Virus record (IMG/VR): IMGVR_UViG_3300024336_000005
Span: 140,009 to 204,008 of that record
DNA: 64,000 bases
Direction: 5' to 3' (one strand)
Notes under the pieces: generated by a model
Databases searched by the model: none
The model's input: only the letters and a program-made list of their open reading frames with translations
What the model was told of the DNA's origin: nothing
Made by a program: the position numbers and the translations under genes
Shown here: positions 1-64,000 of the stretch, in pieces
How the letters are laid out: every line of letters begins with the position of its first letter
Numbering within the stretch: the first letter of the stretch is position 1

Positions 1-1
1 G

Positions 2-349
2 GCGCGCGAGGTCGATCTTCTCTTGCAGAGGATTGAACTAAAGCTCCACCCACGTAAGGTAAAGCTTATGCCATACTATCAGAGACAGATTGTCACTGGC
101 ATTGTGGTAAATAATGAAAAATTGACGCTACCTAGATGGTACAAAGAGGAACTCTTCCTTGCTACAAAGGGAGAGGATCCGTCTACCTTCGATGAACAAT
201 TCAGGGGTGTTCTTGAGTATGTTCGTTCGGTAGATTCACAATTCTATAAAAAAATGTGCAACCATATGATTGCACCAAAGGAGAATGAAGATGGCAACAC
301 TTCCAGAGTGGATCACAGAGGTCCGATTTTATGCAACGACTCCCAGTAG
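2..349 (+). CDS. Retron-type reverse transcriptase, C-terminal fragment (5' end outside window)
   Basis: Frame open from base 2. LKLHPRKVKLM...RQIVTGIVVN..KLTLPR matches RT domain 7 with the retron VTG signature and start of the thumb. The YADD motif is not in the window. Confidence 0.75.
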   Translation, partial: AREVDLLLQRIELKLHPRKVKLMPYYQRQIVTGIVVNNEKLTLPRWYKEELFLATKGEDPSTFDEQFRGVLEYVRSVDSQFYKKMCNHMIAPKENEDGNTSRVDHRGPILCNDSQ

Positions 350-650
350 TGACCGCGCCCCTCAGGCACGCGGTTCAGTAACATTTGCTGGTGCTGTTTA
401 CTCACAGTTCACAGTCTGGCAGTCAAACGATGGCGCCCTTCAGGTTGTACTGCCGAGAGTAAAGAACCCAAAGTATAATCCTGACGAAGCTCACTCGAAG
501 ACCAACAAGATGTACTTCGAAGAGGTTGGTTGTACCAGCGGAGAGAAGAGGGAAGAGCTTGGCAAGGCTATCATTGGAAGCCTTCTCGAAGAGAGGAAGG
601 CGACTCCAGTCAAGGAGAGCAACACAGGTTCGGACGGCATTCCGTTTTAA
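291..650 (+). CDS. SpoVG-like (PC4/whirly-fold) nucleic-acid-binding protein with SSB-like tail
   Basis: ITEVRF...ARGSVTF...FTV..SNDGALQVVLPR...REELGKAII follows the SpoVG pattern. Ends GSDGIPF. SD AAGGAG at 278-283 before ATG 291. Confidence 0.6.
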   Translation: MATLPEWITEVRFYATTPSSDRAPQARGSVTFAGAVYSQFTVWQSNDGALQVVLPRVKNPKYNPDEAHSKTNKMYFEEVGCTSGEKREELGKAIIGSLLEERKATPVKESNTGSDGIPF

Positions 651-660
651 GGAGTAGCTC

Positions 661-963
661 ATGAAGATTGAAGACGTCAAGTTCCTCAAGAGTGACTGCA
701 CTGTCTCTGGCGCTATCGTAGATAACGTTGGACGTGGTGAAAATCGTTCGCCCCGTTGGGGCGGAGGAATTCAAGGAACAATTGTAGGGAATAATTTTCT
801 GGGGCAGGGAGTGAATGCTGTAACAATCATTCATCATCCCACTCAGATTACAACCACAGTGGACACCTTTACTCCGAAGAGGAACAAAGAGCTTGCCTTC
901 ATTAAGCTCGAGATGCTTGTCAACAAGTGGATCGAAGAAGTTAAGGCGCGGATGGGCTCCTGA
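661..963 (+). CDS. Peptide release factor (RF-1 domain)-like small protein, GGQ degenerate
   Basis: LGQGVNAVTIIHHPTQITTTV...KRNKELAFIKL resembles RF GGQxVN..SAVRITHLPTGI.V...QHKNKxxA. SD AAGGAG upstream. Confidence 0.5.
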   Translation: MKIEDVKFLKSDCTVSGAIVDNVGRGENRSPRWGGGIQGTIVGNNFLGQGVNAVTIIHHPTQITTTVDTFTPKRNKELAFIKLEMLVNKWIEEVKARMGS

Positions 964-1283
964 TGGGAGTCTTCAGCATGGCTCGCACTCAAGCCTTGGC
1001 AACTGCCTTCTCAAAGGCAATTGGAGAGACAGAAGGCTTGCATGATGTTGAGATTGCCTACGCCTTAGCAGCAACGATGCGTGGTCTTGGTGAAGTGCTA
1101 TACGATAAAGAAGACACCTCTAAGGAGGCTGTCCTCGAAGACTATGCAAGCTCACCAAGTTGGGCTGGAGCTTTAATGATACATGCAGATCAAATCCATG
1201 TAATCAGAGAGCTTTTCATTCGGACAAAAGAATCCAATATAGATGAAGGAGTTGAAACAGACTCCAAGGAGACAGACGAATAA
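963..1283 (+). CDS. Hypothetical protein
   Basis: ORF coupled to both neighbours (TGATG and TAATG overlaps). Confidence 0.7.
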   Translation: MGVFSMARTQALATAFSKAIGETEGLHDVEIAYALAATMRGLGEVLYDKEDTSKEAVLEDYASSPSWAGALMIHADQIHVIRELFIRTKESNIDEGVETDSKETDE

Positions 1284-1855
1284 TGGAGCAGGAACAGTTT
1301 GATACACTAGTTAGAGGGATCTCAGCGGTCCTTGATAATGTAAGGACCCCACAGTTTCGCCCTCCCTCAGTAAACTTCTTCATGCCTAATCGAGGCCAGC
1401 TGCAGTTTACAATCGCCGCTCCACGTTATCGTGAAGTTGAGCGAAAGAATCCTAAGGATGCTGGAGTTCGCTGGGCAGATAAGATGGGAGCGGTCTTCGT
1501 TGAGGCAGCTCCTGCCTTGCCGAACTCAGACAAGCTGGACTGGGACAATAAGAAGATGATCTTTGCCATGTCAGACAAGGACATCGGCCAGGTCCTTTGG
1601 GGCTTTGCTGCCAAGAAGGAAGACATCCGACTTGTTCACGCTCCTGATGAAAATGCAAAGCAAAACAATAAGACCTTCCGAATCCGAAAGGGAGATGACT
1701 TTAGAGGCGAGCCTCAGTGGATTCTATCTCTTACGGAAAAGAAGAATGGAGAGTCAAATGAAGTCTCTGTGTTCATCAAGGGACCGGATATGATGAGACT
1801 CAAGTCGCTGTTGGAGGGAGCAATTCCCTACATACTGGGCGCCCATCGAACTTAG
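1283..1855 (+). CDS. Whirly-family ssDNA-binding protein
   Basis: GAVFVEAAPA...DWDNKKMIFAMSDKDIG...LVHAP...IPYILG parallels plant Whirly G.VLLQFAPA...YDW.RKQVFSLSVTEIG...FFHDP...PYLLGW. Confidence 0.7.
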   Translation: MEQEQFDTLVRGISAVLDNVRTPQFRPPSVNFFMPNRGQLQFTIAAPRYREVERKNPKDAGVRWADKMGAVFVEAAPALPNSDKLDWDNKKMIFAMSDKDIGQVLWGFAAKKEDIRLVHAPDENAKQNNKTFRIRKGDDFRGEPQWILSLTEKKNGESNEVSVFIKGPDMMRLKSLLEGAIPYILGAHRT

Positions 1856-1864
1856 GAGAATCAG

Positions 1865-2380
1865 TTGCTATTGTGGCTGTACCTTTTGTCACTTCCCTTG
1901 ATGGCTTGCCAGCCATACTCAGACAGCTATTACTCACATCTTCCTGATGCAGAGCACAGAAGTGCGACCTGCCAAAAAGGTGTGAGTATAGGCATGCTGT
2001 ATGGTCTGGATCCTGAGATGGTTGCTGCTCTTCTAATGGAAGAGCAAAGGCATGCCGATAAAGATTATGAGGGCGGCATTCGCGGTCCTTTCCAAGTGTC
2101 AGCAAAAGATTGGTGTGAGGGCGGAACGTTTTCCACCTGTGCTGATCTAAACATTGCTGGTGCAAGAGCAATATCTCTTTTAAGAAATTGCTCAAAAATA
2201 AACTGGTCTAATTATGAATGCAAAAGGGAGAGGCGTAAGCCTCTTCCTTGGAGCAAGGTCCTCTGTCACTATGCCTCTGGCAACAAGTGCACAAAGAAGG
2301 GACTTGCTTACACCAAGCGTGTTATGAGATGGAGAAATAATGTCCGACGCTACAGTAGACTACGACTTGCTAGAAGGTAA
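1865..2380 (+). CDS. SLT/lytic transglycosylase-like protein with N-terminal hydrophobic signal
   Basis: YGLDPEMVAALLMEE (catalytic Glu region), GPFQV, NIAGARAI and HYASG motifs. Confidence 0.6.
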   Translation: MLLWLYLLSLPLMACQPYSDSYYSHLPDAEHRSATCQKGVSIGMLYGLDPEMVAALLMEEQRHADKDYEGGIRGPFQVSAKDWCEGGTFSTCADLNIAGARAISLLRNCSKINWSNYECKRERRKPLPWSKVLCHYASGNKCTKKGLAYTKRVMRWRNNVRRYSRLRLARR

Positions 2381-2846
2381 AGCCATTCGGCTCCTATTGG
2401 AGTCCAATGGAAAGCAGCTCAGCGTAAAGGAAGTCTTTGATGCAATGCTCGCAGAACAGGACGCACATGCTTTAGCCCAAAGGCTTCCTCAAGAGGAGAG
2501 CGCTGCAGCGCAACTTGTTGCTGCCTGCTATGCCTTGGTTCCCGGCCTGCATGTAGAGTCTATGTACTATGGGCTAATCTTAGCAGCCTATCTGAATAGA
2601 AATAATATTGAGCTAAGCGTTGAGTCTACTGATATGACACTTGAAGACTGTGCCATAAAGAGGAAGAGCCTGGCGATGGAGATTAACACCATCATGAAGA
2701 GGGCCTTTGATCGAACTCAAGAGCACTTCAAGGGTGCAGAAGCAATGCTATTTGAACTAGAAAGGGGACTGCGTGAAGATACTGATCTATGTGAAGAAGA
2801 ATCAACAGGAGCCTCTCTCGATAGTCTCGAAGGCTCTGAGGGATAG
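2340..2846 (+). CDS. Hypothetical protein
   Basis: 168-aa ORF with SD GGAG. Confidence 0.65.
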   Translation: MSDATVDYDLLEGKAIRLLLESNGKQLSVKEVFDAMLAEQDAHALAQRLPQEESAAAQLVAACYALVPGLHVESMYYGLILAAYLNRNNIELSVESTDMTLEDCAIKRKSLAMEINTIMKRAFDRTQEHFKGAEAMLFELERGLREDTDLCEEESTGASLDSLEGSEG

Positions 2847-3297
2847 CATCAAGGGAGGGTTTGAATGGGAGGTTGTCTCCTGTTGGGATGACTTCGCCGA
2901 TGCTCTTGGGGTGTTTAAGGTTTATGCAGAGGATGGTGCGCCAAGACCTGGTGTTCACATTGACCTTAAGTGGCCAAGTCCTACGACATTCATAAAGAAG
3001 CCCGCGCTAAAAGAAAAGGTGTGGGCAGACATAGAGACTAAGCTTGTCCCCTTGTTTCATAAGAAGGCTCCTGATAGGGAGCCTCTTGTCCTTACGGACC
3101 ATCAGCTTCAAACAATCCTAAAGCTCCTTGGGGAGGCAAAGATTCCATTTGAAGTAGACCATCCCAATGGATCAGTCATAGGGATAAATAAGAACCATGG
3201 GGTGGAGTACAGTTTAACTTCTGCAGACGTTGCCTCTATGGTGGCTGCTGCTTGGCTATTCAAGTCTGGCTCGGTACGCCTCGAACGAAAAGAGTAG
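2773..3297 (+). CDS. Hypothetical protein
   Basis: 174-aa ORF in the co-oriented gene run. Confidence 0.6.
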   Translation: MKILIYVKKNQQEPLSIVSKALRDSIKGGFEWEVVSCWDDFADALGVFKVYAEDGAPRPGVHIDLKWPSPTTFIKKPALKEKVWADIETKLVPLFHKKAPDREPLVLTDHQLQTILKLLGEAKIPFEVDHPNGSVIGINKNHGVEYSLTSADVASMVAAAWLFKSGSVRLERKE

Positions 3298-3311
3298 TCA
3301 AGGAAAGGTAG

Positions 3312-3470
3312 GTGCTGTTTAGCAAGTATGCTAAATTAGTAGTAGGTTACTTTGTATATGGTGCGGCGAGAGAGACGTCATTTAGAATTCATGGCGTCCT
3401 CAAAGAAATGGCTGAGCCAAACTTAACCTTAAATTCTGATTTTGAATATGTTATCTATAGCATTGATTGA
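3312..3470 (+). CDS. Small hypothetical protein (52 aa, below ORF-track cutoff)
   Basis: GTG at 3312 after purine-rich AGGAAAGG; reads MLFSKYAKLVVG...YSID* and fills the apparent gap. Confidence 0.5.
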   Translation: MLFSKYAKLVVGYFVYGAARETSFRIHGVLKEMAEPNLTLNSDFEYVIYSID

Positions 3471-3479
3471 AGAAGGCAG

Positions 3480-4220
3480 ATGGATTGGAAAGAAAGACCA
3501 GCAAAGCAGAAGGCAAGAGATTGGCTGCTGTCGCAGCTGGACCTAAAGAGGGTAGACACATACCTAGGCCTCCCCGCAGGAGAGGCCATCTTCGAGAGGC
3601 TCTTAGTAAAAGAACATCCCGTATCTTCAATGGAACTCTTTGAACGAGATTTGGACGTAGCTGAATATCTTAGGGAAAGCATCTTTGCTTATAACCTAAG
3701 AGGGACGACTCTTCCCGAATGGAAGCACGCTCGTAGCGTAATAGTGAATGAAACAGACGTAGACGTCTGGCTGGGTCTGGCGAGAGAATTCGCTCCGTCC
3801 TTCCCCTCTTACGATCTTGCTTGGTTGGACTACTGTGGTCCGATTACCTCTACGAGATTAGAGAACCTTCAAAACCTTGCCGAAGCCATGCCAGATGATG
3901 GAGTCCTTGCGGTCACATTTATGGCTTGCAGAGAAGGGGCTGAGGTGTTTGGCGAAATGGTAGAGGCCGACTCTTCTGTTGCTATCATTAGGAAGAACAG
4001 AAGGTCGGATGCAGAGACTCCAGAGAAGCATCTCAAAAGAATTAGAATTGTTACAAACGCTCTCCTTGAGAAGACCTTTCCCTTGAGGATAAAGGTACTT
4101 CCCTATCAAGATGGAGCTCCAATGTTGTTGTTTGTAATCAAGAAGTCAGACAGCAAAAGAGGGATTGTTTCTCTCGCACGAAGGACTTCTGTAGAGGTCC
4201 TTCCATCACTAAAGGATTAA
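3480..4220 (+). CDS. Class I SAM-dependent methyltransferase-like protein
   Basis: YLGLPAGEA (motif I-like), MELFERD (acidic end of strand 2), YDLAWLDYCG (motif IV-like), DGVLAVTF. Confidence 0.55.
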   Translation: MDWKERPAKQKARDWLLSQLDLKRVDTYLGLPAGEAIFERLLVKEHPVSSMELFERDLDVAEYLRESIFAYNLRGTTLPEWKHARSVIVNETDVDVWLGLAREFAPSFPSYDLAWLDYCGPITSTRLENLQNLAEAMPDDGVLAVTFMACREGAEVFGEMVEADSSVAIIRKNRRSDAETPEKHLKRIRIVTNALLEKTFPLRIKVLPYQDGAPMLLFVIKKSDSKRGIVSLARRTSVEVLPSLKD

Positions 4221-4222
4221 TC

Positions 4223-4498
4223 ATGAACGCAGAAACAGTAACAGTTGACGACCTTATCATTTACACAGCAAGCCTTGAGGCAGAGGTTACAGAACTGGAA
4301 GAGGATAGAGAGCTCTTGACTGTAGAGAACCGTGGCCTTCGTCGAAGTGTAGGGGCCTATAAGGCCAATGGAACACGTCGTCGCGCAGCTCAAACGGAAA
4401 CGCAGGAGCGGCTCCAGGAACTTGAGAGTGAGAACCTACGCTTGAGGCGTTCGGTGGCCGGCTATAAGGCAAATGCAACACGCCGCGCCAATCGATAA
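4223..4498 (+). CDS. Coiled-coil protein with internal duplication
   Basis: ENRGLRRSVGAYKANGTRRRA and ENLRLRRSVAGYKANATRRA. Confidence 0.65.
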   Translation: MNAETVTVDDLIIYTASLEAEVTELEEDRELLTVENRGLRRSVGAYKANGTRRRAAQTETQERLQELESENLRLRRSVAGYKANATRRANR

Positions 4499-5247
4499 TG
4501 GCCCTCTGGTTTGATGAGGAGGGCTGGCTTCATTCGGATGAAGCCGATCTCCTTGTGGAGCACAACAAGACTCATAAGTTCTCAAAGGGAATGCATTCCT
4601 ATATCAAAAAGAACTTTGGCAATCAGTTGCATGGAACCATTACGCACTATGACGCCTTGCCTTCCGCAAGGCGAACGATTCAGGGGATGACTTCACAGAG
4701 GAAGACCCCCTCAACTCACTTTATCATTGCGCGAGATGGAAGAATTCATCAGCTGGTTTCCATCCACGATAGAGCCTGGCATGCTGCCTTTAAGAGGCTC
4801 GGCGGTAAGGTTGTAGAATGGCCTAAGACCAATGGGCGTATGCCCATGGGCAATGGTCACACTACTGGAAGCCCCAACCAATGGTTCATCGGCATTGACC
4901 TTTCCAATTGGGGAAAGCTCGATGGACTAACACCTAGGATAGCAAGGTCTTGGACTGGTGAGCCTATCAATGAATCTGATGTCAGTATGGTTCGCGGTGT
5001 GTGCTGGGAGAGATACAGAAAGGAAGCAACCGACTCTTATGTTGAATTGCTGGCTGCTCTTATCTTAGAGTTGGACCTCAAGAAGAATATGCATTACAGA
5101 CATAGTGATACCTCTCCGACAAGGAAGGTAGATCCAGGTCCAGCCTTTGACTTCACAACATATCTCAATAATGCTTATCATTGTGTTGATACTCTAGATC
5201 GAATCTTTGATTTAGATAACTTAGATGAGGAAAACGAGGAGCCTTAA
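4498..5247 (+). CDS. N-acetylmuramoyl-L-alanine amidase (Amidase_2/AmpD-like)
   Basis: ITHY, STHFIIARDGRIHQLV..DRAWHA, IGIDL and HSD..P.RKVDPG motifs. Confidence 0.85.
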   Translation: MALWFDEEGWLHSDEADLLVEHNKTHKFSKGMHSYIKKNFGNQLHGTITHYDALPSARRTIQGMTSQRKTPSTHFIIARDGRIHQLVSIHDRAWHAAFKRLGGKVVEWPKTNGRMPMGNGHTTGSPNQWFIGIDLSNWGKLDGLTPRIARSWTGEPINESDVSMVRGVCWERYRKEATDSYVELLAALILELDLKKNMHYRHSDTSPTRKVDPGPAFDFTTYLNNAYHCVDTLDRIFDLDNLDEENEEP

Positions 5248-5861
5248 TGAGCGAACAAGTGCAACAGACCATTGATACGGCACATAAGCCTACGCTGAAC
5301 CCATCATCTGGGGCACTTAGAGACGCTTGGCTAAGGAGCTTCAGCGAGAATGCCGTCGTAGGCAGGCTCTATGGAGAGGGTGGCGCTGTCATTTCAAAGG
5401 GCATGTCACCCATGGCTTGGTTGACCAAGCTGAGGGTGTTAGACCCCGGCAAGAAGTTTCACACGCTCTCCCCAGAGGAGCTTCAAGCTGTTTGGATTGA
5501 ACTTGCCTACAACTACAACACCGCTGCCTCCTTCCATGCTAACTACACCCTTGTTGCCAAGGCTTTAGCAGGAGAGGTCGAGGGAGTTGAGAGCGAATTT
5601 ATCGGTAAGGAAATAAGTGAATATAAACCGGGCGGTAAGCATTGGGACGCAGTCCTAAAGAAGGCCCCTCGTGCACCCGGCAAGGAAGTCCTTGAGAGGT
5701 TAGCTCGAGTTCACACATCCACAGCTCGGAAAGAGCTTCGTTGGTATAACATCCAAGCTGAATTCTTTTACAATATCATGATGAACCTAGAGACACAGAG
5801 ACGGTGCCTTAAGGACTATAATGAAATGGCAAGGGCCGACCCCTCTAACAGAGGGTTCTAA
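5247..5861 (+). CDS. Hypothetical helical protein
   Basis: 204-aa ORF, TAATG-coupled, SD GAGGAG. Confidence 0.65.
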   Translation: MSEQVQQTIDTAHKPTLNPSSGALRDAWLRSFSENAVVGRLYGEGGAVISKGMSPMAWLTKLRVLDPGKKFHTLSPEELQAVWIELAYNYNTAASFHANYTLVAKALAGEVEGVESEFIGKEISEYKPGGKHWDAVLKKAPRAPGKEVLERLARVHTSTARKELRWYNIQAEFFYNIMMNLETQRRCLKDYNEMARADPSNRGF

Positions 5862-5869
5862 GGAATTAA

Positions 5870-6574
5870 ATGACAGACCAAAATTATACTGACGTTATCG
5901 TATTGCTTGATAAGAGTGGATCAATGAGATCCATTGCTGGTGCCACAGTCAAGGGCGTAGATGATCTTATCACTGAGCAGGCTGCCGTTGGTGGCAAGTG
6001 CCTTTTCACTTTGATTCAGTTCAATGTGAATATGGAAACCACTTATGATGCTATCCCCATCTGTGAAGCTGGGGAGTTTTCTAAGAGGGACTATCGTCCT
6101 GGTGGTGCGACGGCATTGATGGATGCCCTTGGGTATACCATCAACAATACAGGTGTCCGCTTTCAGATAATGAAAGAAGAAGAGCGCCCTAACAAGGTTT
6201 TGTTTGTCATTGTGTCAGACGGTCTTGAGAACCAGTCTCAAATGTTTAGAGCTGAGACAGTTGCACAAATGATTGCCCATCAAGAGAACTACTACAAGTG
6301 GGAGTTCGTCTTCATCGGAACAGATTTTGATGTCGCAGCAGAACAAGATAGGCTGAAGTTTAAGAGCGCCTACATATTCAATAAAGATGGCGCTGGCACT
6401 GATGGTATGTTTAAGGGTCTTTCTCGCAGCATTGCGCGAGCCCGTACAACTGGCGAGGACTACAACACGGCATACGTAGTTTCTTCGGCACAAGCCGTGG
6501 CGGCAGGAACAGCTGATGTAGAGAGTCTTGCGAAGGCCACAGAAGCCACAAAGGCCTCCGCCAATAAGCCCTAG
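5870..6574 (+). CDS. von Willebrand factor A (VWA) domain protein
   Basis: MIDAS DKSGSM, GATALMDA, IVSDGLEN, WEFVFIG. Confidence 0.85.
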   Translation: MTDQNYTDVIVLLDKSGSMRSIAGATVKGVDDLITEQAAVGGKCLFTLIQFNVNMETTYDAIPICEAGEFSKRDYRPGGATALMDALGYTINNTGVRFQIMKEEERPNKVLFVIVSDGLENQSQMFRAETVAQMIAHQENYYKWEFVFIGTDFDVAAEQDRLKFKSAYIFNKDGAGTDGMFKGLSRSIARARTTGEDYNTAYVVSSAQAVAAGTADVESLAKATEATKASANKP

Positions 6575-6595
6575 CATTCGCTAGGAGGAGCATGC

Positions 6596-8935
6596 ATGTC
6601 CAAGGTAAAGGGAAGCGGCCTGATGGCCGCTTACAACTTCAAAGAAAAGTACGCACGTTATAATGGAGAGGAAAGCAGGAGGGAAGAGTGGCCTGAGTCG
6701 GTCCGTCGCATGTTTTACATGCACGACAACGCTTACGCTCACCTCTTGTCACCTGAAGACCTTGCGGAGGTCAGTGATGCAGAAGATTCTGTAAGGGCGA
6801 AGCTCCTCCTTGGCTCTCAGCGTGCCTTACAATTTGGAGGCAAGGGTGTAGAAGCTCACAACATGAGAATCTACAACTGTGCTGTCTCTTACTGTGACAG
6901 ACCAAGGTTCTTTGCAGAAGCCTTTTACATGTTGCTCTGTGGATGCGGCGTAGGGTTCTCGGTGCAGCAGCATCACGTTGCTCAGCTGCCTAAGTTCCGT
7001 ACTCATCCCACACAGATTAGCAAGGTCGTTACGATAAAAGACAGCATCGAAGGATGGGCAGATGCGCTTGACTATCTTGTTAGCTACTATCTTCAGCTAG
7101 CTCCTATTGATCATGCACAAGAGATTTTTGCAAAGCCTGAATTTGACTACTCTGAGATCCGAGATCGAGGAGCTAAGCTTTCAGTAGGTGGTACCGCCCC
7201 AGGACCTGAGCCTCTCAGAAGAGCCTTAGAAAAGATTAAGGCAATCTTTGAGAGGGCCATTGCAAATGGACAGGCAGAACTTCGCTCCGTTGATGCCTAT
7301 GATATTGTTATGCATGCTTCTGATGCTGTACTTTCTGGCGGCGTGCGTCGTTCTGCTTCTATCGCGCTTTTCTCTCCTGATGATGAGCTCATGGCAGGAG
7401 CAAAGACTGGCAATTGGTTCATTGATAATCCTCAGCGTGGCAGGAGTAATAACTCTGCTGTTCTTGTAAGAGGAGTGGACAACCTAGAGAACTTCAAACG
7501 ACTCATGAGGTCTGTCCGAGAGTTTGGAGAGCCTGGGTTCATCTTTGTTGAATCTCTTGAATATATCTACAACCCTTGCGTAGAAGTTGGCATGTGTCCG
7601 GTTCTAATCTTGGATCCAAATGGAGATGTTGTAGAACAATATACATTAGACCTACTTAATTTCACGAAACGAAATGAATGGACCGCAGAGGGATATACAT
7701 TTCGGAGTGGATGGCAGTGCTGCAATCTTACGGAAATGAATGCTTCTGCCTGGACCTCTCAGCATGATGCATATAAATGTGCACGTCATGCAGCGATTAT
7801 TGGGACCCTTCAGGCTGGCTACACTGATCCTGGATATCTAACAGCAACTTCACAACTCATCATTGAAAGAGAGTCCCTCCTGGGTGTTTCCATGACAGGG
7901 ATGATGGATAATACGACGTTGTCGTTAGATCCAATTGTGCTTAGGAGGATGGCTGAGATTGTTCGTGAAACAAACGCAGAGTGGGCCGCAAAGATTGGTA
8001 TCAATCCTGCTGCTAGAACCACATGCGTAAAACCTGCTGGTAACAGTTCGGTCCTTCTGTCTGAAAGGTTCTTCGTAGCCTCTGGCTGTCACGCGCACCA
8101 CGCTAAGAGAATGATTCGTAGAGTCCAGGCACACAAGGATGGTCCCATCCTACAGTGGTTTAAGGAACATAATCCTCATATGATTGAGGAGAGTGTTTGG
8201 AGTGCAAACAAGACTGATGATGTGATTAGCTTCCCCATTGAGATTCAAGAGGGGGCTCTCACAAAGGATCACTTTACGGCAATTCAATTCTTAAGCACTG
8301 TCGCACTGATTCAAAAGAACTGGGTCATCCCTGGCACAGCTAGACCAATGTCCTGCGAAGGCTTAACGCATAATGTATCCAATACATGCACCGTTCAGCC
8401 TGATGAGTGGGGTGACGTCGGACGCTATATCTATGAGAACAAGAAGCTCTTCTCTGGGCTTTCTCTCTTGAGTAGCTCGGGAGATTTCATCTACAGGCAA
8501 GCCCCTATGCAGAGGATTGTCTTTGAGGATGAGCTTGCGGAACAGTTTGGTAGATCTAACGTTGGTGCAGCTAAGCATTTGAAGCGTCATATAGAAAGGC
8601 GCTACGGTAGCCTTCACGACGTCATGATGCCACTTAAGATGGTACTTGAGGGGTACACCACAGAAGAGGCTATAGAGGGCACCAAGGTGCATCCAGAGCT
8701 ACTGTGGGATACCTATAAGAGGATCCGTGCTGTCATCCATGTTGAAGACACAGATGACATCCTATTTCTACTGTCCGCTATAGGACATGAGGAACTATGG
8801 AAGAGCCTTACTGAAAATATGGTTGATGTAGATTACTCTCAGCTCTATGAGGGAGAGGATCTTACAAAGCTTGCAGACAATATTGCCTGTGGTGGTGGCT
8901 CTTGCGAGCTGGACTTTAGCATTCCAAAGGAATAA
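6596..8935 (+). CDS. nrdJ: Class II (adenosylcobalamin-dependent) ribonucleotide reductase
   Basis: YNCA, GGVRRSA, NPCVE (radical Cys), CNLTE, TTCVKPAG and C-terminal CGGGSC. No beta-subunit gene adjacent. Confidence 0.85.
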   Translation: MSKVKGSGLMAAYNFKEKYARYNGEESRREEWPESVRRMFYMHDNAYAHLLSPEDLAEVSDAEDSVRAKLLLGSQRALQFGGKGVEAHNMRIYNCAVSYCDRPRFFAEAFYMLLCGCGVGFSVQQHHVAQLPKFRTHPTQISKVVTIKDSIEGWADALDYLVSYYLQLAPIDHAQEIFAKPEFDYSEIRDRGAKLSVGGTAPGPEPLRRALEKIKAIFERAIANGQAELRSVDAYDIVMHASDAVLSGGVRRSASIALFSPDDELMAGAKTGNWFIDNPQRGRSNNSAVLVRGVDNLENFKRLMRSVREFGEPGFIFVESLEYIYNPCVEVGMCPVLILDPNGDVVEQYTLDLLNFTKRNEWTAEGYTFRSGWQCCNLTEMNASAWTSQHDAYKCARHAAIIGTLQAGYTDPGYLTATSQLIIERESLLGVSMTGMMDNTTLSLDPIVLRRMAEIVRETNAEWAAKIGINPAARTTCVKPAGNSSVLLSERFFVASGCHAHHAKRMIRRVQAHKDGPILQWFKEHNPHMIEESVWSANKTDDVISFPIEIQEGALTKDHFTAIQFLSTVALIQKNWVIPGTARPMSCEGLTHNVSNTCTVQPDEWGDVGRYIYENKKLFSGLSLLSSSGDFIYRQAPMQRIVFEDELAEQFGRSNVGAAKHLKRHIERRYGSLHDVMMPLKMVLEGYTTEEAIEGTKVHPELLWDTYKRIRAVIHVEDTDDILFLLSAIGHEELWKSLTENMVDVDYSQLYEGEDLTKLADNIACGGGSCELDFSIPKE

Positions 8936-9156
8936 TGATGAAGATTACGTACGAGAAGAGCAATGCAACTCCTATTGCTGATTGCAAGCCAGGCTCACTA
9001 TACCGCCTTGAGGGCGGTAGCACTCCATTGTTTTGTATCTTTACCTCAAATGGGGAGAGGTTCTTTTATATGAGCACTGGTGGGAGTAAGGAATTGTCGC
9101 CATCAGATACTCTTTATGAATTGGATGCTGAGCTTGTGATAAAGGGGGACCTATGA
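8935..9156 (+). CDS. Hypothetical protein
   Basis: Coupled ORF. Confidence 0.55.
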   Translation: MMKITYEKSNATPIADCKPGSLYRLEGGSTPLFCIFTSNGERFFYMSTGGSKELSPSDTLYELDAELVIKGDL

Positions 9157-9497
9157 GTAGGAAGCTTATTTCTTTTGATGAGGTCAGAAACAAGGGTTAC
9201 CTTCAAGAGGTGAACCGTCAGTTCTTTCATCCGCTAGGCATTGCCCTTGCTCTTATCTACGATGTAGATGAGGAAACAGGAGAGCGTACTGCCACTGATC
9301 AGGTTGAGTTCCTAGACTGTAGGAATGACCCTGAGGGCTACTGCTTTGATGAAGAGTATATGAGGGAGAATGCTGAGCGCTTTTGGGCCAGGTCTGAAAA
9401 CGTCCTTGAGGAGCTTGCGGCTAAAGCGCACGCAAGAAGTCACTTGTTTGGGTATATCGTCCAGTCGCTACCGAAGAAGCTGTCTGACGATGGGTAA
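9153..9497 (+). CDS. Hypothetical protein
   Basis: ATGA-coupled ORF; GYLQEVNRQFFHPLGIAL looks like a conserved phage motif. Confidence 0.65.
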   Translation: MSRKLISFDEVRNKGYLQEVNRQFFHPLGIALALIYDVDEETGERTATDQVEFLDCRNDPEGYCFDEEYMRENAERFWARSENVLEELAAKAHARSHLFGYIVQSLPKKLSDDG

Positions 9498-9813
9498 GCT
9501 AGTAAGGGATAAGATTCCTGAGATTATCGAGGCGTCTGGAAGGACGCCTCTGTTTTATGAAACTTCAGGACATAACTATTGGGAGTTCCTGATAGATAAG
9601 CTTCTTGAAGAGGCTCGTGAAGCCTCAGAGCACACTCCTTACAAGAAGGGCCGGGCTGGGATTGAATCTGAACTAGCTGACGTTCTGGAAGTCTTGTATG
9701 CCCTCTGTGATAATCTAGACGTTCCCTTTGCGTCCATCCAAGAGGCCAGGCTTCAAAAGAAGATGGAACGTGGTGGCTTTTCTAAGGGATATATACTAAC
9801 AGGAGTGGAATGA
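9490..9813 (+). CDS. MazG-like / PRA-PH family NTP pyrophosphohydrolase
   Basis: KLVRDKIPEII, KLLEEAxE, ELADVLEV, ERGGF. Confidence 0.85.
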   Translation: MGKLVRDKIPEIIEASGRTPLFYETSGHNYWEFLIDKLLEEAREASEHTPYKKGRAGIESELADVLEVLYALCDNLDVPFASIQEARLQKKMERGGFSKGYILTGVE

Positions 9814-10382
9814 TGGGTGACGGTAAGTCGTGGGCGGCCGATGAGGAGAAGCGAGCTGCGGACGAGGCGCGGATGGCGAAGCGCCTCGTGGAGACTCGCC
9901 ATGCGCTTCTAGCTCTAGCGGAGAGGGAAGCAGAACAGTATGTCCCTATCTTTAAGGCAGAAGACGCAACAACTGCTTCTGTTAGGAATACAGCATGCAA
10001 GACGGTCCTTCAGCTAGGCTCTTCTCTTGAGGGAGATGAATGTCCTAATTGCGAGAATGGCGTTCTAGACAAGGACCTTGCTGGCAATTTATGTTGCACG
10101 GGAGAGTGTGGCTGTATTTTCCCTGCGGGAACGACTAAGCTAGAAGATCCTGCCGAGAAAGATCTCATTGATGATGAGATGATTAATCATCCCAGCCACT
10201 ACAACAATGGTTCCATTGAGTGTATCGACTACATTGAAGACCAAGAGCTTAACTATCATGCAGGCTGTGCGGTCAAATATATTGCACGCTATCGCTTCAA
10301 GGGCACTCCCGTCAAAGACTTGCGCAAAGCCTCATGGTATCTCCTTAGGCTGGCTAATAGGCTAGAAGCAAAGGAAAAGTAA
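9810..10382 (+). CDS. DUF3310 (T7 gp1.7-like) domain protein with Cys-rich N-terminal part
   Basis: INHPSHYN.GSIECIDYI...KYIARY..KG...DLRKA.WYL; CPNC...CCTGECGC upstream. Confidence 0.75.
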   Translation: MMGDGKSWAADEEKRAADEARMAKRLVETRHALLALAEREAEQYVPIFKAEDATTASVRNTACKTVLQLGSSLEGDECPNCENGVLDKDLAGNLCCTGECGCIFPAGTTKLEDPAEKDLIDDEMINHPSHYNNGSIECIDYIEDQELNYHAGCAVKYIARYRFKGTPVKDLRKASWYLLRLANRLEAKEK

Positions 10383-10670
10383 ATGGCAGTTTATACAGGA
10401 GAGGTTAGGGGAGACTTTGATTCAAGGGTTGACCTGGTCAAATGGGACAACTACGGACTTGAATTTAAGTTTGCTGCCTTGAATGATGAGGCTTATGTTA
10501 TCAAGCAAGATGCAAAGGGGAAATGGGTGGCAGGCGAGTGGGTGGTAACAGAGGATAAGCTAAGCCAGCTCTTGCGTTCTCTTATCAGAGGCATGGGCTT
10601 TGGTAGATTTAGGATGGGCAAGGGTAGGAACACCACATTCATAGGAATAGTAGAAGTAGAAAATGTCTAA
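10383..10670 (+). CDS. Hypothetical protein
   Basis: ORF between the DUF3310 gene and recA. Confidence 0.6.
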
Positions 10671-11286
10671 AGATGATGCCCTCGGGCTCTTGATTAAGTC
10701 TTGCGAAAAGCAATTTGGTGAAGGTGCGGTCTTTGACCTCTCCTCATCTACTGTGCCCAAGGTTCCTAAGGTAAGCTTTGGGTCTATTAAGATAGACATT
10801 GCTGCAGGTGGTGGTGCCGGGAAGGGTCGTATCATTGAGGTCTATGGTCCTGAAAGCTCAGGTAAGACGACCCTGTGTTTGAATCTCCTTAGAGAGATTC
10901 AAAATGATCCAGATTATGTTGCTGAAGGCAGACGACCTCTATTTATTGATGCAGAGCATGCCCTTGACCTAGAGTATGCTACTAATTGCATTGGAGTAGA
11001 CCCTAATAATTTGTTGGTGGCCCAGCCCGATGTTGGTGAAGATGCGCTAGAGATAGCTGACATCTTCATTAGGAGTGGGAAGGTCTCGGCGGTCTTTGTC
11101 GACTCTGTTTCAGCACTACTCCCCAGAGCAGAGCTTGAGGGAGAGATGGGCAAGTCTCATGTTGGACTGCTTGCTAGGCTTATGTCGCAGGCTCTGCGTA
11201 AGTTGGTAGGACTTTGCCATAAGACTGGTACGATTCTTGTCTTTACTAACCAAATTCGTATGAAGATTGGTGTGATGTTTGGAAAT
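10663..11286 (+). CDS. recA: RecA recombinase, exon 1
   Basis: [16 protein letters not shown] (Walker A), [40 protein letters not shown]. Confidence 0.95.
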
Positions 11287-12217
11287 CAACTTTTAGCTGC
11301 ATAAACTAAGACTACATCAGTTATTGATCCGCTTAGGAGGATCTGCTGATGATTATAAATGGTTATAAATTCAATAAAATTGATGAATCTCATGTTGAGT
11401 ACTTAAAGGCTCACTATCAGGATAAACTAACGGATCTTTGTGAGGGCCTTGGCCTTTCCGATGAAACAGTTTATCGAATGATAAAAGCACTGGGCATCCA
11501 GCGAGAGAGGCATTGGAAGAGATCTATACCTCGGAATAAAGAGGCAGAAGATCTAATGAGAGATCCATATCTCTCACATGTAAAAATTGCAAAGAAGTAC
11601 AATTGTACACCGGAAGCAGTTGCAAAGCGACGGACTGACCTTGGCGTTACAGTCAGAAGGAATATGTGTTCCACTCAGCTAGAAGATAGGATTCAACTTA
11701 TCCTAGAAGAGATTGGGCTAGCATATATCCCACAACGAAACCTAGACAAATGGTCAATAGACTTTTATCTGGGTTGCAATTTTTACATAGACGTTCATGG
11801 TTCATGGGCACATTCAAAACCTAAGATTGTCGAAAGAGACAAGCGCAAGGCAAAATGGATGGAAGACAAGGGATTTAAATACCTTGTCATTCGTGAATCG
11901 GATATTGAAGAAGCCAAAAATAAGATCTTAGATTTTGCATCTGGGTTTCCCTTAGCGGTAACGTTAAGTAAAAAACCTTGTGAACTGCTACCCGCAGGTG
12001 TCGCCTCTAGGCGGCTAACGGTGAAACCCTTCATAATGGGCAATACCGTGCCAAGCCTCATAAATGAGGAAGGTGTAGAGACTATCGAAAGCACATCGAA
12101 AGATGGGAGTGAGTAGAGTAGGGATAGAGATAGGTACTATCCCCAAGCGCAAGGCTCCTCGTTTGAGGATGATGATATAGTCCGAGCCATAGAGATGATA
12201 AATCTATGGGAGTCTCG
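11287..12217 (+). mobile_element. Group I intron in recA
   Basis: Removal restores GVMFGN|PETTSGGNALKF. Exon ends in U and intron ends in G. P1: GGAAAU pairs with GUUUCC (11945-50). P10: UCUGG (11940-44) pairs with exon 2 CCAGA. P3: CCUUGUG/CGCAAGG. P7: GACUA (12080-84)/UAGUC (12178-82). S element GAUAUAGUCC. Confidence 0.93.
11349..12116 (+). CDS. Intron-encoded homing endonuclease, Vsr-like/EDxHD (I-Bth0305I-like) with N-terminal HTH repeats
   Basis: SD AGGAGG; two HTH-like segments; IDFY...YIDVHGSWAH...ERDKRK...GFKYLVIRESDI. The 3' end runs into the ribozyme core. Confidence 0.8.
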   Translation: MIINGYKFNKIDESHVEYLKAHYQDKLTDLCEGLGLSDETVYRMIKALGIQRERHWKRSIPRNKEAEDLMRDPYLSHVKIAKKYNCTPEAVAKRRTDLGVTVRRNMCSTQLEDRIQLILEEIGLAYIPQRNLDKWSIDFYLGCNFYIDVHGSWAHSKPKIVERDKRKAKWMEDKGFKYLVIRESDIEEAKNKILDFASGFPLAVTLSKKPCELLPAGVASRRLTVKPFIMGNTVPSLINEEGVETIESTSKDGSE

Positions 12218-12817
12218 CCAGAGACGACTAGTGGAGGCAACGCTCTGAAGTTTGCTGCCTCTCAGAGGATTGACATTCGTCGCAAGACAAGTGCAGCAGA
12301 TACTGAGAAGGATGCAGATGGAAATGTATTCCGCATCCCGACGACGGTCAAGTTCGTAAAGAACAAGCTGTTTCCTCCCTTCCGAGTTGCTCACATTGAT
12401 ATGGAAATGAATGTTGGCATCAACAGAACAGCAGAAATCTTGGACCTTGCCGCTGACAACGACATAATTCTTAAGTCAGGGGCATGGTACGAATACGTTG
12501 ACCCCTCCCGAACGGAACTCTTGTTAAAGCTTCGTCAGCATGAGGATGTAAAGGCTTTGATCCAAGAGATTAAAGCCGCTCCAAAGGATTTTAATGTCGT
12601 TCCGGAAAGTATCAAGGAAGGAGCTCGAAAGATAGGTCCCCTTCTTGATGCCTTGGAGTTCGATGACAAGGGCTGGAGGGTTCAAGGGCGTTCTTCTGCT
12701 ATAGAGGCCCTAGGAGAGAGACCAGAGTTATTGGAGGAGCTTAGAGTTCACATTCGTGAAATCTATTTCCCAACCAGTAGCCCACAAGCGGAAGTTTCAG
12801 ACGATATTCCGTTTTAA
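12218..12817 (+). CDS. recA: RecA recombinase, exon 2
   Basis: PETTSGGNALKFAASQRIDIR, VKNKLFPPFR, KSGAWY. Spliced protein is 407 aa and ends SDDIPF. Confidence 0.93.
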   Translation, partial: PETTSGGNALKFAASQRIDIRRKTSAADTEKDADGNVFRIPTTVKFVKNKLFPPFRVAHIDMEMNVGINRTAEILDLAADNDIILKSGAWYEYVDPSRTELLLKLRQHEDVKALIQEIKAAPKDFNVVPESIKEGARKIGPLLDALEFDDKGWRVQGRSSAIEALGERPELLEELRVHIREIYFPTSSPQAEVSDDIPF

Positions 12818-12831
12818 TTTCAGGAGCTTAA

Positions 12832-13785
12832 ATGCCCGATTCATACACCGGTGTGTACGTCCTCTATGTTGATGAGACCCTAATCGATAGGGTCTTTTCT
12901 GAACGATCCCTTTCCGTTGAGGAACTCTTAGACGGAACGTTGAGTGAAGATGCTTGCAAGGAGTTGAATGTTCCAGTTCAAAATACTTCTTGGACTGAGT
13001 ATCCAAATACAAACTTTGTTCTAAAGTCTGTCTTCAGACCTAAGAAGTCCGCTCTTGTGAGACTGTCAAAGGATTGCAAGAGAGTTGAAGTCCTTTGGGA
13101 CTACAACAAGACTCCACTGCAAGGCTTGAAGCCACGCAACAAGGAGCAGAACATGCTCCTCAATGCTTTGATGGATGATGAGATTGCATGTGTCGTTGTA
13201 GAAGGCAAGGCAGGAAGTGGGAAGACGCTCTGTGCTCTTGCCGTTGCCTTGGATTGCATTGGATCGCCCAGCTCCCCTTATAAGAAGATTGTTCTTACGA
13301 GACCAATGTCCTCTGTGGGAGCTCCTTTGGGAGCTCTACCTGGAGATCAAGCGGAGAAGTTCCTTCCTTATCTTGGGAACTACTTCTCGAACTTTGAGTT
13401 CCTGTTAGGGAAGCATGGTCTTGCCTATCTTAAGACCATGATGGAGAAGGGGGACATTGAGATTCTGCCATTGCAACTAATTGGTGGCATCTCATGGCAT
13501 GATACACTCGTGATTGCCGATGAGGTGCAGTCCTTGAATGCACAACAGATGTATGCACTGGGCACACGCCCTGCTGCAAACTCTAAGTTGATTCTTCTTG
13601 GTGACAGCGCCCAGAGATATGGTAGGTTCGAGGATGCTAGACACACAGGGCTTTGGAAGATTGCCCACAGTGAGCATGCTCTTCGCTCGCCTTTGGTGAG
13701 CTACATTAAGCTTCTCAAGCAGGAGAGACACCCGCTTGCTGATGTCTTCTATAATACATTCGTTAATAATGAGGTTGTTGAATGA
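12832..13785 (+). CDS. phoH: PhoH-family ATPase
   Basis: PRNKEQ, GKAGSGKT, LTRP, LGALPGD..EK..PYL, IADEVQ, LLGDSAQ. Confidence 0.9.
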   Translation: MPDSYTGVYVLYVDETLIDRVFSERSLSVEELLDGTLSEDACKELNVPVQNTSWTEYPNTNFVLKSVFRPKKSALVRLSKDCKRVEVLWDYNKTPLQGLKPRNKEQNMLLNALMDDEIACVVVEGKAGSGKTLCALAVALDCIGSPSSPYKKIVLTRPMSSVGAPLGALPGDQAEKFLPYLGNYFSNFEFLLGKHGLAYLKTMMEKGDIEILPLQLIGGISWHDTLVIADEVQSLNAQQMYALGTRPAANSKLILLGDSAQRYGRFEDARHTGLWKIAHSEHALRSPLVSYIKLLKQERHPLADVFYNTFVNNEVVE

Positions 13786-14276
13786 GAGTAAGTATTTATA
13801 ACAAGGGCGTTTCCTACAACGGGGAGACAGTTAAGTCTCCCCTTCCCAAGGAGAGCACCACAGAGGCGGCGGCAGTAGATGTTTCTACTCCCGTCCCCTT
13901 TGTTCTTGAGGTTGGTGCTAAGCATCTGGTTGACACAGGCTTGATTATCAAGGCTCCTCGAGGGTATTGCATCCAGGTCCTACCTCGTAGCGGACTGGCT
14001 TGCAAGAAGGGGATTACCATCCCTAACGCTCCTGGTCTAATTGATAGAGACTACTGTGGCCCAGATGATGTGATCAAGATCATGCTTGTGAATCAGGGGA
14101 AGGAGGCTGTGGAGTTTAAGGCGGGAGATAGGGTGGCGCAGCTGCTCTTCACGCCGTACATCACGGTTTCGTGGGATGAGGAAGAGAAGGCCACCTTTGC
14201 TAAGGTAACCTCCAGAGGAGGTTTTGGTAGCACTGGCGTAGATAGGAAGAGTGGACTTTGGAACAGAAGAACCTAG
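13782..14276 (+). CDS. dut: Trimeric dUTPase
   Basis: AAVD, PRSGLA, GLIDRDY, GDRVAQL, RGGFGSTG. Confidence 0.95.
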   Translation: MRVSIYNKGVSYNGETVKSPLPKESTTEAAAVDVSTPVPFVLEVGAKHLVDTGLIIKAPRGYCIQVLPRSGLACKKGITIPNAPGLIDRDYCGPDDVIKIMLVNQGKEAVEFKAGDRVAQLLFTPYITVSWDEEEKATFAKVTSRGGFGSTGVDRKSGLWNRRT

Positions 14277-14449
14277 ACGTTGAAACATTAAACATCTGTG
14301 TTAATGTCCTTGAGTCCCTATGTCATGGTCCAGCACTAGCATCTAGGAGTTCCTATTATGCTGTGCTGGACATGCAGTATCCTAATATTAAAGCCGTCTC
14401 CTTTGGAGACGTCGTAGAAGAGAGAAAACTAAGAAAAGGTTGGTTCTAA
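14258..14449 (+). CDS. Hypothetical protein
   Basis: Small ORF filling the gap. Confidence 0.45.
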   Translation: MEQKNLDVETLNICVNVLESLCHGPALASRSSYYAVLDMQYPNIKAVSFGDVVEERKLRKGWF

Positions 14450-14643
14450 TGAATAAGAACGCACGCATTGCCTTCTGGGCAGATGAGACTGGCTTCTGGA
14501 TGAGTGTTAATGAGGGTAGCTTGGAGCGTCCTAACTGGATTGTTCAGGACATCCCTTCGGGTCATCTTAATCTGGAAATGTCAGAAGATAAGATTCAGGT
14601 GAAGATTACTCCTGTGGTAGCTGAAGTGAAAATTGATCTTTAG
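14449..14643 (+). CDS. Hypothetical protein
   Basis: TAATG-coupled small ORF. Confidence 0.55.
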   Translation: MNKNARIAFWADETGFWMSVNEGSLERPNWIVQDIPSGHLNLEMSEDKIQVKITPVVAEVKIDL

Positions 14644-14807
14644 CTGATCTCCCTCCAGCCTAGATCCTCTCCACCCACCTGTGGACCCGCCCGCAACCTC
14701 AAAGGCCAGCAGGGCCTTCAGTCCCAGTAAAGCTCTTCCAAATTGGGAAGATAATCATTACCACTCCTTTATTAGTTATGTTAAGCAATAACAGCAGGAG
14801 CTCCTCC

Positions 14808-15203
14808 ATGAGTAGATGTAACAAGTGTGATATGCCTATCAATGGCACAATGATGGATAGATGCTTCTGTGAGCCAGCTGTTGGTAAGTCTAGTATGGCC
14901 AAATATATGCCCACATGTGGGGCAGACTATGACGATGATCGTCGTGATATGGCTCCCATCTATACCATGCCTCCCGTGGTAAAGAACATAGACCCTCTTT
15001 GGGCTCACTTAGTGGTGAATGAGACCAACATAAGGTTTGAATACCTTTCTCCTAGTCGTGGGGCAACCACCAGGAGCGTTAAGCTTCTGGGATGTTATAA
15101 GAGCTTTGGTAATACATATATAATTGGCTACTGCATGCTAAGAGATGCAAAGAGGACCTTTAGGGTCGATAGAATTCAGAAGGTGGTGGCCGTTGACGCT
15201 TAA
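14808..15203 (+). CDS. WYL-domain protein with N-terminal Cys-rich module
   Basis: IRFEY.....TTRSV......YIIGYC.LRDAKRTFRVDRI is the WYL pattern. N-terminal CNKC...CFC. SD AGGAG at 14796. Confidence 0.8.
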   Translation: MSRCNKCDMPINGTMMDRCFCEPAVGKSSMAKYMPTCGADYDDDRRDMAPIYTMPPVVKNIDPLWAHLVVNETNIRFEYLSPSRGATTRSVKLLGCYKSFGNTYIIGYCMLRDAKRTFRVDRIQKVVAVDA

Positions 15204-15471
15204 GAAAAGATTTGAAGCCCTTGGTGCTGTTCATTTAGGGATGTTTACTAAAGCAGAGTCCGCTGAACTGTATGCCTATGATGAGAACTGGTGGGTTTTT
15301 TCTCCCTCTTATCACAGCTATTACTCCAAGCCCTTTGAGCTGGAGCCACTTGGTGCGAGGATGAATCTTACCTGGGATCCAGGTGATGCTAAGAATCCTG
15401 GCGTCAAAAGAATGGTGGAAATTGTAGAGGCTTGGCTTACGGCCAATCCTCGTCCCAGAGGTGAAGAATGA
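15145..15471 (+). CDS. Hypothetical protein (true start probably near 15193)
   Basis: ORF in operon. Confidence 0.5.
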   Translation: MQRGPLGSIEFRRWWPLTLKKRFEALGAVHLGMFTKAESAELYAYDENWWVFSPSYHSYYSKPFELEPLGARMNLTWDPGDAKNPGVKRMVEIVEAWLTANPRPRGEE

Positions 15472-16145
15472 GATGCAACAAATGTAGCATGCCCTTGAAG
15501 GGCTTTGGTATTGATCAGTGTTTCTGTGAGCCAGAGGCTATCAAGTCCAAAAAGTGGACAGTAGTTCATGAAGAAGTTAATGCTTCAGGCATTGATCTAA
15601 AGACTGAGGTTTTTGGATCTCTTCTAGAGCAGCGTAAAGGAGAGTACGTGACTAAAGCATTGATTGTCTTTGAGGGGCAAGACTTTGTAAAGACTGTGCG
15701 TAAGAATAGGCGTGAATATGATGCTCGGTTTATTATCCAAGAGATTCCCGGCCACGGCTGGAAGATTCGTAAGAATACGCTGACAGAACACCATGGAGAA
15801 ATGGAAAGTCTAGAGCCAATATTTGAAGTCTATCTAGAGGACGTGGAATTCTATCATGAAGAGGCAGGGGAACTATCTTTCTTTGGCCTCTGGGATTCTG
15901 GAACCGAGAGGTTCCATTCAGATATTAATGAGCATCTGCTTGATGCTCCGGTTAAGCCTAGCATTGTATCTCCTCAAGAGGTGAAGCGGATAGAGGCATG
16001 GGCTAAAGTGAAGAATCGCAAGAAGCCTTTTGCTCCTATCGTTATGAATAGTACGGCTGTTTCTTTTGACGATATGGTCTGCACTCAGCCCATGACGGGA
16101 AGTGTTTCTGGAAAGTGGCTCAAATGGAAGTATGTCGATGAGTAG
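15468..16145 (+). CDS. Hypothetical protein with the same N-terminal CNKC..CFCEP module as the WYL protein
   Basis: MRCNKCSMPLKGFGIDQCFCEP. Confidence 0.65.
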   Translation: MRCNKCSMPLKGFGIDQCFCEPEAIKSKKWTVVHEEVNASGIDLKTEVFGSLLEQRKGEYVTKALIVFEGQDFVKTVRKNRREYDARFIIQEIPGHGWKIRKNTLTEHHGEMESLEPIFEVYLEDVEFYHEEAGELSFFGLWDSGTERFHSDINEHLLDAPVKPSIVSPQEVKRIEAWAKVKNRKKPFAPIVMNSTAVSFDDMVCTQPMTGSVSGKWLKWKYVDE

Positions 16146-16584
16146 ACTTTCTTTAATCATTGGAGACTGGTCTAACGATGGCCATGGTAAGACTGATACC
16201 GTTCTTGTGACCATGAATGTCAGTAGGGCTGAACTCCTTAAGGCTCATGAAAAGGGGCTGAAGCAGGTGCCCGCTTTCAAGGGTTCTTGCGAAAACTATG
16301 AGGAGTCTTATATTTCCTTAGGATTGGCTCACCAGCTTGTTAAAGCTGGTTTGGATCCAGAGGACTTTCTTACTGACCCTTGTTGTCGTTGGGATGAATC
16401 AACTAAAAGTTTAATTGAATGTTCTTGGGACCATCCTGAGAATGAAGAGCTTCTCTTTATAGATTCAGAAGGTTATGCCAAGTTGTATATGGAGATATGC
16501 AAATTAGGAGACCCTCTTATTGCCTACTCATTCAATAATAATAAGTCCGACGAGATTTGCATCGGCGGCTATGGAGTAACTTGA
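16102..16584 (+). CDS. Hypothetical phage protein (start probably 16132 or 16138)
   Basis: GDWSNDGHG motif; ends IGGYG. Confidence 0.65.
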   Translation: MFLESGSNGSMSMSRLSLIIGDWSNDGHGKTDTVLVTMNVSRAELLKAHEKGLKQVPAFKGSCENYEESYISLGLAHQLVKAGLDPEDFLTDPCCRWDESTKSLIECSWDHPENEELLFIDSEGYAKLYMEICKLGDPLIAYSFNNNKSDEICIGGYGVT

Positions 16585-16585
16585 G

Positions 16586-16642
16586 GTGAAGCAATACAAA
16601 GAGTTAGTACAAGATGTACTAGAGAATGGAACCAAGAGATGA
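16586..16642 (+). pseudogene. Orphaned thyA N-terminal mini-ORF (18 aa)
   Basis: GTG start with SD GGAG. MKQYKELVQDVLENGTKR* matches the ThyA N-terminus. Its TGA overlaps the HNH ATG. Confidence 0.75.
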
Positions 16643-17130
16643 AGTGGATTCCTGGGTTCGAGGATCGTTATGCAGTTTCGGCTAATGGTGAGATCTGGTC
16701 ATATGTAGGACACATCCCTAGAAAATTAAAGCCAGATCTTGTTAAAGGATATCATCGAGTCACATTGTTTGATTCAAACAAGCGAACTCGTATGCCTGTC
16801 CATAGAATTGTCGCATTAACTTATATTTTGAATCCAGAAAACAGACCGCAAGTTAACCATATAGATGGCAACAAAATTAACAATGCTGCAATAAATTTAG
16901 AGTGGATGACATCTAAAGAAAACTGCGCTCATGCTTTGGAAGAGGGTCTTTATAAAACTGCTGTTGGCGAACAATATAATAGATCGGATCTAACTGACAT
17001 GGAAGTATTACAAATACGATCTGTGTGGGAAGAGAATGCTCACACTCAAAAAGAACTCGCTAACATGTTTTCTACAACTAGGTCAAATATAAATAATATT
17101 GTTAATAGATACACTTGGAAACATATATGA
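16639..17130 (+). CDS. Free-standing NUMOD4-HNH homing endonuclease
   Basis: WIPGFEDRYAVSANGEI (NUMOD4), VHRIVA...VNHIDGNKINN...NLEW.T..EN..HA, C-terminal HTH. AT-richer than flanks. Confidence 0.9.
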   Translation: MKWIPGFEDRYAVSANGEIWSYVGHIPRKLKPDLVKGYHRVTLFDSNKRTRMPVHRIVALTYILNPENRPQVNHIDGNKINNAAINLEWMTSKENCAHALEEGLYKTAVGEQYNRSDLTDMEVLQIRSVWEENAHTQKELANMFSTTRSNINNIVNRYTWKHI

Positions 17131-17948
17131 TTCAATATATAGAACTCCTTCAACAAGTTTTAAGCGAAGGAGAATACCATCAAGATCGTACTGGCACCGG
17201 CCGTTGCTCTATCTTTGGTGTCCAAAAGCGATATGATTTGAACAATGGAGCCACCTTTCCTCTGGTCACAATCCGCAAATCTTTCTTTGCTAGTGCGGTC
17301 AAAGAAATCCTTTGGATGCTTAGGGGTGAGCGCAATGTTAAAACTTTGGGAGCAGGGTTCTGGAACCCTTGGGCTCGAGAGGGTGGAGACATTGGGCCCT
17401 TGTATGGACATCAACTAAGACATTGGCCGGATGGGACTGAGGGTGGGAACGATCAAATTGCTAACGTTCTAGAGTCTCTGCGACAAAACCCCAAATCGCG
17501 CCGCCACATCATAACAACGTTCAATCCCCTTGACGCTCCTAAAGGCGTCCTCTATCCGTGTCATGGGATAGTCATACAATTCTATCCCAGTGCAGATGGG
17601 CAATTCCTGGATCTTCACATGGTGCAGCGATCACAAGATTTGATTCTTGGGTATCCTGTGAATGTTGCTGAGTATGCTCTGCTTCTTATGATTTTTGCTA
17701 ATCGACTAGGCAGAAAAGCCAGAACCCTAATTCACACTATTTCCGACTGTCATCTTTACTCAAATCACATCGAGGGTGTTAAAGAGATGCTCTCTAGAGA
17801 GCCGCTGAAGCTCCCTAGAGTGACGATAGCTGATAAGCCTATGCCTTACCCTGGTTGTGCCAGGGACGGCTCTGTATTGGAGCCTGAGGATGTACAACTG
17901 ATAGGATATGAACACCATGGAAGAATCAAGTTCCCCATTGCAGTCTGA
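17127..17948 (+). CDS. thyA: Thymidylate synthase
   Basis: DRTGTG, GPLYGHQLR, SRRH, PCH, QRSxD.LGYPVN (Asn, dUMP-type), DCHLYSNH. ATG overlaps the HNH stop. Confidence 0.95.
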   Translation: MIQYIELLQQVLSEGEYHQDRTGTGRCSIFGVQKRYDLNNGATFPLVTIRKSFFASAVKEILWMLRGERNVKTLGAGFWNPWAREGGDIGPLYGHQLRHWPDGTEGGNDQIANVLESLRQNPKSRRHIITTFNPLDAPKGVLYPCHGIVIQFYPSADGQFLDLHMVQRSQDLILGYPVNVAEYALLLMIFANRLGRKARTLIHTISDCHLYSNHIEGVKEMLSREPLKLPRVTIADKPMPYPGCARDGSVLEPEDVQLIGYEHHGRIKFPIAV

Positions 17949-18189
17949 TCCTGAGCTGGTCATAAACCTTGAAGAAGCCATTGATCAAATAAAGTCTGAC
18001 CTTGTCAAGATACAAAAACGGATTAAAGATGAAGAAGAATTCTTTGGAGAGATGGATGATGATTGCCCCTTGTTCATTCTAGATGGAAGAAAAAGGGAGG
18101 CCTGGGATTATGGTGTTGATTACGGCTATATTATGGGCGTAGCTGCCGGCCTAAAGGTTGCCTTAACACAACTTAGGAGAGCAATATGA
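17908..18189 (+). CDS. Hypothetical protein
   Basis: ORF in operon. Confidence 0.55.
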   Translation: MNTMEESSSPLQSDPELVINLEEAIDQIKSDLVKIQKRIKDEEEFFGEMDDDCPLFILDGRKREAWDYGVDYGYIMGVAAGLKVALTQLRRAI

Positions 18190-18569
18190 GCCTCTTGACA
18201 GTAACTAAGACAGTAGTCGATTGTTTCAACTGGGACACCTTTGTACGAGAAGCATATGGAAGACCATATTGTTTTCAGCAACAAGGTGGTTGCAAGATGC
18301 GAGGTACATATCACTTAGAGGTCCACGGAGAGAAGGGGTATGACCCCTATGGATGCAAAGGCCTTCCTTTAGAGCTGGATAACAACCTCTTTGGAGTGGC
18401 CCTTGAGGAATGGCTCAGGAGGGACCCCAAGGAGGCCCCACCATCTATAGACTTCCTTGAGACATGGTGGGAGAGAAACTTTTATCCCAGCATTGAAGCT
18501 GTTGCAGAAGACCTGTGCCAGAGAGGGCTTCTTCCTGTTGGTGAATATATAATTATCATCGACTGGTAG
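18186..18569 (+). CDS. Hypothetical phage protein
   Basis: ATGA-coupled, SD AGGAG. Confidence 0.7.
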   Translation: MSLLTVTKTVVDCFNWDTFVREAYGRPYCFQQQGGCKMRGTYHLEVHGEKGYDPYGCKGLPLELDNNLFGVALEEWLRRDPKEAPPSIDFLETWWERNFYPSIEAVAEDLCQRGLLPVGEYIIIIDW

Positions 18570-18581
18570 TCCAAACAATAA

Positions 18582-19778
18582 GTGGAGAAAGAAATGAGTT
18601 GGAAAGAAAAGTTTACTCCTACATCTGATACGCTGACGCTTCATTTTGATTCAGTCAAAGAGGCGGAAGTATTTAAGACGTGGCTTTGTAACTCGGGGGA
18701 GCAATTCTATGATGACTTTCGAGAAGTCATGCGTTCTGATGGGGAGCTCCCCAAAGATAGCTCTGAGTATGTAGAAATTAATTATCAAGACTTGCCTAAC
18801 CATATCTTCTTTAAAGCGGAAGGCTAAGGAGAGACTATGACAGTAGCACAATTGATCAGCCGTCTAAGAGACTTCCCTTTAGATGCAGATGTCTTAGTAG
18901 AAGCGAGGGATAGCGGAGAGCCCTACAATTTCAGCGTAGAAGAAGGGACTTGGTATGCGGAGATGACAGAACAACTTGGCGGTGAGCCAAATGAATACTA
19001 TGCTCGAACTGATGTTAAAAGATTCAAAGAGTATTCTACTAAGTTCTGTGTCAGCATTAGTCCGAGCTGGTAGCATGAACCAATTTCAAGAATCAGATGG
19101 ATGTAAGATCCACCTAATGCAAGGTGAACTCCCTCTTGTTAAGGTCCTGTTCCTTAAAAAAGAAGGAGAGGACCAGCGTTTGGTTGTTAACAAGAGTGTG
19201 ATGTTGGACGGTCAGCCTCTAACTGTAGAGACATGGCTGCGTAATAAGCATGGCGTTTGGAACGGCACCTTTAATCAGATCCAACTTAATACCCCTCTTT
19301 TGAAGGCTGGAGATGCCTACCCATTTACTTGTGTGTTCTGGACCTCTCCAGTGATGAGTAAGGATAGAGTTCCAATGGTAGGTCAGTAAGCTATGAGCAG
19401 GGAAACAACTTGGTACTTTGTATACACTTGCTGTCCCGACGGACCAAGTGTCCTAAAGGCTGTGTTCTGGTCTATATCAGAAGCTGATGTCTACCGAGAT
19501 GGCAATGGCTATCTGGAGATTCGTCGAGCTCTCTGGGAGGGCTATGGCAGTGTTCCAGACTACAGTGAAACGGAGAAGGTATGACAATCTACAGAGACTC
19601 CTCCTCGGGGAAGCTTGTAACCATTTGTTACCTTACCGCTTGGATGGGTAAGTGTAGTCCCAGACATAGAGCCTATCGGTACCCAGCTCCCCACTGGGGA
19701 GTTGATCTTGGCAGGGAGGTTCGAGAAGAAGAGATAGGCCAGAGATATATCCCCGTGTCAGAAAGAAGCTACCCATGA
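18582..19778 (+). CDS. Run of five small hypothetical genes (18582-18827, 18837-19073, about 19075-19389, 19393-19584, 19581-19778)
   Basis: Tightly packed co-oriented ORFs with SD-like motifs; no recognisable domains. Confidence 0.55.
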
Positions 19779-20170
19779 AGAACAATACAAACTGCACCAT
19801 AGGCATCCTAGAAGAGGATCAAAGCGTTAGCGTTATCTATTGCCACTGGGATGGCTATCTTGATGCGAACGGTGAGCGTCTCTGGAGGTTCTACTATGAA
19901 GAAAGTCATATTAGAGACCTGCTTGAGGGAGGAGATATCACATCTCTTGGCGCTAGCCATAAGGTAAGCGTTTACTATCATAAGGACTTCCAAGAGCCAC
20001 TTAAGGTTGCTCGTGTTTATGATACTTCTCTTGAGATGGTTGAGGCTGAGGGACGTAGGTTTAATTATCTCTATTGCATTCGCTCTGGCGAATGGTTCTT
20101 TTCAATGTGGTCGTCTAATGAATGGAAGAATTTAAAAGATGCAAACTTCAAGACCTCTGGTCCATTATGA
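19775..20170 (+). CDS. Hypothetical phage protein
   Basis: IYCHWDGY...G..L motif typical of a common phage family. Confidence 0.65.
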   Translation: MKNNTNCTIGILEEDQSVSVIYCHWDGYLDANGERLWRFYYEESHIRDLLEGGDITSLGASHKVSVYYHKDFQEPLKVARVYDTSLEMVEAEGRRFNYLYCIRSGEWFFSMWSSNEWKNLKDANFKTSGPL

Positions 20171-20915
20171 TGGTCCCATTGAATGGATCAATGAAGGCCG
20201 TGTGATTCTGTATGGAATCCACGGGTCTCATCTTTATGGGACAAATATTGAGACCTCTGATGAGGACTATAAGGGTATTGTTGTCCCTCCTAGAGTGTAC
20301 CGCCAGGGCTTTTCTAAGACCTTTGAGCAGGTTATCCAAGAGGGATGTGAGCTTGAGTATGTCATTTATGATATCCGTAAGTTCTTTAAGCTTGGGGTTA
20401 AGTGTAACCCCAACATCTTAGAGCTTCTCTACTCTAAGTCCTTCTTGCACTCCACTGAGGGAGGAAGACTGCTGGCTGAGAACAGGGATGCGTTTCTTTC
20501 TCAGCGTGCAATCTCTTCATACAATGGATATGCTCTGTCTCAGTTGAAAAAGATGGAGACCTATAGGGCTGCCAATCCAGAGAGAGCTAGGTTGCGGGAG
20601 TTGTATGGATATGACACCAAGTTTGCCATGCATTTGATTCGACTGTTAAGGGTCTGCAACGAGATGTTGACAGAGGGAACCATTAACGTGTTCCGTAAGG
20701 ATGCAGAGCAGCTGATAGAGATCAGGAGGGGTGGATGGTCCTTGGCTCGTGTTCATAAGGTGGTCCAAGACCTTGAGGCCAGGAACTCTGCATTGGCGAC
20801 TACAACGTCTCTGCCTAAGGAGCCAGACATCGACTTCTTAGAGTCTTTGATGTCTGATATAATTGAGATTACGGAGTGCTCGGTTGCCTCCAAGGATGAG
20901 ATAAATGTTTTTTGA
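20139..20915 (+). CDS. Pol-beta superfamily nucleotidyltransferase (YcgL/RlaP-like)
   Basis: GSHLYG.NIETSDEDYKGI, NPNILELL, YDTKFAMHLIRLL, L..IRRG. Confidence 0.85.
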   Translation: MQTSRPLVHYDGPIEWINEGRVILYGIHGSHLYGTNIETSDEDYKGIVVPPRVYRQGFSKTFEQVIQEGCELEYVIYDIRKFFKLGVKCNPNILELLYSKSFLHSTEGGRLLAENRDAFLSQRAISSYNGYALSQLKKMETYRAANPERARLRELYGYDTKFAMHLIRLLRVCNEMLTEGTINVFRKDAEQLIEIRRGGWSLARVHKVVQDLEARNSALATTTSLPKEPDIDFLESLMSDIIEITECSVASKDEINVF

Positions 20916-21435
20916 TGTAGTGGTCGCTTGCGACCAGGCTGGTGGTATTGCCAAGGATGGAAAAATCCCCTGGCATCTCCCCGAGGAGCTTCAGTGGTTT
21001 AAGAAGGTAACTTCTCACACTCAAGACCCTGACAAGCAGAATGCTGTAATCATGGGACGCAAGACTTGGGAGTCTTTGCCCGAGAGGGCAAGACCTCTAA
21101 AGGGCAGAGTGAATGTGGTGCTTTCGAGGGATGAAAACTATGCGCCCGAAGGTGATGCTTGGGGAGCTCTCTCTTTTGAAGATGCACTGCAAGCCATGGA
21201 TCATGGGGACTTTGGGTGTGTAGAGACTGTCTTTGTCATCGGTGGAGGGCAAGTATATAAAGAAGCATTTGACCACCCCAGCTGCCGCCTCATCATCATG
21301 TCTGGGATTCCAGAGACTTTCGACTGTGACACCTTCATTCGTGTCCCAGACCGCTTTGAAACAGTAGAGACTAGGCCCCACCAAGGATTTAAGATCTGGT
21401 GGCTTACCCCTAAGGAACTAACACAGGATGATTGA
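20905..21435 (+). CDS. folA: Dihydrofolate reductase
   Basis: GIAKDGKIPWHLPEEL, VIMGRKTWESLP..RPLKGRVNVVLSR, VIGGGQVY, CDTF. Confidence 0.95.
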   Translation: MFFDVVVACDQAGGIAKDGKIPWHLPEELQWFKKVTSHTQDPDKQNAVIMGRKTWESLPERARPLKGRVNVVLSRDENYAPEGDAWGALSFEDALQAMDHGDFGCVETVFVIGGGQVYKEAFDHPSCRLIIMSGIPETFDCDTFIRVPDRFETVETRPHQGFKIWWLTPKELTQDD

Positions 21436-21604
21436 TTGGAATTTTGTCAAAGAGGAGATACTTGAGGTCTTGGACAACAATGGGGTGCATGATGGGACCC
21501 TTGCTGGACTAGAAAATAAGGTCCAGGTGTTCATCAATAAGCTCGAGAGGACCTTTAGGCCTGAAGCAGGAGAGCCAGATGACGACACTGACTCTGACTG
21601 GTAA
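21428..21604 (+). CDS. Small hypothetical protein (58 aa)
   Basis: ATG at 21428; MIDWNFVKEE...DDDTDSDW*; fills the gap. Confidence 0.5.
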   Translation: MIDWNFVKEEILEVLDNNGVHDGTLAGLENKVQVFINKLERTFRPEAGEPDDDTDSDW

Positions 21605-21815
21605 GGTCGCAAAGATAGAGAAGGCAGGAAAGTGGGTGGCTTTTGTTATAGCTGGCCGAACTGCTTGTAAAGTAATAATGAAGGATGCCTCTGCTAAGGA
21701 GGCACTAGAATCCATCAAAGTTGGGTCAGAAATTGTTGCAACATCTAGCAAGTTCGCGTGTGAAGGTCACACGGTAAAGCTTTGGACTGATCTATGCATG
21801 TTCTTACCAGATTAA
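21579..21815 (+). CDS. Small beta-rich (OB-like?) protein
   Basis: SD AGGAG; LTLTGKV.KIE...IKVGSEI pattern. Confidence 0.5.
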   Translation: MTTLTLTGKVAKIEKAGKWVAFVIAGRTACKVIMKDASAKEALESIKVGSEIVATSSKFACEGHTVKLWTDLCMFLPD

Positions 21816-21832
21816 CATAGTGAGTAGAATAA

Positions 21833-22834
21833 ATGTGGGATAGAGTTAAGACGTTAAAGTCTGCTCTCCTTGGTTTACCAGAGCCGATCCTCATCCTTGG
21901 AAATAGAATGCCAGATGGAGATAGTCTAGGCAGCGCAGCTGCAGTGTTGGACTATTTAAGGTACGAAGGATATGAGGCTTACATTCACTGCGTCCTCCCA
22001 CCGCCTCCAACGTTAAGTTGGATGCTTGATGAGGGGGATGAAGCCACCGCAGAGACGCTCGAAGAGTATGCGTCTCTGGTAGTAGTGGATGACCAAGTGA
22101 ATTCTGAACGACTTGGGTTTGAGTTTAGAAAAGTTCCTACTATTTGCATAGACCATCATATGACAGGATTCCCTGATGATGTGGCAGATAGTATAGCGAA
22201 GAAGGGGTCCCTTGGTGCCCCTACTGTTGTTGTTAATGACAATGTCATTAACTTCTGGAAGCTGTGCCCAGCAACAGCCTGCATCTTAATTGATGAAGAG
22301 ATATTTCACCCCTTTCTGTGGGTGTCTCTCTATACAGATTCAGTTGGTTTTACTGTCAACACCAGCACAGTCATTAGGTATGCTTCAATCCTTACAGAGG
22401 CTTCAGATATTTCTGATGAAGACGCTGAAGGTTACATAAAGAAGGTTTACCCCACCGCTCCTGTTTCTATCTTAGAATCTTTTGCTGAGGCAACAATCTA
22501 CACCCTCACAGGCACTCATAATGGAGAGCAGCTACAAATTGCTATGGCAATTGCTGATGCTCAAGATGATTTGTCCTATCGTAAGATCCTTTGGATCCTT
22601 CGACAGTTTGGACATGTGGCGTGTTTTGTGAATTCTGTGACAGGCAAGGCAAGTGTGCGTTCTGACCGCTATGAGTATAGCGCTCTTGACATAGCAAAGA
22701 AATTTGGTGGAGGTGGGCATGTGCGCGCAGCGGGCTTCCAGCTGAACACCAAAGAATTTGGTTCTCAGTGCGATAAACTAATCACCCTACTTGGAAGCGA
22801 TCTCGAAAGCGTTCGCTTAAGGATGTTAATGTAA
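21833..22834 (+). CDS. DHH/DHHA1 phosphoesterase (NrnA-like)
   Basis: PDGDSLGS, VVVD, IDHH, YTDS, SVRS, GGGGHVRAAG. Confidence 0.9.
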   Translation: MWDRVKTLKSALLGLPEPILILGNRMPDGDSLGSAAAVLDYLRYEGYEAYIHCVLPPPPTLSWMLDEGDEATAETLEEYASLVVVDDQVNSERLGFEFRKVPTICIDHHMTGFPDDVADSIAKKGSLGAPTVVVNDNVINFWKLCPATACILIDEEIFHPFLWVSLYTDSVGFTVNTSTVIRYASILTEASDISDEDAEGYIKKVYPTAPVSILESFAEATIYTLTGTHNGEQLQIAMAIADAQDDLSYRKILWILRQFGHVACFVNSVTGKASVRSDRYEYSALDIAKKFGGGGHVRAAGFQLNTKEFGSQCDKLITLLGSDLESVRLRMLM

Positions 22835-23064
22835 TGAGCAGTAAAAAGAAGACAATCAAAGAGCTGAGACTAGTTAATAAGGATCTTTATAAGACCCTAG
22901 AAGCCTCTGAGGCTGACCTTGCTGAGGCAGAAGAGGAGAACGAGCGCCTTCGTGAGTCTATCATGATCCTCTTAAGCGAGGCTGGGTTGGAAATCGAAGC
23001 CAATGATGGACTAGAGTTTCCAGTTGAGATTATGGCAGTTCCAGATGGAATCTTCCCTCTCTAA
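22834..23064 (+). CDS. Small coiled-coil protein
   Basis: TAATG-coupled. Confidence 0.55.
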   Translation: MSSKKKTIKELRLVNKDLYKTLEASEADLAEAEEENERLRESIMILLSEAGLEIEANDGLEFPVEIMAVPDGIFPL

Positions 23065-23083
23065 TAGATATGATTGGTAGTAT

Positions 23084-24076
23084 ATGAAAGACTTTGTACA
23101 TCTTCACCTGCACACTAAGTTCAGCCTACAAGATGGTACCACTGAGCCTGAAGGGCTCATGAAAAAGTGTGCCGATCATGGGATGAAGTCCGTTGGAGTG
23201 ACAGATCATGGGAATATGGCAGGGATGTGGGATTGTGCTAAGTACGCTAAGCAGTATGGCATTAATCTAATCCCTGGCAATGAATTCTATGTTGTTCCTG
23301 ATGCACAAAAGAGCAGGGGGAATGATTGGCGGAAGGGGAAGTCCTCTCATCTTGGACTTCTTGCTTATAGTCAGACCGGTTGGGATAATCTGTTGAGGCT
23401 TACTGCGTTATCGAATCTTGAGGGATTCTATAACGAACCTCGGATAGACTATAGGATGCTCAGAGAGAACTCCGAAGGATTGTGGTGTATGTCTGGCTGC
23501 CTCGGCGGCTTCATAAATACAGCCATTAAGAATAATCAATCCCCAAGGTTTGCGGTAGATATGCTGCATAGTATCTTTGGAGATAGGCTATCTCTTGAGA
23601 TACAGGTGAACCCAATACCTGACCAGCAGATTCTTAATGATGAAGTGATAGCAATTCATCATGCTACAAAGATTCCCCTCGTTGCTACCGTTGATGCTCA
23701 CTACTTAGATAAGACTGATAGCCACAACCAGGACATCCTGTTTGCAATGCAGTTAGGGAAATCCCTAGAGGACCCAGAGAGGCTGAAGATGCCTCCAGAA
23801 GAGCACTCTGTTGAAACCCCAGAGGAAGCCATCAAGAGGTTCACAGATAAGTATGGGAACCTTGGATTGGAGGCTTGTCGGAGGACGGTAGAGATTGGAG
23901 ACAACTCTCACTCAGAGATTACTTACCAAAGTAAGAGCTATAAAATTCCCACCCTTGATGTTGCAGCACAGCCAGACTTCCAAGAGTTTCTTAAATGGAA
24001 GACAGGCTGTGAATGTCACACCTCAGACAAAGGGGAGTGCTTAGTACATGGAAAAGCCTGTGGGCATAACCACTAG
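23084..24076 (+). CDS. dnaE: Stand-alone PHP domain of DNA polymerase III alpha
   Basis: FVHLHLHTKFSLQDG, TDHGNM, GNEFY, HLGLLA, GFY..PRID, SGCLGG, LVATVDAHY. Ends at the PHP-palm linker with a Cys/His tail. Confidence 0.9.
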   Translation: MKDFVHLHLHTKFSLQDGTTEPEGLMKKCADHGMKSVGVTDHGNMAGMWDCAKYAKQYGINLIPGNEFYVVPDAQKSRGNDWRKGKSSHLGLLAYSQTGWDNLLRLTALSNLEGFYNEPRIDYRMLRENSEGLWCMSGCLGGFINTAIKNNQSPRFAVDMLHSIFGDRLSLEIQVNPIPDQQILNDEVIAIHHATKIPLVATVDAHYLDKTDSHNQDILFAMQLGKSLEDPERLKMPPEEHSVETPEEAIKRFTDKYGNLGLEACRRTVEIGDNSHSEITYQSKSYKIPTLDVAAQPDFQEFLKWKTGCECHTSDKGECLVHGKACGHNH

Positions 24077-24099
24077 AAATAAAACTATAGGAGATTAGC

Positions 24100-24393
24100 A
24101 TGTTAGAAGTTACCCCCGCACCTGGATTCGCCATGGTGACACTTGAGAAGGACGCACAGACAAAGTCTGGACTTTTTGTTGCAGGCACACAGGACGGCCT
24201 AAAGAGAGGTCGCGTAGAAGGCCTTGGCCCTGAGTTTGTCACAGACCATGGTGTTTCAATCGCCTTCCCAGCAGATGTTGGAGATGTCGTTCTATTTGAC
24301 AAGGGAACTGAATTTTCAATCCCGGGGCAAGGAAGCTACTACTTCGTGTGGCGGAACAACACTGTTGGCAGGATCGTCGAGTCAGGAGAGTGA
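24100..24393 (+). CDS. groES: GroES-like co-chaperonin
   Basis: TKSGLFV, GRVEGLGP, VGDVVLFDK. Confidence 0.75.
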   Translation: MLEVTPAPGFAMVTLEKDAQTKSGLFVAGTQDGLKRGRVEGLGPEFVTDHGVSIAFPADVGDVVLFDKGTEFSIPGQGSYYFVWRNNTVGRIVESGE

Positions 24394-24719
24394 CAGATTC
24401 ACTTGGGAATGAATACAGAGTGGGAGATATACTCTTGTACGTCGCCGGGGGAGATCAGGCTCGGCCACAGATTGCCATGTTTGTTGAAGCTTATATGAAT
24501 GCAGATGGAGATCCTAAAAATAGGTTCCTTTTTGCGAACCGTAGAACGTGGAATCGAGATCAAAATAACGTGTCTGTCAGAACTATTGGACGGCCCTGGA
24601 GGGCCCGCTTGAAGCGGCTCTCTGATGTCCTTCCTCATGACAAGGCCCTCGAGGCAAGAGATTTCTTTGAGTATGCCCTGGAGCTAAAGGGATACGAGCT
24701 TGGGCTGCCTCTTCTTTGA
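24390..24719 (+). CDS. Hypothetical protein
   Basis: GTGA overlap with groES; TDSLGNEYRVGDIL motif. Confidence 0.6.
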   Translation: MTDSLGNEYRVGDILLYVAGGDQARPQIAMFVEAYMNADGDPKNRFLFANRRTWNRDQNNVSVRTIGRPWRARLKRLSDVLPHDKALEARDFFEYALELKGYELGLPLL

Positions 24720-24766
24720 GGTATGATGTCAGAATGGAGAGGTCTCAGAGAGAAGGAGAGGTTCAA

Positions 24767-25592
24767 ATGAAGAGTGATGATCAGAACTCCTACCTTTTAT
24801 TTTGGGCCCAGAAGGGGCTTAAGGCAAGAGGGCTCTGGGATGACCAGGTCTATAAGGATAGGGTAGATTACGAGTGGAAAGTTATCTCTCGTATGGGGTT
24901 TGCAGGATACTATCTTGTAGTCGCTGACTACGTGGCTTGGGCCCGTAGTCAAAGAATCCCAGTGGGGCCTGGACGTGGTTCAGGTGCTGGCTCTTTGATT
25001 GCCTATGCTGTAGGCATAACGGATGTGGATCCCATTAAGTGGGGCCTAATGTTTGAGAGGTTCTTGAACCCAGGTAGAGTCTCCATGCCTGACTTTGACA
25101 TTGACTTTGGAAAGAGAGATCGACTCAAGGTTTTTGACTACCTGTCAGAGAAATACGGACATCAGAACGTTTGTCAGATTGGTACTATTGGCACCATGAA
25201 GGCAAAGCTTGCGGTCAAAGATGTGGGGAGAACCCTTGGACTTGATCCCTCTGAGCTGGAAAGATTCTCTAGCTTAATTCCCGACGAAGAAAGAGGAGGA
25301 CAGGGCGATCATGCTATCACCTTGAGCCTCCTCTTGGATCCTCCCAGGGAGCTTGTTAAGGCTCACGGAGAGGCTCTTGCAAAGTTCAGAACTGCTTATG
25401 AATTCGACAAAGACTTTCATAGAGTTGTCAACCTTGCTGTAGAGCTGGAAGGAATCCCAAAGAGTTACGGGGTGCACGCAGCTGGAGTTGTCATCGGAAT
25501 TGATTCTCTATGGGGAGATATTCCTCTTAGGAAATCAAATGATGGAAGGCCTGTTAGTCAGTGGACTGACAAGCAGGTCGAAAAGATGGGGT
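24767..25592 (+). CDS. dnaE: DNA polymerase III alpha catalytic core, exon 1
   Basis: SD AGGAGAGG; GFAGYYLVV.D, GPGRGSGAGSL, FERFLNP.RVSMPDFDIDF, HAAGVVI. Confidence 0.93.
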
Positions 25593-25734
25593 TAGCTTAT
25601 TAGCCCCTGTATGGAGCAATCCGTACAGCAAACAAGGTGAACCCCAAAGCAAAGGGGGTGTGCTGCATCTGCAGCGCTAACAGGGGAACCTAAGTGAGCG
25701 AGTCTCATAAGGCAATCCTGTGCTAAGCTTTTGA

Positions 25735-25763
25735 TTGATTAGGTATTGCAAAATTGATATAAT
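25735..25763 (+). promoter_or_regulatory. Sigma70-type promoter for the intron HNH gene
   Basis: TTGATT-17 bp-TATAAT with extended -10 TG. Confidence 0.6.
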
Positions 25764-25790
25764 AGGAGCTCAACAAACAGGAGCTGCGTT

Positions 25791-26327
25791 ATGCAAAAGT
25801 TAGAAGGATTTGAGAAGGTAGAATCTGAAGGAATTTTGGGAGAGTATTATATTCATCCAGACGGAAGGATCTACAGAGATTACGGACATAGAATAAAATT
25901 TCTTTCCGAGAGGCCAAATGCTTATGGCTATAGTCGAATAAGCTTGCTTCATCAGGATGGACGTAGAGTGGATCGAATGATGCATCGATTATTGATGTTA
26001 ACATTTGTCCCAAATCCAGATAATAAGCCACAAGTCAATCATAAAGACGGAGATAAAAGCAACAATCAGCTTTCCAATTTGGAATGGGTTACAGATCGAG
26101 AAAATAAGCTTCATTCACATAGAGTGCTTGGAGCCAAATCTAGTGACAAAAGTTGTTTCTTATTTTATTTTGGGGGCTTTGTTCAAAGGTTTCCAAACAT
26201 CCAAGCTGCTTGTAACTATGCAGCTAAAAAATATGGGTGCTCCTCAAAGTCTTTATGTAAATATTACACATCTAATGGATGTGCAATTATTACAGAAGAA
26301 AGTGCAACGACTATCCTAACGGAGTAG
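25791..26327 (+). CDS. Intron-encoded HNH homing endonuclease (I-HmuI-like)
   Basis: HRLLM.TFVPNPDNKPQVNHKDGDKSNNQLSNLEWVT..EN..H; located in the P6 region of the intron. Confidence 0.9.
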   Translation: MQKLEGFEKVESEGILGEYYIHPDGRIYRDYGHRIKFLSERPNAYGYSRISLLHQDGRRVDRMMHRLLMLTFVPNPDNKPQVNHKDGDKSNNQLSNLEWVTDRENKLHSHRVLGAKSSDKSCFLFYFGGFVQRFPNIQAACNYAAKKYGCSSKSLCKYYTSNGCAIITEESATTILTE

Positions 26328-26420
26328 GGGGGGTATTGCTCCTCTCGAAGCGCCTTGATCTCTGAATCAATACAGAGAATATGATATAGTCTGTGCCACT
26401 AGAAATAGTGGAATAACACG

Positions 26421-28141
26421 TTGTAAAGTTCGACTTTCTGGGACTCCGCACACTTGATGTAATTGAAGACGCCTGTCGTAGCATAGAGAAAAGAACTGGA
26501 GTGACTATTGATTGGGAACAGACTCCCGAGGATGATGGTCCTACATTCGATATGCTCAGCAGAGGAGACACCTTTGGTGTCTTCCAGCTGGAGGCATCTG
26601 GTATCTCTGGGTTTACCAAGGGATATAAGCCAAGGTCTATCGATGACATCTCAATCATCTCAGCTCTATACAGACCTGGTCCGCTGGATAATGGGATGGT
26701 AGATGCCATTCTGTCTGTCCGCAAGGGGAAGAAGATTGAAGAGAGTCCTGTTGATGTCATTAAAGAAATCCTTAAGGATACGAATGGGGTTCTGACATAT
26801 CAGGAACAAGTATTAGCAATATCAAGGGAGATGGCTGGGTTTACCCTGTCGGGTGCTGATCTATTGAGGCGCGCGATTGGCAAGAAGCTGCCCGAAGAGA
26901 TGCAAGCGCAGGAGCAAAACTTTGTTGATGGCTCCGTAGAGAAGGGGTATCCAAAGCATCAAGCTTTGGAAGTATTTGAAATCATTAAGAAATTCGCTGA
27001 CTATTGTTTGTCATATGATACTAAGGTATTGACCGATAAGGGGCCTCTCTCAATTGGTCATATTGTAGAAAATCAGCTAGAGGTTTCTGTTTATTCTATT
27101 GATGAGCATGGGCTTGTCTACTCTCAGCCGGTGGCTCAGTGGCATGACAGGGGCATAAGAGAAGTCTTTGAATACAAGCTTGAGGATGGCTCTGTCATCC
27201 GAGCGACCGAAGATCATAAGTTTATGACCGTCGATGGAGATATGCTTGCTATTGAAACAATCTTCCTGCAGAATAGGGATATGCTTGTCATTGAAACAGG
27301 CAAGATTCAAATAGGGGAGATTGAAATGAAGCCTTATAATAAACTAAATGACCTGGACAAACAACTTGTCCAACGACTGTACTATGAAGGATTATCCTTT
27401 GAGGACATCTCAAAGGAAGCTGTGGTATCTCAACGTTCTGTTAGTCGTGTTTTGCAAGAGGCTAATATTAACACCAGAAGGAAAAACCGTTATACCCTTA
27501 ATGAAAGCTTCTTCTGTGGAGCATATGATCATTATGAATGTGCATATTTTTTAGGCCTACTGGCAGCAGATGGATGCGTTACTCATAAGGATTACATCGC
27601 CCTCCAGCTTATTGATGAAGAACTTGTCTTATGGTTTCGCAAAGCGATCGAATACTCAGGAGAAGTTCGGCTTATCCTTGGCGAGGAGCGAAAGCCCCCT
27701 GGCCAAGATGCCTATAGGGTGAACTTTAGCTCTGCCATAATGTCAGAGGAACTTCGTTCATATGGAATCATTGCCGGAAGACATCTTCAAGCAATTCCGA
27801 AGTTAGAAGATTCAATTGTGCCTCATTTTATTCGAGGGTATTTTGATGGAGATGGATGTGTTTACTTAAGGCCAGAGGGTTCTGGTGGAGTTGTTCATAT
27901 TGTAGCCTCCGAGGCGTTTTGCGAATCGCTTAAAGAATACTTTGGATTCGGAACAATTAGTTCACATCCCAGTGGTATGTATTATTGGAGGATCTTTGCA
28001 AAAAAACATGTGAATGTTTTTTATGAAGCCCTATATGATTCTGATGGTTCAGAGACCCTGTGCCTTAATCGCAAAAAGCAACTAATGGAAGCCTTCCTAC
28101 GGAGCTACAAGTATGAAAATTGTTGGAAAGCAAAGGATTGA
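26421..28141 (+). CDS. dnaE: DnaE exon 2 + N-intein + in-frame LAGLIDADG endonuclease
   Basis: KFDFLG, GVFQLE, ALYRPGP, YQEQV, ADLLRRAIGKK, FADY then CLSYDT (intein start 27005). The frame ends at stop 28141. Confidence 0.92.
27005..27300 (+). mobile_element. Split intein N-half, Npu/Ssp DnaE-type
   Basis: CLSYDTKVLT...QPVAQWHDRG..EVFEY.LEDGS.IRATEDHKFMTVDG.ML.I..IF (blocks A and B). Confidence 0.92.
27326..28141 (+). CDS. LAGLIDADG homing endonuclease with N-terminal HTH (own SD/ATG, in frame with IntN)
   Basis: SD AGGGGAG at 27313-19; YFLGLLAADGCV and FIRGYFDGDGCV; LNRKK. Confidence 0.85.
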   Translation: MKPYNKLNDLDKQLVQRLYYEGLSFEDISKEAVVSQRSVSRVLQEANINTRRKNRYTLNESFFCGAYDHYECAYFLGLLAADGCVTHKDYIALQLIDEELVLWFRKAIEYSGEVRLILGEERKPPGQDAYRVNFSSAIMSEELRSYGIIAGRHLQAIPKLEDSIVPHFIRGYFDGDGCVYLRPEGSGGVVHIVASEAFCESLKEYFGFGTISSHPSGMYYWRIFAKKHVNVFYEALYDSDGSETLCLNRKKQLMEAFLRSYKYENCWKAKD

Positions 28142-29351
28142 GGATCAATCAGTCTATGATATTGGAGTAGAAAAAGACCATAACTTTCTTCTTGCTGATG
28201 GACAGGTTGCTTCCAATTGCTTTAACAAAAGCCATAGTGTGGCCTATTCAATGCTTTCATATAGAACAGCTTATCTTAAGTGTCACTATCCTTCTGACTT
28301 CTATGCTGCAGAGCTTACGAGCCACGAAGGGGAAGTCAAGAAGCTTCTCCCAGCAATGGCAGATGCTCGAGCACACCACATGAAGATCAAGACTCCTGAT
28401 ATTAATCTTAGTGAGGAGTGCTTTACGGCGACCGCCAGACATGAAATAAGGTTTGGACTTGCTGGAATTAAGGGGCTTGGGACAAAGGCTCTTCAGTCTA
28501 TTATGAATGAAAGAGCCAATGGGAGTTTTGAGTCTATCACTGGCTTATGCAAGAGGCTCTCCTCTTCTGAGATTAAGTCGAATAATCTCACAGCCTTAGC
28601 AAGGTCTGGTGCATTTTCCCAAATAGAAACTGGAATGAACACAGCAGAGCTTGCAGAGTATGCCGTTAACACAGCGATTGCTCTTCGTAGCTATCATAAA
28701 GATGAGAAGAAAGGCCAGGTGTCTATCTTTTCTGTTATGACTGAAGCTCCAGAAAATGAGATTAATGTTCAGAGACCGTCAATTCATTTGGATGATGGAG
28801 ATGAACTGGAGCTAGAGAAGGAAGCCTTGGGCTTTTATATCTCAGGATCTCCTCTGGATAAGTACAATACTATTAAGGAAAGATCCCATATAGATGAAAT
28901 TGAAAGCTTAGAAGTTGATGGCATTTGGGTATCAGTTCTTGCCAGGATAACAGAGCTTAAGATTAGAAATGGAAAGAGGGGAAGCTTTGCAATACTACAG
29001 CTAGAAGATACTAGCGGCAGCATTGGAGCTAAGATTTGGTCTAACAATATGGCTGAAGCTCGTCCATACTTAGAAGAAGGTAAGAGTGTTGTTGTCAGAG
29101 GAAAGACAAACTCCTACAAAGGACTTGAAATTGTTGTGGATTCTATTGTAGACGCTGAATCAGAAGTGAAAAGACTTTTGAAGAGAGTGGTCATTCATAG
29201 ACTTGATTCCACGATTTTAAATACACTCTTGCAATTGCCTGCAGGAAATGTTCCTATAGATCTTGAGCTTTCAAATGGCCAGATCAAACAACGACTTGGA
29301 TTTTTTGAAATCCAACCCCACATGCTGAGGGAACTGAATGAGATGGACTGA
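28113..29351 (+). CDS. dnaE: Split intein C-half (35 aa, 28113-28217) + DnaE C-terminal extein (HhH, OB)
   Basis: SD GGAG at 28101; MKIVGKQ...VYDIGVEKDHNFLLADGQVASN|CFNKSHSVAY; PDINLS, IRFGLAGIKGLG, EKEALGFYISGSPL, LEDTSG. Confidence 0.93.
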   Translation: MKIVGKQRIEDQSVYDIGVEKDHNFLLADGQVASNCFNKSHSVAYSMLSYRTAYLKCHYPSDFYAAELTSHEGEVKKLLPAMADARAHHMKIKTPDINLSEECFTATARHEIRFGLAGIKGLGTKALQSIMNERANGSFESITGLCKRLSSSEIKSNNLTALARSGAFSQIETGMNTAELAEYAVNTAIALRSYHKDEKKGQVSIFSVMTEAPENEINVQRPSIHLDDGDELELEKEALGFYISGSPLDKYNTIKERSHIDEIESLEVDGIWVSVLARITELKIRNGKRGSFAILQLEDTSGSIGAKIWSNNMAEARPYLEEGKSVVVRGKTNSYKGLEIVVDSIVDAESEVKRLLKRVVIHRLDSTILNTLLQLPAGNVPIDLELSNGQIKQRLGFFEIQPHMLRELNEMD

Positions 29352-30438
29352 AAAGAATAAGAAGCTTGCGGATAGGATTATAAAGAGGCTAGGAGCCACA
29401 GTGTCTCCTGCTGCTTTGTCTCATATCCTACAGAGGCACCTCAAGGTGCCTGTGACTACAGCTGAGGCTCGAGAGCTCCTTACCGAGCTCAGGCCTGCTG
29501 TGCCACAGACCTCTACCAAGCTATTGCCTGTACCAGTCAGGCGTCAGAATATAAAGGAACAGTGTAGAGTCCTCGTCAATGAAGTAAAGACTGAAATTGC
29601 CGCAGAGAAGGTCCTTGCAATTCCATCAGCTCTTACTGCAGAAGGAATCTCTCCCATCCTTTGCCTTTCTGACCTTCACTTTGGTGAAGTAATAGAAGTG
29701 AATGGACTGCAAACTTTCAATGTAGAGATTGCGAAGGAGAGGTTTGACAGTGTCATCGACAAGGCAATTGAAACAAGAGAGCTTGACTGCTATGAGGTAG
29801 ATGAGTTCATTGTTCTCTTGGCCGGTGACATCATCGATGGAGAGCTCATCTACCCGGGTCATGCCTTCGAGACTGATGGAGATGCATACAAGCAGCTCCA
29901 GATTGCCATTAAGCATATCTGGAAGGGCCTTGTGCGCCTCTCAGAGGTGTTTGGAGTAGTCCGCGTTCACTGTGTTGCAGGGAACCACGGACGAGCCTCA
30001 CGCCTACACTCACAGATGTCTAACTGGGATAATGTTTTGTACTTATCCCTACAGCTAATGGCATCCATCCAGACCAAGTATGATATTGAAGTTCATGTCC
30101 CTCATCAGATGTGGACTGACTTCAACGTCAGAGACTGGAGGGTACACTCACGCCACATTGGTGTGACTCAGGCAGCTACTGCCGGGCCTGGCAGGAAGGT
30201 CATGACTTGGTTGGACCAGCATGATGCTCAGCTGTTCTTCTATGGTCACTATCACAACCCTGAAATGTATTCTAGTGGATACAGAAGGATCTTCAAGAAC
30301 GGCTCACTCCCTCCTGCTAACGATTTTGCAGAGAGGCTAGGATTCCAAAGCTCTTGTGGACAGTGGCTCATTGGTGTAACTGATGCTGAAAGCGTAGCCT
30401 TCAGTAAGATTCTAATACCGGATATAATCGATGTCTAA
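29338..30438 (+). CDS. Calcineurin-like metallophosphoesterase
   Basis: SDLHFG, GDIIDG, GNHGR, RH, GHYH. Confidence 0.85.
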   Translation: MRWTEKNKKLADRIIKRLGATVSPAALSHILQRHLKVPVTTAEARELLTELRPAVPQTSTKLLPVPVRRQNIKEQCRVLVNEVKTEIAAEKVLAIPSALTAEGISPILCLSDLHFGEVIEVNGLQTFNVEIAKERFDSVIDKAIETRELDCYEVDEFIVLLAGDIIDGELIYPGHAFETDGDAYKQLQIAIKHIWKGLVRLSEVFGVVRVHCVAGNHGRASRLHSQMSNWDNVLYLSLQLMASIQTKYDIEVHVPHQMWTDFNVRDWRVHSRHIGVTQAATAGPGRKVMTWLDQHDAQLFFYGHYHNPEMYSSGYRRIFKNGSLPPANDFAERLGFQSSCGQWLIGVTDAESVAFSKILIPDIIDV

Positions 30439-30986
30439 TTTCAAGAGAAAGATCAAGAGGGCCATGGCAAAGAGCAATGGCCTTCCAGTAGATTTCTTCC
30501 TGCCTGGTGGACTAAAGAAGCGCCAGGCAATGCAAGAAAAGATCAAAGCATTAACAGAACAGATCAATCAGTCTAAGAAGGATGCGGAGTTGGATCCGAT
30601 CCCTACATTTTTAGACGAGGATTTAAAAGATGGGGATGATAATTAAGCCAAACACAGGAAAAGCTACAAAGCCTGCCCTTGACCCTAACATTTTGGGTCA
30701 GGTGAATGCCTTAATGAAGTGGGCGCAGATTACAGATGATAGGAATGCACTCTTTCAGGAGGCGCATATCCGTGCTGAGTCTACGTTCTTGCAGATGATG
30801 GCCTCGTTAGAGGCTCTGTGTAAAATTCTTATCGAGAAGGATATTGTGGATAGGGCTGAATATGATGCCCATCGACAGGACTATTTCGATAAGGTCGAAC
30901 AGAGACGTAAGGCCGCAGAAGAAGAAATGGACAAAGCCGGCCCTCAGATTTGGGTGCCTGATAAGAAAATCGTACCAGCAAGGTAA
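30431..30986 (+). CDS. Two small hypothetical genes (30431-30646, 30630-30986)
   Basis: Overlapping co-oriented ORFs. Confidence 0.55.
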
Positions 30987-30993
30987 ATAAAAT

Positions 30994-33585
30994 ATGGATA
31001 CAAATTCTGTGGCAACTGCGCTCGAGCAGGTCAGACCCTTCTTGTTTGACTATCTCGTAGCGGAAGGTGTGATCACTACTGACAACCCAGCTCGTAATGA
31101 TCAGTTCATCTGTCCTAATCCCAACCATGAGGACACAGCTCCGTCTGCGAAAATCCTTAGAGGAGGAGTAAAGGCATTTTGTCATGGATGTAAGACTACC
31201 TTTGATTTGCTTCATGTAAATCATTGGATTAAGTCTGCTCCTATCTCTGGGTTCGGCTTCATCACAAACAACCTCATGCCATTGTGCGAGAGGTTTAAGG
31301 TTGATTTTGAACTTGGAGATTTGTCTGAAGAAGATAGGTTTAAGCTAGATTCCTTTCGTGTGATTCGCATGGCCTCTGATTATATGTCCGCTCAATTGTG
31401 GTCAGAAGAATTAAGAGACTATGTGGAAGCAAGAGGTGTTGACGTTGTGTCGGCGCAGGAGATGGGAATCAGTGTAATTCCGAACTACTCGAAGTTCTTT
31501 TCTCACCTTAGAACAGCCTTCTCAAACGTCTTCCTTAGGGAAGTTGGTTTGGCAAAGGAAGGGATGTTCTCCTCAAGCTCAATTATCTTTACGATTAAGG
31601 ATCATAACGGTACTCCCGTTGGATTCATAAGTAGAGACATGGAGCACGAGGCAAAGAAGGAGAGATGGAGAGCCGAGGGTAGCCGAGGGGCTCCTCCTCG
31701 TAAGTACGACTCGTCTCCCGAGAAGAATCGTATCTACTTCAAGAGGTCAGTTCTCTTTGGTTTCTCAGACGCTGTATCTAATGATTACAAGGACTTATAT
31801 GGCTTCGAAGGTCAGTTTGACTGGGCCATCGCTAAGAAGAATGGACTGGACAATAGCATTGCCCTTAGTGGTAGTTCTATAACACCAGACCAGATTTCAC
31901 TTCTCCGTAAGTATGGCATCGAGTCTTTGACTCTTGTTATGGATGGAGATAGCGCGGGGGAGGAAGCGCTGGAGAAGCTGCTGCTTGGGGATTCAAAAGA
32001 TCCAGGCATGCTTGCTTCTGCTTCCTTCTTGAACGTCTACGTAATCACAATACCTTCTGGGTATGACCCCAATTCCTATATCGTTGAAAACGGAATGGAA
32101 GCCTTTAAGGGATTGGAAAGAGTTAGCTCTTTCCAATGGGCCTTAAATAGGCAGGACCCTTCCGTTGATCCACTTAAGGCTTGTGAAGCAGTGCTTCCAT
32201 TCATCCTGGCGGAGGACAACTTCCTTCGCAGGGAGAGAATGGTTGACGGTCTATCAGAAGCAACCGGTCTCTCTACAGTTGCCATCAATGATGAGTTGCA
32301 CAGAAGAGAAGATGCTAATAAGCAGGTTGCAGAAAGAGAGATGCGTAACATTGCGGATGAAGCCTTAAGAGAGTTTCGATATGGAGATGGGGCGGGCACC
32401 CAGATTTTGAGGAATGCCTTAGACCGCATTGAAGCCATTGACAGCGTAACGGTTGATACGCTTAGTAGCGAAGAGACCATTGCAGCTCTTGATGCGCAGA
32501 TTCAAAAAGAGTTTGAACTTGAGGGGCCTCAAGGTCACAACTACGGGAAGTTAACTCACTTCACAGCAGACCTTAATGGTGAGTCCCAAGGTGTTGTCAT
32601 CGCAGTTGGAGGCGTGCCTAATACGGGCAAGACCGCCCTTCAGTCCCAGTTCACCAAGGAGCTTCTGGATAACAATCCGAATCTCATTATCATAGCCCAG
32701 ACCATTGATGACACCCGTGCCCAATTCAACAGAAGGATGGCAATTCAATGGGCTCAGGAGATGGCGACTGAACAGGGGCTTAAGCTTGCTGATGCCATCA
32801 CACTGAATAAGATTGCTAGTCCTAAGTACTGGCTAAATGAATACCCTCGTGAGAATGAGGGACTTATGGAGTGTCGAGAGGAAGGGTATAAGAGGTTGAG
32901 GGAGTATCTTAAGGATGGGCGTTTGCACATCAAGGATACCACTCATGGGGCCACCCTGGTGATGCTCGAGAAGCTTGTGAAGAAGGTCTACAAGGACCAT
33001 CCAGGTGCTGAGGTGGTTGTTATATTGGATAACTTCCATAAGGCACAGGACTTCTCAAATCTAGATGAGCGTTCAGCTGTGAAGAAGAAGTCCGCGTTCC
33101 TTAAGAGAAACATTGCACAGGCATATAACTGTAGTGCCATCTCTACATTTGAATACAAGAAGGTCGAGACTGGGAAGCGTCCGGTGAACAACGACCTTCG
33201 CGATGCCGTTAACATTGAGTACGATATCAACTACCTAATAAACCTGTTCAGCCCATTGAAGGCTGCCCAGGATACAGGAGAGGAAGAGGCGTGCGAAATG
33301 TGGCATGGAGATGAGTTCAACAAGTTGCCTATCATTGAGGGAGATGTGGGGAAGAATAAGATTACTGACCTTAAGGGGCGCAGGTTCTTTGGCTTCTATC
33401 CGGCTCAATCAAGGTATGAATGCTATGCTTCTACCGATGTCTCTGCCATTGTTGCAAACAATAGGGGCAGCAAAGCCATTGAAGCTGGGCATGAAGGCAC
33501 CTGGAAGAACGGTAGGTACTTCCCAGCTGACGTAGATGTAGGTAAGACTCGACTGGTAAAGGCTAAGACTGAGGTGCCCTTCTAA
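30994..33585 (+). CDS. Fused DnaG-type primase / DnaB-like helicase
   Basis: Zn finger CPNPNH..D..PS...CHGC; TOPRIM FEGQFD, DGDSAG, DPN; Walker A GVPNTGKT; ILDNFH; ends VPF. Confidence 0.9.
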   Translation: MDTNSVATALEQVRPFLFDYLVAEGVITTDNPARNDQFICPNPNHEDTAPSAKILRGGVKAFCHGCKTTFDLLHVNHWIKSAPISGFGFITNNLMPLCERFKVDFELGDLSEEDRFKLDSFRVIRMASDYMSAQLWSEELRDYVEARGVDVVSAQEMGISVIPNYSKFFSHLRTAFSNVFLREVGLAKEGMFSSSSIIFTIKDHNGTPVGFISRDMEHEAKKERWRAEGSRGAPPRKYDSSPEKNRIYFKRSVLFGFSDAVSNDYKDLYGFEGQFDWAIAKKNGLDNSIALSGSSITPDQISLLRKYGIESLTLVMDGDSAGEEALEKLLLGDSKDPGMLASASFLNVYVITIPSGYDPNSYIVENGMEAFKGLERVSSFQWALNRQDPSVDPLKACEAVLPFILAEDNFLRRERMVDGLSEATGLSTVAINDELHRREDANKQVAEREMRNIADEALREFRYGDGAGTQILRNALDRIEAIDSVTVDTLSSEETIAALDAQIQKEFELEGPQGHNYGKLTHFTADLNGESQGVVIAVGGVPNTGKTALQSQFTKELLDNNPNLIIIAQTIDDTRAQFNRRMAIQWAQEMATEQGLKLADAITLNKIASPKYWLNEYPRENEGLMECREEGYKRLREYLKDGRLHIKDTTHGATLVMLEKLVKKVYKDHPGAEVVVILDNFHKAQDFSNLDERSAVKKKSAFLKRNIAQAYNCSAISTFEYKKVETGKRPVNNDLRDAVNIEYDINYLINLFSPLKAAQDTGEEEACEMWHGDEFNKLPIIEGDVGKNKITDLKGRRFFGFYPAQSRYECYASTDVSAIVANNRGSKAIEAGHEGTWKNGRYFPADVDVGKTRLVKAKTEVPF

Positions 33586-34523
33586 TGAAAAATATACTTC
33601 CATGGGTTTTGATTGTTGTGCTAGCTGTAGCAGTAGGTCTTCAATGGATGCAGATGCGTGAGCTTACTTCATCCCTTAAGAAATCTGACTCGTTGATTGC
33701 CGAAAGATTAAATTCTTTCGACTCTAAGCTAGGTAGAGCTACTACAAAGATTGATGCTAATGGAAGTATGTTGGAGACATTGCGTAATGAAATTCCTCAA
33801 GACGTTCGTGCAGAGATTGAAGAACTGGGCGTTCAGGTTGAGGCAATTGGAAGAGCCACAGTGGTTCATCGAAGTTCAGGTGGTGGGCAAGCAAGGAGAG
33901 TTGCGACACCGCCTCTTCATGAAGCACCCAGAGTTCTTGACAATGACCCTGTCGGACGGCGAGGTAAGAGTTCGAGCAATTCTGAAGTAATAGAGTTCCA
34001 AGATTGGAGACTCAAGGCAAGGTTAACAGATGGTACGTTTTTTACTTATGAGCTTCACCAGCAGTTTGATTTCCTCCTTGTGGAGGGATCAAGAGGAGAA
34101 GGTTCTCCAACATATATACGCATGTGGGAGAAAGACGAAGACGGTAATCGTATCGAGCCCGCTCTTGAAGTCAGCTCATTCGAAATTGTTCGGAGAGAGA
34201 AAGAATCAGGGGGATGGGAAATCCTGAACCCCAAGTTGGAGATTGCTCTTCATTCGTTTCTTAGAATTAGAGATGCAAGCCTTGGGCTTGCTCCAGAGAT
34301 TGCATTATCAGTTGGATCATATGGTCTTACTGAGGACGACTTGACGTGGAGGTTGATGAGGGTTGGCGCGTTTGCCAATGAACAGACCATAGGCATTTCA
34401 ATATGCCCTGGGTCCTACAACCTCGGCAAAGACCTTCCTCTTGTTTCAAACGTTTGGATTAGCCCATGCTATAGTTACTCCGGTGAACACTCCGCAGGAC
34501 TAAGCGTAGGCGGGACTTTATAA
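33585..34523 (+). CDS. Membrane-anchored protein (N-terminal TM, coiled coil, beta-rich C-terminus)
   Basis: ILPWVLIVVLAVAVGL TM segment; heptad region; C-terminal amphipathic strands. Confidence 0.6.
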   Translation: MKNILPWVLIVVLAVAVGLQWMQMRELTSSLKKSDSLIAERLNSFDSKLGRATTKIDANGSMLETLRNEIPQDVRAEIEELGVQVEAIGRATVVHRSSGGGQARRVATPPLHEAPRVLDNDPVGRRGKSSSNSEVIEFQDWRLKARLTDGTFFTYELHQQFDFLLVEGSRGEGSPTYIRMWEKDEDGNRIEPALEVSSFEIVRREKESGGWEILNPKLEIALHSFLRIRDASLGLAPEIALSVGSYGLTEDDLTWRLMRVGAFANEQTIGISICPGSYNLGKDLPLVSNVWISPCYSYSGEHSAGLSVGGTL

Positions 34524-34660
34524 TGGAAAAGTACTCAGATATTTTTAGAGATGCTGCCCTTACTGCGGCCATAGATGTTCTTAAGGGGCTAAAGGATGCC
34601 AAAACAAAGGGCTATCCTTCTCCTAAGAAGCCGAAGAAGCCCAAGAGGCCGAAGAAGTGA
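34523..34660 (+). CDS. Small basic protein (45 aa) with PKK repeats
   Basis: TAATG-coupled; ends PSPKKPKKPKRPKK; stop overlaps the next GTG. Confidence 0.55.
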   Translation: MEKYSDIFRDAALTAAIDVLKGLKDAKTKGYPSPKKPKKPKRPKK

Positions 34661-34971
34661 ATTCTCTTCCTATGTTAACTGTTGATGGAACTGAGTATGA
34701 ATCTGACAAGTGTTCCATCAAATATACAAGACGCTTTATTTATGTAGAGCTTTTCTTTGAAAATGAATTCCCAGGCTATGCCCAATTATTGGATGCAGGA
34801 TCGATTAGTCTCTTAGGATGGTTCTTTTCTAATCCATTGCAGAAGGGTTTTAACGAAGGTCGAAGATATCTTAAGTTTGAAACTATAGATGTTGTCCCTG
34901 GTGAATACCCTGGGGAAGAAGAGAGAAAATGGATCTCTTTTATTGGCTTAAATGATTCTGAGGAAATTTAA
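34657..34971 (+). CDS. Hypothetical protein
   Basis: Coupled ORF. Confidence 0.55.
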   Translation: MNSLPMLTVDGTEYESDKCSIKYTRRFIYVELFFENEFPGYAQLLDAGSISLLGWFFSNPLQKGFNEGRRYLKFETIDVVPGEYPGEEERKWISFIGLNDSEEI

Positions 34972-35189
34972 TGATATATCAATTTGAGTGTGCAGTTTGC
35001 GAGAAGCCTCGTGAATTTAATATGGAGATGAAGGATGCTCCTAGAGTAGGAACTTCTAGTGGGCTCTCTCGTGAGGTTACCCCTGAGCAAGACTTTCTGT
35101 GCGCTTGTGGCGCAAACAATTGGACTCGTGTCTGGCCCTCCAAGAATGGTGGCTTCCGCTGGAATATGAGAAGGACCTCTATAGTTTGA
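34971..35189 (+). CDS. FmdB-like zinc-ribbon protein
   Basis: MIYQFECAVC...CACG....RV. Confidence 0.6.
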   Translation: MIYQFECAVCEKPREFNMEMKDAPRVGTSSGLSREVTPEQDFLCACGANNWTRVWPSKNGGFRWNMRRTSIV

Positions 35190-35704
35190 TGGAAGCTCTT
35201 ATTATTCTAGGAGTCATTGTTGGAACAATCTTTTTCTCTTGGCTTTTCCTTAAGCCCAAGGATGATAAGGAGGGTGGCTTAGAGCTTGCTCAAGACCTTG
35301 AGCCCGTGCTCGCTGCTCTCCGCACGGTGTACCAGAAAGTAGCAGAAGACACAGCGTCTGTTACTGGACGCCTGACCACCCTAGAAGCGACTGTAAAGGC
35401 TACCCCTGGTAAGACCCTACAAACCATTCAGGGAAGCGTTAACAACACCACTGGGAAGCTTGGAGAGATGATACAGCTCCTTGAGCTGCAAGCCACCTAT
35501 GATAGGCTTATGGTCATCGGAGATATTGTAGACTTCATTGGGATTAAGTTTGCCACTGAGACTGAGCCTGCGCATATCGACTTCATCGATATTAAGACTG
35601 GAAAGAAGGCTGCTCTTAGCTCTGACCAGAGGAAGCTTAGGGATCTTATCAAAAACAATCCTGCTTGCATTACATTCAAGACGGTGAAAGTACAAATTAC
35701 ATGA
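35189..35704 (+). CDS. Membrane-anchored PD-(D/E)XK nuclease related to archaeal Holliday junction resolvase
   Basis: N-terminal TM; GKLGE, GDIVDFI, FIDIKTG...LS.DQR..RD.I. Confidence 0.7.
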   Translation: MEALIILGVIVGTIFFSWLFLKPKDDKEGGLELAQDLEPVLAALRTVYQKVAEDTASVTGRLTTLEATVKATPGKTLQTIQGSVNNTTGKLGEMIQLLELQATYDRLMVIGDIVDFIGIKFATETEPAHIDFIDIKTGKKAALSSDQRKLRDLIKNNPACITFKTVKVQIT

Positions 35705-35898
35705 GCTGGGAATATGATCACTACTCTCTTCGTGCTGCCGTAGAGCTGCTCGCAAAGTTAGCTAATGTAGATGAGTGTTGGCTTGATCATTATGACTGGT
35801 GTCGGGCACATGGCCATCAGTCTCCATGTCCCAATAAAGAGGCCCTTGAGTTCGTCAAGAGGTTCAAGGAGCGTTACGAGATTGAAGGCAACGACTGA
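35701..35898 (+). CDS. Small Cys/His protein
   Basis: ECWLDHYDWCRAHGHQSPCP. Confidence 0.5.
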   Translation: MSWEYDHYSLRAAVELLAKLANVDECWLDHYDWCRAHGHQSPCPNKEALEFVKRFKERYEIEGND

Positions 35899-36583
35899 AG
35901 ATATTAGGAAGTACTCCTTCTGCCCGAAGTTCTTTGAACAGGGGGGAGAGTTTTCGGAGAGGCATCAAGGTGGAGTCGAGTTCACTCGGCTCCTTACTTA
36001 CTTGTTTCGGCGCGACCTTGAGTTGGACGTGAAGCAAAACTTTGATTCCCTTACGAGCAGATGGAAGAAGATCTTCTTTCAGGCTCACTCAGAGGACAGC
36101 CTGGACGACCTTCGATTGTATAATCAATCATTGGTCGCCTTGCATAGATTCCATAAGTGGTATCTTAAGCAGCCAACTTCTGCTGTTGGTATCAATCATG
36201 ATTTGTCTAGCCTCGTCTATGGCCATGAGCTGTCCTCTAATGTGCCAGTCCTGCTGATGGAACCAGATAAGTCTGTGACTCTAATCTTGACTGAGCCTTT
36301 GGTGGATGCTTCTTTAGTTAGACTTGACCCTGCCATCAGATATGTTTCGATGGCGTTAGGGGAAGAGTTCCAAATTAAGAAGGTCTGCAATGTGGCGCTC
36401 ATCGATTACAAGCTGTTCCACGCAGAGGAGTTTGAGCCAGACAACCGTTACTGGGAGTCTGCTATGCTAGACTATGTTGGCGTTATGCAATCTCTACAGC
36501 ATTCTATTACGTATCCAAATACTAGTGGATGCAACACATGTTCTATTCGTATGACATGTGAAGTGATGAAAGGTAATGATTAG
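35882..36583 (+). CDS. Cas4/AddB-like PD-(D/E)XK fold protein, probably catalytically inactive
   Basis: N-terminal YSFCPK and C-terminal CNTCSIRMTC (Fe-S-type Cys staple); no D...ExK core visible. Confidence 0.55.
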   Translation: MKATTEDIRKYSFCPKFFEQGGEFSERHQGGVEFTRLLTYLFRRDLELDVKQNFDSLTSRWKKIFFQAHSEDSLDDLRLYNQSLVALHRFHKWYLKQPTSAVGINHDLSSLVYGHELSSNVPVLLMEPDKSVTLILTEPLVDASLVRLDPAIRYVSMALGEEFQIKKVCNVALIDYKLFHAEEFEPDNRYWESAMLDYVGVMQSLQHSITYPNTSGCNTCSIRMTCEVMKGND

Positions 36584-36893
36584 ACCCGTAACGATTTCTC
36601 CCGGTGAGGGACTCTGGACCGAAGAGGAGATGTATGAACTTAAGGTCTACATCGAAGGAGTTCGGAACTTGACGTTCCGGAACTCCGCGCCGGGCGTAGC
36701 ATTAGATGAGGAGAGCGATACAATTCATACAGGAACCAAAAGTATGATATGGAAACTTAAGAAGAAGGGGTCGTTGGACTTCACTCTTCTTATCTTTGCT
36801 CATAATAAGGCTTACACCCCAACGTGGGAAATCCTACCTTCACCCTCAAGGCTTAGCGTGTGGACAAATGTCGAAAGGTGCAGAAAAGATTAA
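36576..36893 (+). CDS. Hypothetical protein
   Basis: ORF in operon. Confidence 0.55.
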   Translation: MIRPVTISPGEGLWTEEEMYELKVYIEGVRNLTFRNSAPGVALDEESDTIHTGTKSMIWKLKKKGSLDFTLLIFAHNKAYTPTWEILPSPSRLSVWTNVERCRKD

Positions 36894-37332
36894 GGCCCTC
36901 TTGTTTGAACTCTATGGGAAAGCAACTCATATTGTAGAAGAACATCAAGTGGGCTATAAGCTCAGATTGGATTACTATATCCCTTCACTTGGATTTGCAG
37001 TTGAGTATCATGGCCGCCAACATGAGGAGTTTGTTTCTCATTTTCATGGCGATGCTGAAGGCTTCGATGATGCAAAGAGAAGAGACAGAAAAAAGATTGA
37101 ACTCTGCGCAGAGCAAAACATTGCTCTGGTTGTGGTTTGGTATCATGAGACTCTGACAGTAGAACTACTTAAGAGTAAGATCAATGAAGCGCTAGACTCG
37201 TTTGTTCCAGTGGAAGCTCCCCCTCCAAAGAGGGATGAGTATCGAGAGAGGCGCTTGGCTAAAGCCAAAGAAGCTCGAAAGGAGCAATACAAATGGAAAC
37301 GAGAAAGATTGAAACAGTTCCGGTCGAAATAA
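36868..37332 (+). CDS. Vsr/DUF559-like endonuclease
   Basis: LRLDYYIP...AVEYHGRQH...RDRKK..LC..QNI.L. Confidence 0.75.
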   Translation: MSKGAEKIKALLFELYGKATHIVEEHQVGYKLRLDYYIPSLGFAVEYHGRQHEEFVSHFHGDAEGFDDAKRRDRKKIELCAEQNIALVVVWYHETLTVELLKSKINEALDSFVPVEAPPPKRDEYRERRLAKAKEARKEQYKWKRERLKQFRSK

Positions 37333-37550
37333 TGTTTACTGTCGCCGAGGGCATTAGCATGAGGAAGAGAAGTGCAGTCAATAAGATCTGCATAGACTTT
37401 GGACTTGTTGAAGACAGGCTTCAGTTTAAGACCATTTATGGCAACCCAGCAGCCTGGGTTGCCGAGCTTAAGTGCAGTCTTGATCGCGCACTTAAGACTG
37501 ATGAGTACACTCTTACTGCAGTCAAGTTTACTAGAGGTGAAGCGCTCTAA
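37332..37550 (+). CDS. Hypothetical protein
   Basis: TAATG-coupled on both sides. Confidence 0.5.
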   Translation: MFTVAEGISMRKRSAVNKICIDFGLVEDRLQFKTIYGNPAAWVAELKCSLDRALKTDEYTLTAVKFTRGEAL

Positions 37551-38050
37551 TGGGGGGGCTTAATGAAGGAATGCAGAAAGGAATAACCTTCTCTGTCAAC
37601 GAGGCTCCTATGGCTCAACCACGCCCCAAGGCAAGACGCATTGGGGCTGGCATCCAAATCTATACACCCAACAATAAGAAGGTCAAGGACCATAAGACTG
37701 CAATTGCTACCGCTTATGCAGAAGCTGCCGCCTTCGGGGGGTTCAATGAACTCCTTGAGGGGCCCCTTCGGGTTAGAATTGACTTCATTATGAAGCGCCC
37801 CGCCGATATGCTTTCTGTCTCTCCTGATGATCTTCCCCCTCATGTAAGAAAGCCTGATGTAGACAACTTGGCGAAAGCTGTCTTGGATGCTTTGTCTGGG
37901 GTTGCGTGGAAGGATGACTCTCAAGTTTGGGACCTTAGCATTCGTAAGTTCTATGAAGAGGTTGAGCTTGGAGGAAAGTCTGGACGAAAGAAGGTTTCCA
38001 AAGAGCCTCGTATTGAAATAGTCATAAACTTTCTTCAGCCAAAGACCTAG
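37550..38050 (+). CDS. rusA: RusA Holliday junction resolvase
   Basis: P.AQPRPK, KPDVDNLAKAVLDAL.GVAWKDDSQV. Confidence 0.9.
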   Translation: MGGLNEGMQKGITFSVNEAPMAQPRPKARRIGAGIQIYTPNNKKVKDHKTAIATAYAEAAAFGGFNELLEGPLRVRIDFIMKRPADMLSVSPDDLPPHVRKPDVDNLAKAVLDALSGVAWKDDSQVWDLSIRKFYEEVELGGKSGRKKVSKEPRIEIVINFLQPKT

Positions 38051-38076
38051 ACAAAAGTCAAATGATATCCTATAAT
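38048..38076 (+). promoter_or_regulatory. Sigma70-type promoter upstream of the phage sigma factor
   Basis: TAGACA-17 bp-TATAAT in a rare intergenic gap. Confidence 0.7.
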
Positions 38077-38108
38077 TAGAATCCCTTGGTGCGGCTAAGG
38101 ATGTAATT

Positions 38109-38894
38109 ATGGGTGATAAGAAAAATAAAGCTCTCGGACGTAAGGTCCGTAACAGGGACATTGCACGCATTGATGAATGCTGCTTGGCCCTCAAGACTGG
38201 TACCAAAAAAGAAGCCTACGATGCTCAAGAAAAGATCCTAGAATACTTTGACAGCTATCTGGAAAAGTATGTAAATCTATTCTCTGGGGCTAGCATAGAC
38301 TTAAGCAACTACGACACCAGAGGCTTCCTCGGGATGTTCCTAACAGGTCGTCCCAAAACTCCTGCCAATTTATCTCATCAACGTTTGTATATTGCAAAGG
38401 TAATGCAGCGCTTTACTCGCGACGACATCAAGTCTGAGCTAACAGTATTGTTCTTAAATGTATTATCAAAGTATAGAATCGTAGAAGGAGTGAACGCTTT
38501 AAATCCTCTGACGAAGATTTTCAGATGGAGAGTTAAGGATTGGTTCAATAGAGTTGTGAAAGATCCTCTCTTCAAGACAGTAGAGCCCAGAGGCATTAGT
38601 GCCAGCGGGCAGAGGATTAGTCTTGAGGAGTTCATTGATTTGAATTGGCACGTAGAGCCTAACGTAGAAGAGATGGACTTGAGCATGGATCTGATTTGGA
38701 CATTGAGTCCTCGTCAGTCTTTCTATGCTGTCCTGAGTAGATATGAGAGATACCTCATCTCCCTTATCTTTGAGAAGAGACTTCCTATTGTCAAGGTGGC
38801 AGACAAGCTGCAGAGAGATAAGGATACGATTAAACGTCACCTACGCGCAGCTCTTAAAAAGCTGGAGGAAAAGATAACGGATGGGGAACGCTGA
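38109..38894 (+). CDS. Phage RNA polymerase sigma factor-like protein
   Basis: Region 2-like DDIKSEL.VLFL.VL.KY; region 4 HTH LSRYERYLI.LIF...IVKVADKL.....TIKRHLRAALKKL. Confidence 0.7.
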   Translation: MGDKKNKALGRKVRNRDIARIDECCLALKTGTKKEAYDAQEKILEYFDSYLEKYVNLFSGASIDLSNYDTRGFLGMFLTGRPKTPANLSHQRLYIAKVMQRFTRDDIKSELTVLFLNVLSKYRIVEGVNALNPLTKIFRWRVKDWFNRVVKDPLFKTVEPRGISASGQRISLEEFIDLNWHVEPNVEEMDLSMDLIWTLSPRQSFYAVLSRYERYLISLIFEKRLPIVKVADKLQRDKDTIKRHLRAALKKLEEKITDGER

Positions 38895-39822
38895 AGCACC
38901 AGAAGTCGGCTCGCTAGTTCAAGTAGAAAAGAATCTTAGGCTTCGTCATGTCGTTGGACAAGAGGAGGCCGTAAGGAGACTAGCGGGTCTTGTTGATCGA
39001 ATCTTGAATGATGATCACTTCTCTGACTGGGCTCTCGATAAGCCAAAGGCCATAGCCTTGACTGGGCCGCCTGGCTGTGGGAAGACCCACTCAATTAGAG
39101 CATTAGCAAATGAAGTTGAATGTCCTTTGATTGAACTGTGCTATGAAGACTTGGCGTCTCATCTGTATGATGAATCGATTGAAAAGTTGGCGGCGTTTAA
39201 GGCTCAGGTGGACGAAGTCTCAAGAGAGCATGGACATGTATTAATTCTTATAGACGAAGCAGACAGCTTCTTTCTATCTAGGTTCGATAGCAATGTCCAT
39301 GCGTCTGACAAGAAGAAGACAAACTTCTTCCTTCGTTGGATTGATGGAGACATGGAGGGCAGCCAGAACTTTACAATGGTTGTCACCTCTAATGCGTGGG
39401 ACTTAATTGACCCTGCCCTTAAGAGGTCTGGGCGCTTTACTGAGATCAAGTATCACAAGCTAAAGCCCGAGCATATAAAAGAAGCCCTGCAAGTTCATAT
39501 TGAACTCGCTGAGTCTAAGGCTGGTAGGAAGATGTTCGCTCCCTTGGAGGGAGACTTCGCATTGCCGGCAACAGTTACTGGGGCTGACATCAAAGAGATC
39601 GTGGCAGAAGTGCTACTGCAGAAGGCCAATGAGTTTCTTCCTCTGTATAGACTGAAGATGGATGGTCAAGACGTTAATATTACATACGGAAAGGATTCGT
39701 TAATTCATCCTGATGATGTGTACGCTGCGGCATTTAAAATTGCCAATAGTATGAATCAGGAGAAGAGGAGTGTGGGGTTTGGACGGAGCAGAACTGAATG
39801 TGCTGAACATTATAAAGCGTGA
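38881..39822 (+). CDS. AAA+ ATPase (classic AAA clade)
   Basis: GPPGCGKT, LILIDEAD, TSN...IDPALKRSGRF, TGADI. Confidence 0.9.
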   Translation: MGNAEAPEVGSLVQVEKNLRLRHVVGQEEAVRRLAGLVDRILNDDHFSDWALDKPKAIALTGPPGCGKTHSIRALANEVECPLIELCYEDLASHLYDESIEKLAAFKAQVDEVSREHGHVLILIDEADSFFLSRFDSNVHASDKKKTNFFLRWIDGDMEGSQNFTMVVTSNAWDLIDPALKRSGRFTEIKYHKLKPEHIKEALQVHIELAESKAGRKMFAPLEGDFALPATVTGADIKEIVAEVLLQKANEFLPLYRLKMDGQDVNITYGKDSLIHPDDVYAAAFKIANSMNQEKRSVGFGRSRTECAEHYKA

Positions 39823-40855
39823 GATTACTCGCCCTAGGCATCCTAGAGCTAGAAGAAATCCTACGTTTTATCCTTCATCAGCCTCGGCAGTAACACCAGA
39901 GGGACATGTCCTTGGTGGTTGCTGGAGATCAGATTGGTATAGAATCCACAACGTGGTTCCTACCAATGAATCTGAATTGTACATGCATATGATTTGGCAC
40001 TTGGGTCGCGCCATAGAGAGCAAGCTCATTGATGCAATGAAGTGTGCTGGCATCTATGAAAATGATGGAGTCAAGTTCTACGACCCTAAGCATAATGTTT
40101 CTGGCGAGCTAGATATCGTTGGGCGATATCGTCGCAAGGACCAATCAATTGGCTACTATGGAATAGAGGTCAAGAGTGTTTATGGCATTGGTGTTAGCAA
40201 GACTATCATGGGGAGGTCCCGTGCATGGCGTGGGCAGAAGGCGTTTGATCCCTTTCCGAAAGAGTCAAACATCATGCAGACCATGGTCTATTTAGACCAG
40301 TTCTCCAAGGAGCATGGCGACGGCTACCACCTAGAGTTCTTTAAGCTTGTGTACATGCCAAGAGATAAGCCTAATGATGGACGAGAGTATACTGTTCGCC
40401 TAGTTACAAAGGCTGATCTTGACAGTGTGCTGCTTGCAAAGTATGGCCCTAAGATGAAGGACGGGGAAAGGTACGCTCAGGTTGAGACCGATGGCTTCTC
40501 TACTAAGATAGAGGTAAGATTCAGTCTCGAAGATATGTACTCTCGTTGGCTGGAAGAGAAGGAGATGTTCAAGCAGAATGTTATTCCCGTGCGACCATAC
40601 AAGAAGTTCTACTCACCGGAAGAGATTGACAGCTATAAGGCAGCAGGAATGGTTTCCAAAACCATGTTCGAAGCCTGGGAGAAAGCAGGTAAGCCCAAGT
40701 CTTCATTGGATAAAACTCCTGGACATTTCCTATGTAAAAGTTATTGTGACTACAGAGATTTCTGTTATGACAGACTTGGACAGCCAAGGAAAGAAGCTGA
40801 CATGGTCGGACTAGTTCAAATTGCCGACCCCAAAGAGGAGGTAGAAAATGCCTGA
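39770..40855 (+). CDS. Cas4-like PD-(D/E)XK exonuclease
   Basis: YPSSAS...GGCWR, SGELDIV, IEVKS, Q..VY, C-terminal CKSYCDYRDFC. Confidence 0.75.
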   Translation: MWGLDGAELNVLNIIKREITRPRHPRARRNPTFYPSSASAVTPEGHVLGGCWRSDWYRIHNVVPTNESELYMHMIWHLGRAIESKLIDAMKCAGIYENDGVKFYDPKHNVSGELDIVGRYRRKDQSIGYYGIEVKSVYGIGVSKTIMGRSRAWRGQKAFDPFPKESNIMQTMVYLDQFSKEHGDGYHLEFFKLVYMPRDKPNDGREYTVRLVTKADLDSVLLAKYGPKMKDGERYAQVETDGFSTKIEVRFSLEDMYSRWLEEKEMFKQNVIPVRPYKKFYSPEEIDSYKAAGMVSKTMFEAWEKAGKPKSSLDKTPGHFLCKSYCDYRDFCYDRLGQPRKEADMVGLVQIADPKEEVENA

Positions 40856-41441
40856 AGAGAAGAAGGCGCCCCGTAGAGGACGCCCCAAGAAGACTGAAGA
40901 AGTTGTTGAGCCTGTAGTCGTACAGTCCGAAGAGTCCGCTGATGAAGTTGATAAGAGGATGGTGCCCAGAGATAGGGAGGAGGATAGGGTTGCCCCTATT
41001 AACTTCGGACCTGTTGGTCCTCGTATGGGCGTCGAGGTGTTTCTTCCGAAGGGAGATGTTGGCTTTAAGTTTACCAACTCCTCAAGCGATCAGGTTGTAT
41101 CCTTCGAACCTCCTGTTGCCGTTAGGGTAACTAAAGAGGGAGGCACCTATAATAAGCTCGAGTTCTTTTACGAGACTGCCGCAGTGCCTTATAGTCGCTT
41201 CGACAATAAGAACTTCCTCTTGATCACTCACAAGAATCCAGAGACTGGAAATCCTGTTGGACGCATCTATCGTAAGATAGTTTGCTCTGGGCGATTCTAC
41301 ACTTCTCTGAAGCAGATTCCTAATGTGAGACTAGTTAAGTTTGTGTGCTACACACAAGCTAAAGAACACTTTAACGATGGGACAGACAAGAATACCCCTA
41401 AGCATATGCCGGGGCTTGCTGCTCCCTACGTAAGGAGATAG
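40848..41441 (+). CDS. Hypothetical protein with N-terminal AT-hook-like RRGRPKK
   Basis: SD GAGGAGG. Confidence 0.65.
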   Translation: MPEEKKAPRRGRPKKTEEVVEPVVVQSEESADEVDKRMVPRDREEDRVAPINFGPVGPRMGVEVFLPKGDVGFKFTNSSSDQVVSFEPPVAVRVTKEGGTYNKLEFFYETAAVPYSRFDNKNFLLITHKNPETGNPVGRIYRKIVCSGRFYTSLKQIPNVRLVKFVCYTQAKEHFNDGTDKNTPKHMPGLAAPYVRR

Positions 41442-41443
41442 CC

Positions 41444-41647
41444 ATGAAGAAAGTTGTTGGCTACTATACCTTGGCTCGAAACGAAAGTATCGATCTTCCT
41501 CACGATGCACACATCATTGAATCTCGGGTAGACCATAATGGTGTTGCTACGGTCCTTGTTTCATATATGGAATATGAGACCGAAGCTGAGATTCCTGTGC
41601 CAGGTGGATGGGGAGCCCCACCTCTTATCCCTGTCTCCTCTACTTAA
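41444..41647 (+). CDS. Hypothetical protein
   Basis: SD AAGGAG; last gene of the + arm. Confidence 0.6.
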   Translation: MKKVVGYYTLARNESIDLPHDAHIIESRVDHNGVATVLVSYMEYETEAEIPVPGGWGAPPLIPVSST

Positions 41648-41859
41648 ACAATAGCCGCCAACGCGGCTTCCGCGACTGTAAGCCTTGCTTTAGTCGTTAC
41701 CATCTCCGCCTCCACGGCGTTGAGATCGGTTTCCAAAAGAAGAGTAGCTGCATTAAACTGTGTTGTGCTGATACTGTTCCTGACCAGCTTTTCTAGCTGG
41801 TCTATGCGTACTAACGCCGCATTCAATGCGGTTTCCAATTCTGTGTTAGTTAGTGCCAT
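41644..41859 (-). CDS. Small coiled-coil protein
   Basis: Heptad pattern; coupled to the upstream holin-like gene. Confidence 0.6.
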   Translation of the reverse strand: MALTNTELETALNAALVRIDQLEKLVRNSISTTQFNAATLLLETDLNAVEAEMVTTKARLTVAEAALAAIV

Positions 41860-42161
41860 TACACCCCCTCCCCTTTATCAATAGCTTTGTCTGATTCCTG
41901 GTCTGATGTTGTATCCCCTATATTCCCTTTTAATTTTAGAGCAGTCCTTGGGATTGCGACACGGGCTACTGATATACCTATATAGCCTAGGGCTATGGTT
42001 ACAATCGAAGATGCGATTGTTTCAAAAATTCCCACACCCCAACCGAAAATAGAATACGAAATTCCTATTGTACTGATAAGTACTATTCCTATTAGAGCTA
42101 ACAAAAACTTACGACTTAAGTATCCATTGTCATTATGGTAGTCTTTTTCGGTGAGGGCCAT
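41859..42161 (-). CDS. Holin-like two-TM membrane protein
   Basis: SRKFLLALIG.. TM1, second TM ending YIG, charged C-terminus. Confidence 0.6.
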   Translation of the reverse strand: MALTEKDYHNDNGYLSRKFLLALIGIVLISTIGISYSIFGWGVGIFETIASSIVTIALGYIGISVARVAIPRTALKLKGNIGDTTSDQESDKAIDKGEGV

Positions 42162-42167
42162 TTTTAT

Positions 42168-42521
42168 TTATTCCTCGGACGCCGGGGTATCCTCAGCTTT
42201 GGCTGGGTGTTCTACCTTTGGCTTGCGGGTTCTTCTCTTGGGAGCCTTCTCTTCGAGAGGCTCTTTCTCAACAGGGGGTAATGGTTTAGGTGCTTCTTTG
42301 AGAGGCTCCTCTCTTTCGTGCTCAGGCTTTGGCCGCAGTTCCTTGTCGTCTGGAATGGGGCGTTCGAGCTTAGGTTCTGGGGCGGGCGCTGCCGGTGCAG
42401 GCGCCGCTTCCACAGGTAGGGCTGGCTCTACTGCCCATGTACCACGTCTCCATTTTCTTTGCTTCTGTGGTGACCTGGGGGCAAATCCTCTGCCAACTCT
42501 GCTTACATTTTTAGTACTCAT
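42168..42521 (-). CDS. Pro/Glu/Lys-rich low-complexity protein
   Basis: PAPAAPAPEPK and EEPLKEAPK/KEPLEEKAPK repeats; SD AAGGAG. Confidence 0.6.
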   Translation of the reverse strand: MSTKNVSRVGRGFAPRSPQKQRKWRRGTWAVEPALPVEAAPAPAAPAPEPKLERPIPDDKELRPKPEHEREEPLKEAPKPLPPVEKEPLEEKAPKRRTRKPKVEHPAKAEDTPASEE

Positions 42522-42530
42522 CTTTTCTCC

Positions 42531-44813
42531 TTAAATTACTTGAAAGTCGATTACAATTATTGGGTCGGCTCCATCGATGATGTCAAATGCAGGTGTGACC
42601 GCATTGAAGATGCTCGGCTCTATGTCGAATCCAGTCGTCAGCTTATTCCTGACCTTTAGTGTATAGGTTGCAGTTGAATCGTAACCAGTGGTCACTGTGT
42701 AGTTGGCGTGACCCAAGGCAGTCTCAAAGACTACCTTCAGGATGCCCGTTCCCACAGTCCAAGTAGAACCTGCAGTTACGTCAACGTTGAAGAGGTCTGA
42801 AGTATCAATTGCGGAAATGTTGTGAGTGCCCTTTGATGGATCAACCGAGATCATCCCCTTTGACTTAACAACGTTATCCTTGTAAACCCTATATGGGTCA
42901 GGTCCTCCTACGCCGCCGTATGTAACACCATCATCATGAGGCGCCCAACCGGTTGGGGAGAAGGCTGCTGCCGTGCAAACAAGCCCATCAGCGTCTGCTG
43001 TTGCTGGGCCCTGCCATGTATTGTCAGCGAAAAGGCTTTCAAGGTACTTGAATGAACCAATCTCTCCATCACCGCCAATGGTCACATTCGCTGTATAAGT
43101 CCCGGCGCCTTCTGCGCTTGTGATGCTAGGACCATGATTGAAGGTCAGGCCTGTAATCCAAGCTGCATTGGTTGCATGGAACTCAATCCCTCCCCCGCCA
43201 GAAATAATCTTTGCAGCATCTACCCCATATAAATAAGCATCATTAGTTGCCTTTACGAGCGCAGAAGAATTAGACCCCTGAGCATCCACAAGGATGCTGT
43301 TGGCAGCCCCGATGGTTTTGATTCTTGAATTGGCACCAGTTCCTGATGCCGTCCGAGTGAAGATTCCTAAAGCTGTAGGATCACTAATCGTCTCAACCAA
43401 AGAGCCTAGCGTCAGGTCTACAGTCATGCCATTGCCGGCGTTGATGTCGACAACGCCTGAGCCAGAGCTTATTCTTGCAAATGTTCCAGCATCTAGTGTA
43501 ATGAAGTCCCCTCCCGTTGTATCAATCAGGAAGTCATCTGTCGTTATGCTAGAGCCTGCTGCGCCAACCATGAGCAATGAAGCCCATGCATCGATGGTCA
43601 GGTTTCCACTAATGGTATTGCTGATGGTAAGTTGGTGTGGGGCTGTCAGAAATGAATGAGCCCCAACGGAATCCTCTGAATATAGAGAGACGTGAGGCAG
43701 CCCGCCATTTGCTATGGTCTGCCTGCCTATAAAGATGCCTCCATATCTGGGGTCTGCCGTTGCAGTCTGCTTGCCAATGAAGAGCTCGTCCGTCTCGTCT
43801 TGACCTGACCCTCTGGTCATACGAAGCTCTAGCAGATCTGTCGCAGGGGCTGCTCCACCTGTCGCGAATAGGCTCTGCGTATACTCCGTCCCACTGACCT
43901 CATCATTCTCATACCACATGGACATGAAGTTGAGAGTTCCCGCATCTCCTGTTCCTGCAAATACAGGTCCAGTCCAGGTGAGTAGTCCGTCGATATTTAT
44001 TGCTGGGTCAACAGATTGGACAGGCACTGAAATTTGTACGGGGTTTATTGCTACCGTGCTTATGGTGTTCCCATTGTTATAGGCAGTCTGAAGGGTAGCT
44101 ACTCCTCCTAGTCCAAGCATCGCTGTATCCAGCGCCCCTAGCGCTGTGAGGATATCGGTGCTACCTACCATGTAAGTAGAGCCAGATATCTCTAGCCTTG
44201 TGGAGATGTCCCTGAAGGTGTTTATCTCTGCTTCTGTTCCTATCTGATGCTTAACGTCTAGGATTCTTTCTGCGAGAGAGTAGGTAGATGCAACTGGAGC
44301 GCCAGCAAAGTGCACCGTGTTGAACGTTCCACCTGCTCCTATGTTGTCTGGGTCCCAAGTCTCACCGGCCAATTGAATGATCCAGTTCCTTAGCTGTGTG
44401 TCATCATAGGCTGCGTTGTTCGCGTTGACCTCGTTCAAGAGGTCCTCTACTCTCCCCACCCTACCGAATAGACTCTGATATGAGTCCAGTACTACTTCCT
44501 TAATTGTTCTAGGACGTGTACCGTTATGAAGCAATCCCCCAAACTCTTGTGGTCGTGAAGTCTGGTCCATGTATACCTGTGAACCATCTAGTCCGTTAGT
44601 GATAGGATCTATCTTAGCGTTCCTATCTCCTATGGATCTTTGTTCCCTTCCTTGGGGAAGTGATGCTAGCAGGGGGTATAGTGCGCCGTTCCACTGAGCG
44701 GTAATCTCGTTCAGGTCGGTTATGATCTCTTGGAAGGACTCTTGTAGAGCCTCCCTGTCCTCAAGGTCTGCCCTGACGACACCTACTGGACGAAGTTCTC
44801 TTAGTTCGCTCAT
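42531..44813 (-). CDS. Virion structural protein, tail fibre/spike-like
   Basis: Helical N-terminus, TLQTAYNNG motif, long G/A/T-rich beta-strand region, C-terminal G..KV.F...ANY.V...TTGF fibre-type domain. Confidence 0.6.
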   Translation of the reverse strand: MSELRELRPVGVVRADLEDREALQESFQEIITDLNEITAQWNGALYPLLASLPQGREQRSIGDRNAKIDPITNGLDGSQVYMDQTSRPQEFGGLLHNGTRPRTIKEVVLDSYQSLFGRVGRVEDLLNEVNANNAAYDDTQLRNWIIQLAGETWDPDNIGAGGTFNTVHFAGAPVASTYSLAERILDVKHQIGTEAEINTFRDISTRLEISGSTYMVGSTDILTALGALDTAMLGLGGVATLQTAYNNGNTISTVAINPVQISVPVQSVDPAINIDGLLTWTGPVFAGTGDAGTLNFMSMWYENDEVSGTEYTQSLFATGGAAPATDLLELRMTRGSGQDETDELFIGKQTATADPRYGGIFIGRQTIANGGLPHVSLYSEDSVGAHSFLTAPHQLTISNTISGNLTIDAWASLLMVGAAGSSITTDDFLIDTTGGDFITLDAGTFARISSGSGVVDINAGNGMTVDLTLGSLVETISDPTALGIFTRTASGTGANSRIKTIGAANSILVDAQGSNSSALVKATNDAYLYGVDAAKIISGGGGIEFHATNAAWITGLTFNHGPSITSAEGAGTYTANVTIGGDGEIGSFKYLESLFADNTWQGPATADADGLVCTAAAFSPTGWAPHDDGVTYGGVGGPDPYRVYKDNVVKSKGMISVDPSKGTHNISAIDTSDLFNVDVTAGSTWTVGTGILKVVFETALGHANYTVTTGYDSTATYTLKVRNKLTTGFDIEPSIFNAVTPAFDIIDGADPIIVIDFQVI

Positions 44814-44816
44814 TTG

Positions 44817-46970
44817 TTACTCCGCGATCTTGATTTCATAACCATCCAATGAAGCACTTCTTCTTGGGTTGGTTGTTCTAAAAATTGCTTTGAAGACAAG
44901 ACCTTCAGCAAAGGCTGCGGTCTTTGAGACTAGCTCAAACTGTTCTCTAGGTAGCTCTGCGTTTAGCTGTGCCCACTTGACTGCCACTCTGTTGACTACA
45001 CCACCTATGCCGTCGTCTCCTCGGACGATTGCAAACTTTAAGTAGTCCTGGCTGTCTGCAGCTTCAAGGTCTGTGTTCCCAACTCTTTGTACAAGTTGTC
45101 CTGCATACCTTGCGACACCACGGTACTGCTGTCTTGCTACATCTTGATCGAAATTAGTATTGTAGTCAAGGCCTTCAATCAAAAGCTTATGATTGTAAGG
45201 ATACAGTGGATCAATAACATTGTACCCGGCTGTAACCGTTGGTGCTCCTGTTAGAGCTACGGTAAATCCATTGGTTCCATATACTGTTGAAGTCCCACCA
45301 AACTGTCCTGTAAGTTCGTCAAAGGTCGAGACTCCCATTAGTCCCTCAAGAGAATGCCAGTTCTCTCCTAGGACCTTGACGTAATGAATCCCCTCCGAAA
45401 GCCTTGCTCTCCCCGTTAGCCTAACTCCATCAACCCAGATTGGACGTGGGCCAAAATCAAACTCCTGCCCTCCCACCTGATCGATGTAAGCATAAGTATT
45501 GTAGTGAGTCCCATCGAAGTTCCATCCGTCCTCTACGACTGTATTGTCTGCCTGCCTGATGGAGTAGTATCTATTGTTCTTCCCTACGTTCCTCCATACC
45601 TCAACCATGTCACTTGCCACTGCATCTTCTAATACATAGGTAGCAGCTATATCATCGCCAGGGAATGCTGGCGCTGTTGTATCTATAAGGGTCTCAGTGG
45701 TGGCTCTAGAGACGGCGTCCACCTCTGCGATCAGTGCGCCTGAGTTCTCTTCTCTGCTTAGAGGGATGATCCTTTGGAAGTCACCCTCTGTGAGGGTGTT
45801 ATCTAAGAAGGCAATAAAGTATTCAATGTCCGTGTCAGGCTCGCGGTGCTCACATGCTATCGAAAGGGAGGCCTTGGTGAACTGCTTTCTGGTTCCATCT
45901 TCCTTGAGGACGATGTGTTGTTCTGATACGAGCTCACTCTCTGCGAGGTAGACGTTGCCTACCTCTGCAATCATAAGAGTCTTGATTCCAAACTGGTGGA
46001 TGAAGTTATCTTCTTGGTCCAGGTTGATGTGAGTATCTCTTGTGAGGATGATCCTTAGGAATCTGAACTCTAGTCCCTCTACCATATAGATGGTTGGGCC
46101 ATTGACTCTTCGGGTTGGGTCAGCTACCGGGATGTCGTTCCAGGTGATGCCATCCTTAGAAGATTGGATTAAAACCAGGAGGGAGTTGTTTGTGATGTGC
46201 GGGTCGAGGATGAGCTTGTATGTCTTGAGAAATTCCCTCGTTGGAGGGATGACGCTCTGGAAGTCGATCCTTACTTCGATCCCTACCTGTCCTGGAACGG
46301 TGGAGGTCAGCTGGTACATCCATGGTCTATCTGATGGAGTTAGCATGTCCACGAGCCTTGAGTCTCTCGTGGCCGATGCTGCAGTAGTCTGTGGGCTCAG
46401 GGGTGTAACAGTGATTCCCCCGACGTCTATGTCCTCGAAGTCCAGTGCATCTACTACCTCTAGCTCATCATTCCTAAAGTACTTTGAGTGCACAGAGTGA
46501 CCGTCTAGGTCAACGAATGCTGTGGTCCTATCCATGTCAATTAGAGTTGTCTCTTCGAAGTTGTCGCTTACTATGTTAAGTAGGCCGCCTGTCTTTTCTG
46601 TTGTCAGAAGGAGACGGTTGGCGCGGGAGACGAGGCTCTTTGTCTTCCTCGAGAGCCTATCTAGCTCAAATAGGGCTCGCTCCGTTGAGTCACCCAGACC
46701 TCGCTCTGCCTCTAAGTAGCTGTTGTATAAGACAAAAAGGTCTCCGACCATCTTCATTGATAGGTCATTAAACTTTGAAGCAGAGGCCTCCTCTCCGTAT
46801 TCTACGGACGGCTCAGCTTGAGAGAACTCAGGCAGCGCAAGGTCAAGGTCCTTTGTTCTCAGGTCTATGATACGAAGTATGTCTGACGCTGATGGAACTA
46901 TGCCTTCATGGAGGATCCGAATGATTACCTCTTTCGCTATTGCTCTGATGTGTACATCTGAAATTGTCAC
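44817..46970 (-). CDS. Virion structural protein (baseplate-associated)
   Basis: 717 aa; N-terminal SKFN...GDL coiled coil then beta-rich region. Confidence 0.55.
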   Translation of the reverse strand: MTISDVHIRAIAKEVIIRILHEGIVPSASDILRIIDLRTKDLDLALPEFSQAEPSVEYGEEASASKFNDLSMKMVGDLFVLYNSYLEAERGLGDSTERALFELDRLSRKTKSLVSRANRLLLTTEKTGGLLNIVSDNFEETTLIDMDRTTAFVDLDGHSVHSKYFRNDELEVVDALDFEDIDVGGITVTPLSPQTTAASATRDSRLVDMLTPSDRPWMYQLTSTVPGQVGIEVRIDFQSVIPPTREFLKTYKLILDPHITNNSLLVLIQSSKDGITWNDIPVADPTRRVNGPTIYMVEGLEFRFLRIILTRDTHINLDQEDNFIHQFGIKTLMIAEVGNVYLAESELVSEQHIVLKEDGTRKQFTKASLSIACEHREPDTDIEYFIAFLDNTLTEGDFQRIIPLSREENSGALIAEVDAVSRATTETLIDTTAPAFPGDDIAATYVLEDAVASDMVEVWRNVGKNNRYYSIRQADNTVVEDGWNFDGTHYNTYAYIDQVGGQEFDFGPRPIWVDGVRLTGRARLSEGIHYVKVLGENWHSLEGLMGVSTFDELTGQFGGTSTVYGTNGFTVALTGAPTVTAGYNVIDPLYPYNHKLLIEGLDYNTNFDQDVARQQYRGVARYAGQLVQRVGNTDLEAADSQDYLKFAIVRGDDGIGGVVNRVAVKWAQLNAELPREQFELVSKTAAFAEGLVFKAIFRTTNPRRSASLDGYEIKIAE

Positions 46971-49799
46971 TTATAGACTCTCTAGTGTTCCTAGACGCGG
47001 GTCTAGTCCAATCCCTATGATGGCAAGGTCTCTTAGTACGGGAGTATAGAATCTTTCTACAAGAGTTCCATCAATCTCCCCGGTATCAATTATGTTATAT
47101 CTTACGTGAAGATCAATTCCTCTCTTTATTCTCCTAGAAAGTCCAGAGACTCTGTCAGCAAAGAAGGCTGTTGTCTCGATTGCGTTCCCTTCTGTCGTAT
47201 AGTCTGCGCCTTCCTTCAAGACTCTTCCTAGGTCATAGTGAAGTTCGAAAGAAATATAGGAGAACTGAATCCTTCCCGGGAGGAATCCTTGATCCGCTGC
47301 TGCAATTCCATCTGTCGGAGGAAGGTGAAGTACATTGTCTTCGTAGTCTACTGAGAAGTATCCGAGAAGGCTGCCAACACTTGATCTAATCTTCTGGAAC
47401 TCTGCGGCTCCATTGATGAAAGTTATCTCTGTCTCTAGAGTCTTTGAGATTCCTATTGTACCACCAAGGTCGATGCCTTTGATAGAGCCCCTTACTATGC
47501 TGAAGGGTTTTGCTTCTAAGCTCACTCCATCCAGGTCCAAGGTCCTCCCAGGTGTTGCTGCGACAATCTTATGGCTGGTCTTTGCAACTGCAAGGTCAGA
47601 CCTTACTTCAATGGCTGCTTCCCTATCTGAGAACTTCCAGTCTGACGTAGGAATAATCTTACGAGTCGTATGGGTGTATGTAAAGGTCAGATCGCCTCCT
47701 ACATTCGGGATCGCCTCACTCAGCCATAGTCTGTTGTTGTCAAAATCAATTGAGAATCTGCCGACTCCAAGGCCTTCGAACTCAAGCTGTCCGTTCTGAA
47801 AAACATCCTCGAATCCATTTAAAATGTAATCAAACTCTGGAGTGCTCAGTGCAGTCTTTGTGATATTTGTGTGTTCCCACGGGATGTCTATATAGTTAGC
47901 ACCTGGGCCGGCCTTCAACGTGTTCTGCTTTAGGGTTAAGTCTCTGAACATTACCCTTGTGCTGTCCTTAACCTTACTTGACTCATACTTGAGCCACAGC
48001 TTGTGGCCTCCTTCAATCGCACTAATATTTGGGTTCTCTAGCTTAGCTACCTTTAGATAGATCTCAGAGCCTGCCTGTGGCACGGCTCCTCCTAGTCCTG
48101 TTGAGGGCAGTACCGGGTCGATGCCATCTCCTAGGACTATCCTCGGTTGGTCTCCTGTCTGATCATACAAGAAGCCCTTTTCCGTTTCGCTTGCAAAGGA
48201 CACAACTCTGGACCACTCCTCTCCATTGACTAGAATAGATAGGTCATCCTTATCAAAGACAATAGGAAGCTCGAATACCTGTGAAGCGCCAAGGCCACCT
48301 GAAGATCTTCCAAGGAAGAGCTTGTTTCCATAGTCTCCTTGTGCGCCATAGCGAGTCTCTATCACCTCTAGATATGTCTCAGGCTGAGCCTCTAATGTAA
48401 TGCCAGATGTAACAGCACCACCGGTAACGACCAGGCTCCTTTCCAGCAGAACATCTTCCCCCTGGTCAATGGCCCTCTGGAAGCCTTCAGAGATTCTCTC
48501 TAGCTTTCCTCTAACCATTACATCCTGAGTAGGGGTCTCAAGTATCAAGGCTTCTGTCTTTGCAGAATCCTTGTTGTCCAAAGGGGAGACCTCTTTCCAT
48601 GTAGCTCCTCCGTCTGTACTAACTGAGAACTGTGCCTTAGATAGTCTTGGATCAGCTGGACTGATGCTCTGGATGAAACCAAGGGAGGTTGCTGGGCGCG
48701 GGAATCTTGCTGGGGCCAAAGCGAACTCACCTTCTGATCCAAACTCAACCTGCATCAACTCCACTTCGCGCAGTGCTATAGCATAGCGCACCTTGGCTCC
48801 GTTGAGGATGTTGTATGGTTCGTCTTGAATTAGGGTAACCGTTACCGCTCGAGCCATCCTTGGAGCAAAGGTGTAGAGACCTTCACCAGCAAACTTTGCC
48901 GCTGCAGGAGATAGCTTGAATGGATTCTCTGACTCGTCCCAAGATGCTGAGGCGATATCAGACTTGATTGATACAACACCTCTTTCAGTCTCAATCTCAA
49001 TGTCTTCAATCTCAACCCAGTTCGATGTTCCTAGGTTGGCAGGCACAACTCTAATCCTATTGATTACAGCGGGCTCTTCAAGAGTGAGCTTTAAGATTAG
49101 TTTGAGCTGCCCTTCCCTTCGGTCGGTCACCCTTTCATATTCGAACCAGGTCTGCGCAGCCCCGTCTGTGATCTGATTGACTGAACCATTCCTGGCCCTG
49201 TCTCTTTCAAAGTTGTTTCCTGGTGCTCCGTTGCTGCCCTCTTGAATGGCTATGTCACGTATGGTCTGAACGGAAGTGCTAAGCACTGGCAAGACGATAG
49301 CGCCTTCGGCCTCCACGTATGTGGCCTGTGTTCCCTCTGCTTGTCCTATCTCAGTTCCATCTGTGAATGTGTATGCGACATACTGGTCATCATCGGTGAT
49401 GTCTCTTGCGTATAGCTTCAGGGAGGAGATCTTATCTCTGAGGGTCTTTAGCTCTCCGATGAGATCGTTCTCTTTTGTTGCGACTGCGTTGTAGCTTTCC
49501 TTTAGGGCGATGCCCATAGCATCGCTGATTCTATCTAGGGTCTCCAAATCTTCTTTGGTTGCCTTAAATAGTTTCGACAGAGGGCGGGGGTCTGCCACCT
49601 GTCCAGGCCTGACCGATAGAGGAATTGCTATTGGATTTACAAAATCGCCAGCAAGGGCCTTAGAAGCCCTTCTACTGGGATTGAACTCTGTCCCTATAGT
49701 GCTCCTCTCGTCTGCGCTTAAGGGGCGCCTAGCGAGGCTCTCAGCTCGTTCTAGGACTACTCTTGAATTCTCTACCGGCTTGTTCTTTGGAATCTTCAT
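46971..49799 (-). CDS. Baseplate wedge-like structural protein
   Basis: 942 aa; LVNGEEWSRV..F...IVLGDG....G.VP..GSEI motif of T4 gp6/baseplate-type proteins. Confidence 0.6.
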   Translation of the reverse strand: MKIPKNKPVENSRVVLERAESLARRPLSADERSTIGTEFNPSRRASKALAGDFVNPIAIPLSVRPGQVADPRPLSKLFKATKEDLETLDRISDAMGIALKESYNAVATKENDLIGELKTLRDKISSLKLYARDITDDDQYVAYTFTDGTEIGQAEGTQATYVEAEGAIVLPVLSTSVQTIRDIAIQEGSNGAPGNNFERDRARNGSVNQITDGAAQTWFEYERVTDRREGQLKLILKLTLEEPAVINRIRVVPANLGTSNWVEIEDIEIETERGVVSIKSDIASASWDESENPFKLSPAAAKFAGEGLYTFAPRMARAVTVTLIQDEPYNILNGAKVRYAIALREVELMQVEFGSEGEFALAPARFPRPATSLGFIQSISPADPRLSKAQFSVSTDGGATWKEVSPLDNKDSAKTEALILETPTQDVMVRGKLERISEGFQRAIDQGEDVLLERSLVVTGGAVTSGITLEAQPETYLEVIETRYGAQGDYGNKLFLGRSSGGLGASQVFELPIVFDKDDLSILVNGEEWSRVVSFASETEKGFLYDQTGDQPRIVLGDGIDPVLPSTGLGGAVPQAGSEIYLKVAKLENPNISAIEGGHKLWLKYESSKVKDSTRVMFRDLTLKQNTLKAGPGANYIDIPWEHTNITKTALSTPEFDYILNGFEDVFQNGQLEFEGLGVGRFSIDFDNNRLWLSEAIPNVGGDLTFTYTHTTRKIIPTSDWKFSDREAAIEVRSDLAVAKTSHKIVAATPGRTLDLDGVSLEAKPFSIVRGSIKGIDLGGTIGISKTLETEITFINGAAEFQKIRSSVGSLLGYFSVDYEDNVLHLPPTDGIAAADQGFLPGRIQFSYISFELHYDLGRVLKEGADYTTEGNAIETTAFFADRVSGLSRRIKRGIDLHVRYNIIDTGEIDGTLVERFYTPVLRDLAIIGIGLDPRLGTLESL

Positions 49800-49800
49800 T

Positions 49801-51615
49801 TTATCCTACTGCGAACGTGAATTCGTCTACGATAGATGTTCGAGTGCCGTTGCCTGTGCCTCTCATTACAATGATGAGGTTCGCCTCTGAGCGAACGGCT
49901 CCTGAAGATTCAGGCCTTCTGATAGAGATTGAGTTGTCCGTGTCGTATCTTACGAGGCCGGTTGCGTCAACAAATGGAATGGGTACCGTTCCCTCTTCTG
50001 TATGGAAGGGAGTATAGACAGCAACGTACTCGCCTTCTTGGCGGTAGCCCTGAGGGATGTTTAGCTTTGCCCTGTCCACTAGGTTCGTCGCAGCAGGCTC
50101 AAATTGATAGTCCACCGGTCTTGTGATTAGAGTTCCATTCTTGTATAGGAGGAGATCTCCTGATGCATCCAGCAGAGCCGGATCCAATGCAAATGAAAGG
50201 TAGCCCTTATTGAAGCTGTTGATCTCTATCTTCTCTGTGACTGTTGTTCTCCCTACTGGAAGGATAGGCAGATAAAGAGAAGCTACGACCGTCTCTGAAT
50301 CATCTATCTCTCTATAGGATACCCAATACTCTACTGGAGGTAAGGGGTCTGTCACTGGGGAGATGGGGTCTCCTGGAGCTACTCCAATGAAGGAGTTCTC
50401 AGTTGCTGCAAGGAAGAGCTTTGAGATGTTAGGCAGTGAGAGTGTCTTTGAAACGTAATGGCCTACTGGGAGATACTTGACCTTGCCTGTTAGGATATTG
50501 TCTAGAGCAAACGTGTACCTTCTATGGAGACCTCTCTGGGTGGGCGCTATGCCCTGACCAAGACCTTCTCCTAGCCCGACCATTATAGAGTTCTCTTGCT
50601 TGAGCACGCAGACTATATGCTTGGCCTCTATGTTCTTGAAGAAGATCCTTACTGGCTCCACTAGTGAAACAGGGGTGGTCTGTAGCTCGATCTCGATGAC
50701 GGTTCCCGTGGGGTCGACATAGTAGAGCTCTGACAGAGACTGATCGAAGTTTCCGATTGGGTGAATCTCGATGTAGTTAATCTCTGTTGACGCGCCGAGG
50801 TTCAAGCTTAGGTTCAGCTTGGCCCCTCCGGGGACTAGCTCTCTTGTGTCGACATCCTTCTTCCAGAATGTGCCTCTCTGTCTGTCGATTAGATTTGAGA
50901 TGCGGCCTGTGATAGCAACGTCGCCATCAGTGGAAGGAGAGACTGCACGAGGGAGAGCAAACCTAAGAGTGTCGTCTCTGATATCTGATGTCTGGATATC
51001 CTTGATGCTTGAGACTCTGGACGACTCATCGATGTCTGTTGGCAGGACGAGCCCCCCGACATTAACGCCGACTGGCATGTCCAGGCCGTGGGTGAACGCT
51101 TGGTTTCCCTTTGGGTCTACATATGCAAAGCCAGCCATGGGACCGTTGCGGGGCATTCTATTTGCTCCGCTGGTGAACTTCTCTACTATCGCATCCTTTA
51201 GTCCTGAGACATTCCCCCTTAGGAGTTCAAGCCTAAGGATCTCTGCTTCGGCTTCGTCCACTGCCTTGTGCAGCTTGTCTAGGATCTCTTCCTTGAAGAG
51301 TCTTTCCTGCTGTGCTTCTAGCTGTAGGATGTTATCCGTCTCTGCAAAGAGCGACTCTAAGTCTGAGGCTATTGTCTTAAGCATGTGATCGAGAGGCTCT
51401 GAGAGTCTCAGGTCATTTTCTATAAGTCCAATCTCTTGGAAGCGAATTAAGGTATCGTTGTCTAGTAGCTCTCTGAGCTGGTCCTGGAGCGCCGTTCTGA
51501 ATGCTTGGGATGTTGGGTAGAGAAGCTTTGCCTTCTCTGTCTGAAGCTCCTTCTCTATCTTTCTAGCCTGGAGGCGGGGGAGCGTCTTGATGAACTTGTC
51601 TAATAGCTTTGACAT
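49801..51615 (-). CDS. Virion structural protein
   Basis: 604 aa; architecture similar to the two downstream genes; discoidin-like NLID...TFW segment. Confidence 0.55.
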   Translation of the reverse strand: MSKLLDKFIKTLPRLQARKIEKELQTEKAKLLYPTSQAFRTALQDQLRELLDNDTLIRFQEIGLIENDLRLSEPLDHMLKTIASDLESLFAETDNILQLEAQQERLFKEEILDKLHKAVDEAEAEILRLELLRGNVSGLKDAIVEKFTSGANRMPRNGPMAGFAYVDPKGNQAFTHGLDMPVGVNVGGLVLPTDIDESSRVSSIKDIQTSDIRDDTLRFALPRAVSPSTDGDVAITGRISNLIDRQRGTFWKKDVDTRELVPGGAKLNLSLNLGASTEINYIEIHPIGNFDQSLSELYYVDPTGTVIEIELQTTPVSLVEPVRIFFKNIEAKHIVCVLKQENSIMVGLGEGLGQGIAPTQRGLHRRYTFALDNILTGKVKYLPVGHYVSKTLSLPNISKLFLAATENSFIGVAPGDPISPVTDPLPPVEYWVSYREIDDSETVVASLYLPILPVGRTTVTEKIEINSFNKGYLSFALDPALLDASGDLLLYKNGTLITRPVDYQFEPAATNLVDRAKLNIPQGYRQEGEYVAVYTPFHTEEGTVPIPFVDATGLVRYDTDNSISIRRPESSGAVRSEANLIIVMRGTGNGTRTSIVDEFTFAVG

Positions 51616-52262
51616 TAGCAGCCAGCTCCTGGATCGACTAGGTTAATGGGGACCTCAAGGAATGAGATGTCGATTCCAAAATGGAATCTCCCTGCTTCTA
51701 TGACCTGTCTCAGGGCGGCGCTCGGGGCTGTGATTCTAAAGTTAACAAGCATCTGATCGTCTCTTGTAAGATAGCTTTCATGTCCGACATAGGGAATGGC
51801 ATTGTCTTCCACATCGCCAGCTCCAGAAACAAACTGTGTGGTTTCTGGAAGTCCTGTGTTCCAATGAACCTGTGTGATCTCCAGGCCTGGGTTGCCAACT
51901 GCAAGGGGGGCAGCCAAGGTGAAGTCATCAGCCCACTTAATCATGGTGCTGCTATCTACCTCTGGAGTTTTATCTCCATCATAGAAGGGACTCTCGAATG
52001 CTTTTACATAAAAGCCATATACCTTGATGGGTCTGTATCCTCTGTATTGAATCTTTACATTGGCCTGCAGGCTATTCCCAGGGAGGACGCTGGTTCCAAA
52101 CTCTAGCTGAGTTATAACTTGATCAGTTGAGTCTTTGTATACCCACAGGTCCCCCTCACTCAGACCTGGATAGACAGAGTCAGTGCCAGATGCAACACCG
52201 GCCCAAGAGCCAATGAACCAGCTGCCACCTACGAAGAGTGAAGGTGAACCAATGAAAGCCAT
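51615..52262 (-). CDS. Putative structural protein
   Basis: Coupled ORF in the structural operon. Confidence 0.55.
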   Translation of the reverse strand: MAFIGSPSLFVGGSWFIGSWAGVASGTDSVYPGLSEGDLWVYKDSTDQVITQLEFGTSVLPGNSLQANVKIQYRGYRPIKVYGFYVKAFESPFYDGDKTPEVDSSTMIKWADDFTLAAPLAVGNPGLEITQVHWNTGLPETTQFVSGAGDVEDNAIPYVGHESYLTRDDQMLVNFRITAPSAALRQVIEAGRFHFGIDISFLEVPINLVDPGAGC

Positions 52263-52263
52263 C

Positions 52264-52914
52264 TTAGGTGAATGCTCCGACGTCTACGAATCTAATCTTG
52301 ATCTCAAAAGTTCCAGGAAAGGTAGCGTCCTCATTGTAGACCTTGAGATATAGCTTCTGCGTTCCCTCCAGATCGTGGAAGGGCACAGCCGCATGTGGGA
52401 AAGGGCTTGAGAATCCAATCTGTGGACCGTAGACTACGGCGGTAGCAATGGTAAGACCCAAGAAGTTCTCTCCAAAGAATGGCATCAGCTTGGCTGGTGT
52501 CCCACCAGTTACTGCTGGGTTTGCCCCCCAGTCGCTGACCCCATCGATGTTCCAGATTTCTGCTGAAACCCCTGTAGATCCACCTGCGCCAACCTCTTGG
52601 ATTGTCGCTTGAAGGATTAGGATGTTGTCAGAAGGAAGCCCCGTGATCTCGACTTCGTCGCTGCTCATGGCAGCGATGGAACCTGTGGTTACACTCAGCT
52701 GAGAAATGCTTAAGCCTCCGCCTCCACCAACGTCTGCCATGGTGGCAAAGACATTCCCACCAGCCGGCGCTGCGGCTCCATCAATAGCTGCCTGCACATC
52801 AGTAGTCTGATGCACATGGGTGTTGTACTTAGTTGCTGCCGCTCGGGCTGTATCGCCATCGGCGCCTTCTAGGGCTGCTGTTCCTAGGTCCATCTGCAGG
52901 TCGGGTGCTGCCAT
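52264..52914 (-). CDS. Putative structural/fibre protein
   Basis: Ala/Gly-rich N-terminus with HxH, GGGGG linker, beta-sandwich C-terminus. Confidence 0.55.
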   Translation of the reverse strand: MAAPDLQMDLGTAALEGADGDTARAAATKYNTHVHQTTDVQAAIDGAAAPAGGNVFATMADVGGGGGLSISQLSVTTGSIAAMSSDEVEITGLPSDNILILQATIQEVGAGGSTGVSAEIWNIDGVSDWGANPAVTGGTPAKLMPFFGENFLGLTIATAVVYGPQIGFSSPFPHAAVPFHDLEGTQKLYLKVYNEDATFPGTFEIKIRFVDVGAFT

Positions 52915-52926
52915 TACTTACTCCGG

Positions 52927-55122
52927 CTATGCTACTATGTTCGCATTAAGTGGGTTCATTTCTGTTGGAGGAGAGACAAGGTTTGCGTTCAGTGGGTTTA
53001 TCTCTGCTCCGCCTTGACCTAGCAGGTCAATGAATCCAGGATCTCCTTCTGGCCATTCCACTGCATCCTTAAGAGGTGCAATGTAAATGTATAACTCATC
53101 GCTAGGCTCTATTGTAATATCACCTGCTGCGGACAATGTTATCGTCTTTGTTAGTGAATTGTCAACAGCTCCTGCCGTTGCATCTGTCACATCCAAAGAT
53201 AGATAGGGGCCCTCTGCTCTTTCTGCTACATAGATTCTGTAGCTGTCTGCATGAGAGACCGTTGTCCATGTGATGGCTAGCGTTGCTGCTACTGTATCAT
53301 ATACCATGCTAACTAGCTCAGGCTTGTCTGCGTAGTATCTAATAATAGGAGCGGTGCCCAGGGCTGCATGTCTTGTGACTGCCCCATGAACTTCCTCTTC
53401 TGAGAAGTTCCCACCAGCTCTCTCTAGGACTGAGAAGGGGAGGTCCACTACAACCGCGCCATGTGCTGGGATGCCCCTTCCGTGCAATGACTCATCATCG
53501 ACCCATTGTAGCTCAGGGAATTCTTCCAGGTACGCTGATATGTTTCTCTTGACGTCATCTGTTAAGACCCCGCCACGTTCTCTTATGTCAATGTAAGTCA
53601 GCTGCTCTGCTGATGTATTTCTTGAGATGGAGACTGTCCCTAGGATTAAGAACGTTGGGTGCACGGTCTTGAATAGACCCAGGCCTGTCTGGCCTGGTCC
53701 TGGGACCAATGCTCCATCTAGAACGCCGCCGGCTCCTAGCCTATCGTCATTCCAATCGATGATACTGTTGTCTTCATCCAAGATGAAGTGATACAGGCTT
53801 CTTAACTCTTGGTTTACTTCTGAGTTGGGGATGCAGTAAACGACAGCTCTCCCAGACTTCAAGTTTCTATTATGAAGCGGGTTGAGGTTGAGGCCTCTGT
53901 ACTTGTACCTCTTCTCTTCATACCTTGCTCTAATGAAGACCTTGTCTTCTGGGTCTAGAACAGTAGGAATATGGACTAGGCCGAATGCCTTCTGGACCGA
54001 GGCGCCTCTTCCTGTGAAGCTCACTAGGGGGAACCTTACTATGACTGCCTCTGCCCTCTGCCTTGAGAACCTATCCACCCAGTAAGGGGTGGGACTGGTA
54101 CTTCCTGTAGTGAAGCCATACTTTGGATTGAAGGACTTGTCTGTAACGAGGATGTCTATCTTATTGTTGTCATCTAGGACAACGTTCTCAAACGGTAGCT
54201 TGACTAGGTGTTCACTTAGGATTAGCCCCTCGAGGGAACCTGAGTACTTGATGGGTTCAACAGGGGAGAAGGACTGGAAGTGGTACTCGGGGATATGGAA
54301 TCTTTCTGCGGCGGCGATGCCGTCGCCCGCAAAGAGCTCTCCATCTGTGACTTCGAGGTTCCAAGATTCGTTCCCTCTGACGAAGAGAGGTCGAGTCAGC
54401 TTTAGCTGGTCTGCTTCATCAATCTGAACGTAGAAGGGCCCGCCACCTTGATATAGAATCCTAAACTGATATGTGGTCCCCCTCTCTCTTACTGAATAGG
54501 TTCTCTTGAGAGGGTCTAGGCCATCAAGGATGTTCGCCTTGCTGTAGGCTCGCTGAGAATCTAAGAGTGAGAAGATCTGTTCACCAGATGTATTTGTGTA
54601 TCGGATGTAGAATGCTTCTGTTCTAAGGTTCTCGAAGTTCACCTTAGGCCTTAAGTTGTGGAAGACGTTGATGTTCCCGCCTTCAACCAAGAGCTTGAAC
54701 CTATCCCCTGATACTGGGCGAAGCTCTTGGTCCACTACTGACGGTACGTTGGCCAATCCATCTGTGATCTCATGACGCCAGAAGAGAGGGATAGGCTCTC
54801 CCCTTGTGTCTGTGTTTGTCACGTCTGTGATGTCGGCCGACCTAACGGGGAGGTCGAATATCTTAGCTGTCTGCACCTGTCTGAATCTAATCAGATGGGA
54901 GTTCTCTATCATCTCTAGTGCTGTTGGAGATTCGTTGGAGTCGATGATTTTGATTGAGAGTGAGGTTGGCTCCGGCATTCCAATAAAGGATATAGGTATC
55001 TGGTGCGGCAAGGGCTTGCCGATGTACACGAGATTTCTATATTCGTCTTTATTGTTTACTCTGATGTCAGCCACTGATCTAACAGAGGTGACACCAGAGA
55101 GGTTGAATCTTATTGGAAGCAT
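52927..55122 (-). CDS. Virion structural protein with FN3-like C-terminus
   Basis: IDIRERGG motif; ITWTTVSHADSYRIY FN3-like; terminal repeat E(I/M)NPLNAN(L/I)V twice. Confidence 0.55.
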   Translation of the reverse strand: MLPIRFNLSGVTSVRSVADIRVNNKDEYRNLVYIGKPLPHQIPISFIGMPEPTSLSIKIIDSNESPTALEMIENSHLIRFRQVQTAKIFDLPVRSADITDVTNTDTRGEPIPLFWRHEITDGLANVPSVVDQELRPVSGDRFKLLVEGGNINVFHNLRPKVNFENLRTEAFYIRYTNTSGEQIFSLLDSQRAYSKANILDGLDPLKRTYSVRERGTTYQFRILYQGGGPFYVQIDEADQLKLTRPLFVRGNESWNLEVTDGELFAGDGIAAAERFHIPEYHFQSFSPVEPIKYSGSLEGLILSEHLVKLPFENVVLDDNNKIDILVTDKSFNPKYGFTTGSTSPTPYWVDRFSRQRAEAVIVRFPLVSFTGRGASVQKAFGLVHIPTVLDPEDKVFIRARYEEKRYKYRGLNLNPLHNRNLKSGRAVVYCIPNSEVNQELRSLYHFILDEDNSIIDWNDDRLGAGGVLDGALVPGPGQTGLGLFKTVHPTFLILGTVSISRNTSAEQLTYIDIRERGGVLTDDVKRNISAYLEEFPELQWVDDESLHGRGIPAHGAVVVDLPFSVLERAGGNFSEEEVHGAVTRHAALGTAPIIRYYADKPELVSMVYDTVAATLAITWTTVSHADSYRIYVAERAEGPYLSLDVTDATAGAVDNSLTKTITLSAAGDITIEPSDELYIYIAPLKDAVEWPEGDPGFIDLLGQGGAEINPLNANLVSPPTEMNPLNANIVA

Positions 55123-57668
55123 TAAATGTTATCCGCTTCACAGACAAGAGTTATCCCCTCCAGGAGGAAGGGAGAGCCAAGGAGTCCTGCATTGGTCATG
55201 TCAATTGTTACCGCGACATAGTACTGATAGTCATGGTCAACTGTGTGGTCTGCTGGGTCAATTGTTGTGTAGACAATGTTGTCTGGGTCTGCAGCTACGC
55301 CAGGAATGGCTGCGCTTGTAAAGCCGGCAATCGGCAGGGTTCCTGGGTTCGCAACCGGGTCTAGGTCTGCGCCTGGGCGCCGTCCCATTTGTATATTGAA
55401 TGCCGATGGGTCTTCAGTTCCAGATACTCTATAGTGCATCGACTTGATCCTAAGACCCGAGGCAGCCTGAATAGGGGAGTTGATGGAAGGGAATCTTACT
55501 GGAGCTATGATTCTAATTTGAGGAGATCCTGTTGTACCAGCTCCATCATCGAGAGCGTTCGACTTGGAGCCTCCAGTTGGGTTCGTTGCGACTCCATGTC
55601 GATCTCCGCCAGCATCGATTGGAGACTCTAAGTACCAATCTTGGCGGGGAATGACGCTATCAATATTAGAATCGGCTGCAGGAGTGGAGCCCAGCGTTGC
55701 TCCAGTCCCACCTCCGCCAAAATTGTATGATGCAGTTAGGTCTATCATATTTTTGTATGTTGAGACCGTCATATCTTCGGGGCCAATGTGAATCTTGAAG
55801 TCAGAGGGAGCCTGCAGGGAATAGCTGTTCGCACTTACCTCTGCTACTACTACTCGAGTAGTAGCCGCTCCTGTGTGTCCATTGAAGATGTACTCTGTAT
55901 CTACTCCGCTTGTTACGTTGAGTATCGCATCTGTCCACCCGACAACTGTGTCTGCTTCTGGCACTGTTGAGCCAAAGTAGATTCTTGCGCCACGAGCTCT
56001 AAGCATATGAGAGCTAACAATCGATAGGGCTGGGTCTAATCCTATGGGATCCGGCTGGGCTGAAATTATGGTCCTCATTGCCCCACCGCCGAGGTCCGTG
56101 CGGTATGCTGTAAGCCGCATCGTATTCGCTGTATCTCCTAGGTACAGGTCGCTGAGGATCCTCAGGGGATACTGATCCAACTGAAGCTTGCCTACATTAT
56201 GAGCCCCTGAGACGTCCCCAAAGTTAAACCAGATTCGTGGACCCAAAGCATGGTCGCCGAATGTTAGCTTCCAGCTATTCACCGTAACGTTATCAGGATC
56301 AATCCCTACCGCAGATGGGGTTGCATTCACATGTGAAATGTGAAGGTCGCCCAGCATTGAGTTCAATCTGTTTAGAACGTCCCCAGAGTCGTATCCCGCC
56401 CTTCCAAGATACTGAGGGAAGGGATGATATGGAGTCTGCGAGTGGAAGAAGTCGCCTGGATCGAATGCGTCCTTAAGGTGCTGAGCGCTTACTAGGCTGC
56501 CGTCCTGTCCGTCGTGACCGTGGTGTAGACTTCTGGCGCGCTCATGGTTGAGCGCTTCGGCTACTGAGGTGCCAGCAAAGGCGACGATCCATCTTTGATA
56601 GTCTGCTCCAGCCGGGTTGACTCCATCGTTGTCTCCCAGGGCGGGGATTGTATATCCAACTGGGAATGTGATCCTAACTGCATGGGGTTCACCAGGGAGT
56701 AGATCAAACTGAATGTCCCCAAGAGAGGCCGCCGGACGGATTCTTGTTATCGCCCCGCCTGTCTGCAGCCAAAGGCTTGCCATCCCATTCGGAATGCGCA
56801 GGGCCGCTGCACTTGCTATGTCAACTATGTATTGAGGGATCCTATAGAGAGGAGCCGTGCGACCTCCAGTTGTGTCCCAGTAGACAGGGCTTGGGGCTCC
56901 AATCGGATTGTCTAGATTGATCGTGTCTGTCTCAACGATAGAAAACGGCTTGGCCGGGTTCATAATACGTCTTACTTCTGGAAAGCTAATCCTTCTCTCT
57001 TGGAGGCCATATCCTCCCGGCCTGTCTAGGGTGCACAGATTTACCAAGGTCGATCCAATCTCATAGATGGATGGGACTAGGTTTGCTCCAGTGGAGCTCC
57101 CATAGGAGTCCTTCCATAGGTCCGAGGTTGGGTCTATTGGATAGCTGACCATGTCGCCTGCTGCAATAGCAGTCGCAGACATAACCTTCTTTCCATCCAG
57201 AACCCAATCGCCTGCAGCGGTAAGGGTAGTTGATCTCTGGATAACTCCACCGGCCTTGGCTGTGGTAAGGCTTGGGCCGGCAGCTGTGATCTCAGCATTG
57301 GTTGCTTCGATCCAGTATGGCAGGAAGGTTAGCTCAGCTAACTTCTCCCCTGTGAATGCACTATCTAGCTCTTCTGTAATAAAGGGAAGGGTGCCTCCTG
57401 CCCCACCGCCAGTGGGTGTGGGGATCGATAGGTCTGCGGGAAGGCGTGTGTTGATCCAACCCATCACTCCGATTGCACGGAGAATGTTTGTTGAATACGT
57501 ATCCGCAGCATCACCGGTGCCGTCGAAGTCGCCGACCATCTGGCTTAGCAGAACGAAGGCTAGGTCTATTTGTTCAGCCCAAGCATTAAGGAATGCAGCC
57601 GTTGGCTGTTGTCCATCGGTGAACTCTACCGGGATTGGGTATAGATCTGAAAAAGCGTCAGCAGCCAT
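55122..57668 (-). CDS. Tail fibre-like structural protein
   Basis: 848 aa; FTDGQQPTAAFLN start; HGHDG and HPFPQYL fibre-type motifs. Confidence 0.55.
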   Translation of the reverse strand: MAADAFSDLYPIPVEFTDGQQPTAAFLNAWAEQIDLAFVLLSQMVGDFDGTGDAADTYSTNILRAIGVMGWINTRLPADLSIPTPTGGGAGGTLPFITEELDSAFTGEKLAELTFLPYWIEATNAEITAAGPSLTTAKAGGVIQRSTTLTAAGDWVLDGKKVMSATAIAAGDMVSYPIDPTSDLWKDSYGSSTGANLVPSIYEIGSTLVNLCTLDRPGGYGLQERRISFPEVRRIMNPAKPFSIVETDTINLDNPIGAPSPVYWDTTGGRTAPLYRIPQYIVDIASAAALRIPNGMASLWLQTGGAITRIRPAASLGDIQFDLLPGEPHAVRITFPVGYTIPALGDNDGVNPAGADYQRWIVAFAGTSVAEALNHERARSLHHGHDGQDGSLVSAQHLKDAFDPGDFFHSQTPYHPFPQYLGRAGYDSGDVLNRLNSMLGDLHISHVNATPSAVGIDPDNVTVNSWKLTFGDHALGPRIWFNFGDVSGAHNVGKLQLDQYPLRILSDLYLGDTANTMRLTAYRTDLGGGAMRTIISAQPDPIGLDPALSIVSSHMLRARGARIYFGSTVPEADTVVGWTDAILNVTSGVDTEYIFNGHTGAATTRVVVAEVSANSYSLQAPSDFKIHIGPEDMTVSTYKNMIDLTASYNFGGGGTGATLGSTPAADSNIDSVIPRQDWYLESPIDAGGDRHGVATNPTGGSKSNALDDGAGTTGSPQIRIIAPVRFPSINSPIQAASGLRIKSMHYRVSGTEDPSAFNIQMGRRPGADLDPVANPGTLPIAGFTSAAIPGVAADPDNIVYTTIDPADHTVDHDYQYYVAVTIDMTNAGLLGSPFLLEGITLVCEADNI

Positions 57669-57680
57669 TAGCGATCCTCA

Positions 57681-60332
57681 TTAAACATTGATTGTAATTA
57701 GTGTTGCTGTCTTTCTCACACCAGCTCCATCATCGGGATGGAAGCCTGCAACCGCAACCCAGTAAGGTATACCATACACTAAGGTGGGTGGGGTTGGAAA
57801 GCTCTGGATTCTAATTGTTGTAGCATCTATGTAAGTGACGTCAGCTGTGATGTCCTTTACTGCTGTGATCTTATCGTCTGTGTCTACCTTAATTATGTAG
57901 ACTGACATCTCTAGTTCTGCTGTAGTTGGAAAGCTGAGTCCATTTATTATAACATCGGTTCCAACTGTAACCGCCGCAATTGGCACCCCGGGCGCAGCCG
58001 AAGTGCGCATGTCTGTGACAGTAAGATCATTCGGACTCATGTACACAGCTGACGTGAGTCTTGACCCATCGTCATTAAGTACAGCAGCGGGATTCTCTAA
58101 GAACTCAACCTCATCTGGAGAGGGGAGGTTTGGAAGCTTCCACTGTCCCTTCATGGAGTCATTCAGCTGAAGGCATATCTCTACCTGGTTGCTGACCAGG
58201 ATTGGATCTTCAATTGTGTACGCCACTATCTGAGCACTTCTCTCAATAACTAACTTGTACGCTACTATGAGTTGGCCCGTCGGGATGGGGTCAGGAAATT
58301 GGAATTCTGTCCATGCTGGGTTTGCCCCGGCAGCAAAGGCAATTGGGTGGACAACCTCTTCGGCTCCAGCAACGGTCCTGTGCCAGACGGCCGTCAGTCC
58401 ACCTCTTCTAGTTCTGCTATCGTATGGTTCTGGCCAGTCCTCTGCAAGGACGGGGCCATTAGCATAGATCTCAAAGTCAGCCCCAAGACTTGGGATGCTT
58501 TGGATAAGCATGTAGACGTCAGCAATGTTTCCATCAAATCTTTCCTTAACCAGGATCGTATCTGGAGCGCCACCTACTATTGGCGTTGGCAGCGCGACCA
58601 GGTCGCCTGCTGCTGGGTCTGGGTTTAGATAGTCTGGAACGGCAGGGTCCATTGGGTCGTACAACCACTCTGATGCAATGAACTCATTGATGGTGCTTAC
58701 ACCTTGAGCTTCTGTATATGCATAGCCTTCTCCGTCTGTGACAGAGAAGTTCTGAGAGAAGATGATTAGACCATCTAGAGATCTGAACTCGACTGGAACA
58801 TTAGGAACGCCAACCCTGGGAACTCCATTGGCGGTGACTCTAGCTCTCACTACTAGAAGATCACTCTCATCTGCTACTGGTACATTCAATGGACCATAGC
58901 ATGTTGAGCCATCTGTCCTTGTTGTGATGGGACCATTTGCACACAGTTCTATCTTACTTGCTACTACACGCCTGTTGTCTAGAACCAAGAAGCCTTGCTT
59001 GAGAGAGTTAACAAGGGGGTCAAGGTCTTCGCGCGGGTCGTCAAAGAGCTCTCGCGCATCTACAGTGTCGTATTGAATTAGCGGGACCTGAGTCCAGTCG
59101 ACTTGAATATCTGCAGCTGGAGTGGCGCCCTTGACGCCATCTCCAAATGTAATGGTCCCGTACAGAGGATCAAGTTCGTAGTGTGTATCCGCAGGGAGGG
59201 AGGCTGTAAGGTCAGCTACTCTGTCCCACACGGTGGCGGCTCCTCCTGGGTCGACTGTAACTATTGTGCTGGATGGATCTAACACTAGCGGGCCAGCCAG
59301 ATCGCCGTCCTGGTAAGAACTTAGGTCAAGGACTGGGAAGCTAGGAAGATAGAATACTGTGGCGTTTGCAGTGTTGGGGAAGTTCACGGTCTGTGTGACT
59401 CGAACGTCCTTGTTGAATGTGACGTTGGCGTCACATGTTGGCTTGTAGGATATTGTCCCATAGTCTGCATAGGCCACTGGTAGGTATGCGCGGACTCCCA
59501 TGCCTTCGGTCCAGTGCCCTTTGTATCCCACTGCATAGTCACCTTCCACAAGCGTAGCCGCTCCCAGCCTCGCTAGGAAAGTCTCAAAAGACAGCTCTGT
59601 TCTAAAGATGTCTGGCCTGGAGAATGTAACCTTCCACCATCTGACTGGCGAATCAAGAATAGTAATGGCCCATATATCTTGAACCGGTTCGATCTCTGTG
59701 AAGTTTGTTCCAACTGCAATGTCCACGTTGAGCTTTGGCTCTGAGTCATATGCCTCAATCTTAAACTGATTCACTGTTGTATCTGTGTTGGCAAACACAT
59801 CTCCGTCCATCTCTCTTCCGTTCAATGAGGCCACGCCCTTAAACTTTACCACCTTACTAAAGAGCCCCGAAGACTCTACCGCTAAGGTGTTGACGTCTCT
59901 CTGCAGGTACTCAACTGTGATGGGGAGAAAGGGAGAGGGTCTCTGGTCGAGGTCAAGAGTGGACCTGCCCCCGGAGAGCTCATCTTTGCAAAGCTCGATG
60001 ATGCTCTGTGTTCCGTGGAGGTTGGCTGATGTTGCATGAGAGAAATACTTCCCTCTCTTTACTGCAGGGGTCCAGCCTTCCTGGAGCCTTTGGTCTTCGA
60101 AGTTGATCTCCTCGAACTCAAGATCCTGTTGCTCTGTTACGCCGCTCTTATAGTATGCCTCTGGGATTGAGGTAAGATCGATGTCTGAACGCAGAGGTAG
60201 CCTGAAGTCCTTGTTCTCTAAGGACCTTGCATTCCAGACGCCTTCATCAAACTTCCATCCGGGGAGGTTCCTGAAGACGGCCTTCCCTTCAGGCTTTACT
60301 GCTAGCTCGAACTTTTCAATTATTGCCATCAC
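57681..60332 (-). CDS. Baseplate structural protein with Ig-like (Big-1) domain
   Basis: YELDPLYGTITFGDGVKGATP; VPNVPVEF...SVTDGEGYA. Confidence 0.6.
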   Translation of the reverse strand: MMAIIEKFELAVKPEGKAVFRNLPGWKFDEGVWNARSLENKDFRLPLRSDIDLTSIPEAYYKSGVTEQQDLEFEEINFEDQRLQEGWTPAVKRGKYFSHATSANLHGTQSIIELCKDELSGGRSTLDLDQRPSPFLPITVEYLQRDVNTLAVESSGLFSKVVKFKGVASLNGREMDGDVFANTDTTVNQFKIEAYDSEPKLNVDIAVGTNFTEIEPVQDIWAITILDSPVRWWKVTFSRPDIFRTELSFETFLARLGAATLVEGDYAVGYKGHWTEGMGVRAYLPVAYADYGTISYKPTCDANVTFNKDVRVTQTVNFPNTANATVFYLPSFPVLDLSSYQDGDLAGPLVLDPSSTIVTVDPGGAATVWDRVADLTASLPADTHYELDPLYGTITFGDGVKGATPAADIQVDWTQVPLIQYDTVDARELFDDPREDLDPLVNSLKQGFLVLDNRRVVASKIELCANGPITTRTDGSTCYGPLNVPVADESDLLVVRARVTANGVPRVGVPNVPVEFRSLDGLIIFSQNFSVTDGEGYAYTEAQGVSTINEFIASEWLYDPMDPAVPDYLNPDPAAGDLVALPTPIVGGAPDTILVKERFDGNIADVYMLIQSIPSLGADFEIYANGPVLAEDWPEPYDSRTRRGGLTAVWHRTVAGAEEVVHPIAFAAGANPAWTEFQFPDPIPTGQLIVAYKLVIERSAQIVAYTIEDPILVSNQVEICLQLNDSMKGQWKLPNLPSPDEVEFLENPAAVLNDDGSRLTSAVYMSPNDLTVTDMRTSAAPGVPIAAVTVGTDVIINGLSFPTTAELEMSVYIIKVDTDDKITAVKDITADVTYIDATTIRIQSFPTPPTLVYGIPYWVAVAGFHPDDGAGVRKTATLITINV

Positions 60333-61639
60333 TCACCCCAGAACTGGGGGAACTCCCCAGCAGTTAATATGTCTCGGATGATACCATACCCCTCATTATT
60401 TGGTAAGCCATTAACATAATGGTTGACTTCGTTCGTGTAGAACTCTCTCGTCACTTGGTTGAAGTAGATGTCCTGTCCGCCTTCTGAGGTTATGTCAATG
60501 ACCTTTACTGGTGAATGCCAGATGTAGAACTCATCTCTATTAGAGGTATATGTGAATTCTATTCTTCTTCCTGGCTGAGTGAAGGCAGTGATCTTACCAT
60601 TGGTGTAGTCTACTTGGTACTCACCTCGAGCTACAGGGGTAACACCTACCTCTACTCTTAGTTCTGGAGAGGGGTTAAATGATAGTGAACCTTCGACTAT
60701 CTTATCATACTCTAGTTCCATTACTTCTTGAGAGGGGAGTGTCTCTGTGTGAAGGAGTCTGGAGTCTGTAACCAGGAGGTGTCGTGCGGCGGAGGTGGCT
60801 TCTGATGCTAGAGTCGCCTCGTAGTTGTCGCTCAGGTTGATCCAATCTATGAGGGCGCCTATGGTCATGTCGCCGTACTCTATGGTCTGTTCTACGACTG
60901 GAGTCGCTCCTGCCTCTTGAATGAGCTGAGGGACCCACTCTGTATAGATGGTCGCCTCCTTCTCATTTAAGAAGAGCCTCATCTTCAGGGGGTCTGCCAG
61001 AGGAGATGCCTTAGTTGTTATCTTGATGGCCTTTGCTGGGGCAAGACCAAGCTCTCTGTTGATCCCATTCGTGAGTCCGACGTAGGTTGAGTTTGACGGA
61101 CGGCCTGCTACGGAAAGAATGCGGCTTAGATAAGCCTTGTTCTTTTCCTCTGGCAACCTTGGGGTTGACAGAAGGCTTCCGAAGTGGTCGAACTGATTGC
61201 CTACCTCATTGATTCTAATGGGCTCGAGCGAGCGGAGCGTAGCTGGAGAGATCTCCTCGTCTTCGTCAACGAATCCAATAGACGAGGTATCTGCCACTTC
61301 GTCTATGTTCATATCCATTGTGTCTGGAACTGCGTTGATCTCTATTGGGGTGGCCACCAGATCCATAGCGGTGAAGGCGGTGTCGATGGCAGAGTCGGCA
61401 ATTAGGATGGGGTCTATGCGTACCGTGTCACCATTGGGATCTAGGAAGAACTGATTGGCGGGAGTTGTGAATGAGGTCCCAAGGGAATCAATGAAGACAT
61501 TGATGGGCATGACCCTTACAGGGTCTGCCGTGAAGACAAGTGTCCCCTGGACGCGGAGGCCCTGCTTAATTAGGGTTCCTGTGACATTGAATACATTTAC
61601 CCCGATGGTTACTGTGCCCGCAAAACTCTTACGACTCAT
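60329..61639 (-). CDS. Baseplate wedge protein (tail protein I/gp48-like motif)
   Basis: FDHFGSLL..PRLPEEKNKAYLSRI; YQVDYTNGKI. Confidence 0.6.
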   Translation of the reverse strand: MSRKSFAGTVTIGVNVFNVTGTLIKQGLRVQGTLVFTADPVRVMPINVFIDSLGTSFTTPANQFFLDPNGDTVRIDPILIADSAIDTAFTAMDLVATPIEINAVPDTMDMNIDEVADTSSIGFVDEDEEISPATLRSLEPIRINEVGNQFDHFGSLLSTPRLPEEKNKAYLSRILSVAGRPSNSTYVGLTNGINRELGLAPAKAIKITTKASPLADPLKMRLFLNEKEATIYTEWVPQLIQEAGATPVVEQTIEYGDMTIGALIDWINLSDNYEATLASEATSAARHLLVTDSRLLHTETLPSQEVMELEYDKIVEGSLSFNPSPELRVEVGVTPVARGEYQVDYTNGKITAFTQPGRRIEFTYTSNRDEFYIWHSPVKVIDITSEGGQDIYFNQVTREFYTNEVNHYVNGLPNNEGYGIIRDILTAGEFPQFWGE

Positions 61640-63557
61640 TGAACTTTACCTCGATGAAATCAAAGTCCTCTCTGAAGAAGAGAGCACTGCCAGCAAAGTC
61701 TGCGATGAAGGAGTCATACATAGGAGTTAGAATCCAAGAGCTGCCTTTGTTTATTACTACCACCCTGCCATCTTCCAGGGCCGCAACTCTGTTGGGGCCC
61801 GAGACTGTAACCAGATGATCGATCTTATACTCTGCCAGGGCGTTATCGACCTGGTTGATGAAGACCTTCTTTACTGTCTCCGTCCCGCCACCCATGAACT
61901 CTGTGTTCATCTCTAGGATGAAGGACCCCTCAACTGTTGATGTAAGCTCTCGTGTCCTTGGTGTAATGCCATAGTAAATCAAGGGGAGGGTATTATACTT
62001 CCACTGAGGGGCCGTATGAACTGTGTTGAACTCTAGGTCCAGGTAGGTTCTGGTTCCGCTGGGCAGCACCATGCTCCAATACCATCTGCGGATAGTGTTT
62101 GCGCCGCGAGGTGTGTCCATCTCAATGGGGATCACCCTCTCTCTCCCAGCTCCAGTGTCCTCTATGAAGTTGTATCCCTCCATGAAGAAGCTCTGCTCTG
62201 GAGTATTGGTGGCTGTGTTGAGTTCCTCTAGTCCTGTTGGTAGGACTTCCCTTCTGTCATAGACGTACAGCTTGGTTGCATCAACTGCATATAACCAGTT
62301 GCTGGTAGGGTCAAGTGAGAAGTCCGTTATGGTCACATTTGTGCCAGCCACATCCCTTAGAGGCCTGCGTGCTACGGTCTGGAATGTATCCTCTAGCTTC
62401 ACAAGGTCGGACAGATATCCCTGACCTGAGCTCTGCTGGTCCAAGTAGGACCCAGCTAAATCTTCTCCGTAGGCCCACTGCATGGGCTCTTCGTCTGGAG
62501 ATCGAAATAAAGGATCCATCTTGTTTGAGATCCTCATGGGGAAGTTAAGAATGACAATCTCTCCAGTGGTATTCTCTAGGCCGTCTAAGAAGGAGATCTC
62601 TTCTACTCTCCCCCATGCTTTCATTGTGGGGATAGTTCCATTCCTTAGGAGGATGACCCTCTCTGTTTGGGCTAGGCCCTCAGGGCCTTCTCCCTTCAAG
62701 AGGATTGAAGATGTGATCAGTACATCCCCAGCCTGAATCGCATTGGCGAGACTGTGTGTCCAGATGTAAAGAATCCCTGGAACAGGGACGTCGAAGGCTG
62801 GGATGATTGAGACGTCGTGGAGTGAGGTTGATGCTGTTAGCTGAGTGTTTATTGTGCCCTGGTCTTCAGACGTGTATCGACTTGGCAAGGCGCCTCTCCA
62901 GAAGTCTACAAATGTATCCGTTCCAGTTAGAGCAAGCTTGTTCCAATCTTTGATTCCCCATACGCTGGGCAGTTCGTAGACCTCTTCTCCTCCCTCATCT
63001 ATCCTTGTCGTGAACGCCTCCCCTGTGGAAAGGTAATACTGATACAACCAATCTGGATCTTTATAATCTGCCTTCTCTGCGTTTAGACTCACGTTCCTTA
63101 AGTGTAGCTTTAGTCTTGTGTTGTCAAGCTGGTCGCCGAGTGGGTTCATGAACTGTCTATAAAGAGAGTTCATCTCTCCTCGGGCCTTTGTGTGAGAAGG
63201 GAAGTATCCTGCCAATACCTCTGTGTAGGGTGCGCGTCTTTGTAGGATTGTTGAGAAGGTTAGTGCTTCAGTCGTGACACTGAACGCCCAGTTCTTTGAT
63301 ACTGTCTCGTCCAGGTCTGTTGCTGTTGCTGTAACCTTTACATCTTGAGGTCCCATTAGGCTGACATCTAAATCAATTGTCCAAGTCCCTAGTGCGGTAG
63401 ATGCACCAAAGCCTGTGAATTCAATATCATTAATCCAAACCTGGAAGCTATCCTCGAAGGACGCAGGCTCATTGTTGCTTATAATATCTATTGTGATATT
63501 AATTGTACCAGGTGCCTGCGGGGCTAGTGGTGCTGTTATGTCAAAGGTTGTAATCAT
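61629..63557 (-). CDS. Baseplate-associated structural protein
   Basis: 642 aa; Ig-like N-terminus; lies next to the baseplate J-like gene. Confidence 0.55.
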   Translation of the reverse strand: MITTFDITAPLAPQAPGTINITIDIISNNEPASFEDSFQVWINDIEFTGFGASTALGTWTIDLDVSLMGPQDVKVTATATDLDETVSKNWAFSVTTEALTFSTILQRRAPYTEVLAGYFPSHTKARGEMNSLYRQFMNPLGDQLDNTRLKLHLRNVSLNAEKADYKDPDWLYQYYLSTGEAFTTRIDEGGEEVYELPSVWGIKDWNKLALTGTDTFVDFWRGALPSRYTSEDQGTINTQLTASTSLHDVSIIPAFDVPVPGILYIWTHSLANAIQAGDVLITSSILLKGEGPEGLAQTERVILLRNGTIPTMKAWGRVEEISFLDGLENTTGEIVILNFPMRISNKMDPLFRSPDEEPMQWAYGEDLAGSYLDQQSSGQGYLSDLVKLEDTFQTVARRPLRDVAGTNVTITDFSLDPTSNWLYAVDATKLYVYDRREVLPTGLEELNTATNTPEQSFFMEGYNFIEDTGAGRERVIPIEMDTPRGANTIRRWYWSMVLPSGTRTYLDLEFNTVHTAPQWKYNTLPLIYYGITPRTRELTSTVEGSFILEMNTEFMGGGTETVKKVFINQVDNALAEYKIDHLVTVSGPNRVAALEDGRVVVINKGSSWILTPMYDSFIADFAGSALFFREDFDFIEVKFNES

Positions 63558-64000
63558 TCTACAAACTTCACTGCATCAGTCAGACTTCCTTCCATCGTTA
63601 GGCGCTGATCGATCTTTAGTTCGATGTCCTTGTTCTGCTGAAGGCGCAGGGGAGCCCTCCCGCTAAGCTCACTGTCTCTCCATATAACCACCTCTTCAAG
63701 AGGTCTGTTTGGGCGGCCGATGTCAAGGATTGCCTCGTGTGCTGAGGTGGCAGCGAAGGCTATGTCGTTGACTAGCATGACACCACCAATCTCTATCTCT
63801 GCGACAAGTCTTGCGATAGCATTTCTGACTGCACTTCTTGACTGGCTCTTTAGAGCTTCCGAAGTCCCGGAGGCGAACTTCAACTTAATGACAACCTCAA
63901 GGCCAATCAAACGAGGAGCTCTTATCTGAATGTTCATGCCTACCGCAGACAGCCTAGAGATTTTGTCTTGCGCTTGGATGAGTGTAGTGTTTGAGACCTC
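63554..64000 (-). CDS. Baseplate J-like protein, C-terminal fragment
   Basis: Frame open to the window edge: LIQAQDKISRLSAVGMNIQIRAP...VRNAIARLVAEIEIGGVMLVNDI. Confidence 0.65.
   Translation of the reverse strand, partial: EVSNTTLIQAQDKISRLSAVGMNIQIRAPRLIGLEVVIKLKFASGTSEALKSQSRSAVRNAIARLVAEIEIGGVMLVNDIAFAATSAHEAILDIGRPNRPLEEVVIWRDSELSGRAPLRLQQNKDIELKIDQRLTMEGSLTDAVKFVE

What the first reader, a model, noticed from the sequence alone, without database searches (positions are those of the whole stretch)
16586..17200. HNH gene inserted in thyA that supplies a replacement thyA 5' end, with no splicing needed
Seen: an 18-codon ORF MKQYKELVQDVLENGTKR* precedes the HNH gene, and a second ThyA start MIQYIELLQQVLSEGEYHQDRTGTG follows it. 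The three ORFs are chained by ATGA overlaps (16639-42 and 17127-30). No intron core or intein is visible. Inference: the endonuclease cassette entered thyA near codon 17, uses the old start as a translational leader, and carries a recoded, probably cleavage-resistant N-terminus that restores the gene. This is a splicing-free way to parasitise an essential gene.
Basis: partly seen in the sequence, partly recalled or inferred. Interest (0 to 1): 0.7.

Follow-up and report, generated by a model that had tools for sequence, protein, structure and literature searches.

The report
Homing endonuclease swapped in foreign thyA
A selfish HNH endonuclease gene in a marine phage arrived together with most of a foreign thymidylate synthase gene, overwrote the resident copy, and left its first 18 codons as a scar; this is a clear natural example of a process already known from phages and fungal mitochondria.

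Summary
An 18-codon ORF (16586-16642, GTG start) that looks like a ThyA N-terminus, an HNH gene (16639-17130) and a complete thyA (17127-17948) are chained by two ATGA overlaps. There is no intron or intein.

The stub is the resident gene's old 5' end. It matches 16 of 18 residues of an HNH-less ThyA (P0003) from a syntenic contig in the same sample, but only 9 of 18 of its own ThyA.

The cassette did not bring just a "recoded N-terminus". ThyA residues 19-213 are 52% identical to P0003, residues 214-273 are 93% identical, and the last 37 are 100%. So the HNH plus about 213 codons of a foreign allele replaced the resident gene, with a 3' crossover near 17766.

The HNH is I-HmuI-like. Its nearest homolog also abuts a thyA. 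Two related contigs carry thyA stubs of 22 and 40 codons next to a different HNH family.

The best mechanism is one-sided homing: homologous repair on the 3' side and an illegitimate join on the 5' side. Remnants of displaced genes next to endonuclease genes are already described in phage "HEG-islands" and in fungal mitochondrial hybrid genes. This is a new member of a known kind, of moderate interest.

The parts
16573..16576 (+). GGAG Shine-Dalgarno-like motif 9 nt upstream of the stub's GTG; presumably the ancestral thyA ribosome-binding site
   Evidence: Read directly from the sequence. Its function is inferred.
16586..16642 (+). thyA 5' stub: 18 codons plus TGA, the remnant of the displaced resident (long-type, P0003-like) thyA allele
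   Evidence: 16 of 18 residues match the P0003 N-terminus, against 9 of 18 for the window's own ThyA. Over 54 nt the DNA is 39-41 of 54 identical to uninterrupted thyA 5' ends (L043, L044, L047), 43 of 54 to the L196 stub, and 27 of 54 to the window's own thyA. Homology to relatives ends right after codon 18 (AGA).
16639..17130 (+). Free-standing HNH homing endonuclease gene, I-HmuI-like (N-terminal NUMOD4-like region, HNH motif, C-terminal helix-turn-helix-like region), 163 aa, 36% GC against 47% for the window
   Evidence: Pfam HNH_3, NUMOD4 and weak MarR. phrog_59 'HNH endonuclease', E 4e-48. PDB 1u3e (I-HmuI), E 6e-16 over residues 2-115. GC values. Absent from the thyA neighbourhood of relatives L043, L044-46, L128 and the P0003 contig.
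17089..17130 (+). Last 42 nt of the HNH gene, overlapping the thyA start region. Nearly identical to the same junction in L127 and includes an in-frame TTG (17115) that would give a METY- extension to ThyA
   Evidence: 39 of 42 nt match L127, against 192 of 339 (57%) for the rest of the HNH gene. In L127 the ATG at the equivalent position is the thyA start.
17127..17765 (+). Imported part of thyA (codons 1 to about 213): a foreign, divergent allele that travelled with the HNH gene
   Evidence: Residues 19-213 are only 52% identical to P0003 and 56% to the best overall homolog P0002. It lacks the long-type insert and has the short-type active-site region (PCHG..IQF, HMVQRS).
17766..17948 (+). 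Resident-type 3' end of thyA (codons 214-273 plus stop); the 3' crossover lies at or just upstream of about 17766
   Evidence: 56 of 60 residues match P0003. The last 37 are 37 of 37, against 65-76% for other homologs. Fisher exact test against the middle segment gives p about 1e-9. The GVKEMLSREP motif is characteristic of long-type alleles.

Best explanation
The phage's ancestor carried an uninterrupted long-type thyA like P0003, directly downstream of the 16102-16584 gene. It probably met a co-infecting phage that carried an I-HmuI-like free-standing HNH gene immediately upstream of its own, divergent thyA.

Inferred steps:
1. The endonuclease nicked or cut the resident thyA at or 3' of codon 18, near the conserved GDRTGTG-coding stretch.
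2. The recipient DNA 3' of the break was resected until enough homology with the donor was found, about 600 bp downstream in the conserved GVKEMLSREP-coding region. Repair synthesis then copied the donor thyA 5' part and the HNH gene.
This left codons 1-18 of the old gene as a stub.

The result is stub, HNH, and a chimeric but complete thyA. ThyA function is kept without splicing, and the HNH gene is now linked to an allele that it presumably does not cut.

What is shown: the stub and the 3' segment are P0003-like, the middle is foreign, the HNH is present in some relatives and absent in others, the HNH-thyA linkage recurs, and no intron or intein is present.

What is inferred: the endonuclease is active and targets this site; repair was one-sided; and the stub, which keeps the old ribosome-binding site and start and ends in ATGA, now delivers ribosomes to the HNH gene.
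For: - Stub and P0003: 16 of 18 residues identical. ThyA residues 214-273 are 93% identical and the last 37 are 100%, but residues 19-213 only 52%.
- The P0003 contig has the order WYL gene, 92-aa gene, about 250-aa gene, thyA. It comes from the same JGI sample as a 157-kb copy of this phage.
- Related phages with the same dUTPase...thyA...RlaP/DHFR neighbourhood have an uninterrupted thyA and no HNH.
- The nearest HNH homolog (P0122, 52% identity) also sits directly upstream of and overlapping a thyA, with a junction 39 of 42 nt identical and no stub. This looks like the donor-type arrangement.
- Independent parallels exist. L196, whose upstream protein is 71% identical to the window's, has a 22-codon thyA stub followed by a phrog_374-type HNH. 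L130 has a 40-codon stub, the same HNH family, and then a complete thyA.
- The HNH gene is 36% GC against 47% for the window.
- No intron is found, and the search has an internal positive control.
- One-sided homing with illegitimate junctions and long resection has been shown experimentally in T4 (PMC2988022, citing Parker et al. 1999).
- Fragments of essential cargo genes next to endonuclease genes are reported in phages (PMC10055350).
- The mirror-image arrangement, a duplicated native C-terminus, is reported in fungal mitochondria (PMC3630166).
Against: - The DNA of the P0003 contig could not be retrieved (and not found). The crossover is therefore mapped only at protein level, and microhomology at the left junction cannot be examined.
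- No donor was found. The nearest relative of the imported thyA segment is only 56-59% identical.
- The imported segment looks mosaic: residues 19-100 are closer to long-type alleles and residues 101-213 to P0002. More than one event may be involved.
- No HNH-less variant of this same phage was seen in four runs.
- Endonuclease activity, target site and immunity of the new allele are untested.
- The very tidy left junction, where the stub's last codon supplies the A of the HNH ATG, is not something random end-joining predicts. It implies either selection or a different mechanism.
Confidence: 0.72

Rival explanations
1. Cassette with built-in arms. The unit stub-HNH-thyA already existed in the donor and homes by ordinary two-sided homologous recombination, using the 54-nt stub as its left arm and thyA as its right arm. 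On this view the stub is a functional part of the mobile element, not a scar made in this lineage.
For: Barth et al. suggest that cargo fragments in HEG-islands may serve as recombination substrates (PMC10055350). About 50 bp of homology is within the range that supports T4 homing (my recollection of Parker et al. 1999; the paper was not held). The tidy ATGA junction fits an evolved unit.
Against: The stub matches the syntenic relative P0003, as expected for resident DNA. The two contigs with the other HNH family have stubs of different length and sequence, 22 and 40 codons, so the junctions formed independently. The nearest HNH homolog has no stub.
Confidence: 0.12
2. The HNH gene inserted at codon 17-18 and carried only a short replacement N-terminus, and the rest of thyA is the original gene.
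For: The stub and a duplicate N-terminus flank the HNH gene.
Against: Residues 19-213 are no closer to the P0003-type allele (52%) than to distant homologs, and they lack the long-type insert. Only residues 214-273 are P0003-like.
Confidence: 0.04
3. Two unrelated events. thyA became chimeric by ordinary recombination between phages, and the HNH gene later inserted upstream on its own and created the stub.
For: The imported thyA segment looks mosaic. The HNH lineage abuts two very different thyA types, in the window and in L127, so the endonuclease gene and its cargo are not strictly co-inherited.
Against: An insertion alone cannot create a second complete N-terminus. The duplication requires thyA 5' DNA to have arrived together with the HNH gene. 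The HNH 3' end and thyA start junction is conserved with L127.
Confidence: 0.08
4. A group I intron or intein. The stub is exon 1, or the N-extein, and is joined to codon 19 or 20 of thyA at the RNA or protein level.
For: The same genome has an HNH-containing group I intron and an intein in dnaE. T4 thyA (td) carries an intron (PMC2988022).
Against: No Intron_gpI match at E up to 10 in 15800-18600, while the dnaE intron scores E 1e-4 in the same mode. There are zero non-coding bases on either side of the HNH ORF, so no room for a ribozyme core. The stub, HNH and thyA lie in three different frames and no Hint domain is present. thyA has its own complete N-terminus. No joints appear in contigs, including those of an RNA run (weak evidence). 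Folding of both junctions is no better than shuffled sequence.
Confidence: 0.02
5. Local tandem duplication of the phage's own thyA 5' end, followed by divergence, with the HNH gene landing between the two copies.
For: Two ThyA N-termini lie 540 bp apart.
Against: The copies share only 27 of 54 nt, while the stub is 72-80% identical to the thyA 5' ends and thyA stub of relatives. The 3' P0003-like segment shows an allele switch.
Confidence: 0.02

Closest known systems
Free-standing homing endonucleases of T4-type phages and intronless homing (SegF, SegG, MobE and others); 'HEG-islands' with essential cargo (Edgell et al. 2010, PMC2988022; Barth et al. 2023, PMC10055350)
   Same: The endonuclease gene sits between genes, next to a conserved nucleotide-metabolism gene. 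It is present in some relatives and absent in others. Flanking donor sequence is co-converted. Different endonuclease families occupy the same location in related phages. Small ORFs that are fragments of the cargo gene lie beside the endonuclease gene.
   Different: Here both ends of the displaced allele are identifiable in one gene: an 18-codon 5' stub and a 60-codon 3' tail. The stub is fused by ATGA to the endonuclease start. No activity data exist for this enzyme.
[quoted passage not shown]
   Same: Homology on one side only, long resection, and an ectopic junction on the other side. The host gene is the same, thymidylate synthase.
   Different: That was an engineered assay with an intron-borne GIY-YIG enzyme (I-TevI). 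This is a natural product with a free-standing HNH enzyme. Junction microhomology cannot be checked here because no donor sequence is available.
Mobile-ORF hybrid genes of fungal mitochondria (Allomyces macrogynus atp6, Paquin et al. 1994; Glomus atp6, atp9, cox2, nad3, PMC3630166)
   Same: An endonuclease ORF arrives with a foreign piece of the host gene. The native piece survives as an unused duplicate that matches the close relative better than the in-use copy does.
   Different: This is the mirror image. There the C-terminus is replaced and the native remnant lies downstream, often with the endonuclease fused in frame. Here the N-terminal about 80% is replaced and the native remnant lies upstream as a separate mini-ORF. 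The setting is a phage, not an organelle.
I-HmuI of Bacillus phage SPO1 (PDB 1u3e)
   Same: Sequence homology over the NUMOD4-like region and HNH region, E 6e-16. Similar size, 163 against 174 aa.
   Different: I-HmuI is encoded inside a group I intron of a DNA polymerase gene. This enzyme is free-standing beside thyA. Its nicking or cutting behaviour is unknown.
T4 td group I intron with I-TevI, and the Aeromonas phage Aeh1 nrdA gene split by mobE (the Aeh1 case is from my own knowledge, not checked here)
   Same: A selfish endonuclease gene associated with an essential nucleotide-metabolism gene.
   Different: td needs RNA splicing. Aeh1 nrdA is expressed as two polypeptides. Here the gene is intact and needs neither.

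Membership tests
HNH homing endonuclease, I-HmuI-like (Pfam HNH_3 plus NUMOD4) | HNH (beta-beta-alpha-metal) motif | tested here: met
   HNH_3 scores 25.8 bits against a cut-off of 24.8, residues 68-95. The motif NHIDGNKINN...NLEWMT..EN aligns with I-HmuI. phrog_59, E 4e-48.
HNH homing endonuclease, I-HmuI-like (Pfam HNH_3 plus NUMOD4) | N-terminal NUMOD4-type DNA-binding region | tested here: inconclusive
   Pfam NUMOD4 scores 22.9 bits, just under the 23.4 cut-off. However, residues 2-67 align with the I-HmuI N-terminus.
HNH homing endonuclease, I-HmuI-like (Pfam HNH_3 plus NUMOD4) | Site-specific nicking or cleavage of the endonuclease-less allele | not testable with these tools
   Needs an enzyme assay.
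Free-standing homing endonuclease gene with linked cargo (intronless homing, HEG-island) | Not embedded in an intron or intein; has its own ORF between genes | tested here: met
   with the positive control.
Free-standing homing endonuclease gene with linked cargo (intronless homing, HEG-island) | Present in some related genomes and absent in others at the same locus | tested here: met
   Absent upstream of thyA in L043, L044-46, L128 and the P0003 contig. A different HNH family occupies the site in L196 and L130.
Free-standing homing endonuclease gene with linked cargo (intronless homing, HEG-island) | A tract of donor sequence co-converted next to the endonuclease gene, bounded by resident sequence | tested here: met
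   Segment identities to P0003: 16 of 18, then 52%, then 93-100%.
Hybrid gene with duplicated native terminus (fungal mitochondrial mORF type) | The native remnant resembles the close relative's allele more than the in-use copy does | tested here: met
   16 of 18 against 9 of 18 residues; 72-80% against 50% nt.
One-sided (illegitimate) homing product | Microhomology between donor and recipient at the non-homologous junction | not testable with these tools
   No donor sequence was found.
Group I intron with an endonuclease ORF (as in T4 td) | Ribozyme core, and exon continuity that requires splicing | tested here: not met
   No Intron_gpI match at E up to 10, while the dnaE intron is detected. 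thyA is complete on its own. There is no non-coding DNA beside the HNH ORF.
Intein with an endonuclease domain | In-frame Hint domain within the host protein | tested here: not met
   The three ORFs lie in three frames and there is no Hint or intein Pfam match. The dnaE intein in the same window is detected.

The most novel reading that the evidence does not exclude
The stub is not just a scar but a working part of a self-contained selfish cassette, in two ways. First, it keeps the strong ancestral thyA ribosome-binding site and start, and passes terminating ribosomes to the HNH gene, which has no good Shine-Dalgarno sequence, through the ATGA overlap. Endonuclease expression would then be tied to the host gene's own translation signals. 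Second, its 54 nt of thyA 5' sequence act as a left homology arm, so the stub-HNH-immune-thyA unit can home by two-sided recombination into any naive long-type thyA. Repeated rounds would explain why thyA in this marine phage group is a hotspot, with stubs ending at codons 18, 21 and 40 and two endonuclease families involved.
Probability: 0.2. Interest if true: 0.55.

Novelty: new member of a known kind. Interest (0 to 1): 0.4.

Why it matters
The locus is an unusually readable natural record of how a free-standing homing endonuclease invades an essential phage gene without splicing. Both edges of the displaced allele are still visible, and an HNH-less allele co-occurs in the same sample. Two sister cases with another endonuclease family show that the thyA 5' region is a recurrent target.

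It supports the view that endonuclease genes drive allele replacement and mosaicism of core nucleotide-metabolism genes in uncultured marine phages. It also gives a concrete prediction of the enzyme's target, at or just 3' of thyA codon 18, beside the GDRTGTG-coding stretch.

On the practical side, short ORFs next to endonuclease genes should be recognised as gene scars and not annotated as new genes. Chimeric thyA sequences like this one will also mislead marker-gene phylogenies.

Tried and rejected
- Phage GenBank records (blastn): only short hits to the conserved HNH motif, and no relative of the locus.
- IMG/VR scans with ThyA, the upstream protein and the HNH: only the same phage on a 204-kb contig. 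None of about 140 distant HNH relatives lies next to a thyA.
- Metagenome scan with P0003: the P0003 contig was not recovered, and the look-up of encoding contigs could not deliver its DNA. The DNA-level crossover could therefore not be mapped.
- Laying contigs of four runs, including one RNA run: the partial word shares were just fragmentary low-coverage assemblies identical to the window. There was no HNH-less variant and no joint. The depth spike at 16835-16874 comes from other organisms' HNH motif.
- Promoter and terminator scan, and folding of both junctions: nothing above shuffled controls.
- Rfam at gathering threshold on the whole window: no matches. It also missed the dnaE intron, so only the permissive mode was used as evidence.
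- Parker et al. 1999 could not be read. It is cited only through the review PMC2988022.
- Rejected after testing: intron, intein, local tandem duplication, and chance similarity of the stub.
Full report
**What is there.** The window belongs to an uncultured marine phage. It is an IMG/VR record of 143 kb, and the same phage also occurs on contigs of about 204 kb.

On the + strand, an upstream gene of unknown function ends at 16584. A GTG at 16586, preceded by GGAG at 16573-16576, opens 18 codons (MKQYKELVQDVLENGTKR) that end in TGA at 16640-16642. The ATG of a 163-aa ORF overlaps that stop (ATGA, 16639-16642) and runs to TGA at 17128-17130. The ATG of a 273-aa ORF overlaps that stop in turn (ATGA, 17127-17130) and runs to 17948.

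- The middle ORF is an HNH endonuclease. Pfam gives HNH_3 above its cut-off and NUMOD4 just below it. It matches phrog_59 and is homologous to the solved I-HmuI structure 1u3e at E 6e-16.
- The last ORF is a full-length thymidylate synthase. Pfam E is 8.5e-84 over profile positions 2-266 of 266, it aligns end to end with solved ThyA chains, and every column that is invariant among nine homologs is kept.

**Is it real and non-random?** The same order of genes was seen in all 24 contigs read from independent JGI, ENA and Logan assemblies. Nine seawater runs hold every sampled word of 15400-18600. Small contigs bridge the upstream gene, stub and HNH start junction.

The stub is identical to residues 3-18 of a ThyA from another contig, P0003. 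ATGA overlaps by themselves are common in this gene cluster, so they are not evidence of anything special.

**No intron, no intein.** Rfam's permissive mode found no group I intron match at E up to 10 in 15800-18600. The same mode does detect a group I intron (E 1e-4, 26063-26412) in the HNH-containing interruption of dnaE in this same window, so the negative result is meaningful.

There is not one non-coding base between stub and HNH, or between HNH and thyA. The three ORFs lie in three different frames. No Hint domain is present, and thyA carries its own N-terminus. The junction regions fold no better than shuffled sequence. Contigs from four runs, one of them an RNA library, show no joints. 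That last point is weak evidence, because contigs drop rare forms.

**What the stub is.** P0003 is 309 aa and lies on a 3,240-bp contig from JGI sample 3300072015, which also holds a 157-kb copy of this phage. Its contig has the order WYL-domain gene, 92-aa gene, about 250-aa gene, thyA, with no HNH. The order is similar to the window's, although the window's 148-160-aa gene is missing there.

- The stub matches the P0003 N-terminus at 16 of 18 residues, and the window's own ThyA N-terminus at 9 of 18.
- In DNA, the stub's 54 nt are 39-41 of 54 identical to the 5' ends of uninterrupted thyA genes in related phages (L043, L044, L047), 43 of 54 to the stub in L196, and 27 of 54 to the window's functional thyA.
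- Homology with those relatives ends exactly after codon 18 (AGA). They continue with GGY GAC CGN ACT, encoding G-D-R-T, whereas the window continues with the HNH gene.

**The thyA gene is a chimera.** Against P0003, ThyA residues 19-213 are 52% identical. That is no better than for distant homologs, and this part lacks the long-type insert and has a short-type active-site region. Residues 214-273 are 93% identical, and the last 37 are 37 of 37, while other homologs reach 65-76% there. Fisher's exact test gives p about 1e-9. The GVKEMLSREP motif at the switch point is typical of long-type alleles.

So the resident allele survives at both ends: codons 1-18 as the stub and codons 214-273 as the 3' tail. 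About 1.1 kb in between (16640 to about 17765) is imported, made up of the HNH gene plus about 213 codons of a foreign thyA. The HNH gene is 36% GC against 47% for the window.

The imported thyA has no close relative in the searched databases; the best is P0002 at 58%. It may itself be mosaic.

**The HNH-thyA linkage and parallels.** The nearest HNH homolog, P0122 (52% identity, in L127), also lies immediately upstream of and overlapping a thyA, here a very different 365-aa allele. It has no stub. The last 42 nt of the two HNH genes are 39 of 42 identical, against 57% for the rest. This block contains the thyA start used in L127, which corresponds to an in-frame TTG at 17115 in the window. None of about 140 more distant HNH relatives in IMG/VR has a thyA within 2.5-3 kb.

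Two further contigs show the same scar with a different endonuclease family (phrog_374/3377):

- In L196 the upstream protein is 71% identical to the window's. Its thyA is cut after codon 21 (MKQYKELIQHVLENGTRRGDR, then A and a stop), and the HNH gene starts 55 nt later.
- In L130 a 40-codon thyA fragment is followed by that HNH family and then a complete, different thyA.

Related phages L043, L044-46 and L128 have an uninterrupted thyA. The 5' region of thyA is therefore a recurrent target in this phage group, and the stubs were formed independently.

**Mechanism.** The best explanation is homing of a free-standing endonuclease together with its linked thyA allele into a naive long-type thyA. 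The right side was repaired by homologous recombination after long resection. The left side was closed by an illegitimate join, because nothing upstream of the HNH gene matched the recipient.

This is the 'one-sided' homing shown experimentally for the T4 td intron, with ectopic junctions and extensive degradation (review PMC2988022; the primary paper was not held). On this model the cleavage site lies at or 3' of codon 18, beside the highly conserved GDRTGTG-coding stretch. The window's functional allele differs at nearly every base of codons 16-19, which fits immunity to the enzyme but does not prove it.

The stub keeps the old ribosome-binding site and start. The HNH gene has no convincing Shine-Dalgarno sequence of its own, so termination-reinitiation at the ATGA overlap is plausible in this phage. 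The 55-nt and 23-nt gaps in L196 and L130 show that such coupling is not a general property of these scars.

**Comparison with what is known.** Free-standing endonucleases next to their target genes, co-conversion of flanking markers, and 'HEG-islands' are all described for phages. In HEG-islands, endonuclease genes carry essential cargo, are exchanged for other endonuclease families at the same site, and are accompanied by small ORFs that are fragments of the cargo gene (PMC2988022; PMC10055350).

The mirror image is known from fungal mitochondria. There, an endonuclease ORF arrives with a foreign C-terminus, and the native C-terminus is left as an unused duplicate that matches the sister species (Allomyces atp6; Glomus atp6, atp9, cox2, nad3; PMC3630166).

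The present locus is a clean new example of that kind, on the 5' side of a phage thyA. It is not a new principle.

**Verdict.** Translational coupling and cleavage resistance are untested. Novelty: a new member of a known kind. Interest is moderate (0.4).

Noticed in passing
window 24716-26425: The DNA polymerase III alpha (dnaE-like) gene is interrupted after ...EKMGL (about 25594) by about 825 nt that hold the genome's only other HNH_3 gene (25791-26327, 39% identical to the thyA HNH). The reading frame resumes with VKFDFLGLRTL at about 26420. Rfam's permissive mode finds Intron_gpI at 26063-26412 (27.6 bits, E 1e-4) and 25680-25774 (E 0.041), below the gathering score. This is probably an HNH-bearing group I intron.
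   Followed up: partly
window 27005-28220: The same dnaE gene carries an intein very like the cyanobacterial DnaE split intein. The N-part starts CLSYDTKVLT at 27005 and runs on into a LAGLIDADG endonuclease domain, and that ORF stops at 28141. An overlapping ORF from 28113 supplies the C-part (...NFLLADGQVASN) and resumes the polymerase at CFNKSH (28218). This is a 'fractured gene' arrangement, with an endonuclease between the split-intein halves.
   Followed up: partly
L040 2882-4471 (and L041): A viral contig has a 529-aa thyA with an in-frame insert of about 250 aa in the variable loop, between ThyA residues about 100 and 123. The insert contains an HNH-like region of the L130/L196 type (...YPLYGGNGVTVSEQW...). 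No intron was found by Rfam. This is another way an endonuclease sits in thyA.
   Followed up: partly
window 17115-17129 and L127 3966-3980: An in-frame TTG at 17115 would give ThyA an N-terminal METY extension. The nearest HNH-thyA locus uses an ATG at the equivalent position (METYINN...). The true thyA start in the window (TTG 17115 or ATG 17127) is therefore uncertain, and the conserved 42-nt block may be constrained by coding in two frames.
   Followed up: partly
window 16835-16874: All four laid runs, including the RNA run, show contigs of very high depth (up to about 500) matching only these 40 nt with 5-6 mismatches. These come from other organisms' copies of the conserved HNH motif (NHIDGNK...), not from this phage.
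   Followed up: no
window 12800-21000 and L015: thyA lies in a tightly packed + strand cluster with many ATGA overlaps. The cluster includes a dUTPase, a WYL-domain protein (14778-15203), an RlaP-like nucleotidyltransferase and DHFR. The order dUTPase...thyA...RlaP/DHFR is shared with several large uncultured phage contigs (L043, L044, L128).
   Followed up: partly
window 16102-16584; L130 69-470; L196 155-619: The unknown-function gene just upstream of the thyA stub (phrog_20092, with motifs IGDWSNDGHGKTD and IGGYG) is conserved next to the thyA stub in L196 and one short ORF upstream of it in L130. It is missing from the P0003 contig.
   Followed up: no

Follow-up and report, generated by a model that had tools for sequence, protein, structure and literature searches.

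A phage DnaE polymerase locus in separate coding segments, with a stand-alone PHP gene, a group I intron and a split intein

The window analysed here, a 64,000-nucleotide stretch of a phage genome of roughly 204 kb, carries a fragmented replicative DnaE locus whose pieces all lie on the plus strand (Table 1). ORF and Pfam analysis of the window re-found, with coordinates exact to the base, the four elements listed by the first-pass annotation: a PHP domain in a gene of its own, with a groES-like and a further ORF before the core; a core gene cut by a group I intron four codons 5' of the third catalytic aspartate; an N-intein followed by a LAGLIDADG endonuclease; and a separate ORF for the C-intein and the C-terminal extein. 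The genomic setting is a replication module with primase-helicase, AAA+ ATPase and RNR genes, and the nearest DnaE proteins of cultured phages reach just 42-46% identity. The locus was compared with those of four relatives (L003, L010, L012 and L013) and with L131.

Table 1. Features of the dnaE locus, in window coordinates.
Feature	Coordinates	Strand	Support
Stand-alone PHP subunit of DnaE, 330 aa	23084..24076	+	Pfam PHP 3e-37
Cpn10/GroES-like ORF between PHP and core (context only)	24100..24393	+	Pfam Cpn10 25.9 bits
Small ORF directly 5' of core (context only)	24390..24719	+	ORF list
dnaE core exon 1, 275 codons + 1 nt	24767..25592	+	Pfam DNA_pol3_alpha 2.6e-78
Group I intron, 828 nt	25593..26420	+	Rfam RF00028 27.6 bits, E=6e-4
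Intron-encoded HNH homing endonuclease, 178 aa	25791..26327	+	Pfam HNH_3 3.1e-10
dnaE core exon 2, N-extein part	26421..27004	+	Pfam DNA_pol3_finger 2.8e-45
N-intein, 107 aa, cyanobacterial DnaE split-intein family	27005..27325	+	phmmer E=2e-30
HTH + double-motif LAGLIDADG homing endonuclease, 271 aa	27326..28141	+	Pfam LAGLIDADG_3
C-intein, 35 aa, ...DHNF...VASN	28113..28217	+	similarity to natural C-inteins
C-extein, 377 aa	28218..29351	+	Pfam HHH_6 1.9e-21, tRNA_anti-codon 1.2e-10

The PHP ORF is collinear with residues 6-297 of the Thermus aquaticus Pol III alpha subunit, keeps in that alignment all nine metal ligands of the HHDHEHCDH motif (PMC12926913), and ends in a conserved Cys/His-rich tail (about 24005-24073); we regard its product as a putative proofreading subunit with 3'-5' exonuclease activity. 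The two genes divide where PHP and palm meet, PHP running up to about E. coli residue 278 and the core starting from about 293. PHP has been described as a universal component of C-family polymerases (PMC12926913). Like the C-family enzymes with an active PHP proofreader (T. aquaticus; M. tuberculosis DnaE1), the polymerase of the window has the full ligand set as well as palm, fingers, HhH and OB domains; it differs from them in that PHP has a gene to itself, two to seven genes from the core, throughout the clade. A separate PHP gene also occurs in L003 (72% identical to that of the window), L010 and L012, the L013 sequence being too short to reveal the arrangement, and on this comparison the PHP split is the sole break fixed across the clade, whereas the intron and the intein are sporadic. 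As for the genes in between, the Cpn10-like ORF, which scores above the Pfam cut-off of 21.1 bits, has weak homologues at the equivalent position in L003 and L012, and the small ORF has only a C-terminal GYE[LV]GL in common with the ORFs that precede the L010 and L012 cores.

The core gene starts with the ATG at 24767, preceded by AGGAGAGG. Exon 1 encodes the palm with the catalytic aspartates in MPDFDIDF, aligns to E. coli alpha 320-548 and is collinear with the uninterrupted L003 core; its frame terminates at a TAG (25601-25603). Exon 2 supplies KFDFLG, with the third catalytic aspartate (the equivalent of E. coli D555), and the fingers, its last residues being ...KFADY. When GGGT (25592) is joined to TTGTAAAG (26421), the frame is restored as ...EKMG-F-VKFDFLG, so that the predicted splicing product reads MGFVKFDFLG in the window vs VGFVKFDFLG in the intron-less L003. 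The C-extein begins with Cys+1-FNKSH, continues into the HhH and OB domains and aligns to E. coli alpha 751-1130. The arithmetic of the first-pass annotation proved exact, with a predicted mature core of 470 + 377 = 847 aa and a PHP protein of 330 aa.

The intron gives a second, partial match to RF00028. Folds were obtained for P1 and P2: a U25592.G25603 wobble in the P1 helix marks the predicted 5' splice site, the exon-1 stop falls within the loop of P1, and the intron closes with a G at 26420. L012 carries at the identical site a homologous intron without the HNH gene (73% identity; 38.3 bits, E=5e-8), with nine compensatory pairs between the two. The matches of both introns lie under the Rfam gathering score of 50, and the window intron is undetected at that threshold. 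The R/S core motif is common to more than 116 viral contigs, and no close sequence relative of the intron was found among deposited phages. The HNH gene, with a GGAG Shine-Dalgarno (SD) sequence 8 nt 5' of its ATG, is inserted in P6 and overlaps, at its 3' end, the R element of the intron core. The intron resembles the phage group I introns with HNH or other endonuclease genes (T4 td/nrdB type), which likewise have an ORF in a peripheral loop, an exon stop just inside the intron, a conserved P7/J8-7 core and an insertion near the catalytic residues of a DNA-metabolism gene, and Bacillus phage 0305phi8-36 also has an intron in its Pol III alpha gene; the window intron differs from these in sharing its gene with a split intein and in its low Rfam score.

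The N-intein matches solved structures of the Npu and Ssp DnaE inteins (4qfq, 2keq and 1zd7), has about 68% identity to its Nostoc counterpart, and shows Cys1 at 27005 directly after FADY and the T..H of block B. The C-intein, which has about 71% identity to one from cyanobacteria (P0225), forms with the C-extein one ORF (28113-29351) in which the intein ends in ...VASN and the extein starts with CFNKSH. Since the exteins are just 32-38% identical to their Nostoc counterparts and the intein halves about 68-71%, similarity is much greater in the intein than in the gene that hosts it. The site of insertion matches that of Nostoc DnaE exactly. One could imagine that the halves serve only as a high-affinity dimerisation module with no peptide ligation, and so bulky an endonuclease attached to the N-intein might indeed harm the chemistry yet spare association. 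However, the nucleophiles and assisting residues (Cys1, TxxH, the terminal Asn and Cys+1) are complete and conserved, Cys+1 stands in place of the Gly of the intein-free allele (FADYGFNKSH in L012), and conservation at the locus is highest in the intein halves, which are its least-diverged pieces relative to L003 (N-intein dN 0.15, dS 2.5); we consider dimerisation alone very improbable.

Between the intein halves lies the endonuclease, which continues the N-intein frame through two LAGLIDADG motifs to a stop at 28139-28141 and keeps its own SD (GGGGAG) and ATG (27326). Its AlphaFold2 model (pLDDT 82.7) finds I-Tsp061I and PI-PfuI as best PDB folds, and both catalytic Asp motifs are kept in five homologues. 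The first-pass annotation had the core gene ending in N-intein plus LAGLIDADG, and both are in frame; the LAGLIDADG part, however, is not an ordinary intein domain but simply an in-frame fusion, because in L003, L013 and L010 the endonuclease is a free-standing ORF between the halves. Among these relatives only the present phage has the fusion, and a TAG in L003 corresponds to GGG (27311-27313) in the window.

The C-intein has its own ATG (28113) with a GGAG SD 8 nt upstream, and its first 29 nt overlap, in a different frame, the 3' end of the endonuclease ORF. This overlap raises the possibility of a programmed +1 frameshift within 28113-28141, which would join the two ORFs in the canonical order N-intein, endonuclease, C-intein and yield a conventional cis-splicing large intein. 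Several observations make this reading very unlikely: (i) there is no recognisable shift site in the overlap, and the P-site codon 5' of the stop differs (GAT TGA in the window vs GCT TGA in L003); (ii) the SD and the ATG 5' of the C-intein are conserved, the overlap and C-intein start being kept in L003 at 88% nucleotide identity and the 29-nt overlap in L013 too; (iii) the first C-intein residues align with those that open the natural C-inteins of Npu and Ssp; (iv) the overlap in L010 is different (4 nt); and (v) homologous one-locus arrangements in about 11 cyanobacterial genomes each have three separate ORFs.

The intein part of the locus is a 'fractured gene', an already described arrangement in which a host enzyme gene is interrupted by a split intein whose halves flank a homing-endonuclease gene, mainly in phages and with DnaE among the hosts (Dassa, London, Stoddard, Schueler-Furman & Pietrokovski 2009, PMC2677866). 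The single-strand layout is alike, and so is the overlap of the endonuclease 3' end with the C-intein gene, 6-69 bp there vs 29 bp here. In contrast, the three DnaE loci described in that work (PMC2677866) have other insertion points, inteins with only about 40% similarity to those of cyanobacteria and GIY-YIG or Vsr-like endonucleases, with LAGLIDADG unmentioned, whereas the window has the canonical cyanobacterial DnaE site, an intein about 70% identical to that of Nostoc DnaE and a LAGLIDADG enzyme. The window lacks the 27-51 nt spacer and the stop, and the endonuclease is therefore in frame with the N-intein, which corresponds to half of the hypothetical step IIIa of the fractured-gene model (PMC2677866). 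With the cyanobacterial split DnaE intein (Ssp, Npu; Wu 1998; Caspi 2003) the window shares the insertion site FA[ED]Y/CFNKSH, the break point and a C-intein of 35-36 aa starting from the equivalent Met. In the classic Ssp/Npu systems, however, the halves lie at distant loci, there is no endonuclease and PHP is within the same polypeptide, whereas here the halves are neighbours on either side of the endonuclease, and PHP has its own gene.

Could sequencing or assembly errors have broken an ordinary contiguous dnaE, a possibility that the first-pass annotation itself had raised? The source is a metagenomic assembly, and the step from the endonuclease to the C-intein is a simple frame change in an overlap with an AAAA run. 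However, two IMG/VR contigs from separate samples are base-identical at the locus across 17.2 kb; the exact 546-aa protein was found on 10 contigs and the exact 412-aa IntC-C-extein protein on 11; the same stop/ATG overlap recurs in L003 and L013, with residues differing by about 35-50%; the intron is no indel but a structured RNA that carries a gene; and whole genes stand between PHP and core. The error explanation is thereby effectively refuted. A decaying pseudogene, with replication left to the host Pol III, would account for several interruptions within one gene, but seven of the seven coding pieces show dN of 0.15-0.50 with saturated synonymous sites against L003, the catalytic residues of polymerase, PHP, intein and LAGLIDADG are all intact, and the gene sits in a replication module; we give decay very little credence.

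We therefore think it highly probable, on comparative sequence grounds, that the locus encodes the C-family replicative polymerase of an uncultured phage, of ancestral two-gene design, with two independent homing elements in the core gene. The ancestral enzyme of the clade would have consisted of a PHP exonuclease subunit and a PHP-less core, the latter then invaded in this phage by a group I intron with an HNH endonuclease gene and by a fractured split intein at FADY/CFNKSH, made of N-intein, HTH-LAGLIDADG cassette and C-intein. In the mRNA the intron would self-splice, joining GGGU to UUGUAAAG; translation would yield N-extein-IntN-HEN (848 aa) and, from its own start overlapping the endonuclease 3' end, IntC-C-extein (412 aa), and an internal ATG may additionally yield free HEN. 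The intein halves would then pair and trans-splice into the 847-aa core with the junction ...KFADY-CFNKSH..., which the 330-aa PHP protein would join non-covalently, giving proofreading. Gene anatomy, homology, conservation, exact frame restoration and complete catalytic residues were observed directly; RNA splicing, protein splicing, PHP-core binding and endonuclease activity are predicted from them. Every in-silico test agrees with the proposal of the first-pass annotation that four segments need RNA splicing, trans-splicing and non-covalent assembly, the layout recurs in diverged relatives, and we likewise found no described case in the literature that combines all three types of break.

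The suggestion that the three breaks were kept as regulatory checkpoints timing the onset of replication is unsupported. The intron does part the first two catalytic aspartates from the third, and both intein halves are required for splicing; each step is therefore formally rate-limiting. However, no regulatory element was identified, and the two insertions come and go independently of each other in close relatives: the intron is absent from L003, L010 and L013, L012 carries one without an ORF and lacks the intein, and L010 has another intein, inserted 4 codons further downstream. Each element holds or adjoins a homing endonuclease, and in L131 a homologous endonuclease lies within a group I intron at the same position of dnaE, a pattern typical of selfish invasion. 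We consider the checkpoint reading unlikely; given the sporadic, independent occurrence of intron and intein, they would be selfish homing elements on an ancestrally two-gene polymerase, and the best reading of the interruptions is selfish DNA that an essential gene tolerates, rather than regulatory design.

A 271-aa endonuclease at the C-terminus of the N-intein could slow or block assembly. The split DnaE intein of cyanobacteria, which is employed in biotechnology, is closely related to the phage intein, and the locus is therefore relevant to the origin of the cyanobacterial element.

The dnaE locus of this uncultured phage is a variant of a fractured gene, that is, a host gene broken by a split intein whose halves enclose the gene of an endonuclease, and it also combines this with a group I intron and with a PHP gene that is separate ancestrally. 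The dnaE region lies on the + strand inside the replication module of a phage-like contig, which also carries genes for thymidylate synthase, DHFR, a DHH phosphoesterase, a primase-helicase, an AAA+ ATPase and RNR. The four elements proposed by the first-pass annotation, and their coordinates, were recovered from six-frame ORFs and Pfam, which also gave the gene order, and a scripted check reproduced a mature core of 847 aa (N-extein, 470 aa; C-extein, 377 aa) with the predicted junction ...KFADY|CFNKSH.... Phage group I introns, split inteins and fractured genes are already known singly; the combination of all three kinds of fragmentation in one replicase gene is not known from a described case and is new as far as can be searched.

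Features of the dnaE region in the window, with the evidence used to call them
Feature	Position	Strand	Called from
PHP ORF	23084-24076	+	Pfam
Cpn10-like ORF	24100-24393	+	Pfam
Small ORF	end at 24719	+	six-frame ORFs
DNA_pol3_alpha palm	24767-25603	+	Pfam
HNH_3 ORF	25791-26327	+	Pfam
DNA_pol3_finger + intein splicing domain + HTH + LAGLIDADG ORF	26501-28141	+	Pfam
HHH_6 + OB fold ORF	28113-29351	+	Pfam

Two trivial explanations for such a broken gene can be set aside. Sequencing or assembly error is excluded by the existence of identical DNA in two independent IMG/VR contigs (204 kb and 143 kb), by the presence of the exact window proteins on 10-11 contigs and by the conservation of the architecture in the related phages. 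Decay into a pseudogene is excluded by the purifying selection acting on all seven coding pieces in the comparison with the related phage locus L003, in which saturation of synonymous sites leaves four segments with no defined dN/dS ratio. Across the relatives compared, a short C-terminal motif is the only convincing conservation in the small ORFs that lie between PHP and the core. A megablast query with the whole region matched none of 50,697 phage records, tblastn gave only distant DnaE (no more than 46%) and generic LAGLIDADG matches, and scanning IMG/VR with the C-half returned nothing but the same phage and distant DnaE genes. Because the protein search filters by length and so drops full-length DnaE, the apparent cyanobacterial affinity of the exteins is biased and not usable for host inference.

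The first segment, the stand-alone PHP protein, spans the entire PHP domain, corresponding to residues 6-297 of the Taq enzyme and 6-278 of the E. coli one. Since the core starts at about E. coli residue 293, no part of the polymerase is missing: PHP, palm, fingers, HhH and OB are all present, with PHP as a separate gene in place of the one polypeptide of a C-family DnaE, and both catalytic Asp motifs, MPDFDIDF and KFDFLG, are in the core. PHP keeps all nine metal ligands, the motif that defines an active PHP proofreader (PMC12926913). In all relatives whose sequence is long enough to show it, PHP stands as a gene of its own at a distance of 2 to 7 genes from the core, and it is the best conserved of the extein-type pieces (72% identity to L003). 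Among 1.84 billion representatives searched, the sole close relative was a cluster of 325-aa stand-alone proteins (62%), followed by full-length DnaE at no more than 46%; the shorter matches in this search are possible fragments. A Cys/His-rich C-terminal tail (24005-24073, residues ~308-330, GCECHT..G.CLVHG..C.H.H), kept in L003, may be a metal-binding or core-docking element, and we infer that PHP and the core assemble non-covalently. A polymerase with PHP in trans would provide a system in which the coupling between proofreading and a C-family core could be examined.

The second break, at 25593-26420, has the features of a group I intron in its P1 wobble, its terminal G, its core and its effect on the reading frame, with a score below the Rfam gathering score. 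The last base of exon 1 is T25592, and an in-frame stop (TAG, 25601-25603) lies inside the P1 loop; the predicted P1 helix (7 bp, GGGGU(25592)UA with UAG(25603)CCCC, -10.6 kcal/mol) puts a U25592.G25603 wobble at the 5' splice site, and the intron of the related phage locus L012 folds a matching helix. The terminal base of the intron is G26420, and exon 2 opens with TTGTAAAG. There are two matches to RF00028, one at 26063-26412 (27.6 bits, E=6e-4) and a partial one at 25680-25774 (18.8 bits), both below the gathering score of 50 bits, and they take in the canonical P7 elements GACUA...GAUAUAGUC (R/S) and a GNRA-capped P9. The match is in two parts because the 537-nt HNH gene sits in the P6 region. 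No intron was reported when the window was scanned at the gathering threshold, and standard annotation would show 'DNA polymerase III alpha' as a pair of truncated pieces, with a stray HNH gene.

Comparison with relatives independently supports the intron. L012 (Logan SRR26425194) carries an ORF-less intron of 288 nt (L012:9555-9842; 38.3 bits, E=5e-8) at exactly the same codon position, 73% identical to that of the window when the ORF loop is excluded. The consensus fold of these two introns has 67 pairs, with 9 compensatory, 4 one-sided and 0 pair-breaking changes, a covariation whose statistics are weak with two sequences; in it, RNAalifold places a P3 pairing alternative to the canonical one and does not fully define P6 and P7.1/7.2. 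More than 116 viral contigs carry the P7-P3'-P8-P7' signature, and the intron core is therefore of the ordinary phage group I type. Predicted removal of the intron restores the host reading frame exactly: the joined exons of the window read ...GGGT|TTGTAAAGTTCGAC and the intron-less L003 reads ...GGGT TTGTTAAGTTTGAC, the DNA agreeing around GGGT|TTGT and the proteins reading ...MGFVKFDFLG and ...VGFVKFDFLG, respectively. Self-splicing would thus generate the RNA junction GGGU-UUGUAAAG and shorten the product by 828 nt. When the exons are aligned to E. coli alpha, the intron is seen to divide the MPDFDIDF aspartates of exon 1 from the D555-equivalent of KFDFLG in exon 2.

The third break has all the sequence hallmarks of a DnaE-type split intein pair, for which trans-splicing is predicted. 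Beginning with Cys 27005, the protein can be matched to the N-inteins of Npu and Ssp DnaE, whose structures are solved (E=2e-30), and the ORF from 28113 begins with a 35-aa match to the Npu/Ssp C-inteins, starting at their first residues. All the splicing residues are kept, namely CLSYDT (Cys1), RATEDHKF (block B T..H), DHNF (F/G) and VASN|C (terminal Asn, Cys+1), and the insertion point is the cyanobacterial DnaE site. The halves are on separate polypeptides: the upstream frame stops at 28139-28141, and the C-half starts at ATG 28113 with GGAG 8 nt upstream. This start overlaps the upstream frame by 29 nt, an arrangement shared with L003 (88% DNA identity) and with the related phage locus L013, so the split is real and conserved. 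A programmed +1 frameshift, which would join both ORFs into one protein, is unlikely because no shift site is common to the relatives and the start codon with its SD is conserved.

Identity to the Nostoc and P0225 proteins is ~68% for the N-intein and ~71% for the C-intein, far above that of the flanking exteins (~32-38%), which argues that the intein was exchanged between the dnaE genes of phages and cyanobacteria at a time when the host genes had already diverged. In a tree of N-inteins, where the 'dispersed' label on database DnaE-N proteins is an assumption and not locus-checked, the three phage inteins group together (99/100 support), and this clade joins the cyanobacterial inteins in an unresolved polytomy. 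The outgroup, from the related phage locus L010, sits on a very long branch and gives no useful root; the tree thus gives no direction of transfer between phages and cyanobacteria.

Between the intein halves is a HTH-LAGLIDADG protein (271 aa in the window), which in L003, L013 and L010 is a separate ORF, with a stop and a non-coding spacer after the N-intein. The window lacks both; it has GGG at 27311-27313 where L003 has TAG, which puts the endonuclease into the reading frame of the N-intein, even as it keeps its own SD (GGGGAG) and ATG 27326. This fusion is absent from the 3 other phage loci and from 9 parsed cyanobacterial loci. Both catalytic LAGLIDADG motifs, LGLLAADG and FDGDG, are kept in 5 homologues, and the structural model (pLDDT 82.7) has a monomeric double-LAGLIDADG fold, with I-Tsp061I (E=3e-7) and PI-PfuI (E=2e-6) as the best folds in Foldseek. 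We consider it a putative LAGLIDADG homing endonuclease, with cleavage predicted from model and motifs. Its dN against L003 is 0.32, with dS saturated, similar to the polymerase core.

The locus shares with the published fractured genes a single strand throughout and an endonuclease 3' end that overlaps the C-intein start, by 29 nt here and by 6-69 bp there (Dassa et al. 2009, PMC2677866). In the three fractured DnaE loci of that study the insertion points are different, the inteins have a similarity of just ~40% to those of cyanobacteria, and the endonucleases are GIY-YIG or Vsr-like. In the fractured-gene model of the same authors (PMC2677866), the fusion in the window would match a loss of just the 5' flank, or half of step IIIa.

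The relatives show how the intron and the intein come and go. L003 and L013 have the intein at the site used in the window and no intron. L010, also intron-less, has a different split intein four codons downstream (L010:8815-10110, FADYCFNK|CLTGET ... ISKN|SHAIAY), with an N-intein ~35% identical, Ser+1 and a LAGLIDADG gene that is again free-standing and overlaps by 4 nt. L012 has the ORF-less intron and no intein (FADYGFNKSH, L012:10361-10600), and its alleles are useful as empty-site references for both homing endonucleases. A scan of metagenomes contributed nothing beyond the same phage and L131 (L131:150-1480), in which a 39%-identical endonuclease, beginning like that of the window with MKPYNKLN..., is within a group I intron (58.4 bits with RF00028, over the gathering score). 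This intron breaks a dnaE at FGRYG|F, roughly one codon away from where the intein is inserted. This is one endonuclease family with one target, the vehicle being an intron instead of an intein. Thus, intron and intein are independently present or absent and always linked to an endonuclease gene, as selfish homing predicts. The first-pass annotation was right about the structure; its further idea, that the breaks are regulatory checkpoints for replication, finds no support in this pattern.

In four loci from Clostridia and other Bacillota (L141, L142, L146 and L147), LAGLIDADG genes 33-36% identical to that of the window directly follow the DnaE finger-coding region and are probably intron-borne; in L142 and L147, dnaE at the LAGLIDADG gene seems to be spread over several open frames. 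Downstream of the L131 dnaE, a NrdJ-like ORF of 1054 aa (L131:2328-5492) has an apparent intein (…NPCVTGDTPILTKDGY…).

A related arrangement occurs in cyanobacteria. About 11 cyanobacterial genomes (L132, L134-L140, L156, L163 and L167) have dnaE-N with the N-intein, a HTH-LAGLIDADG gene and the C-intein with dnaE-C in one locus, on one strand and with overlapping ORFs; they include Laspinema olomoucense, Phormidium pseudopriestleyi, Chamaesiphon polymorphus, a Gloeobacterales MAG, Dapis and Oscillatoriaceae. These loci are the one-locus 'fractured' form of the canonical split dnaE. In Laspinema olomoucense D3b (L135, NZ_JAMXFA010000046.1), for example, the ORFs are at 1132-5013, 4989-5789 and 5782-7296. 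The endonuclease homologues are 38-43% identical to that of the window, and are broken in L156 and L167. The loci were found with a degenerate endonuclease profile; a genome scan with strict endonuclease patterns gave no match. No description of this endonuclease-bearing one-locus form was found in the searchable literature, the closest being a 2026 preprint on an out-of-frame endonuclease in a cyanobacterial dnaX intein. The Laspinema DnaE-N ORF (L135:1132-5013, 1293 aa) has, in addition, a second, contiguous intein of ~420 aa in the finger region, with an apparent endonuclease domain and the boundaries ...YGIL|CLPQG...HN|CYQEQ....

As far as can be searched, two further things are new: a fractured, endonuclease-bearing intein of the Npu/Ssp DnaE family, in phages and in several cyanobacterial chromosomes, and an in-frame N-intein-endonuclease fusion that fits one of the hypothetical steps in the published model of gene breaking. 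These findings tie the canonical DnaE split intein to a mobile, endonuclease-bearing form common to phages and cyanobacteria. The Npu/Ssp DnaE inteins are the basis of much protein-ligation technology, and the locus offers new natural pairs of this type.

A bolder reading, which we put forward tentatively and hold to be rather unlikely as a whole, is that the phage clade and the one-locus cyanobacterial dnaE are surviving intermediates in the origin of the cyanobacterial split DnaE intein. The steps would be as follows: (i) a mobile HTH-LAGLIDADG cassette would have broken a mini-intein at the cyanobacterial DnaE intein site; (ii) the same cassette would also ride in a group I intron at that dnaE site; (iii) the unit of N-intein, endonuclease and C-intein would then have passed between phage and cyanobacterial dnaE; and (iv) the endonuclease would have been lost and the halves dislocated, giving the classic dispersed split gene. 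If so, a half-step toward a bifunctional intein would have been observed for the first time in the fusion of the window. Together, the new features named above open the origin of the best-known natural split intein to direct test.

Farther along the window, at ~42 kb (41500-42600), the coding strand changes from + to - and the sign of the AT skew flips. The region downstream, with large minus-strand ORFs (up to 942 aa) and almost no PHROG matches, is presumably the structural module.

Follow-up and report, generated by a model that had tools for sequence, protein, structure and literature searches.

A predicted split intein of the cyanobacterial DnaE type with a LAGLIDADG endonuclease gene between its halves in a fractured phage dnaE

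Introduction

The cyanobacterial split DnaE intein, known from Ssp PCC6803 and Npu (Wu 1998, Iwai 2006, and Caspi 2003, cited in PMC2677866), is a workhorse of protein trans-splicing. Until now, its origin has been explained only by the model of Dassa 2009, in which invasion by a free-standing endonuclease is followed by loss of the endonuclease and then by unlinking of the two halves (PMC2677866). The DNA analyzed here (the window) is a 64,000-nt stretch, positions 140,009–204,008 of IMG/VR virus record IMGVR_UViG_3300024336_000005. Its dnaE gene contains an intein of this type with an endonuclease gene between the halves, fused in frame to the N-terminal half (IntN). This raises the question of whether the intein has only just been split, as a preliminary description of the sequence proposed, or whether the locus is a copy of an older composite element.

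Results

Pieces of dnaE and the intein halves

The features of the locus are collected in Table 1. The PHP domain of DnaE is encoded by a separate gene, as it also is in the phage relative L032; in the window, a Cpn10-like ORF and a 123-aa ORF come after this gene. Exon 1 may start at TTG 24716 or at a later ATG, and the end of this exon was placed by means of the uninterrupted L032 homolog. Exon 2 lacks a start codon and continues the frame of exon 1; joining GGGT to TTGTAAAG gives MGFVKFDF, which matches L032. The group I intron assigned to the interval between the exons scored 27.6 bits (E 6e-4) and 18.8 bits against RF00028, both below the gathering score of 50.

Table 1. Features of the fractured dnaE locus (positions are those of the window)
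Feature	Position	Strand	Details
PHP-domain gene of DnaE, separate	23084..24076	+	Pfam PHP 3e-37; without intein
dnaE exon 1, Pol III alpha core	24716..25592	+	Pfam DNA_pol3_alpha 3.2e-78
Group I intron with HNH endonuclease ORF (25791-26327)	25593..26420	+	RF00028; HNH_3 3e-10
dnaE exon 2, finger domain (N-extein)	26421..27004	+	Pfam DNA_pol3_finger 2.8e-45; C-terminal ...KFADY
IntN, N-half of split DnaE intein	27005..27313	+	Cys1 27005-27007; TEDH block B
Shine-Dalgarno sequence of endonuclease	27314..27319	+	GGGGAG; 6 nt 5' of ATG 27326
HTH and double-LAGLIDADG homing endonuclease ORF	27326..28141	+	271 aa from ATG 27326; in frame with IntN; TGA 28139-28141
LAGLIDADG motif 1 of the two-motif ORF	27545..27580	+	YFLGLLAADGCV
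LAGLIDADG motif 2 of the two-motif ORF	27836..27862	+	GYFDGDGCV
Shine-Dalgarno sequence of IntC	28101..28104	+	GGAG; 8 nt 5' of IntC ATG 28113
IntC, C-half of split DnaE intein	28113..28217	+	35 aa; C-terminal ...VASN; +1 frame relative to endonuclease; Asn 28215-28217
DnaE C-extein, HhH and OB domains	28218..29351	+	Pfam HHH_6 1.9e-21, tRNA_anti-codon 1.2e-10; N-terminal CFNKSH

The insertion site reads ...KFADY↓CLSY... at 27005 and ...VASN↓CFNKSH at 28218 (arrows, splice junctions), and its cyanobacterial homologs read ...FAEY↓CLSY. IntN matched the Npu DnaE intein chain 4qfq_A (E 4.5e-36), and IntC matched Npu and Ssp chains (E 2.5e-11 to 4e-7), similarities that are, as judged by sequence comparison, far above chance. 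The identity of IntN is 75.5% to the IntN of L032 and 60.6% to the Npu-type IntN of P0149, in line with an earlier estimate, made by eye, of about 60% to Npu. The splicing residues are all there (Cys1, block B TxxH, block F DHNF, the C-terminal Asn, and the +1 Cys) in a residue-for-residue alignment to Npu structures, and Cys1, TxxH, DHNF, and ASN↓C are kept in every phage lineage in which the arrangement was found.

The preliminary description had located IntN and a 35-aa IntC at the Y↓CFNKSH site, with IntC in another frame behind its own Shine-Dalgarno sequence and ATG; these assignments, including a 29-nt overlap with the endonuclease (bases 28113–28141, read in both frames), are those in Table 1. 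A purine-rich GGA(G/A) stands at the place equivalent to the IntC Shine-Dalgarno sequence in relatives. With its own ribosome-binding site and ATG in the +1 frame, a layout kept in 46 of 47 loci, IntC is predicted to belong to a polypeptide distinct from that of IntN, and IntC and the C-extein are probably made as this separate polypeptide by translational coupling. Based on these features, the intein is predicted to be a true split intein, encoded by two ORFs, of the type found in cyanobacterial DnaE and at the identical site.

Searches of GenBank phages at the DNA and protein levels found no close cultured relative (dnaE matches had ≤32% identity, and primase matches had ≤24%). The carrier is a large uncultured phage.

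The endonuclease and its fusion to IntN

The product of the ORF between the halves scored 32.8 bits against Pfam LAGLIDADG_3 (cut-off 22.5), and its conserved acidic residues D82, D174, and D176 are invariant among 40 homologs (motifs YFLGLLAADG and GYFDGDG). In an AF2 model (pLDDT 92.5) the protein is predicted to have the pseudo-dimeric alpha-beta-beta-alpha-beta-beta-alpha LAGLIDADG fold. The top 50 Foldseek PDB matches of this model are LAGLIDADG-fold proteins, nearly all of them homing endonucleases or maturases, with I-Tsp061I as the best (5e-8); matches include I-AniI, PI-PfuI, and the TliVMA intein. The enzyme is probably active. Its homologs are 260–290 aa long, their alignment starts at the residue encoded by ATG 27326, and the family is one of free-standing or intron-encoded endonucleases.

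As had been noted before, this two-motif ORF is in frame with IntN and also has its own Shine-Dalgarno sequence and ATG; no stop codon is encountered up to TGA 28139–28141, and the N-precursor is predicted to be DnaE (core and finger)-IntN-endonuclease. In a collinear comparison, the GGG at 27314–27316, within GGGGAG, stands at the TAG stop codon of IntN in L032. The window is the sole IntN read-through among 54 loci, the others (53 of 53) each having an IntN stop before the endonuclease. Since GGG replaces the TAG of the closest relative and the Shine-Dalgarno sequence and ATG of the endonuclease are retained, the fusion looks derived, through loss of a stop codon. The same TAG, the 53 IntN stops, and the start of the endonuclease family at ATG 27326 speak against the proposal that the in-frame junction is a relic of a maxi-intein. 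The endonuclease is probably also made alone from its retained start site, and the 276-residue C-terminal extension could slow the assembly of IntN.

An exhaustive representative search returned no natural protein that spans IntN and the endonuclease. Four candidates for natural fusions (P0158, P0149, P0185, and P0193) were rejected as synthetic constructs, and the cyanobacterial DnaE-N proteins with a LAGLIDADG Pfam match (P0005, P0006, P0008, P0009, and P0014) were set aside, the endonuclease in these being part of other, upstream inteins.

An RNA-structure scan found a weak hairpin at 27277–27308 (z −1.65) that has no counterpart in L032. Counts in a promoter and terminator scan were not above those in shuffled sequence. 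No terminator-like site was found between IntN and IntC, so co-transcription of IntN, the endonuclease, and IntC is plausible.

Related loci in phages and in cyanobacterial-labelled genomes

The same arrangement was found in six other divergent phage lineages (seven in all) and in at least 45 loci of genomes labelled as cyanobacterial, where dnaE-n, the endonuclease gene, and dnaE-c adjoin in the chromosome. The phage relatives (L032, L034, L035, L036–38, L122, and L124) share a synteny of DnaE-N/IntN, endonuclease, IntC/DnaE-C, and metallophosphoesterase, then primase-helicase in L032, L035, and L036. In each of them IntN ends in a stop codon and the endonuclease has a start, with an IntC overlap of 29 or 47 nt at the end of the endonuclease gene. 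In the 54-locus survey, 47 loci have an intact endonuclease; in 46 of these the IntC frame is +1 to that of the endonuclease, and the endonuclease stop shifts between loci (overlap of 8, 17, 29, or 47 nt) while the IntC start codon and Shine-Dalgarno sequence stay fixed. Because an IntC start within the C-terminal codons of the endonuclease is common to all seven phage lineages and to the cyanobacterial-labelled loci, the split is old, and the idea of a just-split state is not supported. It had also been held that cyanobacterial dnaE halves are unlinked and endonuclease-free; this is true of model strains such as Synechocystis (PMC2677866, PMC7765530) and does not hold for many filamentous and other cyanobacteria.

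Some loci depart from this arrangement. The endonuclease copies of some cyanobacteria are degraded (L088, L092–094, L101, and L108), and in L132 other genes have come to lie between the intein halves. Intein-less FADY↓CFNK alleles were found in distant loci alone (L130 and L131) and in no close relative. A word-indexed search, an exhaustive representative search, and a search of viral contigs found no contiguous allele at the DnaE site.

In an IntN tree, six phage-type sequences out of seven group in a separate clade (support 96/94) in a polytomy; this tree has no outgroup, and its 103 columns are too few for rooting. The trees place cyanobacterial endonucleases inside a phage grade, but phage monophyly was not rejected by the AU test (p = 0.153 with the endonuclease alone and 0.12 with the concatenate). 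Three loci of Clostridia (L081, L083, and L086) contain an endonuclease of the same family in a dnaE group I intron, ∼4 nt downstream of the intein site, with 34–36% identity over the full length.

Discussion

Nature of the locus and alternative explanations

In our judgment the locus is, with a probability of about 0.8, the phage version of a composite mobile element: its dnaE is "fractured," and a split intein at FA(D/E)Y↓CFNKSH carries an HTH-LAGLIDADG gene of the free-standing type between its halves. In the mechanism that we propose, the group I intron (25593–26420) would be spliced from the mRNA, the N- and C-precursors would pair through IntN and IntC, and Cys1, Asn35, and Cys+1 would perform protein trans-splicing to yield a joined DnaE. 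The IntN-endonuclease and IntC thereby released would be the non-covalent counterpart of a classical bifunctional intein. Homing would occur if the endonuclease cuts the intein-less dnaE of co-infecting relatives, with the whole IntN-endonuclease-IntC cassette being copied in.

A different history would start from a contiguous LAGLIDADG maxi-intein that was only just split by a frameshift before IntC, in which case the in-frame IntN-endonuclease junction would be ancestral. IntN and the endonuclease share a frame without an indel relative to L032, LAGLIDADG is the usual type of intein endonuclease, and the split falls where endonucleases are canonically inserted, all of which would fit. However, the IntN stops of the 53 other loci differ in frame and spacing, and the window is nested as the sister of L032 within (L034,(L032,window)), with support of 99–100, so an ancestral fusion needs several independent gains of a stop codon where a derived one needs a single loss. 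The endonuclease keeps its own Shine-Dalgarno sequence and ATG, the endonucleases of the outgroup, which are encoded in introns or free-standing, begin at the same residue, and the searches found no contiguous allele at the site; taken together, these observations make a recent split unlikely. We consider it quite unlikely, too, that the element is decaying, which would mean that IntN or the endonuclease has been disabled by the loss of the stop, that no splicing occurs, and that DnaE acts as non-covalent pieces or the host polymerase is used. The phage dnaE is already in several pieces (the separate PHP gene and the intron), and degraded endonucleases do occur in some cyanobacteria, but every splicing and nuclease residue of the window is intact. 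The fusion allele also recurs across several samples, on contigs that are near-complete and reach about 204 kb, and bifunctional inteins naturally have their endonuclease domains attached at the C terminus of IntN.

Two further explanations would turn the locus into a contiguous intein after all. Were there a one-base assembly or sequencing error in 28086–28141, it would be an ordinary maxi-intein; the frames do differ by one base, and the +1 frame is open from 28086. Against this, independent assemblies agree in sequence, with two IMG/VR contigs identical to the window over 13.6 kb, the exact 546-aa IntN-endonuclease ORF occurs on 10 contigs (with matches under three further JGI sample ids), and the same +1 break recurs in 46 of 47 related loci even though the exteins of the window and L032 are just 50–64% identical. 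Both frames are conserved across the overlap, where the longest single-base run is four A. The split layout is no assembly error, and we give an artefact hardly any credence; in place of the single contiguous frame that the preliminary description had considered, there is a reproducible and conserved +1 break with TGA 28139–28141. The other explanation is that ribosomes undergo a programmed +1 frameshift where the endonuclease ORF ends (GAU UGA G). It could draw on the NNU-UGA-RGA context that the window shares with L032 and L034, but the conserved residues (I/L)ED of IntC account for this context. Where the endonuclease ORF stops differs between loci, whereas the IntC start and Shine-Dalgarno sequence are fixed, no stable or conserved RNA structure or slippery site was found at the two junctions (z +0.64 and −0.60), and the product would be without the first strand of IntC. 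A frameshift of this kind is very improbable.

Comparison with known systems

The composite element favored here shares with the Ssp and Npu inteins the Y↓CFNKSH site, the split point (IntN of about 102 aa and IntC of 35–36 aa), Cys1, TxxH, DHNF, a terminal Asn without a penultimate His, Cys+1, and an IntN identity of 55–75%. It differs from them in residing in a phage dnaE of another extein lineage, in having halves that are adjacent and not far apart, and in the endonuclease gene that lies between these halves, fused in frame to IntN.

The fractured genes described by Dassa 2009 (gp41-1, NrdJ-1, IMPDH-1, and DnaE-1/2/3) have endonucleases of the GIY-YIG or Vsr-like type, a 27–51-nt spacer and a hairpin before the endonuclease, an overlap of 6–69 bp between the 3' end of the endonuclease and the start of IntC, and, for the three DnaE loci, other insertion sites (PMC2677866). 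Like them, the window is of phage origin, involves replication genes, and has on one strand an N-extein with IntN, an endonuclease gene, and IntC with a C-extein, and its 29-nt overlap resembles theirs. Unlike them, it has a LAGLIDADG endonuclease and the cyanobacterial DnaE site, it lacks the IntN stop and spacer (a stop being present in its 53 related loci), and its arrangement has homologs in cellular chromosomes.

With bifunctional LAGLIDADG inteins such as PI-PfuI and TliVMA the locus has in common a HINT domain and a double-motif nuclease that follows the N-terminal splicing part. Its IntC, in contrast, is a separate ORF, and its endonuclease has its own start and an N-terminal HTH typical of free-standing relatives. 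The endonucleases of the dnaE group I introns of Clostridia belong to the same family, target the same gene, and do so at nearly the same site, but their vehicle is an RNA intron and that of the window is an intein. In Aeh1 nrdA/mobE, the mobE endonuclease gene splits its host gene without an intein. There, as in the window, an essential replication gene is interrupted by that of an endonuclease, the end of which extends over the start of the ORF downstream, whereas an intein would rejoin the pieces covalently in the window locus. Genes in pieces that result from free-standing endonucleases without inteins are exemplified by Aeh1 nrdA (PMC3045599).

Implications for the origin and use of the split intein

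Full-text literature searches returned no report of this arrangement. Its kind, a fractured gene, is known, and the in-frame IntN-endonuclease fusion is unique among the 54 loci; the arrangement is evolutionarily informative. These loci supply states that had been missing for the cyanobacterial-type DnaE intein: neighboring halves that flank an intact endonuclease gene in phages and cyanobacterial chromosomes, degraded endonucleases, the separated halves of L132, the fusion in the window, and the intron of Clostridia. The suggestion that the locus bears on the origin of the cyanobacterial split intein and on the involvement of phages is supported. These states together make it possible to test which way transfer between phage and host went, in what order events occurred, and how an endonuclease turns into an intein domain.

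We tentatively suggest, as a possibility still open to considerable doubt, that one endonuclease lineage targeting dnaE FAxY↓xFNKSH moved from a group I intron to a mini-intein at the same site, that dnaE was fractured once, probably in a phage, and that this event gave rise to every cyanobacterial split DnaE intein, Npu and Ssp among them. If so, the linked, endonuclease-bearing state of the cyanobacterial-labelled loci (at least 45) would be the older one and the unlinked, endonuclease-free state of model strains would be derived, and the stop loss in the window would be a natural snapshot of the route along which free-standing endonucleases are proposed to become intein domains (Dassa step IIIa).

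The proposal that the locus is a candidate trans-splicing tool also stands. Diverged split inteins resembling that of Npu occur in at least seven phage lineages and may be orthogonal or may differ in extein tolerance.

Anatomy of the dnaE locus

The gene content of the window is phage-like (class II ribonucleotide reductase, PhoH, DHH phosphoesterase and primase-helicase, with a virion structural gene block on the minus strand), and the matching IMG/VR contigs measure 204 kb and 143 kb. DNA and protein searches of GenBank phages found no close cultured relative. Over 13.6 kb, two IMG/VR contigs agree with the window at every position, the exact 546-aa ORF is present on 10 contigs, and three more JGI sample ids were returned for this ORF.

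The dnaE gene is in pieces. Its PHP domain is encoded by a separate, intein-free gene, with a Cpn10-like ORF and a 123-aa ORF between it and the polymerase core; in L032, a 135-kb Logan contig that is the closest relative, seven genes, including those for an RNA ligase and a 2OG-Fe(II) oxygenase, occupy this interval. The core/finger boundary of the window holds a group I intron that carries an HNH endonuclease ORF, with a promoter-like site containing a TG extension ahead of it. Exon 2 lacks a start codon, and exon joining yields MGFVKFDF, matching the uninterrupted L032 homologue; the Rfam scores of the intron (27.6 and 18.8 bits) are both below the gathering score.

The preliminary description of the intein region proved correct base for base. 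Cys1 of IntN, at 27005, directly follows ...KFADY, and IntN continues without a stop into an ORF that contains two LAGLIDADG motifs and terminates at TGA 28139-28141. The endonuclease ORF has GGGGAG and an ATG (27326) of its own. IntC starts in frame +1 at ATG 28113, preceded by GGAG; it has a 29-nt overlap with the endonuclease and terminates in ...VASN, followed by CFNKSH at 28218. The Npu DnaE intein structures are matched by IntN (E 4.5e-36) and IntC (E 1e-7 to 1e-11), and identity between Npu-type IntN and that of the window is 60.6%. The endonuclease passes Pfam LAGLIDADG_3, its predicted model (pLDDT 92.5) has as best PDB matches only LAGLIDADG-fold proteins, and its motif aspartates are invariant among the 40 homologues compared.

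Positions of dnaE features in the window and of related loci in their own contigs
Feature	Locus	Position
Separate PHP gene	window	23084-24076
PHP gene to start of core	window	23084-24719
Pol III alpha core	window	24716-25603
Group I intron	window	25593-26420
Promoter-like site	window	25735-25763
HNH ORF	window	25791-26327
546-aa ORF	window	26501-28141
412-aa ORF	window	28113-29351
PHP gene and core region	L032	6346-10001
Linked cyanobacterial loci	L039-L078, L080, L088, L091-L094, L101, L105, L108	
Linked example	L040	1327-6353
Linked example	L066	1401-6137
Truncated or interrupted endonuclease	L088, L092, L093, L094, L101, L108, L068	
Clostridial intron endonuclease	L081	3918-5100
Endonuclease after dnaE	L033	223-1839
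Endonuclease after dnaE	L120	2614-7033
Second LAGLIDADG ORF	L036	3012-4361
Distant split intein	L132	128-4622
Split intein at FNK|SH	L126	12-4637
Intein-less dnaE	L130, L131	near 3501

The split is conserved among phages

Identity between the window and L032 is 50-64% in the exteins, 75% in IntN, 63.5% in the endonuclease and 69% in IntC. In L032, the IntN stop (TAG) is followed by a 9-nt spacer and a TTG endonuclease start, and IntC overlaps the endonuclease end by 29 nt, as in the window. Five further phage lineages (L034, L035, L036-38, L122 and L124) share the local order of endonuclease, IntC/DnaE-C and, where the contig reaches it, metallophosphoesterase. Both the anatomy of the locus and its conservation are directly observed.

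A one-base assembly error could in principle hide an ordinary contiguous maxi-intein. Among 54 surveyed loci with IntN, endonuclease and IntC, however, 47 have an intact endonuclease, and in 46 of these IntC lies in the +1 frame with respect to it. The overlaps measure 8, 17, 29 or 47 nt, and both reading frames are conserved across them, so this explanation is excluded. A programmed frameshift at the endonuclease stop is unlikely, because the position of that stop shifts whereas the IntC start and its SD are constant, and no RNA structure stands out. Overlap of the endonuclease end with the IntC start has been described as characteristic of fractured genes (PMC2677866).

The locus had been proposed to be a still-mobile, just-split intein. 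This was not borne out: IntN is terminated before the endonuclease in 53 of 53 other loci, with varying spacing and frames. The GGG at 27314-27316 of the window is collinear with the TAG of L032, and the two are sisters in the tree (L034,(L032,window)). Based on these results, the most parsimonious reading is that the fusion is derived, through one stop loss in the window lineage. An exhaustive search of 1.84 billion representatives returned no natural protein covering IntN plus endonuclease; the endonuclease relatives are proteins of 260-290 aa whose alignment begins at the residue of ATG 27326. The locus is a fractured gene whose endonuclease 5' flank has been lost, which is half of step IIIa in the Dassa model.

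Linked halves in cyanobacterial chromosomes

When one genome per species was scanned with the endonuclease profile, the top cellular matches among those listed were filamentous and other cyanobacteria (40-44% identity), including Microcoleus, Kamptonema, Leptolyngbya PCC 7375, Capilliphycus, Chamaesiphon, Chroococcidiopsis, Okeania and a Gloeobacterales MAG. In their chromosomes dnaE-n/IntN, the endonuclease (~259 aa) and IntC/dnaE-c are adjacent, with a typically 8-nt overlap (ATGGTTAA) and an IntC start at the same place after ...SYK as in phages. The linked arrangement occurs in at least 45 cyanobacterial-labelled loci, and the earlier premise that cyanobacterial halves are unlinked and endonuclease-free therefore fails as a general statement. 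Full-text searches of the open literature returned no published account of this arrangement; a 2020 review still assigns the two halves to separate loci.

The endonuclease is truncated in 6 or 7 of these at least 45 loci, which looks like decay towards a split gene without an endonuclease. In Microcoleus vaginatus HSN003 (L088), ~2.8 kb interrupts the endonuclease. IntN of the linked type is dispersed over the cyanobacterial IntN tree, with none in the 40-row clade containing Npu.

Possible origin and transfer of the endonuclease

In Clostridia (L081, L083 and L086), a group I intron (RF00028, 78-83 bits; gathering score 50) carries the gene for a homologous HTH-LAGLIDADG endonuclease and interrupts dnaE at FAKY-A|F-NKSH, ~4 nt from the intein site. 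In trees rooted on intron-encoded or intein-less endonucleases, the split-intein endonucleases form a single clade (support 100/98), as do those of cyanobacteria (99-100/99), which nest within a phage grade, together with L122 and L124 (98/97). This nesting is in line with the proposal that the cyanobacterial split intein came via phage, but phage monophyly survived the AU test (p 0.153 and 0.12) and the phage branches are long, so transfer from phage to cyanobacterium is the favoured but provisional direction.

Proposed mechanism and relation to known fractured genes

We propose that the dnaE pieces are co-transcribed and that the intron is removed by splicing. An N-precursor ending in IntN-endonuclease would be translated, the endonuclease possibly also being produced alone from its own ATG, and translational coupling would yield the IntC precursor. 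Trans-splicing would restore DnaE, and the endonuclease would cut intein-less alleles, so that the whole cassette homes. Intact catalytic residues and the behavior of Npu-type inteins suggest these splicing, cleavage and homing activities.

Fractured genes were already known, but those of Dassa 2009 have GIY-YIG or Vsr-like endonucleases, and their DnaE examples lie at other sites; a LAGLIDADG endonuclease at the cyanobacterial-type DnaE site is a new combination relative to that work. Full-text searches of openly accessible papers returned no report of one between such intein halves in phages or cyanobacteria. The value of the locus is chiefly evolutionary, and it also supplies new Npu-like split inteins.

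Other related loci

In L033, L119 (both short contigs) and L120, a homologous endonuclease follows dnaE ending in ...(A/S/K)Y, and neither an IntN nor an Rfam intron match is present; in L120 and L121 the translation of the called endonuclease disagrees with the database protein. In the relative phage L036, a second LAGLIDADG ORF lies within the part of dnaE that encodes the Pol III alpha core and is accompanied by a group I intron-like signal (44.3 bits, E 2e-8). The viral contig L126 has a fractured dnaE with a different split intein (+1 Ser) and 26 nt of overlap between the end of a 279-aa HTH-LAGLIDADG endonuclease and the start of IntC. In another viral contig, L132, a more distant split intein at FADY|CFNKSH (IntN identity 36%) has its halves separated by ~2.1 kb of unrelated genes, including one for a 474-aa repeat-rich protein, and no endonuclease; it is possibly an unlinking stage. 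The phage dnaE alleles of L130 and L131 read GFADY-CFNKAH without an intein and may be natural targets for an element of the window type.
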